Shown piece after piece: positions 1 to 22,388 of a stretch of DNA of 22,388 nt. A model generated the notes under the pieces. The model was not told the origin of the DNA and ran no database searches. It saw only the letters and a list, made by a program, of their open reading frames with translations. The stretch comes from Nitrospirota bacterium (lineage in GTDB: Bacteria; JACPQY01). Where the stretch lies: positions 310,001-332,388 of the forward strand of contig JACPAV010000003.1 in assembly GCA_016180645.1 (NCBI GenBank). The letters run 5' to 3'. Each line of letters begins with the position of its first letter. Positions within the stretch are counted from its first letter, which is position 1. Made by a program: the position numbers and the translations under genes.

Positions 1-88
1 GTGCGGAGACCGCCGCCAATTTCCCCTGAAAACTTCCGATCGGTGTTCTTGCAGACGAGACGATATAAACTTCAGTGTTGGTTGCCAT
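1..88 (-). CDS. Acetyl-CoA C-acetyltransferase (thiolase), 5' fragment running off the window
   Basis: Not in the ORF track. Manual translation from ATG at 88 gives MATNTEVYIVSSARTPIGSFQGKLAAVSA, the typical thiolase N-terminus (V.IV...RTPIG.F.G.L). scoAB lies nearby. Confidence 0.9.
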   Translation of the reverse strand, partial: MATNTEVYIVSSARTPIGSFQGKLAAVSA

Positions 89-94
89 GACTTG

Positions 95-123
95 GGGTTA
101 ACAAATCACCCTCTCGATGTCAA
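95..123 (-). promoter_or_regulatory. Putative sigma70 promoter of the thiolase gene (leaderless)
   Basis: Minus strand reads TTGACA-17 bp-TAACCC, with TG just upstream of the -10. ATG follows 6 nt later and there is no Shine-Dalgarno. The -10 is imperfect. Confidence 0.5.
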
Positions 124-262
124 CCGGATGACCGCCCCCCTTCCACTCCGCTCCAGGGACGATGAGCCGAAGGGTCATAGGGTCTTTGCATCGGCGAACC
201 GGGCCGCGCCGCATTAGGAAAAAACCCTTGAAATAGTTTCTCGGAAGCGTCATGAGGGGCGG

Positions 263-2239
263 ATGAACATCTTGAAATCGTTCTTTCTCCGCCGAGTGCG
301 AGTCTTGCCGGTGCTGGCCGTCTCCCTTCTCGGGAATTCCATCCCGCGGGCTCACGCTTCCGATGCCGCCTGGTTTCAGCTCCAGCCTGATCTCGAAACC
401 CCCAAGTACGATGGCGTGCAATTCTCCGGATCCCACTATCTCACCATGCGCGATGGTGTGAAGATCGCTTACGATCTCTACCTGCCGAAAGGCATCCAAG
501 CCGGAGACCGGGTGCCGGCCCTGCTCTGGCAGACCCGATACCTGAGATCCGTTCAACCCCGTTGGCTCACCCGTCTGATTTTCGGCAACCAGCCCTATGA
601 CCACACCGGCCTCTACGGCAAGATTCGTAATTGGTTCGTCCCCCGAGGCTACGCGTGGATGGACACGGACGTTCGCGGCACCGGGGCTTCCACCGGTCAC
701 GGGATCTGCCCGTATTCCCCGGATGAGATTAAAGACGGGGCGGAAGTCGTCGACTGGATCGTGGCTCAACCCTGGTCGAACGGCCGCGTGGGATCTCTCG
801 GGGTTTCCTATCCGGGGTCCGCATCCGAGATGCTCCTCATCAATCGACATCCGGCGGTCAAAGCCATCGCGCCCCTGTATGCGATGTTCGATGCCTACAC
901 AGACATCGCCTTCCCCGGGGGCATCCACGCCGTGCGTTTCACCGAGGATTGGCACCATGTCAACATCTCGTTGGACCAAAACACCCCGGAAGCCATCGCG
1001 GGTGCCTGGGTCAAGCTCTTCATCACGGGTGTCTCGCCCGCCATGGAAGACCCGGACAAGTCGATGCTCCGACAGGCCCTTCGGGATCACGAGCAAAATT
1101 ACAACATCCATCGCCAGGCTCTTGGAATCACGTTTCGCGACGACGTGTCGCCGGACGACCCGCGTCCCGGAGGAACGGGAACCGAAATTCTGGCCGGCCA
1201 TCCTCTCGATCCTTCCGGCAGCATCGGGTTGTTCAGCCCGCACAACTACAGGCAGGACATCGAGTCCTCCGGCGCCGCGATCTACGGTTACACCGGCTGG
1301 TTCGACGGGGCGTACACGCACTCCGCCATCAAACGCTTCTTGAACGTCCATACTCCGGGCAGCCGGATGATCATCGGTCCGTGGGGACACGGCGGCGGAT
1401 GGCAATTCAACCCCTACACCGGATCACGAAAGACATCCTTCAGCCACAACGCAGAACTGCTCCGATTCTTCGACCGGTATCTGAAGGACACCCCGACCGG
1501 CATCGATGACGAACCTCCGGTGCATTACTTCACCCTGGTGGAAGAGAAGTGGAAGGCGACGGATCGCTGGCCTCCTCCGTCAACTCCTCACGTTCTCTAT
1601 TTCAGGGAGAACCACGCGCTCGTAGAAGAACCGCCCGCAGAGGCCGACGCACACGATGAGTATCGGGTCGATCCCACCCACGGAACCGGGCCGGCGTCCC
1701 GGTTCCGAGTCCAGACCCTTCCGGATGCCCCTGTGGCCTATCCCGATCGCAAGGAGCAAGACCGCAAACTTCTTGTCTACCAGTCCGCGCCGTTGGGTGA
1801 GGACGTGGAAGTGACCGGCCACCCCATTGTTACGCTATACGTTGACTCCACTAAGCCGGACGGTTCTTTCTTTGTGTACTTGGAGGACGTCGATCCAGAG
1901 GGAAATGTAGCCTACGTAACCGAAGGCGAACTTCGTGCCATCCACCGCAAGTTGAGCAGCGGGAAGCCCCCCTATGCGACGGTCGTGCCCTATCGCACAT
2001 TCAAGCGTGCGGACGCCATGCCGCTGGCGCCTGGAGAGGTGGCCGAATTGAAGTTCGACATCCTTCCGACTTCGTATATATTTCAGAAGGGCCACTCCAT
2101 CCGGCTCGCCCTCGCCGGCGCGGACCTCAGTCACTTCGGTCCGCTCCCCGGATCCCCTCCAACCCTCCGGGTGCACCGAAGCACCCGATTTCCGTCCTAC
2201 ATCGAACTCCCGGTTAAGAAGATCGACCCGTTGGATTGA
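263..2239 (+). CDS. CocE/NonD family serine hydrolase (peptidase S15-like), exported
   Basis: Motifs MRDGVKIAYDLYLP, DVRGTGASTG, QPWSNGRVGSLGVSYPG (nucleophile GxSYxG), GWFDG and IGPWGH. C-terminal PepX_C-like region LAPGEVAELKFDILPTSYIFQKGHSIRL. N-terminal signal peptide ending AHA. Confidence 0.93.
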   Translation: MNILKSFFLRRVRVLPVLAVSLLGNSIPRAHASDAAWFQLQPDLETPKYDGVQFSGSHYLTMRDGVKIAYDLYLPKGIQAGDRVPALLWQTRYLRSVQPRWLTRLIFGNQPYDHTGLYGKIRNWFVPRGYAWMDTDVRGTGASTGHGICPYSPDEIKDGAEVVDWIVAQPWSNGRVGSLGVSYPGSASEMLLINRHPAVKAIAPLYAMFDAYTDIAFPGGIHAVRFTEDWHHVNISLDQNTPEAIAGAWVKLFITGVSPAMEDPDKSMLRQALRDHEQNYNIHRQALGITFRDDVSPDDPRPGGTGTEILAGHPLDPSGSIGLFSPHNYRQDIESSGAAIYGYTGWFDGAYTHSAIKRFLNVHTPGSRMIIGPWGHGGGWQFNPYTGSRKTSFSHNAELLRFFDRYLKDTPTGIDDEPPVHYFTLVEEKWKATDRWPPPSTPHVLYFRENHALVEEPPAEADAHDEYRVDPTHGTGPASRFRVQTLPDAPVAYPDRKEQDRKLLVYQSAPLGEDVEVTGHPIVTLYVDSTKPDGSFFVYLEDVDPEGNVAYVTEGELRAIHRKLSSGKPPYATVVPYRTFKRADAMPLAPGEVAELKFDILPTSYIFQKGHSIRLALAGADLSHFGPLPGSPPTLRVHRSTRFPSYIELPVKKIDPLD

Positions 2240-2247
2240 GGTGAACC

Positions 2248-2532
2248 ATGTGGAATCTCAATGACGTCAAACAGATTGAGTACAAATCAGACTATTCTTT
2301 CCTGATCGTTTTTGATGACGGCACCAGTGCTGTCATCGATTTCTCGGGGTACCTGCAACGTGGACCCATTTTTGCCCCACTCAAGGATCGCGACTTCTTC
2401 CGGCAGGCAAGAATCGAAGGCGGCACTATCGCCTGGCCCAACGGGGCGGACATTGCCCCTGAAACCCTGTACGAGAAGTGCGAACAAGTTGCTGCGCTCG
2501 CGGGAAATAGCGCGCCGAAGCGCGCCAAATGA
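2248..2532 (+). CDS. DUF2442 domain protein (putative antitoxin-like)
   Basis: Pattern F.DG...IDF....[11 protein letters not shown]......[18 protein letters not shown] is typical of DUF2442. GAGG RBS upstream. Confidence 0.85.
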
Positions 2533-2638
2533 AGCCCGTCCGTAGGCACCGCGGGGACCTCTATCCGTCGAGGATCGATCTGACGGTGGTTTCTCCCACT
2601 TCCAGGCGAAACGTGGAAAAAACCTTGACGGCGGTTAT

Positions 2639-2667
2639 TTGAAAGCCGCGGGCAGTTGGGCTAGGCT
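2639..2667 (+). promoter_or_regulatory. Putative sigma70 promoter of scoAB (near-leaderless)
   Basis: TTGAAA (2639-2644), 17 bp, TAGGCT (2662-2667). ATG at 2677 with no Shine-Dalgarno. Confidence 0.5.
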
Positions 2668-2676
2668 ACGCCCCGC

Positions 2677-3378
2677 ATGAACAAGGTTTACAAGAACGCG
2701 GATGAGGCCATCTTCGACGTCAAGGACGGCGCGACGATCATGGCCGGCGGATTCGGCCTCTGCGGGATCCCCGAGAACCTCATCGAGGCCGTGCGCAAGA
2801 AGGGGATCAAGAACCTCACCTGCATCAGCAATAATGCGGGCGTGGACAATTTTGGGCTGGGCATCCTGCTCGGCACGCGGCAGATCAAGAAAATGGTGTC
2901 GAGCTACGTGGGCGAGAATGAAATATTCGAGAAGCAATATCTGGATGGCTCGCTTCTTTTCGACATCACCCCGCAGGGCACACTTGCCGAGCGGATTCGG
3001 GCCGCCGGCGCGGGGCTGGGCGGGTTCTACTCGCCGACATCCGCCGGAACCGAGCTGGCGAAAGGCAAGGAAACGCGCGTGATCAATGGCAAGACATACG
3101 TTTTCGAGGAGCCGCTCCACGCCGACTTCGCCTTCGTGAAAGCGTGGAAGGGCGACACCTTCGGAAACCTCGTCTATCGGCTGACCGCGCAGAATTTCAA
3201 TCCCCTCATGGCCATGGCCGCCAAGATCACGATCGCGGAGGTGGAGGATCTCGTCGAGCCGGGGCAACTCGATCCGAACTTCATCCACACGCCCGGAATT
3301 TTCGTGAAACGAATTTTCAAGGGCGGGAAATTTGAAAAGCGGATCGAGCGAAGAACCGTGAGGAAACGAGGGGCCTGA
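2677..3378 (+). CDS. scoA: 3-oxoacid CoA-transferase subunit A
   Basis: GGFGLCGIPENLI, ISNNAG, SSYVGEN, PQGTLAERIRA, AQNFNPLMAMA and IHTPGIFV motifs. Confidence 0.93.
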   Translation: MNKVYKNADEAIFDVKDGATIMAGGFGLCGIPENLIEAVRKKGIKNLTCISNNAGVDNFGLGILLGTRQIKKMVSSYVGENEIFEKQYLDGSLLFDITPQGTLAERIRAAGAGLGGFYSPTSAGTELAKGKETRVINGKTYVFEEPLHADFAFVKAWKGDTFGNLVYRLTAQNFNPLMAMAAKITIAEVEDLVEPGQLDPNFIHTPGIFVKRIFKGGKFEKRIERRTVRKRGA

Positions 3379-4034
3379 TGGCGATGACGCGCGACCAGAT
3401 GGCCAAGAGGGCCGGGATGGAACTTCAGAACGGGATGTACGTGAACCTCGGCATCGGCATGCCGACGCTCGTTTCAAACTACATTCCTGCCGGCGTGACC
3501 GTGTTTCTCCATTCTGAAAACGGCCTACTCGGCATCGGCCCCTACCCCTATGAGGGCGACGAAGATGCGGATCTGATCAATGCCGGGAAGGAAACCGTGA
3601 CGATGCTTCCCGGTTCCGCGATCTGCGATCACGCGACAAGTTTTGCCATGATCCGCGGCGGCCACATCGACATGTGCATCCTGGGCGCGCTCGAAATCTC
3701 GGAGAAAGGCGACATCGCCAACTGGATGGTCCCCGGCAGCATGGTCAAGGGTCCCGGCGGTTCGATGGACCTTCTCTCGGGCGCCAAGAAAGTCATCGCG
3801 CTCATGACGCATGCCACGAAAGACGGGAAACCGAAAATTCTGAAAGCCTGCAAGCTCCCCCTCGGCGGCCGAGAATCGGTGGACATGATTATCACGGATC
3901 TCTGCGTCATGGAGATCACGGATTCCGGGCTCGTGCTCAAGGAGACTGCCCCCGGCGTAACGGTCGATCAGATTAAGAAGGCCACCGAACCCCCGTTCAA
4001 GACCGCGCCGGACCTGACAGAAATTCGGCTGTAG
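3378..4034 (+). CDS. scoB: 3-oxoacid CoA-transferase subunit B
   Basis: YVNLGIGMPT, catalytic SENG, DLINAGKETVT and SFAMIRGGH. TGATG overlap with scoA. Confidence 0.93.
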   Translation: MAMTRDQMAKRAGMELQNGMYVNLGIGMPTLVSNYIPAGVTVFLHSENGLLGIGPYPYEGDEDADLINAGKETVTMLPGSAICDHATSFAMIRGGHIDMCILGALEISEKGDIANWMVPGSMVKGPGGSMDLLSGAKKVIALMTHATKDGKPKILKACKLPLGGRESVDMIITDLCVMEITDSGLVLKETAPGVTVDQIKKATEPPFKTAPDLTEIRL

Positions 4035-4184
4035 CGAGCGTTTCGGAAATCTCCTTGGGGTGCCGGTGGCCGCACCTGTGCCAATTCGAAACTTGATTTC
4101 CAGCCTTCAACCTTCCGAGGCGTCAACTGTCATGAGGACCCCGGAGGCGCGCAGATGCCGGAGACGGACGAATCTGGACGCAGA

Positions 4185-4556
4185 TCAGGTACCGCGAACG
4201 ATGGTACAAACCTTTCCAAACAGGAACAGGATGTTCATGACTTCTCGGTCGACTGAGATGACCTGAGTGATTTCGCCGTCTTCCATCGCTTCACGGACAC
4301 CGCCGTCACCGATCGCCACGAGGCCGAAAATATTCATCGTGCAGGCCGATCCTCTCTTCATCTTGCCGGCGGCCGAGCCGTTGGTGGCCACCACGGGTTC
4401 CGTGTAGATGGAGACCGCAGCAACACCTGTCGGGGTAAACATCCCTGTTGTTGCCACGCAGCCCGAGAAAGCTCCCGTCAGTAGCGTTACCAGCATGGCC
4501 CCAAATGCGATTCTCCGCGCCGCGCCAATACGAGAATGCCTGCCGTACACATTCAT
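4185..4556 (-). CDS. TRL-like family lipoprotein
   Basis: Likely start ATG 4556 with AAGGAGG upstream. Lipobox FSGC. G.AC..NIFGLVAIGD......A...GEITQV.SVD......L.LFGKVCTIVRG matches the TRL-like pattern. Confidence 0.78.
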   Translation of the reverse strand: MNVYGRHSRIGAARRIAFGAMLVTLLTGAFSGCVATTGMFTPTGVAAVSIYTEPVVATNGSAAGKMKRGSACTMNIFGLVAIGDGGVREAMEDGEITQVISVDREVMNILFLFGKVCTIVRGT

Positions 4557-4716
4557 TTTCGCCTCCTTCAGCACTTGGCTGGTTGCATGCCGACTGCTCG
4601 TAATTTGGGATATAGACCCATTGGAGGCACTTATATTAGACTATATGATGTATTGTCAAGAACATTCTGGCATTTACTCTATTGTTCCCAGCCTTGCTTA
4701 GCTTATTTTCTGTGCC

Positions 4717-5058
4717 ATGCGAAACGCAGGCACATTCTTGCAACAGGTTGGAAGGCGCATCCGGGAACTCCGAAAACGGAGGAAGTTGAGCCAGGAGAAG
4801 TTGGCGGAGTTGGCCGGGATACATCCCACCCACATGAATCGAATCGAGGCCGGAAGAATCAACATGACCGCGGCCGTTCTCCAGGGGATCGGGAAATCGC
4901 TGGGTGTTTCAGTTGCGGAGCTGGTTGACGTTGGAGCGGAGCAGGGGGCCGCGGAGGACGACCGGATTCAAAGCTTAGCGAGACGGATCAAGCAGTTGAA
5001 AACGGAGCGGAAGAAGATCGTATACGACGTTCTCGAAGTGCTGGTACGAACCGGATAG
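4717..5058 (+). CDS. XRE-family helix-turn-helix transcriptional regulator
   Basis: GRRIRELRKRRKLSQEKLAELAGIHPTHMNRIEAG..N HTH_3 signature. Divergent from the TRL-like gene across an AT-rich spacer. Confidence 0.9.
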   Translation: MRNAGTFLQQVGRRIRELRKRRKLSQEKLAELAGIHPTHMNRIEAGRINMTAAVLQGIGKSLGVSVAELVDVGAEQGAAEDDRIQSLARRIKQLKTERKKIVYDVLEVLVRTG

Positions 5059-5140
5059 TCACCGAGAGTTTCCCACCCCACCCCCCCCTTGCCGGTAGGG
5101 TTTGAGGGCGTTCAATCCGCAATCGAAGGCGGGGGGGGCT

Positions 5141-5389
5141 TCAATACTCGTCCACGTGTTCGGAGACGATGATCTTGAGCATCGTCTGATAACCGATACC
5201 CCGCCTTTGCCCCTTCACCCGCAATTTCTTGATGATGGCCGGGTCGAGGAGAATAGAGGTTGGCATCCGACGAGATTTGGGGCGAACGACCGCGGCCGAT
5301 CCGGAGGAAGCGATATTCCTGCCCAGGTCCCGCCGCTCAAACTCGCGAACCTGCGCGTCGTTCGAAGTTCGACTCGATGCTTGTCTCAT
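5141..5389 (-). CDS. brnA: BrnA/CopG-like ribbon-helix-helix antitoxin
   Basis: C-terminal TSILLDP.II.KLR......GIGYQTMLKIIV RHH motif. Overlaps the 3' end of brnT. Confidence 0.75.
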   Translation of the reverse strand: MRQASSRTSNDAQVREFERRDLGRNIASSGSAAVVRPKSRRMPTSILLDPAIIKKLRVKGQRRGIGYQTMLKIIVSEHVDEY

Positions 5390-5708
5390 AAAGCCTCCTT
5401 TCGTTCCTTCGCATGGGCCTGCACGAAATCGGCCGGAGTTTGTTCTCGCGCCGGGTGAAGATCAACGCCAGCCGCCGGCCGGAATCCGTTTGACCGAGCA
5501 CCAGCCCGCGCCATTCCGCATGAGTCGGATCAACAATCTTCCCGGCGAACAGGTACGCCTCCTGTCTGAAAATGGACTCGATTTCTTCCGACGTCACCCC
5601 ATGTTTCAGGTTTTTCATTCGATTGCCTTCGTCCCAATCGACCTCCCCCGGCATCCCCGCAAGATCTTCCAGCCAGCGGGCCGCCTCACCGTCCGGCTCA
5701 AACTTCAC
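5337..5708 (-). CDS. brnT: BrnT family ribonuclease toxin (DUF497)
   Basis: WDEGNRMKNLKHGVT.EE.E.IF, E.R....G, FT.R....RPISCR.M...ERRLYE. GTG start. Confidence 0.88.
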   Translation of the reverse strand: MKFEPDGEAARWLEDLAGMPGEVDWDEGNRMKNLKHGVTSEEIESIFRQEAYLFAGKIVDPTHAEWRGLVLGQTDSGRRLALIFTRRENKLRPISCRPMRRNERRLYETSIESNFERRAGSRV

Positions 5709-5714
5709 CGGGTA

Positions 5715-5743
5715 AGTATAGCTATTAAATAGCTATGCGTCAA
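5715..5743 (-). promoter_or_regulatory. sigma70 promoter of brnTA with overlapping palindromic operator
   Basis: Minus strand reads TTGACG-17 bp-TATACT, then GTG 6 nt later. Two ATAGCTAT palindromes (5718-5725 and 5729-5736) span the spacer and -10. Confidence 0.75.
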
Positions 5744-5842
5744 CTTGCGCCTTCGCAACCTCGATCCGTACCCAAGGCATTTGGGAACAAGGGATTGAGA
5801 TACGATCGAGCGGAGGCGAGGAGCCGAGAGGCAGACGCGGTC

Positions 5843-5943
5843 AAGCTCTCAGCCGTCAGCTTTCAGCCATCAGGCGGAAAAGAGCCTTGCCCAAAAGGTT
5901 TCAATCTTGAAGCTGAACGCTGACTGCTGATCGCTGAAAGCTT
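5843..5943. repeat. Inverted heptamer tandem-repeat element (TCAGCNN)n...(GCTGANN)n
   Basis: aagctctcagccgtcagctttcagccatcag (5843-5873) faces agctgaacgctgactgctgatcgctgaaagctt (5911-5943). It sits directly downstream of the phosphodiesterase stop. Confidence 0.75.
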
Positions 5944-5945
5944 TC

Positions 5946-6710
5946 CTAGAACTTCAGCGTCTGACCCTGCCCCATGATGCTGAGCGTCGGAATCTGAAGA
6001 TCGTTCAATTCCCGCTCCATCTCGGGGAGGTTGGGGGACTTGATGTGGGTGATGAGGTGCTTCACGTCCGACCGGGCCAGTTTCTCCAACTCTTTCCCGG
6101 CCATGGAAGGGGTGAGATGACCGCTGATCCGCGCCAGCTCGGCCATCTTGTTCGGGAATGAAGATTCAAGGATGACGGCTTTCAAGTGTTTCTCCTTGGC
6201 GAGTCCCGTCCAAACGTTGGTCAGCGGGCCCGTGTCGCCTGAGAAGAAGAATGAAGATTTCCCGTTCGAAACCAGAAACCCCACGGCCGCGATGGTGTGA
6301 TTCACCTCGAACGCGGTCACGGTCAGATCGCCGAACTTGGTGGGTTCCTCCACGTGGATGGGCTTCAACATCATGATGGGCTTCTCGATGCTCGGGATGA
6401 TGGTGAAATCGGGCCAGATGGCGTTGTTCAGCAGGTGCGCCTTGAGTTCATGGAGCACTTGCGGAATCGAAACGACCACCAGCGGCTTGGTCCTTCGGCC
6501 GATCAGGTTGTCGGCCAAAAGCGACAGATCCCGAACGTGATCGAGGTGGGGGTGCGAGATGAACACGTAGTCCACGCCCATCTGCTGCTCCAGCGTGAGC
6601 ACGGAGGTCACCGTGCCGGCATCCACCAGCGCGGAGTTGTTCACCAGATAGCCCGTCAGCCGGTAGCCGGGAAGCTCCGAGCCGTAGCAGCCGAGGGCTT
6701 TGAGATCCAT
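5946..6710 (-). CDS. 3',5'-cyclic-nucleotide phosphodiesterase, class II / metallo-beta-lactamase fold
   Basis: Real start is probably ATG 6710 (MDLKALGCYGSELPG). Motifs LVDAG, SHPHLDH (HxHxDH), NNAIWPDF, VNH, FSGDTGP, ESSFPN, SGHLTP and THIK. Directly downstream of the cyclase. Confidence 0.88.
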   Translation of the reverse strand: MDLKALGCYGSELPGYRLTGYLVNNSALVDAGTVTSVLTLEQQMGVDYVFISHPHLDHVRDLSLLADNLIGRRTKPLVVVSIPQVLHELKAHLLNNAIWPDFTIIPSIEKPIMMLKPIHVEEPTKFGDLTVTAFEVNHTIAAVGFLVSNGKSSFFFSGDTGPLTNVWTGLAKEKHLKAVILESSFPNKMAELARISGHLTPSMAGKELEKLARSDVKHLITHIKSPNLPEMERELNDLQIPTLSIMGQGQTLKF

Positions 6711-6721
6711 TCGAGGTTCGC

Positions 6722-8959
6722 CTATTTCGTGGTGAACACGTAAACGCCGTCCCAGGGGTCCGGCGGCGGCTGTTTCATGAGATCCTGGGATCTCTGGATA
6801 TAGATGGTGGACGGCTTGTCCTCCGGCCGGTCTTTCAGGACCCGCTCGAAGGACTTGATCGCGTCTTCGAACTGTTGGGCGCGGTAGAGACCCAGAGCCT
6901 TCTGGAACTCCCCGATGAAGTCGAAGGTATGGGTCGCCCCGTCCTTCTTGCTCAGGAGTTCGTAGATCCGAATGGGTTCTTTTTTGCCTTTCACCCTCAC
7001 GAAGTCGAGTTCCCGGTAGATGTAGTTGTCCTTCACCTGGGCGTAGGTCGATTCGCTGATGATGATCTGCGTGCCGTAATTCTTGTTCGTTCCTTCCAGG
7101 CGGGACCCGAGGTTCACGGCGTCGCCCATCACGGTGTAATTGAACCGCGTGTTCGATCCCATGTTTCCCACGCTCATCGGTCCCGTGTTTAACCCGATTC
7201 CGATGTTGATCTTCGGCAGGCCTTCCTTCTCCCACTGCGCCTGGAGTTCCCGGAGCTTCTGCAACATTTCGAGTGCGGTATCGCAGGCCTTCGCCGCATG
7301 GTCGGGATAGTGGATCGGAGCTCCGTAGAAGGCCATGATCGCGTCGCCCATGTATTTGTCCAGCGTGCCGGAATGTTTGAACAGGATGTCCGTCATGGGC
7401 GAGAGGTAGACGTTCAAGAGGTGCACGAGGGCCTCTGGAGTGAGTTTCTCCGAGATGCTGGTGAAATCCCGCACGTCTGAGAACAGCACCGTCATCTCCA
7501 AGCGTTCGCCGCCCAATTTCAGCATGTCCGGGTTCTCGGTCACTTTGCTGACGACCGCCGGATCGAGATACGATTGGAAGGCGCCCTTGATCTTCTTCTT
7601 TTCCTTCTCTTCGCTGACGTACCGGTAGACGGTGACGCCGAGGAAGACGATGACCATGCAGCCCATCGGGTAGGCCATGGAGATCCAGTAGCCTTGGCGG
7701 ATGAAGACCTGGACGATGGCGATGTAGTAGGCCGTCAGAAGCGGAATCAGGATGACGAAGCCCCAGACGGCGGAGAGTCGCACGAGGATATTTCCGAGCA
7801 CGAGGCCCGCGAGGACGATCACGCCCATGTCCATCAGGCGGTACCAGTGCGGCCGTTTCAAGTAATCGTTGTGAAGAATGTTGGAGATGACGTTGAGGTG
7901 GACCTCCGTGCCGGGGAATTTTTCGTCCAAGGGCGTCACGCGCAAGTCGTACAGACCGGTGGCCGTGGCGCCGACGATGACGGCCTTGCCTTCCACGTCC
8001 TCGCGCTTGACGCGATCCGCCACGATATCGGCGATGCTCATGTGATCGAAACTCTCCGCTTTGCCGACGTAGTTGATGAGCATGCGGCCCTCGGGGTCGA
8101 CGGGGATCGTGTGCAGGGGCTCCAGCGTCCCTTTCTTATAGAGGTGCACCTTCGCCAGACCCGACTCGTCCATCTCAAGTCCGAGCGTGGCATCCATGAG
8201 CACACCCGCCATCTGGAGTCCCAGCGAGGGATAGTATTCGTCCCCCGCCCGCGCCACGAGGGTGTACCAGCGGAGCTTCCCGTCCTCAATGTCGTTGTCC
8301 ATGTTGAAATGGCCGAAGAAGCGTGAGTTCTGAGAAAACAACTTGAGATTGGGAACCACGCCCTCGTAGGCGATTCCGGACTGTTTGGGTGAGCCTTGTT
8401 TGACGAGAAGCGTGGGGATGCGCGAGGCGGCCATCATGTCGAGGCTTTCTTTGAACTCGGCGGGATCCTGCGGAGATTCGGCGTCGAAGAAGTAGCCGAG
8501 CACGACGTTTTCGTATTTCTTCAGAGTGTCGGCCAGGATCACGTCGCGGTCCGCTTCCTTGGCTTTTCGGATCAGGAAGGGATCGGAAAAATACGGAACG
8601 AATTCATCGAGGATTTTGCTGGACGAATCGCGCTCGGCCCAGATCATGTCGAGCCCGATGACTTTTGCCCCGAGGGCTTCGAGTTTGTCGATCACCTGGG
8701 CCATCTTGTTCCGCGGCCAGGGGAAACGACCGATCTCTTTCAAGCTCTGTTCGTCGATAGCTGCGAGAACGGCCTCGTGGCCCACATCCACTTTCTTGCG
8801 CTGCTTGAGCCGCGTGTCGTAGGTGAGGAGTTCGAGCCTTTCGAAGAGGCCGACCTGGAAGATGTAAGCGATCAAGATCCCCAGGGTGATCATGAAGCTG
8901 ACCCTGAAACCGGTGAGCTTCAAGACGTGCGCTTTGGCGAAATCAACCAATTTCTTCAT
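6722..8959 (-). CDS. CHASE2-domain membrane adenylate cyclase (class III) with C-terminal TPR-like tail
   Basis: N-terminal TM, CHASE2 (IDEQSL...GRFPWPR, IVGATA.GLYDLRVTP, PGTEVH) and 3 TMs. Catalytic domain FSDVRDFT, DKYMGDAIM (ATP-specifying Lys), NYTVMGDAVNLGSRLE and VKGK. Confidence 0.93.
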   Translation of the reverse strand: MKKLVDFAKAHVLKLTGFRVSFMITLGILIAYIFQVGLFERLELLTYDTRLKQRKKVDVGHEAVLAAIDEQSLKEIGRFPWPRNKMAQVIDKLEALGAKVIGLDMIWAERDSSSKILDEFVPYFSDPFLIRKAKEADRDVILADTLKKYENVVLGYFFDAESPQDPAEFKESLDMMAASRIPTLLVKQGSPKQSGIAYEGVVPNLKLFSQNSRFFGHFNMDNDIEDGKLRWYTLVARAGDEYYPSLGLQMAGVLMDATLGLEMDESGLAKVHLYKKGTLEPLHTIPVDPEGRMLINYVGKAESFDHMSIADIVADRVKREDVEGKAVIVGATATGLYDLRVTPLDEKFPGTEVHLNVISNILHNDYLKRPHWYRLMDMGVIVLAGLVLGNILVRLSAVWGFVILIPLLTAYYIAIVQVFIRQGYWISMAYPMGCMVIVFLGVTVYRYVSEEKEKKKIKGAFQSYLDPAVVSKVTENPDMLKLGGERLEMTVLFSDVRDFTSISEKLTPEALVHLLNVYLSPMTDILFKHSGTLDKYMGDAIMAFYGAPIHYPDHAAKACDTALEMLQKLRELQAQWEKEGLPKINIGIGLNTGPMSVGNMGSNTRFNYTVMGDAVNLGSRLEGTNKNYGTQIIISESTYAQVKDNYIYRELDFVRVKGKKEPIRIYELLSKKDGATHTFDFIGEFQKALGLYRAQQFEDAIKSFERVLKDRPEDKPSTIYIQRSQDLMKQPPPDPWDGVYVFTTK

Positions 8960-8968
8960 TAATCGGCC

Positions 8969-8997
8969 ATTTTATAGGACCCCTGTTTTTTTGTAAA
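8969..8997 (-). promoter_or_regulatory. sigma70 promoter of the cyclase-phosphodiesterase operon
   Basis: Minus strand reads TTTACA (8997-8992), 17 bp, TAAAAT (8974-8969). ATG at 8959 with no Shine-Dalgarno. Confidence 0.7.
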
Positions 8998-9024
8998 TGG
9001 CATGTAAACACCTGAGAAATCGCA

Positions 9025-9044
9025 ATTGTGATGTATATCACAAT
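9025..9044. promoter_or_regulatory. CRP/FNR-family binding site
   Basis: ATTGTGA-TGTATA-TCACAAT: a perfect TGTGA-N6-TCACA core with extended palindromic flanks. Confidence 0.75.
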
Positions 9045-9149
9045 GCGGACGCCACGCGACGTGGCACCTAGAAGAAGCCAGGCGGCAGACTTGGAAGGCG
9101 CGGGACGAGCCGGGCGACTCCGAGTGTCAAGGGCGCTGGTGGAGACCCA

Positions 9150-9932
9150 CTACTCGTGGCACTCCAGGCAGGGTGGCTCTTCCATGTCGATCAGCTCGCC
9201 GTGTTCGGTCTTGTTCGAGTGGCACTGGCGGCAGACCATGCCCTTGGGGAGATGCTCGTCCACCTTGTGGGTCTCCTTGTACTCCAGATGGCAGCCGCCG
9301 CAATCGCTCCGAACGAGATGTTCGTACAAGGGAGGCTTGATCGAATCCTCGGGATGGCAGGTTTCGCACGTTTCTTTGGTCTGCTCGTGGCAGCCGTTGC
9401 CCATGCAGGCGGTCATCTTCGGGCGGTTCGTCGGCTCGGCCTCATGATCGTGCGTGATGGTGTAGTGACAGTCGGGACAGCGCATCTCCTCGAGCTTGAT
9501 GTGGAGCTCGTGGTTCATTTTGATGTGCTTCTCGTTGTGCTCGTATTTGAGTTCTTTCTTGTTCGGGATGTCCTTGTGACAGCGGAGACAGTTGTCGTTC
9601 AGCCGCTCCGTTCGCGAGGCGAAGACCATGTGGTCGTCCGCATCAGCCATCTGCCAGGGAAATTTCGGCAGGTGCATGGCGTGGCACTCGACGCAACGCA
9701 CTTCCGAGTACGGTGGATGGACCTTGGACGTACCGCCGACAAAAGAGGTTTCTCCCGTGGAGTGGCAGCTCAGGCAGTTGTGCGGGCTGCGCGCGTATTT
9801 CGCGAGCCCCCAACCGGAGGTGAGCGCGAAAACGGCTCCCGCCCCCAGGAAGATCGCGAGGTTCCTGATCGTCAGGGGAGGAATGTGGAGCGTCTTCACG
9901 CGACCGATCAGCGATTGGATTCGACGGCCCAT
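9150..9932 (-). CDS. Membrane-anchored multiheme cytochrome c (8 CXXCH + 1 CX4CH), NapC/NirT-like N-terminus plus c3/c7-like C-terminal part
   Basis: Likely start ATG 9932 (MGRRIQS). N-terminal TM, then CLSCH, CVECH, CLRCH, CPDCH, CMGNGCH, CETCH, CGGCH, CRQCH and CLECH. Confidence 0.85.
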   Translation of the reverse strand: MGRRIQSLIGRVKTLHIPPLTIRNLAIFLGAGAVFALTSGWGLAKYARSPHNCLSCHSTGETSFVGGTSKVHPPYSEVRCVECHAMHLPKFPWQMADADDHMVFASRTERLNDNCLRCHKDIPNKKELKYEHNEKHIKMNHELHIKLEEMRCPDCHYTITHDHEAEPTNRPKMTACMGNGCHEQTKETCETCHPEDSIKPPLYEHLVRSDCGGCHLEYKETHKVDEHLPKGMVCRQCHSNKTEHGELIDMEEPPCLECHE

Positions 9933-9937
9933 GGCGC

Positions 9938-12298
9938 TCACTCGAAGAAGAACAGGTATTTTTCCACGAAGCCCGGCTTCGGCCTGGAAGCCACTTTCAG
10001 GACGGATACCACGGTGTCCTGCCAGGCGACGCCCCCTCCGGCGCGGTCGGTTTTGGCCGCCACTAGCGGCTTCACGTGAACTCCATTCCCTTCCTTCTCC
10101 CACCACACCAGCTTCGTTTCGGGGTTCGCGCTCTTGAACGCCTTGGCCCGTGCCACGTGGCCATACCCCCAGTGGCCGCAATTGTCCGATATGGCGATGA
10201 CGCGGGGGTGGATGCCCTGGACCAGGAGGACTTCGCCCCGGACGATGCCCGTCCGGGAAATCACCTCCAGCACGTCGCCGCTCTCCAGACCCAACTCCTC
10301 GCCGGTGGACCGGTTGATGAGGATCGGGTTGCGGTGAACGATCTCGGAGAGCTTGAGCGAGCCCGCGGTGTGGTAATGGGTGTGGACGTTCCACTGGAAG
10401 TTTGTCAGGGCGAACTGGCTCGGTCGCATCTCCGCATACTCCGGCACCGGCTCATAGGTCGGCATGGGATTGAGTCCCATTTTCTCCAGCCGCGCGGAGT
10501 GGATTTCGAATTTTCCTGAGGGCGTGTCGAAGCCGCCTTTCCGATATTTCTGGTAGTCCGGTTTGGCGTCGGGATCTCTCCAGAATCCCTTCTTCACCAG
10601 GTATTCCAGGCCGCCCGCCTTTTCCAATCCGGCGATTCCGGCCACCTGCGCGTAGAGGTAGTCCTCGGGATCGAAGTAGAAATATTTCGTCATGGGGCCA
10701 TCCAGCAGCGTCGCCAACTCGATCAGGATATCCATGACCGGCTTGGACTCGCCCAGCGGTTTGACCACCGGCTGCCGAAGGCTGACGAACGGCACCATTT
10801 CCATGGACGGCGGCGATTCCAGTTCCCATCGTTCGAGGTAGGTGGACGCAGGGAGAACGACGTCGGCCAACGCCGCGGTCTCCGTCATGTGGCTGTCGAT
10901 GGCCACATGGAAGGGGATCTTGATTTCGTTCTTGAAAAGGGCATCCACGGCTTCCGTGTGGGGCGCCTCGTACAGGGGGTTTCCCATGTAGGTGAACCAC
11001 ACGCCGATTTGCGGTTTCTCCATCTCCGCCAGCTTTTCGAAGAGACCATAGGTCGATTCCCGGCCCGTCTGGGAATTAAGGAAGGCGCTCGCTGCGGCGG
11101 GTTTCGGCGGAACGGGCTCGGGATCGCGGAAGGCGTAGCTCCGCGGGAGGCAGAAGCCGCCGAGGGCGTCGATGCGGCCGGTGACCGCGTTGAGGAGCAT
11201 GATGCAACGCTCATTCTGCACGCCGTTGACGTGCTTGCTGACGCCTCCGGAAGAGATCGTGGTGGCGTACCGGCTCCGGGCGAATTCGAGGGCGATGCGG
11301 ACGATGTCCGCCGCTGCGACGCCGCTTTCCTGCTCGGCCCGCTCGGGGGTGTACGGCGCGAGGTGCTTCCGGAGCCGGTCCGGCGCCACGTTGGTCCAGT
11401 TTCTCAGAAAGGCTTCATCGTGGAGGTTCTCCCGCATGATGACGTGGGCCATCGCCAGCGCGATCAATCCGTCCGTGCCGGGGAACGGCGCAAACCATTC
11501 ATCGCTCCGGCCGGCGGTCTGGCTGCATCGCACGTCGAAGCTGACGAGCTTGGCGCCGTAATGCACCTGGGAATGCCGGATCTTCGTCTGCCTTCCTTCG
11601 GTCAGCCGCTGGACGAAACTCGTGCGCAGATAGTGCGCTTCGTACGGATTGGCGCCGAAGTTGAGAATGTACTCGGTGTTGACCACGTCGGACACCTCAA
11701 CAGGCGCTCCCCATGTGGCCTCCTGCGCCAGACGCTTGTTCTGGTTCGTCAGACCCACGTGAACGAGCGCGTTCGGGGAGCCGAAGGCACGGGCAAATCG
11801 TTCGGTGAACTTCTGCGTCGTAATGTCCCGGCTGCTGTACAAGAAAAACTTTTCGGGTGTCTTCGCCTCCCACAGAGCGCGGAGTTTCCCGCCGACCAGT
11901 TTGTGGGCCTCGTCCCAGGAGATCTGTTTCCATTGGCCCTCGCCCCGCTTTCCGGTGCGGACCATCGGATGAAGGATCCGTTCAGGATCGTAGAGGATGT
12001 CTTTGGCCGCGTGACCCTTGGCGCACATGCGGCCGCGCGAGTTGGGGTGATTGGGATTTCCTCCGACCTTGGCCAGCGCTCCGTCCGTCGCATACCCGAT
12101 GATCCCGCACCGCGCATAGCAGTTCAGGCACGTGCTGTGGATGTTCCGGTGCGCGCGGCGCGTCGTCCGCGTGACGCTCCTCCCCCCCATCTGGAGCTCC
12201 ATGGGGAGGGTGGCCTTGGGAAGCAGCGTTCCGGCGGCCGCGATGCCCGCCGCCGCGCCCGTAGTCATGAGGAACTGCCTTCGGTGGAGTTTTCTCAT
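9938..12298 (-). CDS. Mo/W-bisPGD oxidoreductase catalytic subunit, Psr/Ttr/Arr-like group, Tat-exported
   Basis: Start ATG 12298 with Tat signal HRRQFL. FS0 motif CLNCYARC...CAKG. Further motifs YDPERILHPMVRTGKRGEGQWKQISWDEA, PGTDG, ETAALADVVLPASTYLER, TPSGKFE and GHWGYG. Confidence 0.92.
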   Translation of the reverse strand: MRKLHRRQFLMTTGAAAGIAAAGTLLPKATLPMELQMGGRSVTRTTRRAHRNIHSTCLNCYARCGIIGYATDGALAKVGGNPNHPNSRGRMCAKGHAAKDILYDPERILHPMVRTGKRGEGQWKQISWDEAHKLVGGKLRALWEAKTPEKFFLYSSRDITTQKFTERFARAFGSPNALVHVGLTNQNKRLAQEATWGAPVEVSDVVNTEYILNFGANPYEAHYLRTSFVQRLTEGRQTKIRHSQVHYGAKLVSFDVRCSQTAGRSDEWFAPFPGTDGLIALAMAHVIMRENLHDEAFLRNWTNVAPDRLRKHLAPYTPERAEQESGVAAADIVRIALEFARSRYATTISSGGVSKHVNGVQNERCIMLLNAVTGRIDALGGFCLPRSYAFRDPEPVPPKPAAASAFLNSQTGRESTYGLFEKLAEMEKPQIGVWFTYMGNPLYEAPHTEAVDALFKNEIKIPFHVAIDSHMTETAALADVVLPASTYLERWELESPPSMEMVPFVSLRQPVVKPLGESKPVMDILIELATLLDGPMTKYFYFDPEDYLYAQVAGIAGLEKAGGLEYLVKKGFWRDPDAKPDYQKYRKGGFDTPSGKFEIHSARLEKMGLNPMPTYEPVPEYAEMRPSQFALTNFQWNVHTHYHTAGSLKLSEIVHRNPILINRSTGEELGLESGDVLEVISRTGIVRGEVLLVQGIHPRVIAISDNCGHWGYGHVARAKAFKSANPETKLVWWEKEGNGVHVKPLVAAKTDRAGGGVAWQDTVVSVLKVASRPKPGFVEKYLFFFE

Positions 12299-12299
12299 G

Positions 12300-13214
12300 T
12301 CAGTGCAGGGGTATGCTTTGACCGGCATAGACCACCGTGAGTCGCATCGCGTAAATTCCGAGGAGGACGAGAACCGAAGCCACATTCGCGGAGGCGAGCG
12401 AACCCCGAAACGGCTTCACAAAGATCAGAATCAGGGGAATCAGACTCCCAAGGAACACCTCCACGCCCAGGAACAGGAACGTGAACTTCCCGTGGAGGAG
12501 GAGCTGAGCCACGTAGTACTCCTCCGCCTTGGAGGTCAGGAGGACCAGGATGTCGTTGGAAATCAGGAAGAGGTCCACGATGATCACCGCACCGAGGAAT
12601 TTCACCAGATTCAGGATCAGCCCCTTCTCGACCTCCGTTTCCTTGGGATCGCGTTTCTTGGCCGCCCAGCGGTTGTAGATCGAGGCAGCCACAACCATGA
12701 GCGCGAAGCCGGAGACCATGGCGGAGACGAGGAAGAGCGTCGGCATGAGCGCCGTGCTCCACAGGGGCCGGCCTTTTCCAAGGGCGAGAATGAATCCCGT
12801 GTAGCCGTGCACACACACTGCGAGCGGGATGCCAATGATGCCGATGAGCTTGGCCGCCTTCTGCCTCCCCGTGAAGAGCGCCCACGCGTAAAGCGTTGCA
12901 TTGAGTGGATAGGAAGTCAGGAGGAAAGTGCCGTAGGTGATGGGGGACGTCATATGGAGATAGACGAAGAGGTACCAGAACCGCGTCGGCTGCTCGAGAT
13001 CGATGACAAGGAAAAGAGGGGCGATGACGAGGGCCAACGGCGCCATGATGGAGCCGATCTTTGCGAGAGCCTTGTACTCGGTGCGGCCGCCGAGGACGGC
13101 GATAACGGAGATGACGAACGATCCGGCGGAGATGCCCGTGAGGTAGAAGTAGGTGGCGATTTCCTTCCCCAGGGGGATGACGTGCGGGGTGTTGAAAAGC
13201 GTTTGTGCTTCCAC
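12300..13214 (-). CDS. NrfD/PsrC family quinone-interacting membrane subunit
   Basis: Likely GTG start 13214 behind GGAGGAGG. Motifs IATYFYLTGISAGSF, DLEQP.RF, TSPITYG and YTGFIL...RPLW; about 8 hydrophobic segments. Confidence 0.9.
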   Translation of the reverse strand: MEAQTLFNTPHVIPLGKEIATYFYLTGISAGSFVISVIAVLGGRTEYKALAKIGSIMAPLALVIAPLFLVIDLEQPTRFWYLFVYLHMTSPITYGTFLLTSYPLNATLYAWALFTGRQKAAKLIGIIGIPLAVCVHGYTGFILALGKGRPLWSTALMPTLFLVSAMVSGFALMVVAASIYNRWAAKKRDPKETEVEKGLILNLVKFLGAVIIVDLFLISNDILVLLTSKAEEYYVAQLLLHGKFTFLFLGVEVFLGSLIPLILIFVKPFRGSLASANVASVLVLLGIYAMRLTVVYAGQSIPLH

Positions 13215-13215
13215 C

Positions 13216-13923
13216 CTATTCCTCCTCCCAGCCTTTGAGAGGATCGGCGGCGTCCAGATCAAGGCCGATGTAAAACACCCGGGGGTTCGTACCCATTTCC
13301 GGTTTGAGCACGCTGACCGGTTCCGTGGCCAGGATTTGGGAGATCTCGCTGTTTGGATCGTTCATGTCCCCGAAGATCCGGGCTCGACCGATGCACGTTT
13401 CCACACAGGCCGGCACAAGCCCCGCATCCACCCGATGGTCGCAGAACGTGCATTTCTGCACGTATTTCTTGAGGGGATTCACGTATCGCACGTCGTATGG
13501 GCACGAGGCCATGCAGTACTTGCAGCCGATGCACCGGTGCTGGTCGATCATCACGATCCCATCCTCCCGTTGCCAGGTCGCTTCAACGGGGCAGTTGGCC
13601 AGACAGATCGGTTTCTCGCAGTTATTGCAAAGGATGGGGACGAACGAGCGGGAGACATGCGGGTACTTCCCTTTTTCGACGACCTTCACCCATGTGCGGA
13701 ATACGCCTGGCGGGACGTCGTTCTCCTCCTTGCAGGCCACCGTGCAGGACTGGCAGCCGATGCAGCGGCGGAGGTCGATGACCATCGCGTAGCGCTTCCT
13801 GCCTGCCTTTCCCGCGGCCGGACCTTTGGCGCCCTCGTGACCGACCCGGTGGGCGAGCCCTTCGCGGCCCGCAGACGCAGCCGTTCCGGGCAGTCCGCCA
13901 GCCTCTTTCTCCTTCGCAGCCAT
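13216..13923 (-). CDS. 4x[4Fe-4S] electron-transfer subunit (TtrB/PsrB/NrfC family)
   Basis: RYAMVIDLRRCIGCQSCTVAC, CNNCEKPICLANCP, CIGCKYCMASCPY and KCTFC...PACVETC...ARIFGD. Confidence 0.93.
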   Translation of the reverse strand: MAAKEKEAGGLPGTAASAGREGLAHRVGHEGAKGPAAGKAGRKRYAMVIDLRRCIGCQSCTVACKEENDVPPGVFRTWVKVVEKGKYPHVSRSFVPILCNNCEKPICLANCPVEATWQREDGIVMIDQHRCIGCKYCMASCPYDVRYVNPLKKYVQKCTFCDHRVDAGLVPACVETCIGRARIFGDMNDPNSEISQILATEPVSVLKPEMGTNPRVFYIGLDLDAADPLKGWEEE

Positions 13924-13975
13924 ATTGACAGCCCTTCGGGATGTTCCGGGAAACGGTTCCCGGGCCCTTCAGCCG

Positions 13976-14413
13976 CTATTTCTCGTCTTCTTCTTCTTCT
14001 TCCTCGGCTGCGCCGGCGCCCTCTTCCTCGGGCGTGACAGCGACCTTGGTCTTCCGAGCTGCCAGCCACTCGGTGAGGGTCTTCAGCTCTTCGTCCGTGC
14101 CCTTGAATTTCTTCTTGTGGCCGACCTTCTTGGATTTATCGAAATGCGACTCGATCTTCACTTCCTTCTTCAGCCATTTGGTGAAGAACGCGGCGTCTTG
14201 TTCCGCTCCGACGTTGGAGAGATCCGGCCCCTTCTTGGCCTTGCCGGTTTTCTTGCTGATTTTTTTCTCGATGGCTTCCGCCTTGACCAAGTGGCAGTCG
14301 TTACACTTCTTCTCCAGGAAGATGTCTTTTCCTGAAGCGGCGAACGTCGCCGAAGGCAGCGCCGCCGCCAGGAACGGCGCCACGACGAACAGCGAAACAA
14401 GCCTGCGCATCAT
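13976..14413 (-). CDS. Periplasmic monoheme cytochrome c, Lys-rich with acidic tail
   Basis: Signal peptide, GKDIF...CNDCH, GPDLSNVG. AGGAGG RBS. No Met in the mature chain. Confidence 0.85.
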   Translation of the reverse strand: MMRRLVSLFVVAPFLAAALPSATFAASGKDIFLEKKCNDCHLVKAEAIEKKISKKTGKAKKGPDLSNVGAEQDAAFFTKWLKKEVKIESHFDKSKKVGHKKKFKGTDEELKTLTEWLAARKTKVAVTPEEEGAGAAEEEEEEDEK

Positions 14414-14484
14414 CGGGATTCCTCCTTTTCCAAATAGGCGTCCGGTCGGACGACCTCGGTATTTATGGGTGTCTCCACTCAGAT

Positions 14485-14527
14485 CACCTTTCTGCGGGAG
14501 GGTAACAACCGTTCCCGGTGTCGCCCA
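14485..14527 (-). ncRNA. Candidate partial Moco/Tuco RNA motif (3' half only)
   Basis: Minus strand reads GGGCGACACCG-GGAA-CGGUUGUUA-CCCUCCCG-CA-GAAAGGUG: a GNRA hairpin followed by CCUCCCG...GAAAGGUG, as recalled for the 3' part of Moco RNA leaders. It lies upstream of a molybdoenzyme operon. The 5' half was not recognised. Confidence 0.35.
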
Positions 14528-14547
14528 TGACCACGGTCAACACTTGT

Positions 14548-14658
14548 AAGCGTTCAGCCATCAGCCGTCAGCAATCAGCTTCAGGATCCGGAATCAGGGG
14601 ACCGGCCGTCTCTCGTCCTCTTCCTCTTCCTGCGGCCCAAGCGGATGGCCGAGAGCTT
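14548..14658. repeat. Heptamer tandem-repeat element (second copy of the TCAGCNN family)
   Basis: aagcgttcagccatcagccgtcagcaatcagcttcag (14548-14584), with a degenerate opposite arm gcggatggccgagagctt (14641-14658). Confidence 0.65.
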
Positions 14659-14659
14659 A

Positions 14660-14760
14660 GAGCGTCTAACAGAATGCGTAGGGGAGGGTCTTCAGACCCT
14701 CCCGACAAGAGGGAGCATCTGAAGATGCTCCCCTACGAATCGGCATTCTGTTAGAGGCTC
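14660..14760. repeat. MITE-like element containing a GTAG-type REP doublet
   Basis: 18-bp terminal inverted repeats with 1 mismatch (gagcgtctaacagaatgc / gcattctgttagaggctc). They enclose GTAG-gggagggtcttcagaccctccc and gggagcatctgaagatgctccc-CTAC hairpins. A related inverted copy lies at 22225-22388. Confidence 0.8.
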
Positions 14761-14769
14761 CTAGGAAAC

Positions 14770-15627
14770 TCAGTCCTTCGGGTCCTCGAGATACTTCCGT
14801 TTGCGATGGATGACGAAGGCCCCGATCAAGAGGAACACGGTGAAGAATCCGCCTGCGATTTGGCGACGCTTCAGGACATCCTCCTGCTCTCCAATCCGGG
14901 TCGCCAGGATCCGCGCATCTTTCGTGACGGTCTCCGCAATCTCGATGACCCGGTCGAGGTCCAGGATGTGGCTGAGGTGATGGAACACGTTCCGCTGGGC
15001 GAAATGGGCCTGCTGGAGGGATCGCACGTCCCACCCTTCCGACCTCAACACGGCGATCCGATTTTCGAGTTCGACGAGCCGCGCCTCCGCATCGGTCATG
15101 GCCACCTTGATCCGCTTCGAGCGCTCATACTTGTGGCACTCGGAGCAGGTGTCTTCGTTGATCAGATCCAGGTTGGCCTTCTTGATCCTGTGCGCCTCGT
15201 GGCAGGTGATACAGACCGGACGCTTCTCCTTCTTCGTCAGCCAGTGTTTGCTTTTGACGTAGTTCTCCTGGATGGCCACGTGGCATTTGCCGCATACCGC
15301 GGGCACATCGTCGTCCGCCGGCGCGCCGATGAACTCCGACTCCTCCTCATCGTGCGCGTCCTCTTCCTCGGAGGCGGCCGGATTGCCCCCGTGGCAATCG
15401 TTGCACGCAATGGAGTTTTCGTGGTGGATGCTTTCGCGCCACTCCTTGGGCGGAATCGCAAGATCCTCGTTTTCCTCCTCCTGCTCGAGGTGGCATTTGA
15501 CGCACTGGTTTTCGGGCGGAATATCCTCCGCCCACGCGGTCGCAACGAACGCCGCCGGGAGAAGGATCAGCGCCCCCAAGGCCCTTCGGAGCTGAAAGCT
15601 GATCGCTGACGGCCGATCGCTCCTCAT
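14770..15627 (-). CDS. Pentaheme cytochrome c with coiled coil and C-terminal TM anchor (cytochrome c subunit of the Rieske/cyt b complex; CbcX-like)
   Basis: Signal peptide ending AWA. CVKCH, CNDCH, CGKCH, CITCH and CSECH. C-terminal TM followed by RKRK. ATGA overlap with cyt b. Confidence 0.87.
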   Translation of the reverse strand: MRSDRPSAISFQLRRALGALILLPAAFVATAWAEDIPPENQCVKCHLEQEEENEDLAIPPKEWRESIHHENSIACNDCHGGNPAASEEEDAHDEEESEFIGAPADDDVPAVCGKCHVAIQENYVKSKHWLTKKEKRPVCITCHEAHRIKKANLDLINEDTCSECHKYERSKRIKVAMTDAEARLVELENRIAVLRSEGWDVRSLQQAHFAQRNVFHHLSHILDLDRVIEIAETVTKDARILATRIGEQEDVLKRRQIAGGFFTVFLLIGAFVIHRKRKYLEDPKD

Positions 15628-16679
15628 GACAGATGCCCCCAGACCGTCAGGCCGACGAACGAAGCCAGCCCGGCGAAAACGGCAGCGAGGAACAGCGGAC
15701 GCTTCAGCGGCCGCCTTTCCGGATTACGGTCGATAAACGGAAGGAGCAGGATCGCAAGTCCGGCCAGTCCCTGCGCGGCCACTCCCAGGAACTCATTGGG
15801 AATGATTTTGAGCATCTGGTAGTTCGCCAGGAAGTACCATTCCGGCTTGATGTGGGGCGGCGTAAATAGGGGATCGGCCGGCTCCATGGCATCCGGCGGG
15901 AAGCTGATCTGCGGGGTGAAGAAAACGCCGAAGAAGAGCAACGCAAGAAAGAAGTAGACCACGCGGAGGTCTTCCAGCGCGAAATGAGGGAAGAACGGAA
16001 CCTTCTTCACCTGGTCCTTGGGAATGCCCGGCGGGGCGGAAATCCCGGCGCGCCGCATAAAGAAGAGGTGGGCGGCCACGATCATCGCGAAGAGCGGCGG
16101 GAGAACCGAAACGTGGAGCGCGTAGAAACGGCCGAGAGTCATCTGATCGACGCGGTCCCCCCCGCGGATCCATCGGACGATATCGTCGCCGATCACGGGC
16201 ACCGATCCGGCGGAGTTCGTCGCTACTGTCGTCGCCCAGTACGAAAGCTGACTCCACGGCAGGAGGTAGCCCGAGAGGCAGGCCATGAGGCCCAATCCGA
16301 ACAGGACCACGCCGCTGATCCACTGGATCTCGCGCGGTTTCTTGTAGGAGCCCATGATGAGGGTGCTCAGCATGTGGAGCATGAGGACGAGGATGAAGAG
16401 ATTCGCGGCGATCGCGTGCGTTCTCCGGATGAGCCATCCGAACGAGATCTTGCCGGTGATATTCATGACGCTCTCGAACGCGAGCGACGTGTGGGGGATG
16501 TAGTACGCGAGCAGGAGAATCCCGGTGGCGAACTGAATGCCCAGCACGGTGAGGAGGACGGCCCCCATGGAGTACCAGACGCTGAGGTTCGCCGGAACCA
16601 TGTAGCCCGTGAGATGAGTCTCGATGAGTTCCCGGTATTGAACGCGCTCTTCAAGCCAGTCGAGGATCTTTTTCACCAT
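15624..16679 (-). CDS. Cytochrome b/b6 (unsplit) of a Rieske/cyt b complex
   Basis: Start ATG 16679 (MVKKILDWLEER). GWLIRRTH...LH, GSYKKPREIQW.SG, GYLLPWSQLSYWA, RFYALH...AH and the Qo motif KPEWYF. Confidence 0.93.
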   Translation of the reverse strand: MVKKILDWLEERVQYRELIETHLTGYMVPANLSVWYSMGAVLLTVLGIQFATGILLLAYYIPHTSLAFESVMNITGKISFGWLIRRTHAIAANLFILVLMLHMLSTLIMGSYKKPREIQWISGVVLFGLGLMACLSGYLLPWSQLSYWATTVATNSAGSVPVIGDDIVRWIRGGDRVDQMTLGRFYALHVSVLPPLFAMIVAAHLFFMRRAGISAPPGIPKDQVKKVPFFPHFALEDLRVVYFFLALLFFGVFFTPQISFPPDAMEPADPLFTPPHIKPEWYFLANYQMLKIIPNEFLGVAAQGLAGLAILLLPFIDRNPERRPLKRPLFLAAVFAGLASFVGLTVWGHLS

Positions 16680-16683
16680 GACG

Positions 16684-17115
16684 TCACGCCTCGAACAACC
16701 GGACCGAGTCTTCCACGACTTCCACGCGGTAGCGTGTGAGGCCGCGGGGCGGCGGTCCGGAGATTCGGTTTCCGTTGCTGTCAAACTTTGCGGCGTGACA
16801 AGGACACAGGATCTTGCCTTCGGCCTTCTGCCAGCGGACGATGCAGCCGAGGTGGGGGCAGACGGCGCTGAAGCCCCTCCACTCGCCTCCGTGATGGACG
16901 ACGAGCGTCGGTTCGCCGAAGGCCAGTCCGGTTCGCGCCCCTTCCCGCACAACCTCCTCCGCCCGGATGGGTTCACCGTCCAGGTTGGTGAGGGTGTTGT
17001 CACCCTTCGCCGAGGGTTTGGGAAAGAAGTACGCGGCCACCGGAGCGACGAATGCAAGACCCGTGATCCAGCCCACGGCTTGAGTCAAGGTGTCGAAAAA
17101 CCCTCTTCGGGTCAT
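16684..17115 (-). CDS. Rieske [2Fe-2S] protein, Tat-anchored
   Basis: MTRRGFF Tat motif. CPHLGC and CPCH boxes. GPPPRGL. Confidence 0.93.
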   Translation of the reverse strand: MTRRGFFDTLTQAVGWITGLAFVAPVAAYFFPKPSAKGDNTLTNLDGEPIRAEEVVREGARTGLAFGEPTLVVHHGGEWRGFSAVCPHLGCIVRWQKAEGKILCPCHAAKFDSNGNRISGPPPRGLTRYRVEVVEDSVRLFEA

Positions 17116-17124
17116 ATTTCCTCC

Positions 17125-18354
17125 TTACCTGGGGGTTCGACGGCGGAAGGCCATCCAGCCCACAAACAGCATCAGCACAGCCGCCGCAGCCATCAAGATG
17201 GTTTTCCCCGGGAGCTGCTTTTTCGCCGGCACATGGAACTTGTCCCGCGCCATGGCGAATTGCATCGCGGAATGGTTCCCGGGGAGCTGCGGATGGAATT
17301 CGTAGGTCAGGACGGCCTCCACGGAGAAGGGGCCGGGCGGCACGGTTTCATTGAACTGAAAGGTCTCACGGCGGGTTTCCTGCGGGCGGACGCGATTGTC
17401 GCTGATCACCTTCACGGAATTGAGAAACATATCCGTGATGCTTTCGTTTGGAATTTCGGCGCCGGAACGATCCGCCAGAATTCGCCGATACACCAGATCC
17501 CGCGCGCCCAGAAGCCGGCCTTTCTCATCCACCAAGCGGGCGGTCAGGACCAACTTGCGCGCCGGGAGGCCCGTCGGTATGGCGTGTCCGGATTCGCTGT
17601 TGGTCACATAGACGATCGCTTCCAGTCCCTGACCTTTTCTTTCAGCGAGCACGGAGATTTTCGCGGCATTTCCGACCCGGATCTGGGAGTGCCCTCCCAT
17701 CACGGAATGCGAAGTGACGGTCTTGGTGCTGGGCGCCACATCGCGGTCGACGATGGTGAACCGGATGTCCTCCGGCATGTGGCAATTCTGGCATGCCGTG
17801 CCCGATCCGGGGTACGGGCCGGTGCTCCACTCTTCATAGGTATTCATGACGTGGAGGCCGTGGGCATTGATCACTTCGTGACAGCCGCCGCAAAACTCAC
17901 CCTTCTTGTGCAGAGGGGAAAAGGCGTTCTTGTGACCTTTCTCCGTAAGCTCGCTCGGCTGGAATGGACCCCACTTCGTATCTCCCGGCTGGACCTTGTA
18001 CCGTTGGAGGCCGGGCCCCATCGGCAGGAGATCCGTGACAGAGTGGCAGAAATCGCAGGTAACTCCCTCGCGTGCCACCGGATCCGAAAGTTTGTCGTCC
18101 CCGGTGATTTGGGTGATCGGGGCGTGGCAGGAGAGGCAGTAGCGTCGATCCTCCGGCCGGGTAACCGTGTCGAAGCTCGCGCGGAAGACCGGATCTTCGA
18201 GCGAGAGGGCGTGCATGGAGTCCTTCCATTCGGAATAGATCCCCGAATGGCATTCGCCGCATTTCTTGGCGCTCTCGAAGCGGTTGGCAGCCCACGCAGA
18301 CGACGAGGCCATTTCAGAAAGAAGCAGAGCGACAGGGAGGAAGGCGATTCTCAC
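17125..18354 (-). CDS. Pentaheme cytochrome c (c554-like N-terminal region) with beta-rich domain and C-terminal TM anchor
   Basis: GTG start and signal peptide. CGECH..IY.EW..S.H, CLSCH, GVTCDFCH, CGGCH and CQNCH. GHAIPTG motif. Terminal hydrophobic helix followed by RRR. Confidence 0.87.
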   Translation of the reverse strand: MRIAFLPVALLLSEMASSSAWAANRFESAKKCGECHSGIYSEWKDSMHALSLEDPVFRASFDTVTRPEDRRYCLSCHAPITQITGDDKLSDPVAREGVTCDFCHSVTDLLPMGPGLQRYKVQPGDTKWGPFQPSELTEKGHKNAFSPLHKKGEFCGGCHEVINAHGLHVMNTYEEWSTGPYPGSGTACQNCHMPEDIRFTIVDRDVAPSTKTVTSHSVMGGHSQIRVGNAAKISVLAERKGQGLEAIVYVTNSESGHAIPTGLPARKLVLTARLVDEKGRLLGARDLVYRRILADRSGAEIPNESITDMFLNSVKVISDNRVRPQETRRETFQFNETVPPGPFSVEAVLTYEFHPQLPGNHSAMQFAMARDKFHVPAKKQLPGKTILMAAAAVLMLFVGWMAFRRRTPR

Positions 18355-18366
18355 GCGACGAGCGGC

Positions 18367-18834
18367 TTAGTTGTTCGCGGCCCCTTGCTGCACCCAGGCT
18401 TGCACGATGGCGGCTTTGTCGGCGCCAAGGGCCGCTCCGCCGATGTGACCGTCGCCTCCCGTACCTTTCTTGATGAGCTTGCTGTCCGCCGGAGAATCGA
18501 CATTCACGAGGGCTTTGATCCCGGCGTAGTCGTTCGCAGCCACTCCGGTTACCTTGTATGAGCCGATGCCGGCCGCATGGCAATTGCAACTCGCTTGGAG
18601 CACCGGAAGAACGTCCTTGGAAAAGCTGTACTCCGTTCCGCCTGCTCCACCGCCCGCGCCGCCGCCGGTGTCGCCGGTCCCACCGCCTCCACCGCCGGAT
18701 ACGGCCCCGGCCTCTTCAGCGCGGCTGAAGGGGTCGCCGCACGAAGAGAGGGTGAGGAGTGAGGCGCAAGCCGTGAGCAGCAGGAAAGAAAACAGGATCG
18801 ATCGAAGACCTGGAAAATTGCCGCGCATAGCCAC
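18367..18834 (-). CDS. Lipoprotein cytochrome c-like protein with contracted CNCH motif
   Basis: Lipobox LSSC and Gly-rich linker. YSFSKDVLPVLQASCNCH...S.LI.K..G...H.GG...W...GA. Paralog of 20390-20821. Confidence 0.75.
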   Translation of the reverse strand: MAMRGNFPGLRSILFSFLLLTACASLLTLSSCGDPFSRAEEAGAVSGGGGGGTGDTGGGAGGGAGGTEYSFSKDVLPVLQASCNCHAAGIGSYKVTGVAANDYAGIKALVNVDSPADSKLIKKGTGGDGHIGGAALGADKAAIVQAWVQQGAANN

Positions 18835-18840
18835 CTCCGA

Positions 18841-19980
18841 CTAGAATTCGATGACCGCCGCGAGGCGGACCAGATCGTTGGGTTGCTCGTTCGCCGCTTC
18901 GAGGTTGACGAAATACTCGATTCCCGTCGACAGGATCTTGTAGTCCCACCACAGGCCGACGTTGTGGCTGACCATGTCCTTCTCGTCTTTGCGGTCCTTG
19001 TCGAAGTAGAACCCTTCGATGTTGTCGAGCGAGACGAAGCCGGTGCGATATCGACAGCGCAGATCCCATGGGAGCTTGTAGTCCACCTGGAGGTAATCGC
19101 CGAAGTGATAGTAGGAGGTGATGGTGGAGTCACCTTCGACTCGCTCACTGCCCCGCACATACGCCTTGATGAAACCCGCCTTGAGGGAGAGGTTGCTAAG
19201 CGGTCCCACGGGGAGGAATCCGTATGCCGCCGCGGCGTCCAAGCCCACCAGGAACAGGCCGCTGTCGCTGAAGTACTGGTTCCAATAGAACGATCCCCAC
19301 ACGCTGTATTTCCCGGCGCCCAGGCGCAACCGGTCTCCCGCCCCCGCTTGCCCGGAATTTTCCGTCGTCTTGCTGATATCCACCATCTCGTTCAGTTTCC
19401 CCTCGGGACCCGGCACGACGTAGAACTCGTTGTCGATTCGGAGGCCGGGCCTGTCGGTGATGGGGTACAGGAAAGACCCGCCGTAGGTGGTCCAAAGGAA
19501 GGGGACCAGTTTCTGATCGAACCCCGTGAGCCCGCCGTAGGCGCGGTGAAAGAGCGGATCGGCGCCGAACGGCATGAAGATCTTTCCGAACTTCAGCAGC
19601 CGGTTCTTTCCCAGTTTGACGCCCACTTCGAAGAACTTAAAATCGACGATTTCCGCGGAAAAAGAGAATGGCTCGTCCTTCTTCCTCCGGCTCAGGAAAA
19701 CGAAATGATGGTAATTCTTGAAGTAATCTTTGCCCTCTTCGGGGTTGCCCGTGAACTTCTCCTTCTCATAGGTGAGATCGAAGCGACCGTTGATCATGAA
19801 TCCGGAGAGCTGAATTCCCGGCGCCGGCTTCCCGCTTTCGGATTCCGATTCCTCGGCCGCCAGCACCCACATGGGCATCAGGACCACCATGAGCGCCGTC
19901 GCCAGGAACAATCCGAGCCAAACCAGGATTGAGCTGACCGCTGAATGCTGAGCGCTGACCGCTCCGCTCTCACTTTGCAT
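18841..19980 (-). CDS. Predicted outer-membrane beta-barrel (porin-like) protein
   Basis: Likely start ATG 19980, overlapping the upstream stop. Signal peptide and aromatic-rich alternating strands (INGRFDLTYE, LKFGKIFMPFG, DYLQVDYKL). C-terminal LVRLAAVIEF ends in Phe. No heme motifs. Confidence 0.72.
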   Translation of the reverse strand: MQSESGAVSAQHSAVSSILVWLGLFLATALMVVLMPMWVLAAEESESESGKPAPGIQLSGFMINGRFDLTYEKEKFTGNPEEGKDYFKNYHHFVFLSRRKKDEPFSFSAEIVDFKFFEVGVKLGKNRLLKFGKIFMPFGADPLFHRAYGGLTGFDQKLVPFLWTTYGGSFLYPITDRPGLRIDNEFYVVPGPEGKLNEMVDISKTTENSGQAGAGDRLRLGAGKYSVWGSFYWNQYFSDSGLFLVGLDAAAAYGFLPVGPLSNLSLKAGFIKAYVRGSERVEGDSTITSYYHFGDYLQVDYKLPWDLRCRYRTGFVSLDNIEGFYFDKDRKDEKDMVSHNVGLWWDYKILSTGIEYFVNLEAANEQPNDLVRLAAVIEF

Positions 19981-20320
19981 GGCACACCTCGCAATCGACC
20001 TCTTCATCCTCCGGGTAGAAGGCGACATCACCGTTGTGGCACGCGCCGCAGTACTTGCCGGCGTCTATGTCTTCATGCGTCATGCCCACCTTCTTCTGCA
20101 TCGAGAAGAGTGAGGCATGGCAAGCATAGCACTTGAACTCCTCCTGGTGCTTCCAGTGAGGAAACTTGGCGACCTCTTCGTCGGCTTCCTCGACGCGCGT
20201 CATCGTGATCCACGCGGGATTGGCCACGAGCAACTTCCCGCCCCCAAGAACGGCGCCCGCGACGATCCCAACGGACATCAGGAATAAAATCTTTCTTCGG
20301 TCATGGTCGGATTTCATCAT
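19970..20320 (-). CDS. c7-type triheme cytochrome c
   Basis: Start ATG 20320 or 20317 behind GGAGG. FPHWKH....CYACH..LF......GKYCGACHNG..AF......CEVCH is the c(7)-type triheme domain pattern. Confidence 0.88.
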   Translation of the reverse strand: MMKSDHDRRKILFLMSVGIVAGAVLGGGKLLVANPAWITMTRVEEADEEVAKFPHWKHQEEFKCYACHASLFSMQKKVGMTHEDIDAGKYCGACHNGDVAFYPEDEEVDCEVCHAK

Positions 20321-20389
20321 GCCTCCAAACTTAACCAAACGCGCTTCTTGCGATATGACGGAGGTCAATTTTAATCCCGGCGCCTCTCA

Positions 20390-20821
20390 TCAGTTCCCGC
20401 ACGCTCCCAGGGAGATCCACGCGCTTACGATCCGATATTCACCGGAAGATTCGGCCAGGATTGCGCCGCCTCCGTGGGACGTCTGACCGGAAGCCTTCAT
20501 GAGAAGGTAGCTCTCCGTCGGCTTCCCGGGAGTGACGAGTCCTTTTACCATGGAGTAGTCGCCCGTTGCATCCGTGGCCAAAACAAATGCAGTCGCCCCC
20601 CCCGGCAGGCCCGGAGCGTGGCAGCCGGCGCACCTCGACCGCAGCAGGGGGTACACTTCATTCGAGAAATTGCTCTCCTCCTGGCACGTCGGAGGGGGCG
20701 AGTCCTCCTCTGTGCTTCCTCGATCGGAGAGTCCGCAGCCTGGAATCGTGAGCAGTGAGCCGCAAGTCGCGAGCCGAAAGACTGCGAAAAGGAAAGTGCG
20801 CCTCGCGGTGTCGATTCCCAT
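20390..20821 (-). CDS. Monoheme lipoprotein cytochrome c
   Basis: RRTFL N-terminus and lipobox-like IPGC. FSNEVYPLLRSRCAGCH...ESYLLMKASG..SHGGG...WI..GA resembles planctomycete-type cytochrome c domains. Confidence 0.78.
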   Translation of the reverse strand: MGIDTARRTFLFAVFRLATCGSLLTIPGCGLSDRGSTEEDSPPPTCQEESNFSNEVYPLLRSRCAGCHAPGLPGGATAFVLATDATGDYSMVKGLVTPGKPTESYLLMKASGQTSHGGGAILAESSGEYRIVSAWISLGACGN

Positions 20822-20980
20822 CAGAATCCTTCAAACGCGAGGTTAGCGCACGCCGTGAGCCTCGTCCACTCCGATCGATCGCGCCGCGGCATGTGAGACT
20901 TCAACCGTTTGGATCAGATCGCCGGACGGGGCCGATTTGTTTCGCTCTCAACCCGCTGGTAGCATGAGCAATGGGAAATC

Positions 20981-21931
20981 ATGAGGATTCCGAAGGGATG
21001 CCGCGTATGGGCGCCGGCCATGCTCATGTTTGCCTGCGCGGGGGGCAAGGACGGCATAGCGCCGGATAGCTCCAATCGACCGGGTGTTGATTCCGCGTCT
21101 TCCGCTTCGTCCTTGGCTTTCGCGCGCTTGGTTGCGCACTCCTCCGAAGCCACAGTAGGCGAAGAATACCGAACGCGAAACGTATCCGGAATGGTGGAAA
21201 TCTTCAGCGGCGACAAACTCCGCAGCGACATCCTCGGAGGGGTTGCGCAGGCCAGTGGGCGCTCGGAAATCCCGCTGGTCACCGTGCATGTGGCCGGCAC
21301 TTTGCCGGCGGAGTTTGCGGATGCGCTGTCGGCGGGGCTTGGAGGGCAACCACGGGATTATCAATACGGCCTCACTCTCGTTTTTCCAGCCATTCCGTTC
21401 GACTGGGCGGAGGTTCGCGATCACCCCGCCCTTCAGCCGCTATTTCCCTATCCCCCGTACGGGGTTACCCGGGTTGAAGTGGCCCGGGTGGAGCCGGATT
21501 CGGAGCGTCCGATGTTTTCCGGGTCGGTCTCCCTTTCGTTCAATGAGCTGATCCTCGATGCGGAGCTCGTGGCGCCCCTGCTCCCTCCTTGCGGTCCGCA
21601 ACCAGCGGCCAATGGCTACCCCGGAGGCTTCCCGATCTACTGCGAACCGTACGAAGGGCGGCTTTGGGGATTGCGTGGCCGGCCATGCGGGAGCAGTGAG
21701 GACTGCACGCTGGGCCCCCCGGCACCCTGCTCAGGTTGCAGTCAGCCCTTCAGCCGGACCTTCCTCGACGAAGCGTGGGCCCTCTACGCCCAAACCGCTT
21801 TCTGCCCCCATATATGTCCTATGTTGATTGCGCCATGTCCCGAAAATCCAACGGCTGTTTGCGAGGAAGGTTACTGTCGCATCAAAGCGGAGAGAGAGAG
21901 CGGGTTGCCGCAAGTGGCCGTGTCGAAATAA
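20981..21931 (+). CDS. Hypothetical lipoprotein with Cys-rich C-terminal domain
   Basis: 316-aa ORF with lipobox-like MFAC. C-terminal C....DC...C..C...C...C...C...C..G.C pattern with no CXXCH. Divergent from the cytochrome cluster. Confidence 0.6.
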   Translation: MRIPKGCRVWAPAMLMFACAGGKDGIAPDSSNRPGVDSASSASSLAFARLVAHSSEATVGEEYRTRNVSGMVEIFSGDKLRSDILGGVAQASGRSEIPLVTVHVAGTLPAEFADALSAGLGGQPRDYQYGLTLVFPAIPFDWAEVRDHPALQPLFPYPPYGVTRVEVARVEPDSERPMFSGSVSLSFNELILDAELVAPLLPPCGPQPAANGYPGGFPIYCEPYEGRLWGLRGRPCGSSEDCTLGPPAPCSGCSQPFSRTFLDEAWALYAQTAFCPHICPMLIAPCPENPTAVCEEGYCRIKAERESGLPQVAVSK

Positions 21932-22110
21932 GTGGATGAGTTTCTGTTTCTGTCATTCCCGTGAAAACGGGAATCCAGACTGGATGCCCGCCCCTTGCCA
22001 CGGAGGGCATGGGGCCATGATATGTCGCCGCGCCCAGGACGGCGCGGCATGGACCATGGCCTGCGCGGGCATGACGACCGGATGGAAATTCCATCAGTTG
22101 TTTCGACACG
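21919..22110. repeat. Nested palindromic (REP/dRS3-like) element
   Basis: Outer IR cgtgtcgaaa (21919-21928) / tttcgacacg (22101-22110). Inner gtcATTCCC-gtgaaaac-GGGAATccag (21952-21978). Split partner tggatgcccgcc...ctgcgcgggcatgac (21981-22075). Confidence 0.7.
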
Positions 22111-22117
22111 ATTCCTC

Positions 22118-22222
22118 AGCTCGACTTTTGCCATTTTTCCATGCTGTGTGAACATCGCTCAGAATCTCGCTCGGATGGGAAGGTATCTTCAGACACCGCT
22201 CAAGAACGGCAAAAGTCGAGCT
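22118..22222. mobile_element. MITE-like element, 105 bp
   Basis: Perfect 15-bp terminal inverted repeats agctcgacttttgcc (22118-22132) / ggcaaaagtcgagct (22208-22222). No convincing coding content. Confidence 0.55.
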
Positions 22223-22224
22223 TA

Positions 22225-22388
22225 GAGCCTCTGACGGAATGCCGATTCGTAGGGGAGCATCTTCAGATGCTCCCTCTTGTCCTTGCCTCTTCGTAGGGGA
22301 GCATCTTCAGATGCTCCCTCTTGTCGGGAGGGTCTGAAGACCCTCCCCTACTTGCTCCCTCTTGTCGGGAGGGTCTGAAGACCCTCCC
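22225..22388. repeat. Expanded GTAG-type REP cluster (BIME-like), truncated by the window end
   Basis: Reverse complement of the 14660-14760 element with internal duplications: two gtaggggagcatcttcagatgctccctcttgtc units and two gggagggtctgaagaccctccc units. Confidence 0.8.

Follow-up and report, generated by a model that had tools for sequence, protein, structure and literature searches.

Gene content and organization of the cluster

We analyzed a 22,388-nt stretch of DNA (the window) from a groundwater bacterium whose phylum is barely sampled. Between positions 9150 and 20821 lie 13 open reading frames, all on the minus strand and co-oriented, in agreement with a preliminary description of the locus (Table 1). 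That description had also listed a beta-barrel, Rieske and cytochrome b subunits, an Fe-S subunit, NrfD and a Mo subunit, and both the Pfam matches and the predicted barrel fold agree with this list. With likely start codons, neighboring genes overlap or lie no more than about 70 nt apart; g4/g5, g5/g6, g7/g8 and g12/g13 overlap or are separated by a few nucleotides. The exception is the 356-nt gap between g8 and g9 (14414-14769).

Table 1. Features of the cluster. Spans are those of the open reading frames; start codons are given for g2, g3 and g12.
Feature	Position	Strand	Description
g1	20390..20821	-	small lipoprotein monoheme cytochrome; CAGCH, HGGG motif; g4 paralog
g2	19970..20368	-	c7-type triheme cytochrome, signal peptide; likely start 20320
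g3	18841..20031	-	OprO/P-like outer-membrane beta-barrel, 16-18 strands; likely start 20007 or 19980
g4	18367..18834	-	lipoprotein, Gly-rich tether, cytochrome domain with CNCH in place of CXXCH
g5	17125..18354	-	pentaheme cytochrome, C-terminal membrane helix, ExtKL-like C-terminal domain
g6	16684..17115	-	Rieske [2Fe-2S] subunit, b6f-like, N-terminal anchor
g7	15624..16679	-	cytochrome b, fused b6 and subunit IV, 7 predicted helices
g8	14770..15627	-	pentaheme cytochrome, signal peptide, C-terminal membrane helix; start overlaps g7 stop by 4 nt
repeat	14660..14760	.	palindromic dispersed repeat, ~100 nt, inside g8/g9 gap; inverted repeats
g9	13976..14413	-	soluble monoheme class I cytochrome c, acidic tail; PF00034 25.3 bits
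g10	13216..13923	-	four-cluster Fe-S subunit, PsrB/TtrB/DsrO-like
g11	12300..13262	-	NrfD/PsrC-type membrane subunit, short (320 aa) form
g12	9938..12298	-	Tat-exported PsrA-like Mo/W-bisPGD-type subunit; FS0 motif; Thr at Mo-ligand position; start 12298
g13	9150..9932	-	membrane-anchored NrfH-like nonaheme cytochrome, 8 CXXCH and CX4CH

The cluster is composed of three modules: A (g1-g4), B (g5-g8 with the soluble g9) and C (g10-g13). Other genomes contain each module by itself. g9, grouped here with module B, lies on the module C side of the g8/g9 gap. The order of the 12 genes g2-g13 is syntenic in L002, a sister genus and the only other genome of the phylum, with 49-83% amino-acid identity and diverged intergenic sequence; as kin, the two genomes were counted as one observation. 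Promoter-like and terminator-like sites were no commoner than in shuffled sequence, a result that favors neither one operon nor several.

A recount of the heme motifs returned the same figures as before, 25 in seven c-type cytochromes: 23 CXXCH (one in g1, three in g2, five each in g5 and g8, one in g9 and eight in g13), one CX4CH (CMGNGCH in g13) and one CXCH, the single motif of g4. Because the odd motifs are conserved in the L002 orthologs, as CACH for g4 and CMGSGCH for g13, they are not sequencing errors. Judged by its motif, g4 may bind no heme.

Module A encodes a porin-like barrel with small cytochromes

g3 had no match in Pfam or NCBIfam. Its AlphaFold2 model, built from 30 sequences, is a beta-barrel of 17-18 strands (mean pLDDT 82.2, pTM 0.77), for which Foldseek returned OprO and OprP as best matches (E 4e-10), together with general porins. 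The g3 family, which yielded 32 matches in one search and 295 representatives in another, is unannotated, and its nearest named Atlas clusters carry Porin_O_P. A conserved PFGADP loop resembles the L3 constriction of general porins, and among the conserved charged residues the acidic and His ones (14 and 4) outnumber the basic ones (5). g2 matched PF14522 (47.9 bits) and TIGR04257 (63.2 bits), both over the cut-off. g1 aligns with the g4 family; it has no Pfam match, no ortholog of its own in L002, and weak NCBIfam matches to the RoxC N-terminus, cytochrome c551 and LIC11213 lipoprotein.

The triad of g2, the barrel and a g1/g4-type gene recurs in distant genomes and metagenomes, g2 orthologs standing immediately upstream of the barrel. 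At seven barrel loci from six unrelated genomes, g2 adjoins the barrel in five and a g1/g4-type gene does so in four; of 19 metagenome loci, 16 could be assessed for each neighbor, with g2 upstream of the barrel in 15 and a g1/g4-type gene downstream in all 16. Moreover, 30 of the 150 best family representatives are cytochrome-barrel fusions of 550-840 aa with g4-type domains N-terminal to the barrel, two such domains in 26 of them; hhalign of the g4 family against one fusion gave a probability of 98.3% (E 1.7e-14).

A large decaheme cytochrome stands beside the triad in three other contexts, OmcA/MtrC- or MtrC/MtrF-like in two, and two of the three also include a NapC-type cytochrome. The decaheme of L019 belongs to the OmcA/MtrC family (449 bits, cut-off 209) and is accompanied by a NapC-like protein, that of L040 is an MtrC/MtrF-like 10-heme protein, and L055/L056 combine NapC with a 10-heme Ig-domain protein. 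Other neighbors are NapC-type and cytochrome b561-multiheme proteins (L021), a co-oriented Mo enzyme with Fe-S subunit and NarJ-like chaperone (L020), Mo/Fe-S genes nearby (L053) and a rhodanese gene after the triad (L054); in L018 and L022, module A adjoins housekeeping genes. g9-like genes accompany the triad in L002 (as an extra copy), L019, L021 and L053. The recurrent triad, the cytochrome-barrel fusions and the OmcA/MtrC-like and NapC-like neighbors sustain the earlier view of an outer-membrane cytochrome/porin unit. By the AlphaFold2 and Foldseek results, however, g3 is an OprO/P-like porin of 16-18 strands and no sheath of the Mtr/Mto/Pcc type.

Module B is the only Rieske/cytochrome b detected in the genome

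g6 matched Rieske PF00355 (46.5 bits, cut-off 20.3), with PetC models at 82-84 bits, under their cut-off. g7 matched Cytochrome_B (185.9 bits) and Cytochrom_B_C (76.6 bits) in Pfam, and it was the single cytochrome b returned by an NF040969 search of the 97%-complete host genome. Two members point to the Ext proteins of Geobacter below the family thresholds: g5 matched NF040886 (ExtKL) with E 2.9e-18 and 65.7 bits against a cut-off of 250, and g7 matched ExtP with E 1.9e-55 and 187.9 bits against 290. g5 also has a predicted membrane helix at residues 381-399.

The g8/g9 gap has a fold z-score of -6. Its palindromic repeat gave more than 100 blastn matches across the host contigs and has no counterpart in the g8/g9 gap of L002. 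The gap, with this mobile repeat, could divide two transcripts.

Module C is widespread and carries an atypical Mo subunit

g10 matched Fer4_11 (PF13247, 91.2 bits) and, below its cut-off of 416, the TtrB model (256 bits). g11 matched NrfD (PF03916, 150.4 bits); seven helices were predicted at a strict threshold in this short form of about eight. g12 matched Molybdopterin (135 bits), Molybdop_Fe4S4 (42.5 bits) and Molydop_binding (33.4 bits) in Pfam and aligned with 2VPW chain A over residues 80-722 (E 1.9e-61). The Mo-ligand Cys of PsrA and ArrA aligns with Thr in g12, and 120 homologs share no fixed residue at that position (Gly in 58, Ser in 23, Glu in 12, Cys in 2), which bears out the earlier remark that this subunit is atypical. 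The FS0 cysteines are conserved in 117-119 of the 120.

Module C is widespread: g10-g11-g12 are adjacent in the same order at 7/7 fetched loci of other lineages, with an NrfH-like multiheme downstream in 6/6 assessable. In L025 and L027, it directly follows Rieske, b6, subunit IV and 9-heme cytochrome genes; these two loci are mutually related (63% identity in the Mo subunit, 77% in cytochrome b) and may reflect one joining event. In L026, a TorD-like chaperone gene adjoins the g12 relative.

The junction that the preliminary description singled out for checking, with Rieske/cytochrome b genes followed by the Fe-S/NrfD/Mo block, is thus present in L025 and L027 too. Module A next to Rieske/cytochrome b was seen at 0/7 genome loci and 0/19 metagenome loci outside the phylum, only 8 of the 19 being at least 13 kb long; module A joined to B and C was found in this phylum only.

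These patterns bear on whether the cluster is one system. It might instead be a respiratory gene island. Module B would then be a housekeeping complex III that sends electrons via g8 and g9 to two heme-copper oxidases, module C a distinct Psr-like enzyme coupled to quinone and acting on a soluble substrate of its own, and module A an independent outer-membrane unit; the three would be adjacent through co-regulation or chance in a small phylum. The single detected cytochrome b, the two heme-copper oxidases encoded elsewhere in the genome, the occurrence of each module alone, the housekeeping neighbors of module A in L018 and L022, and the dispersed repeat in the g8/g9 gap all fit such an island, as does the presence in the genome of about 13 further Mo-enzyme genes and of several more multiheme clusters. 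However, the tight g4/g5, g5/g6, g7/g8 and g12/g13 junctions, the g2-g13 order kept in the sister genus despite diverged intergenic sequence, the Rieske/cytochrome b genes before module C in L025 and L027, and the g9-type cytochromes beside module A elsewhere argue against it, and we regard it as somewhat unlikely.

Comparison with known systems

The preliminary description recognized no named counterpart for this combination. Part of it does have one: a porin, cytochromes and Rieske/cytochrome b in one cluster have been described as extHIJKLMNOPQS of Geobacter sulfurreducens (PMC5877670), the closest named precedent, although g5 and g7 score below the family cut-offs. Both clusters are co-oriented and contain a phosphate-porin-like outer-membrane porin followed by a small protein, an ExtKL-type cytochrome with five hemes, other c-type cytochromes, Rieske and cytochrome b; g3 and ExtI are likened here at the level of porin type. 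Unlike ext, the window lacks a rhodanese (ExtH) as well as the 12-heme and 10-heme ExtM/ExtN, its cytochrome b is fused to subunit IV, and it adds a c7 triheme, monoheme lipoproteins and the whole Fe-S/NrfD/Mo/NrfH module; the string 'molybd' has 0 occurrences in PMC5877670, which names no molybdenum enzyme.

[quoted passage not shown] The cluster might be an Ext-like periplasmic system whose substrate is an oxyanion or metal ion in solution, with the barrel as substrate channel and the small cytochromes, the pentahemes on Rieske/cytochrome b and the Mo-like enzyme reducing (or oxidizing) the substrate in the periplasm, so that no protein-borne electron crosses the outer membrane. Ion-selective porins head the structural matches of the barrel, and ExtI, too, is described as weakly similar to phosphate-selective porins (PMC5877670); g5 is ExtKL-like and g7 ExtP-like, the rhodanese gene in L054 recalls ExtH, Mo and Fe-S genes accompany the triad in L020 (with the NarJ-like chaperone) and L053, and the mostly acidic or His charges would suit Fe2+, Mn2+ or a similar cation. 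By contrast, cytochrome domains covalently fused to the barrel in 30/150 relatives are hard to square with a mere substrate channel, decahemes flank the triad in three contexts, and every Ext cut-off is missed, with no rhodanese, ExtM or ExtN equivalent in the window. We therefore consider this explanation quite improbable.

The fused relatives of g3 invite a second comparison. The fused cytochrome-porins Cyc2/Cyc572 of iron oxidizers (PMC10654088, which cites Keffer et al. 2021) join a small c-type cytochrome domain to a porin of about 16-17 strands, and g3 relatives likewise carry cytochrome domains N-terminal on the same polypeptide, a likeness at the level of architecture. The window, however, holds the split form, in which separate genes encode the barrel and the cytochromes; fused relatives are 550-840 aa long with two cytochrome domains, and an accompanying c7 triheme gene is almost always present. 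With MtrCAB, MtoAB, PioAB and Pcc, module A shares the logic of barrel, periplasmic cytochrome and lipoprotein cytochrome, and the L019 triad adjoins both an OmcA/MtrC-family decaheme and a NapC/CymA-like protein. Yet MtrB, PioB and MtoB have 26 strands (PMC10654088) against 16-18 in g3, and no decaheme MtrA/DmsE-type protein in the window exceeded the cut-off (TIGR03508: 38, 25 and 24 bits against 192).

Module C resembles Thermus thermophilus PsrABC (2VPW) and Psr/Phs/Arr enzymes in its FS0 motif, Tat signal, four-cluster Fe-S partner and short NrfD/PsrC-type subunit, and differs in the Thr of g12 at a position unconserved in its subfamily, in the order B-C-A followed by an NrfH-like multiheme, and in a PhsA score of 339.9 bits against 694. 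Qrc and alternative complex III, which work as cytochrome c:quinone oxidoreductases (PMC6303296), similarly combine an anchored multiheme, a Mo-enzyme-like subunit without the usual active site, Fe-S and an NrfD-type subunit. In contrast to them, g12 keeps FS0, its relative in L026 has the TorD-like chaperone, g11 is the short ~8-helix form that PMC6303296 ties to standard Mo/W enzymes, and the Qrc models stayed under their cut-offs (QrcB 171.5 bits against 440, QrcD 29 against 570). In Caldithrix abyssi, a Rieske/cytochrome b complex encoded inside the Nap cluster, hence with a periplasmic Mo enzyme, is proposed to oxidize quinol and feed multiheme cytochromes; that cluster (PMC5317091) differs in having canonical NapA with NapGH and NapM, and neither NrfD/NrfH nor an outer-membrane module.

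A proposed electron-transfer chain across the envelope

Our best reading, to which we give about an even chance, is that these genes specify a chain for respiratory electron transfer linking the outer membrane with the quinone pool. In its favor are the tight packing of the genes on one strand, the order shared with L002, the recurrence of module A as a unit and its electron-transfer neighbors elsewhere, the single cytochrome b and two heme-copper oxidases of the genome, the recurrence of module C and its position after Rieske/cytochrome b in L025 and L027, the g9-like genes beside the triad, and the ext and Caldithrix abyssi precedents. The parts with their folds and motifs, the recurrence of modules A and C, the fusions of module A and the linkage of module C to Rieske/cytochrome b in other lineages are shown above; the joint action of the three modules, the contacts between partners and the substrate are our inference. 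Module A would be a split cytochrome-porin, made of the g3 barrel, the monoheme lipoproteins g4 and g1 and the periplasmic c7 triheme g2, that carries electrons, or else a redox-active ion, through the outer membrane. In module B, two membrane-anchored pentahemes would replace cytochrome c1/f, and the complex would translocate protons as it links the periplasmic hemes to quinol/quinone. Module C would be a Psr-type Fe-S/NrfD complex with a Mo-bisPGD-like subunit lacking the Cys ligand and an NrfH-like nonaheme. As module C would form a second quinone-coupled site, we propose that one module reduces quinone and the other oxidizes quinol. Electrons might flow inward, from Fe(II)-like donors, or outward, to high-potential acceptors; here, as in the preliminary description, its direction cannot be read from the sequence.

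Several points weigh against such a chain. Bacterial lipoproteins face the periplasm by default, and surface exposure of g1 and g4 is a candidate property only; the 22,388-nt window also lacks a gene for a large multiheme cytochrome of the cell surface. A 16-18-strand barrel with an L3-like loop is too narrow to sheath a multiheme as MtrB does, and so may pass solutes only. As the sole bc complex, module B may just serve the oxidases. The CXCH motif of g4, the absence of module A beside Rieske/cytochrome b at the 7 genome and 19 metagenome loci outside the phylum, the kinship of the two genomes and of L025 with L027, and the g8/g9 gap with its repeat count against the chain as well. If the electron-transfer chain is nevertheless the true reading, this bacterium would possess a wire from the cell surface to the respiratory chain, all in one gene cluster.

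A 13-gene electron-transfer cluster and its conservation

The genome under study (G000; 4.7 Mb, 97% complete, 65 contigs) carries the cluster as 13 minus-strand ORFs (g1–g13), co-oriented as in the preliminary description, whose count of 25 heme motifs in seven cytochromes was reproduced by script (23 CXXCH, one CX4CH in g13 and one CXCH in g4). Its Rieske, cytochrome b, Fe-S, NrfD and Mo subunit calls were confirmed by Pfam/NCBIfam searches. It had also described many of the genes as having overlapping or near-abutting start and stop codons; with likely start codons this holds for every junction (overlaps, or gaps of at most ~70 nt) except g8/g9. We refer to g1–g4 as module A (monoheme lipoproteins g1 and g4, c7 triheme cytochrome g2, barrel g3; g2-g3-g4 form the triad), to g5–g9 as module B (pentahemes g5 and g8, Rieske g6, cytochrome b g7, soluble monoheme cytochrome c g9) and to g10–g13 as module C (Fe-S subunit, NrfD, PsrA-like Mo subunit, NrfH-like nonaheme).

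Features of the window and related loci
Feature	Location	Strand	Assignment or remark
Cyclase/phosphodiesterase-like pair	5946-8959	-	CHASE2-domain adenylate/guanylate cyclase (745 aa) and class II cAMP phosphodiesterase-like metallo-beta-lactamase protein; directly downstream of cluster
Promoter-like site of this pair	8997-8969
Cluster g1–g13	9150-20821	-	13 ORFs
g8/g9 gap	14414-14769		356 nt
Palindrome	14660-14760		~100 nt
Palindrome, further copy	22225-22388		window end
g4	18367-18834	-	CXCH motif is CNCH
g4 ortholog, sister genome	L002:8869-9300		CXCH motif is CACH
Cys-rich ORF	20981-21931	+	316 aa; divergent, upstream of g1; no Pfam family
g6		-	Rieske (Pfam/NCBIfam)
g7		-	cytochrome b fused to subunit IV (Pfam/NCBIfam)
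g10		-	four-cluster ferredoxin (Pfam/NCBIfam)
g11		-	NrfD (Pfam/NCBIfam)
g12		-	molybdopterin-oxidoreductase subunit with Fe4S4 and dinucleotide-binding domains (Pfam/NCBIfam)
Cytochromes of g1–g13		-	c7, NrfH and DmsE-like signatures among them (Pfam/NCBIfam)
Triad neighbours, L019			OmcA/MtrC-family decaheme (449 bits, cut-off 209), NapC-like tetraheme
Triad neighbours, L020 and L053 (low-GC lineage)	L020:6931-13082		triad directly after 945-aa Mo enzyme, Fe-S subunit and NarJ-like (NarJ/type II) chaperone, same strand; divergent Qrc-like operon (QrcA/B/C-like, below cut-offs)
Triad neighbours, L021			NapC-type proteins, multiheme-cytochrome b561 fusion
Triad neighbour, L023			EB_dh-family protein
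Triad neighbour, L040			MtrC/MtrF-like 10-heme protein
Triad neighbour, L054			rhodanese
Triad neighbours, L055/L056			NapC, 10-heme Ig-domain protein
Longest ORF, L025	L025:15183-16997		response-regulator receiver domain and NrfH-like 11-heme cytochrome
ExtKL-family genes, genome G087	L038:2717-4057; L039:2658-3827		one in-frame TGA each (probable selenocysteine)
Mo-enzyme-like paralogs	C28, ~18.5-56 kb		5 or 6 genes of ~1000 aa beside a heme-copper oxidase gene

In the genome search, the phylum was represented by two genomes only, G000 and a sister genome, G001. Figures for the sister locus L002 were identical to those of the G001 locus, and the two were therefore counted as one. L002 keeps the order of g2–g13 at 49–83% identity and has an additional g9-like gene between g4 and g5; a separate g1 was not found there. 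Both unusual heme motifs are kept in L002 (that of g13 as CMGSGCH), which rules out a sequencing error as the origin of CXCH in g4. All g4 relatives outside the phylum carry CXXCH. Four DNA sequencing datasets matched the genome, all of them groundwater metagenomes from one study, and the assembly may derive from them; no RNA run was among the matches.

The g8/g9 gap folds far better than its shuffles (z-score -6) because it contains a palindrome. Copies of this palindrome, near-identical or partial, number well over 100 across the 65 contigs, many at contig ends and some in tandem runs; the element looks like a REP or MITE, and the repeat probably breaks the assembly. The corresponding L002 gap lacks the palindrome, the gap sequence shows no conservation with L002, and no ORF of note was found in it. 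As the palindrome is dispersed and absent from the L002 gap, it represents an insertion rather than a conserved regulatory element. An Rfam search of the window returned no RNA family, and a promoter/terminator scan of the window performed no better than on shuffled sequence. The downstream cyclase and phosphodiesterase-like protein, preceded by a separate promoter-like site, may work as a pair in local cyclic-nucleotide signalling.

The barrel g3 recurs with a c7 triheme and lipoprotein cytochromes

No Pfam or NCBIfam family matched g3, even at E 10. A model built from a 30-homolog alignment is a beta-barrel of 17–18 strands (pLDDT 82.2) with a highly conserved loop, PFGADPLFH, modeled at low confidence. 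Foldseek placed OprO and OprP first (E 4e-10) and general porins next, and Porin_O_P is the annotation of the closest Atlas clusters that have a name. Most conserved charged residues are acidic (14) or His (4), against 5 basic ones. The family is small and lacks annotation: a word-indexed search found 32 matches among 5.8 billion clustered proteins, and an HMM search through all 1.84 billion representatives yielded 295 clusters at 50% identity (E <= 0.001), of which 194 reach E <= 1e-10 and 97 reach E <= 1e-30. Ten of the 401 sampled genomes contain a match, which is strong in eight.

Among seven loci from six unrelated genomes, the c7 triheme precedes the barrel in five and a g1/g4-type lipoprotein cytochrome follows it in four. 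The same arrangement was observed at 19 metagenome loci, several of which seem to come from one population: g2 lies upstream in 15 of the 16 assessable loci and a g1/g4-type gene downstream in all 16. Moreover, in 30 of the best 150 family representatives the barrel is fused, on its N-terminal side, to g4-type domains, of which 26 proteins have two; hhalign matched the g4 family to residues 248-342 of one such protein, P0161, with 98.3% probability. Because the fused order is cytochrome then barrel, whereas the split gene order is barrel then g4, the fusions are not read-through artefacts. One set, P0157-P0227 (550–840 aa), combines two 'HGGG' monoheme domains, Ala/Pro-rich linkers and a C-terminal OprO/P-like barrel; these diheme cytochrome-porin fusions have no family annotation.

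In architecture, the fused relatives resemble Cyc2. Cyc2 joins a c-type cytochrome domain and a porin of ~16–17 strands on one polypeptide, whereas the window encodes these parts separately in g1, g4 and g3. From the fusions we argue that g4-type domains and the barrel work together physically, in the manner of the cytochrome-porins Cyc2 and Cyc572 (PMC10654088). A predicted complex of the g3 barrel, heme and g4 scored 0.01 against a mark of 0.32, which neither supports nor opposes contact.

The locus had been proposed to contain a porin-cytochrome module. The recurrent triad and the fusions sustain this, but not in its Mtr/Mto/Pio form, in which a ~26-strand barrel sheathes a periplasmic decaheme; the g3 model instead best matches 16-strand OprO/OprP and general porins. 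In the window, no decaheme of the MtrA/DmsE family scored above cut-off (TIGR03508 at 38.1 bits for g8, 24.8 for g13 and 24 for g5; cut-off 192), nor did an OmcA/MtrC-family surface decaheme (PF22113 at 27.7 bits for g5, below 30), which was met only in other loci such as L019.

A Rieske/cytochrome b module flanked by pentahemes

All three Rieske/cytochrome b models scored above cut-off (PF00355 46.5, PF00033 185.9 and PF00032 76.6 bits). The g6 and g7 proteins are b6f-like, and seven helices are predicted in g7. In place of the monoheme cytochrome c1 or f of bc/b6f complexes, two C-terminally anchored pentahemes flank the Rieske/cytochrome b genes: g5, a five-heme protein that has a signal peptide, resembles ExtKL in its C-terminal domain (E 2.9e-18, below cut-off) and ends in a helix, and g8, which likewise has a C-terminal helix. 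A scan of genome contigs with g5 returned only three loci, of which L003 and L004 hold distant g5 relatives.

A cytochrome b model search found g7 as the single copy in G000, which has two heme-copper oxidases on other contigs. The genome contains ~13 Mo-enzyme-type genes in total, a group of paralogs on contig C28 included, and 23 frames with at least three CXXCH motifs; frames with 16, 11 and 9 hemes adjoin another Mo gene on contig C60.

The nearest named system is the Geobacter extHIJKLMNOPQS cluster (PMC5877670). The window follows the same logic, and g3 is OprO/P-like as ExtI is described there, a likeness by description only; however, every equivalog cut-off was missed (ExtKL 65.7 versus 250, ExtP 187.9 versus 290, ExtS 18.8 versus 100, ExtM 16.9 versus 800). 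ExtH, ExtM and ExtN have no counterpart, Pfam finding the rhodanese domain of ExtH in none of the 13 proteins, and the c7 triheme, the monoheme lipoproteins and module C are additional. That the locus is an Ext-like system acting on a soluble substrate appears quite improbable.

Of the 401 genomes, only G087 exceeded the NCBIfam cut-off of the ExtKL model, with two genes. Its ExtKL-like genes lie outside any Ext-type cluster; an ammonium transporter and, beside one gene, an IS630-family transposase are neighbours. For a 448-aa protein adjoining one of them, hhalign with the barrel profile gave a probability of 0.06%.

A PsrA-like subunit lacking the cysteine ligand

The g12 protein is most similar to Thermus PsrA (2VPW; E 1.9e-61, residues 80-722). 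HMMER aligns a Thr of g12 with the Mo-ligand Cys both in PsrA (2VPW chain A) and in ArrA (6CZ7 chain A). Among the 120 best homologs (44–100% identity, first 330 residues aligned), this column holds Gly in 58, Ser in 23, Glu in 12, Tyr in 5, Thr in 4 and Cys in only 2, so the subunit was rightly called atypical. FS0 retains its four cysteines in 117–119 of the 120, and the Asn and Lys of a pair that lies two residues past the ligand column are conserved in 116 and 102, respectively. The homologs are labelled as coming from Acidobacteriota, Nitrospinae, Armatimonadota, Binatia, Nitrospirota, Chloroflexi and Brocadiia, among others.

As in Psr/Phs, the FS0 cluster, a Tat signal, a four-cluster Fe-S subunit and an NrfD/PsrC subunit are all present in g10–g12; those enzymes differ in their Cys ligand. 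PhsA, TtrA, ArrA and QrcB were ruled out as identities of g12, which missed every equivalog cut-off (PhsA 339.9 bits versus 694). Qrc/ACIII complexes have a cofactor-less Mo-like subunit; the g12 family has no conserved ligand residue, but its conserved FS0 and, in locus L026, a TorD-like chaperone gene beside the Mo gene speak against loss of the cofactor. Their NrfD-type subunit has ten helices, whereas g11 is a short form (320 aa, seven helices detected), and window proteins scored 171.5 against 440 for QrcB and 29.2 against 570 for QrcD. Judged from sequence, module C would take an intermediate position, with true Psr-type enzymes on one side and the Qrc/ACIII complexes, which lack the cofactor, on the other (PMC6303296). 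Two functions seem about equally likely: an enzyme that carries a metal with no ligand from the protein, favoured by the conserved FS0, short NrfD and chaperone, and a cytochrome:quinone oxidoreductase, favoured by the variable ligand column and constant multiheme partners.

A g12 relative at E <= 1e-100 occurs in 19 of the 401 genomes. We inspected seven of the nine best places outside G000 and G001. The g10-g11-g12 order is unbroken in all seven, an NrfH-like multiheme follows in the six assessable loci (g13 itself begins like NrfH and has a helix at its N terminus), and further multihemes with 7 to 16 hemes adjoin in most. Loci L025 and L027 read 16-heme, 11-heme, Rieske, b6, subunit IV, 9-heme, Fe-S, NrfD, Mo, 6-heme. 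The longest L025 ORF may reflect a mis-called start and not a real fusion.

The Rieske/cytochrome b genes thus also stand beside Fe-S/NrfD/Mo genes outside the phylum, although in two loci that are kin (63% and 77% identity); the junction between the two blocks of the preliminary description is therefore not peculiar to this genome. An island of independent modules seems unlikely, although two triad loci elsewhere (L018, L022) have housekeeping genes only as neighbours. Caldithrix offers a precedent for Rieske/cytochrome b genes located within the cluster of a periplasmic Mo enzyme (PMC5317091). In a literature search with most subscription journals outside its coverage, no description was found of the c7, OprO/P-like barrel and monoheme lipoprotein triad, or of a Rieske/cytochrome b cluster with Fe-S, NrfD, ligand-less Mo and NrfH genes.

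Discussion

That modules A, B and C form one modular electron-transfer chain is the reading best supported by the data, although in our judgement the odds for it are about even. In such a chain, an outer-membrane cytochrome-porin (A) would connect through the small periplasmic cytochromes g2 and g9 to the multiheme subunits of B, a Rieske/cytochrome b complex, and of C, a second quinone-coupled complex. The presence of two quinone modules in a single cluster would be explained if quinone is reduced by one and quinol oxidised by the other. Three features tend to favour electron uptake, namely the Cyc2-like architecture, the oxidases and the groundwater source; the Ext analogy, together with the OmcA/MtrC and NapC neighbours at other loci, tends to favour electron export or periplasmic reduction. 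The direction at the outer membrane and the division of quinone roles between B and C lie beyond what sequence can tell.

We tentatively raise a stronger proposal, which we consider possible but doubtful: the triad and its fused relatives (OprO/P-like barrel, 'HGGG' monoheme domains and c7 triheme partner) may be an undescribed minimal outer-membrane conduit family, hard-wired here to the only Rieske/cytochrome b and a ligand-less Mo-bisPGD/NrfD/NrfH complex in a new envelope-spanning respiratory assembly. If true, the assembly would let the cell take up electrons from outside or export them, as in Fe(II)/Mn(II) oxidation or in the reduction of high-potential metal oxides.

To our knowledge, outer-membrane electron conduits come from few families only, namely Mtr/Mto/Pio, Pcc, Cyc2 and Uet. 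Module A points to a further one, with split and fused forms, 295 representative clusters and no Pfam/NCBIfam model, and could mark extracellular redox metabolism in metagenomes from groundwater, peat and sediment. The PsrA-like subfamily without the Cys ligand is a widespread uncharacterised branch of the Mo/W-bisPGD enzymes; it appears to be intermediate, with true reductases on one side and the Qrc/ACIII subunits, devoid of cofactor, on the other, and would therefore bear on the evolution of those complexes. Furthermore, the cluster suggests in concrete terms how a bc-type complex may be coupled to multiheme cytochromes in place of cytochrome c1.

Follow-up and report, generated by a model that had tools for sequence, protein, structure and literature searches.

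A Cys-less PsrA-like MopB family paired with a multihaem cytochrome c: a candidate cytochrome c:quinone oxidoreductase

A molybdoenzyme-type large subunit (MopB) encoded in a Nitrospirota genome was found to lack the Cys that ligates molybdenum in its relatives, and to belong to a widespread family with the same loss, whose genes stand in a module with those of a ferredoxin, an NrfD-like membrane protein and a multihaem cytochrome c. The explanation that we favour, and to which we give about an even chance, is a cytochrome c:quinone oxidoreductase resembling QrcABCD and alternative complex III (ACIII), in which MopB would not turn over a substrate, would keep the FS0 cluster, and would perhaps carry a pterin lacking a protein ligand. 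A description of this FeS-NrfD-MopB-cytochrome module was not found in the literature searched.

The gene cluster and the ligand position

The window, that is, the whole 22,388-nt stretch that was analysed, carries one minus-strand cluster made up of the module, a Rieske/cytochrome b complex, more multihaem cytochromes and a porin-like protein, a setting that points to periplasmic or extracellular electron transfer. The features are, by position:

9150..9941, minus strand: membrane-anchored multihaem cytochrome c, eight CxxCH and one Cx4CH, overlapping the MopB stop (translation; Pfam c3/c7/paired-CXXCH; one N-terminal hydrophobic segment)
9938..12298, minus strand: MopB/PsrA-like large subunit, 786 aa, predicted Tat export, without a Cys, Sec, Ser or Asp ligand (ORF and translation, Pfam, AF2)
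11735..11740, minus strand: N187-K188, just past the ligand loop, where helix 186-196 of the model begins (alignment; DSSP on the AF2 model)
11749-11747, minus strand: Thr184 codon ACG, at the position of the Mo-ligating Cys (alignments)
12023..12130, minus strand: FS0 [4Fe-4S] motif C57-x2-C60-x3-C64...C92-A-K94-G (four Cys invariant in alignment A1)
12209..12298, minus strand: twin-arginine signal MRKLHRRQFL... (translation; R6 and R7 at least 90% conserved in alignment A1)
12300..13262, minus strand: NrfD/PsrC-like quinone-interacting membrane subunit, 320 aa, ~8 hydrophobic segments (PF03916, 150 bits; hydropathy)
13216..13923, minus strand: PsrB/TtrB-like ferredoxin subunit, four Cys groups (Fer4_11, 91 bits; Cys motifs from translation)
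13976..14413, minus strand: monohaem cytochrome c with a CNDCH motif (PF00034)
14770..15627, minus strand: multihaem cytochrome c with a C-terminal hydrophobic segment (translation, Pfam, hydropathy; weak DmsE-family match, 38 bits)
15624..16703, minus strand: cytochrome b (PF00033, 186 bits; PF00032, 76 bits)
16684..17115, minus strand: Rieske [2Fe-2S] protein (PF00355, 46.5 bits)
17125..18354, minus strand: multihaem cytochrome c, weakly ExtKL-like (65.7 bits, cut-off 250)

The Thr184 codon is in frame with the ORF spanning 9938-12385, in which the MopB gene starts at 12298 on the minus strand. Pfam matches to PF00384 (135 bits), PF04879 (42.5) and PF01568 (33.4) were all above cut-off. The AF2 model (pLDDT 87) has a complete four-domain ArrA/PsrA-like fold, and Foldseek returned ArrA (6cz7_A, E 6.2e-52) and PsrA (2vpw_A, E 8.8e-49) as the top matches. 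The minus strand between 11850 and 11650 includes the run TTC GGC TCC CCG AAC GCG CTC GTT CAC GTG GGT CTG ACG AAC CAG AAC AAG, which translates as FGSPNALVHVGLTNQNK; this segment contains neither Cys nor an in-frame TGA, which confirms the original prediction. The accompanying claim, that Thr stands where Cys or Sec should be, was borne out by two kinds of alignment. In phmmer comparisons with PDB sequences, Thr184 pairs with the Cys of PsrA (2vpw_A, 'vslCta', E 1.9e-61) and with that of ArrA (6cz7_A, 'ssvCae', E 2.1e-39), and hmmalign to the profile of 84 Cys-bearing relatives placed it in a column where 100% of these relatives have Cys. Since an identical protein is present in a public collection (P0003), and the nearest relative (L013, 75% identity) also has Thr here, Thr184 is neither chance nor error.

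The ferredoxin contains 16 Cys, from which four [4Fe-4S] sites are predicted; its scores were 256.4 bits for TtrB (cut-off 416), 209 for DsrO (cut-off 200) and 116 for QrcC (cut-off 400). The best NCBIfam matches of the NrfD-like subunit were NrfD, DsrP and TtrC, all below cut-off. Complex prediction with MopB residues 45-786 and cytochrome residues 48-263 gave a score of 0.02 (mark 0.32), which bears neither way on binding.

Synteny, descent and conservation of the Cys-less family

The order FeS-NrfD-MopB-multihaem cytochrome was examined across 80 loci, five of which were left out of the cytochrome count for having too little room. Among the Cys-less loci, 47 have a cytochrome downstream and five were scored without one; among the Cys-bearing sister loci, 22 have none after the gene and one does. 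Two of the five Cys-less loci scored as negative (L024 and L052) do have a cytochrome directly downstream, two (L046 and L047) have one upstream of the FeS gene, and the last (L033) offers only 742 bp of room; counted in this way, 51 of the 52 Cys-less loci that can be scored have the cytochrome within the module. A stop codon divides the MopB and cytochrome genes in L024, L026 and L052. Across loci, the partner cytochrome is anchored at its N-terminus and shares a core of some six conserved haems, and further cytochromes, cytochrome b and regulators recur as neighbours.

IQ-TREE analysis of 56 rows, rooted on a Cys-bearing outgroup, placed the Cys-less rows in one clade (SH-aLRT 97), with Cys-bearing rows basal. 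A midpoint-rooted FastTree topology, in which a Cys-bearing clade was nested among Cys-less lineages, was dropped in favour of this single Cys-less clade, and the argument for cofactor retention drawn from the nesting was dropped with it. Just two independent pairs bear on whether the cytochrome goes with Cys loss, one of them showing no difference; the association is essentially one evolutionary event.

The family was found in MAGs labelled Nitrospirota, Nitrospinota, Acidobacteriota, Armatimonadota, Chloroflexota and Planctomycetota (Scalindua, Brocadiia), and also in those labelled Methylomirabilota, Thermodesulfobacteriota, Bacillota, Actinomycetota and Bacteroidota. Each cytochrome-paired member in this sample is from a MAG. 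Its members carry source names such as 'molybdopterin-dependent oxidoreductase', 'thiosulfate/polysulfide reductase chain A' and 'anaerobic selenocysteine-containing dehydrogenase', which invite wrong inferences of S, As or Se respiration in genome-based studies.

The ligand column in 120 aligned rows (query included) reads G59, S22, E12, T4, Y4, H4, N4, I3 and others, with Cys in none, and F, L, K and R also occur in other subclades; the lack of Cys throughout the family rules out a private mutation or a read error, and Thr is not the conserved residue either. The query's own subclade is itself mixed (G18, E5, S3, T2, A1, N1). A search for specificity-determining positions, comparing the whole family with all Cys-bearing relatives, revealed no replacement ligand in the form of a new conserved Cys, Asp or His, and only N187 lies near the site. 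This position is N in 116 of 120 rows and the following one is K in 102 of 120, where the sister clade has S/K. As N187 replaces the sister-clade Ser at the start of a helix, its presence points to an N-cap and not to catalysis.

Columns conserved at 85% or more number 191 in the Cys-less family versus 143 in the Cys-bearing sister clade (38 rows), and, on these alignments, the family is under strong constraint. Eight of the 143 sister-conserved columns are relaxed in the family (R74, R125, G156, H180, C184, D484, R643 and K648), and R157 falls from 100% in the sister clade to 58%. Several of the relaxed columns are presumably active-site positions; in the phmmer alignment, G156/R157, H180 and C184 correspond to the RGRY, His and Cys of ArrA, residues that we take to have active-site roles.

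The view that the gene is not decaying, the Tat motif, FS0 Cys, following Lys and cofactor-fold motifs being intact, was upheld by their conservation in the family alignments. The FS0 Cys are kept in 98-99% of 173 family rows, with position 94 being K in 76% and R in 21%. The family retains 65 of the 73 columns conserved in the 84 Cys-bearing relatives, and 14 QrcB proteins retain 39. The motifs CAKG, FDVR (DxR), PGTD, ADxxLP..E and NVHT are all kept, where QrcB has PLG, E and PGTE, and no NVHT. Pfam domain presence was tried as a proxy for cofactor binding and dropped, because the reportedly cofactor-less QrcB matches PF00384 and PF01568 in 14 of 14 proteins, as do 35 of 35 family members. 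In a search for a genome that has this MopB as its sole one and yet keeps MobA, all 47 genomes carried at least two PF00384 matches, so that the result bears neither way on cofactor binding, and in the five poorest in PF00384 the other matches include Sec-type formate-dehydrogenase-like genes; MobA matches in the genomes examined were all below cut-off, with one genome having none.

Comparison with catalytic and non-catalytic MopB systems

The query system shares its fold, Tat export and FS0 with the Ttr, Psr, Phs and Arr reductases of the CISM type, and its best sequence models are PhsA for MopB and TtrB for the ferredoxin. It differs from them in lacking the Cys ligand and in having an obligatory cytochrome subunit. 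The query MopB reached only 339.9 bits with the NCBIfam PhsA equivalog (cut-off 694), 164.6 with ArrA (cut-off 1600) and 116.1 with TtrA (cut-off 1750). The order of the ttr genes is ttrBCA, and, with TtrB also below its cut-off, the B-C-A order is the sole agreement with TtrBCA. At the RGRY motif, which we take to be a hallmark of ArrA, the query reads SSRD, and the family no longer strictly conserves the positions of the ArrA-type RGRY, His and Arg.

AioA and IdrA, the known MopB enzymes without an amino-acid ligand to Mo, resemble the query in this respect, and both are listed under 'No amino acid ligand' in Table 1 of PMC10100899. However, in that paper their FS0 is described as a [3Fe-4S] cluster and their small subunit as a Rieske protein, whereas the query FS0 has four Cys and the Rieske gene here adjoins cytochrome b. 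The arsenite_ox_L model gave 20 bits (cut-off 359).

The known complexes with this combination of subunits are QrcABCD and ACIII. QrcABCD is the cytochrome c3:menaquinone oxidoreductase of sulfate reducers, and ACIII (ActABCDEF) is described in passages of PMC8076601 and PMC10100899 as a quinol:cytochrome c oxidoreductase. MopB is non-catalytic in this combination of subunits, according to the pertinent sections of PMC6303296 and PMC13059093, and these, together with Table 1 of PMC8076601, present QrcB and ActB as MopB homologues without a Mo cofactor, partnered by penta- or hexahaem cytochromes.

With QrcABCD, as portrayed in the same sections of PMC6303296 and PMC13059093, the query system shares an anchored multihaem cytochrome, a Tat-type ligand-less MopB, a four-cluster ferredoxin and an NrfD-family subunit, facing the periplasm. 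The two are nevertheless distinct. On the tree, QrcB and the query family fall into different clades, and the query scores 171.5 bits with the NCBIfam QrcB model (cut-off 440), where Cys-bearing relatives score 148-172. The Lys after FS0, DxR, PGTD and NVHT, lost in QrcB, are kept in the family, and the gene order here is FeS-NrfD-MopB-cytochrome. QrcB is stated in the literature to be devoid of redox cofactors, whereas the family retains the FS0 Cys, the Lys and the pocket motifs. QrcD has ten helices in the account of PMC13059093, and the NrfD-like protein here, with its ~8 segments in 320 aa, gave just 29 bits with the QrcD model; QrcC is listed with a [3Fe-4S] cluster (PMC8076601, Table 1), unlike the 16-Cys ferredoxin.

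ACIII likewise has a MopB-like module that lacks the Mo cofactor, together with Fe-S clusters, an NrfD-like subunit for quinol and a multihaem cytochrome with a membrane anchor (PMC8076601 and PMC10100899). Its ActB fuses the MopB-like and Fe-S parts, which are separate genes here, and no equivalents of ActD, ActE or ActF, or further NrfD-like genes, were found in the module, among the window genes and the related loci. A separate ActB-like fused gene is present elsewhere in the same genome (L118; 315 bits with QrcB and 219 with QrcC).

Readings of the ligand-less MopB subunit

Because it is paired with a multihaem cytochrome, the family resembles an electron-transfer complex more than it does an enzyme of a new kind. 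On the favoured explanation, the module would encode a widespread, apparently uncharacterised four-subunit membrane complex facing the periplasm, composed of ferredoxin, NrfD-like subunit, MopB and anchored cytochrome, and derived from molybdoenzymes of the Ttr/Psr/Arr type. The clade would have begun with a single loss of the Mo-ligating Cys, with the freeing of several other presumably active-site residues and with the recruitment of the cytochrome. We infer that the complex acts as a cytochrome c:quinone or quinol:cytochrome c oxidoreductase, with the Fe-S clusters carrying electrons between haems and quinone site. MopB would no longer turn over a small substrate; it would keep FS0 and carry the Tat signal that co-exports the ferredoxin, and its bisPGD pocket, apparently intact, may still hold a pterin. 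If this is true, the module would add to Qrc and ACIII a third link between quinone and cytochrome c, independently derived on a molybdoenzyme chassis, with more of the ancestral cofactor apparatus kept than in either, and the long-standing question of how catalytic molybdoenzymes become electron-transfer scaffolds would become directly testable.

Several observations run against this explanation. The near-complete retention of FS0, Lys and pocket motifs is unexpected for a pure scaffold and fits a working cofactor, and N187 and K188 are conserved beside the former ligand. The cytochrome link amounts to essentially one event, as described above, and some true molybdoenzymes have cytochrome subunits too, PcrC being that of perchlorate reductase.

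A possible, though doubtful, alternative is that the protein is a genuine enzyme, with Mo/W-bisPGD lacking an amino-acid ligand, as tabulated for AioA and IdrA (PMC10100899, Table 1), acting on an unknown periplasmic substrate with the cytochrome and NrfD/FeS subunits as redox partners. It is favoured by the 97-100% conservation of the cofactor-fold motifs, FS0 and the following Lys, by the larger number of conserved columns than in the sister clade, by N187 and K188, and by the complete ArrA/PsrA-like fold of the model. If the pterin centre were indeed active, this would be just the second lineage of ligand-free Mo/W-bisPGD enzymes. However, the first shell around the metal does not normally vary within an enzyme family, and the metal-adjacent residue here ranges over G, S, T, E, Y, F, H, N, K, R, L and I. 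The columns aligned with ArrA active-site residues are relaxed, the suggested N-cap role of N187 speaks against catalysis, and no recurrent neighbour indicating a substrate was seen when neighbours were judged by CxxCH counts and by eye. The originally proposed new substrate chemistry is weakened by the variability of G156, R157, H180, R643, K648 and D484, by the cytochrome in all but one scorable Cys-less locus, and by the precedent of non-catalytic MopB in QrcABCD and ACIII.

On the boldest reading, the family holds Mo/W-bisPGD, or a pterin without metal, to which the protein gives no ligand. This cofactor could relay electrons between a docked multihaem cytochrome and FS0, a non-catalytic use of Moco, or could form a catalytic centre, free of ligands and with unknown chemistry. 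In both cases the family would stand, as a living intermediate, between the catalytic CISM enzymes and the scaffolds QrcB, ActB and Nqo3, which lack the cofactor. We put this forward tentatively, as a rather unlikely case.

Of the O-ligated and ligand-free centres originally proposed, the second may exist, and the first is not supported, as the ligand column varies across the family. Ligation of Mo/W by the Thr184 hydroxyl, as a new O-ligated centre limited to the query and its nearest relatives, is very improbable. The Thr aligns exactly with the ligand Cys, L013 shares it, and Ser ligates Mo in DmsA/TorA-type enzymes, a precedent for an oxygen ligand; but Thr occurs in just four of the 120 rows, the query's included, the commonest residue being the non-ligating Gly, and even the query's subclade is mixed. 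The last rival puts the missing Cys down to faulty sequencing, to a mutation private to this sequence or to the onset of gene decay; nothing was found in its favour, its probability is negligible, and it is refuted by the identical protein P0003, by the absence of Cys from all 120 rows, and by an intact frame that is highly conserved in alignment A1.

The ligand position of the MopB subunit

The MopB gene (9938-12298, minus strand; 786 residues) encodes a PsrA-like large subunit. On the minus strand, 11790-11710 reads FGSPNALVHVGLTNQNKRLAQEATWG, in which the ACG at 11749-11747, in frame with the ORF 9938-12385, encodes Thr184. The likely start of the gene is the ATG at 12298. Searching PDB sequences with phmmer paired this Thr with Cys residues of Thermus PsrA (2vpw_A, E 1.9e-61) and Shewanella ArrA (6cz7_A, E 2.1e-39), which we take to be the Mo ligands, and a profile of 84 Cys-bearing relatives placed it in a column where every one of the 84 has Cys. 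Reading frame, pairwise alignments and profile thus bear out the original prediction that Thr occupies the position of the Mo-ligating Cys or Sec.

A word-indexed search revealed 3311 proteins with E <= 0.001 among 8000 scored candidates, and the best 120 of these, from MAGs of many phyla, shared 44-100% identity with the query. A check of the ligand column in such close homologues, proposed earlier, found it variable: across 120 rows aligned with MAFFT (the query and 119 of the best 120 matches), it held G (59), S (22), E (12), T, Y, H and N (4 each), I (3) and others, with Cys in 0 of 120 rows. Thr at this position is not peculiar to the query, nor is it conserved. Just after this column, N187 and K188 are found in 116 and 102 of the 120 rows; N187, which is Ser in the related Cys-bearing sister clade, lies at the first turn of helix 186-196 of the structural model and would cap that helix. 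An exhaustive representative search returned 15027 proteins with E <= 0.001; among the best 150, Cys-bearing relatives start at about 45% identity and below, typically with HTS[IV]CESSKK.

Retention of cofactor-site motifs

Pfam identified three MopB domains in the query, and no NCBIfam equivalog reached its cut-off (score/cut-off: PhsA 340/694, QrcB 171.5/440, ArrA 165/1600, TtrA 116/1750). The top Foldseek matches of an AlphaFold2 model, built from a 35-row family alignment (mean pLDDT 87, pTM 0.88), were ArrA (E 6.2e-52) and PsrA (E 8.8e-49).

Pfam matches alone could not tell the Cys-less family from QrcB, the MopB homologue of QrcABCD. A search of 101 genomes supplied 14 QrcB proteins, 13 of them above the NCBIfam cut-off, as the control; passages of PMC6303296 and PMC13059093 describe QrcB as cofactor-less. 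The 84 Cys-bearing relatives define 73 reference columns with conservation of 80% or more. In the Cys-less family (173 rows), 65 of these stay at >=80% (mean 0.93), against 39 in QrcB (mean 0.73); apart from the ligand Cys, no column was wholly lost in the family. Retained motifs included C-A-K/R-G after FS0, F-D-V-R, P-G-T-D, A-D-x-x-L-P...E and N-V-H-T, which we take to be pterin or guanosine contacts, whereas QrcB reads P-L-G, has Glu in place of both Asp residues and lacks N-V-H-T. Together with the twin-arginine signal MRKLHRRQFL, which agrees with the family consensus MxxxxRRxFLK, these results uphold the claim that the Tat signal, conserved Lys column and cofactor motifs are intact.

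In the 38-row sister clade, 143 columns reach 85% conservation or more; eight of them were relaxed in the family (top residue <=50%): R74, R125, G156, H180, C184, D484, R643 and K648. R157 fell from 100% to 58%. In the phmmer alignment, G156-R157, H180 and C184 correspond to the R-G-R-Y, His and Cys of ArrA, presumably active-site residues. The ligand and several neighbouring columns are relaxed, indicating that selection was released there; outside these positions the protein shows the stronger conservation, with 191 conserved columns in the alignments against 143 for the sister clade.

Most QrcB members above the cut-off (L104-L116) still carry Cys at FS0 (C57 12/14, C60 13/14, C92 13/14), and the motif is degenerate only in L103, the member nearest the NCBIfam model. 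The passages cited above describe QrcB as devoid of redox cofactors.

The module and its cytochrome partner

The genes flanking MopB complete a four-gene module:

13216-13923, minus: PsrB/TtrB-like ferredoxin with 16 Cys, before the MopB gene
12300-13262, minus: NrfD-like membrane protein, before the MopB gene
9150-9941, minus: membrane-anchored cytochrome with eight CxxCH and one Cx4CH, after the MopB gene

The cytochrome frame was opened at GTG 9941, which overlaps the MopB TGA stop as GTGA (9938-9941), an arrangement compatible with translational coupling; an alternative ATG lies nine bases downstream.

Eighty genome-contig loci held relatives at 36-75% identity, and tblastn with the window's proteins found the FeS-NrfD-MopB core constant across them. 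A cytochrome, scored as an ORF with at least three CxxCH starting within 1.5 kb after MopB, followed 47 no-Cys loci and was scored absent from 5, and followed 1 Cys locus and was absent from 22 (five loci at contig ends left out), counts that are not independent and reduce in treekit to two independent contrasts, one without a difference. Among the five Cys-less loci scored as lacking it, the cytochrome in fact directly follows the MopB stop in L024 and L052 and lies upstream of the ferredoxin in L046 and L047, and L033 has only 742 bp after MopB. The sole Cys locus with a cytochrome, L079, belongs to a small clade with C, H, R and R in the column. In the partner cytochromes the CxxCH count ranges from 5 to 20; about six of the haems form a conserved core, and a hydrophobic segment lies at the N-terminus.

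IQ-TREE, run on 56 rows with a Cys-bearing outgroup as root, grouped all 33 of the Cys-less rows in a single clade (SH-aLRT 97). A midpoint-rooted FastTree suggested a Cys-bearing clade nested among Cys-less proteins and is not relied on. The sister clade (L064-L092; 800-960 residues, HTS[IV]CESSKK, FeS-NrfD-MopB order), from MAGs labelled Thiobacillus, Thiohalomonadaceae, Thiodiazotropha and others, likewise stays below every NCBIfam equivalog cut-off (327-425 bits for PhsA, against 694) and looks like a Cys-ligated enzyme family that has yet to be named.

Proposed role and surrounding genes

The module has the subunit set of QrcABCD, shared more loosely with alternative complex III (ACIII), but the family branches separately; its NrfD-type subunit is shorter (320 residues), its ferredoxin is of the four-[4Fe-4S] kind and its MopB is less degenerate. 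These features favour a role as cytochrome c:quinone oxidoreductase, with a MopB that would no longer turn over substrate and would still hold FS0 and possibly a ligand-free pterin; we infer complex, cofactor and activity alike, and the proposal is about as apt to be right as wrong. A serious rival, possible if doubtful, is an enzyme that works without a protein ligand, like AioA and IdrA, listed as ligand-free molybdoenzymes in Table 1 of PMC10100899; the retained pocket motifs would suit it, and the relaxed columns, presumably of the active site, would not. Ligation of Mo/W by the Thr itself, the other half of the originally predicted O-ligated or ligand-free centre, fits the residue's position and is very improbable in a column so variable. 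That the missing Cys reflects error or decay can hardly be entertained, with Cys absent throughout the 120 rows.

The same genome encodes an ActB-like (ACIII-type) fused MopB-ferredoxin (C32:132987-134945; QrcB 315 and QrcC 219 bits) and a separate QrcB-like protein (C58:3847-5895; 280 bits), and the module is therefore not simply that genome's ACIII or Qrc. In the literature searched, no description of the module was found. Contig C28 of this genome carries six large MopB paralogues (L002-L004, L008, L009, L012; open frames of about 990-1180 residues).

In the window, upstream of the module lie a monohaem cytochrome, a multihaem cytochrome, cytochrome b, a Rieske protein and another multihaem cytochrome. 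Other genes, upstream of this cytochrome cluster (18367-20821) or downstream of the module, include:

20390-20821, minus: small lipoprotein-like ORF, one CxxCH
19970-20368, minus: 132-residue trihaem ORF, three CxxCH
18841-20031, minus: 396-residue ORF, N-terminal hydrophobic segment, ending ...AAVIEF (Phe)
18367-18834, minus: small lipoprotein-like ORF, one CxxCH
6722-8959, minus: CHASE2-domain adenylate/guanylate cyclase, directly downstream of the module (5946-8959 region)
5946-7235, minus: class-II cAMP phosphodiesterase/metallo-beta-lactamase-fold protein, downstream of the module

The 396-residue ORF had no Pfam match and, judged by eye, may be an outer-membrane barrel; the ORFs of 18367-20821 and the multihaem cytochromes together resemble a porin-cytochrome conduit that would serve extracellular electron transfer. 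The cyclase and phosphodiesterase are a possible cyclic-nucleotide signalling pair beside the respiratory cluster.
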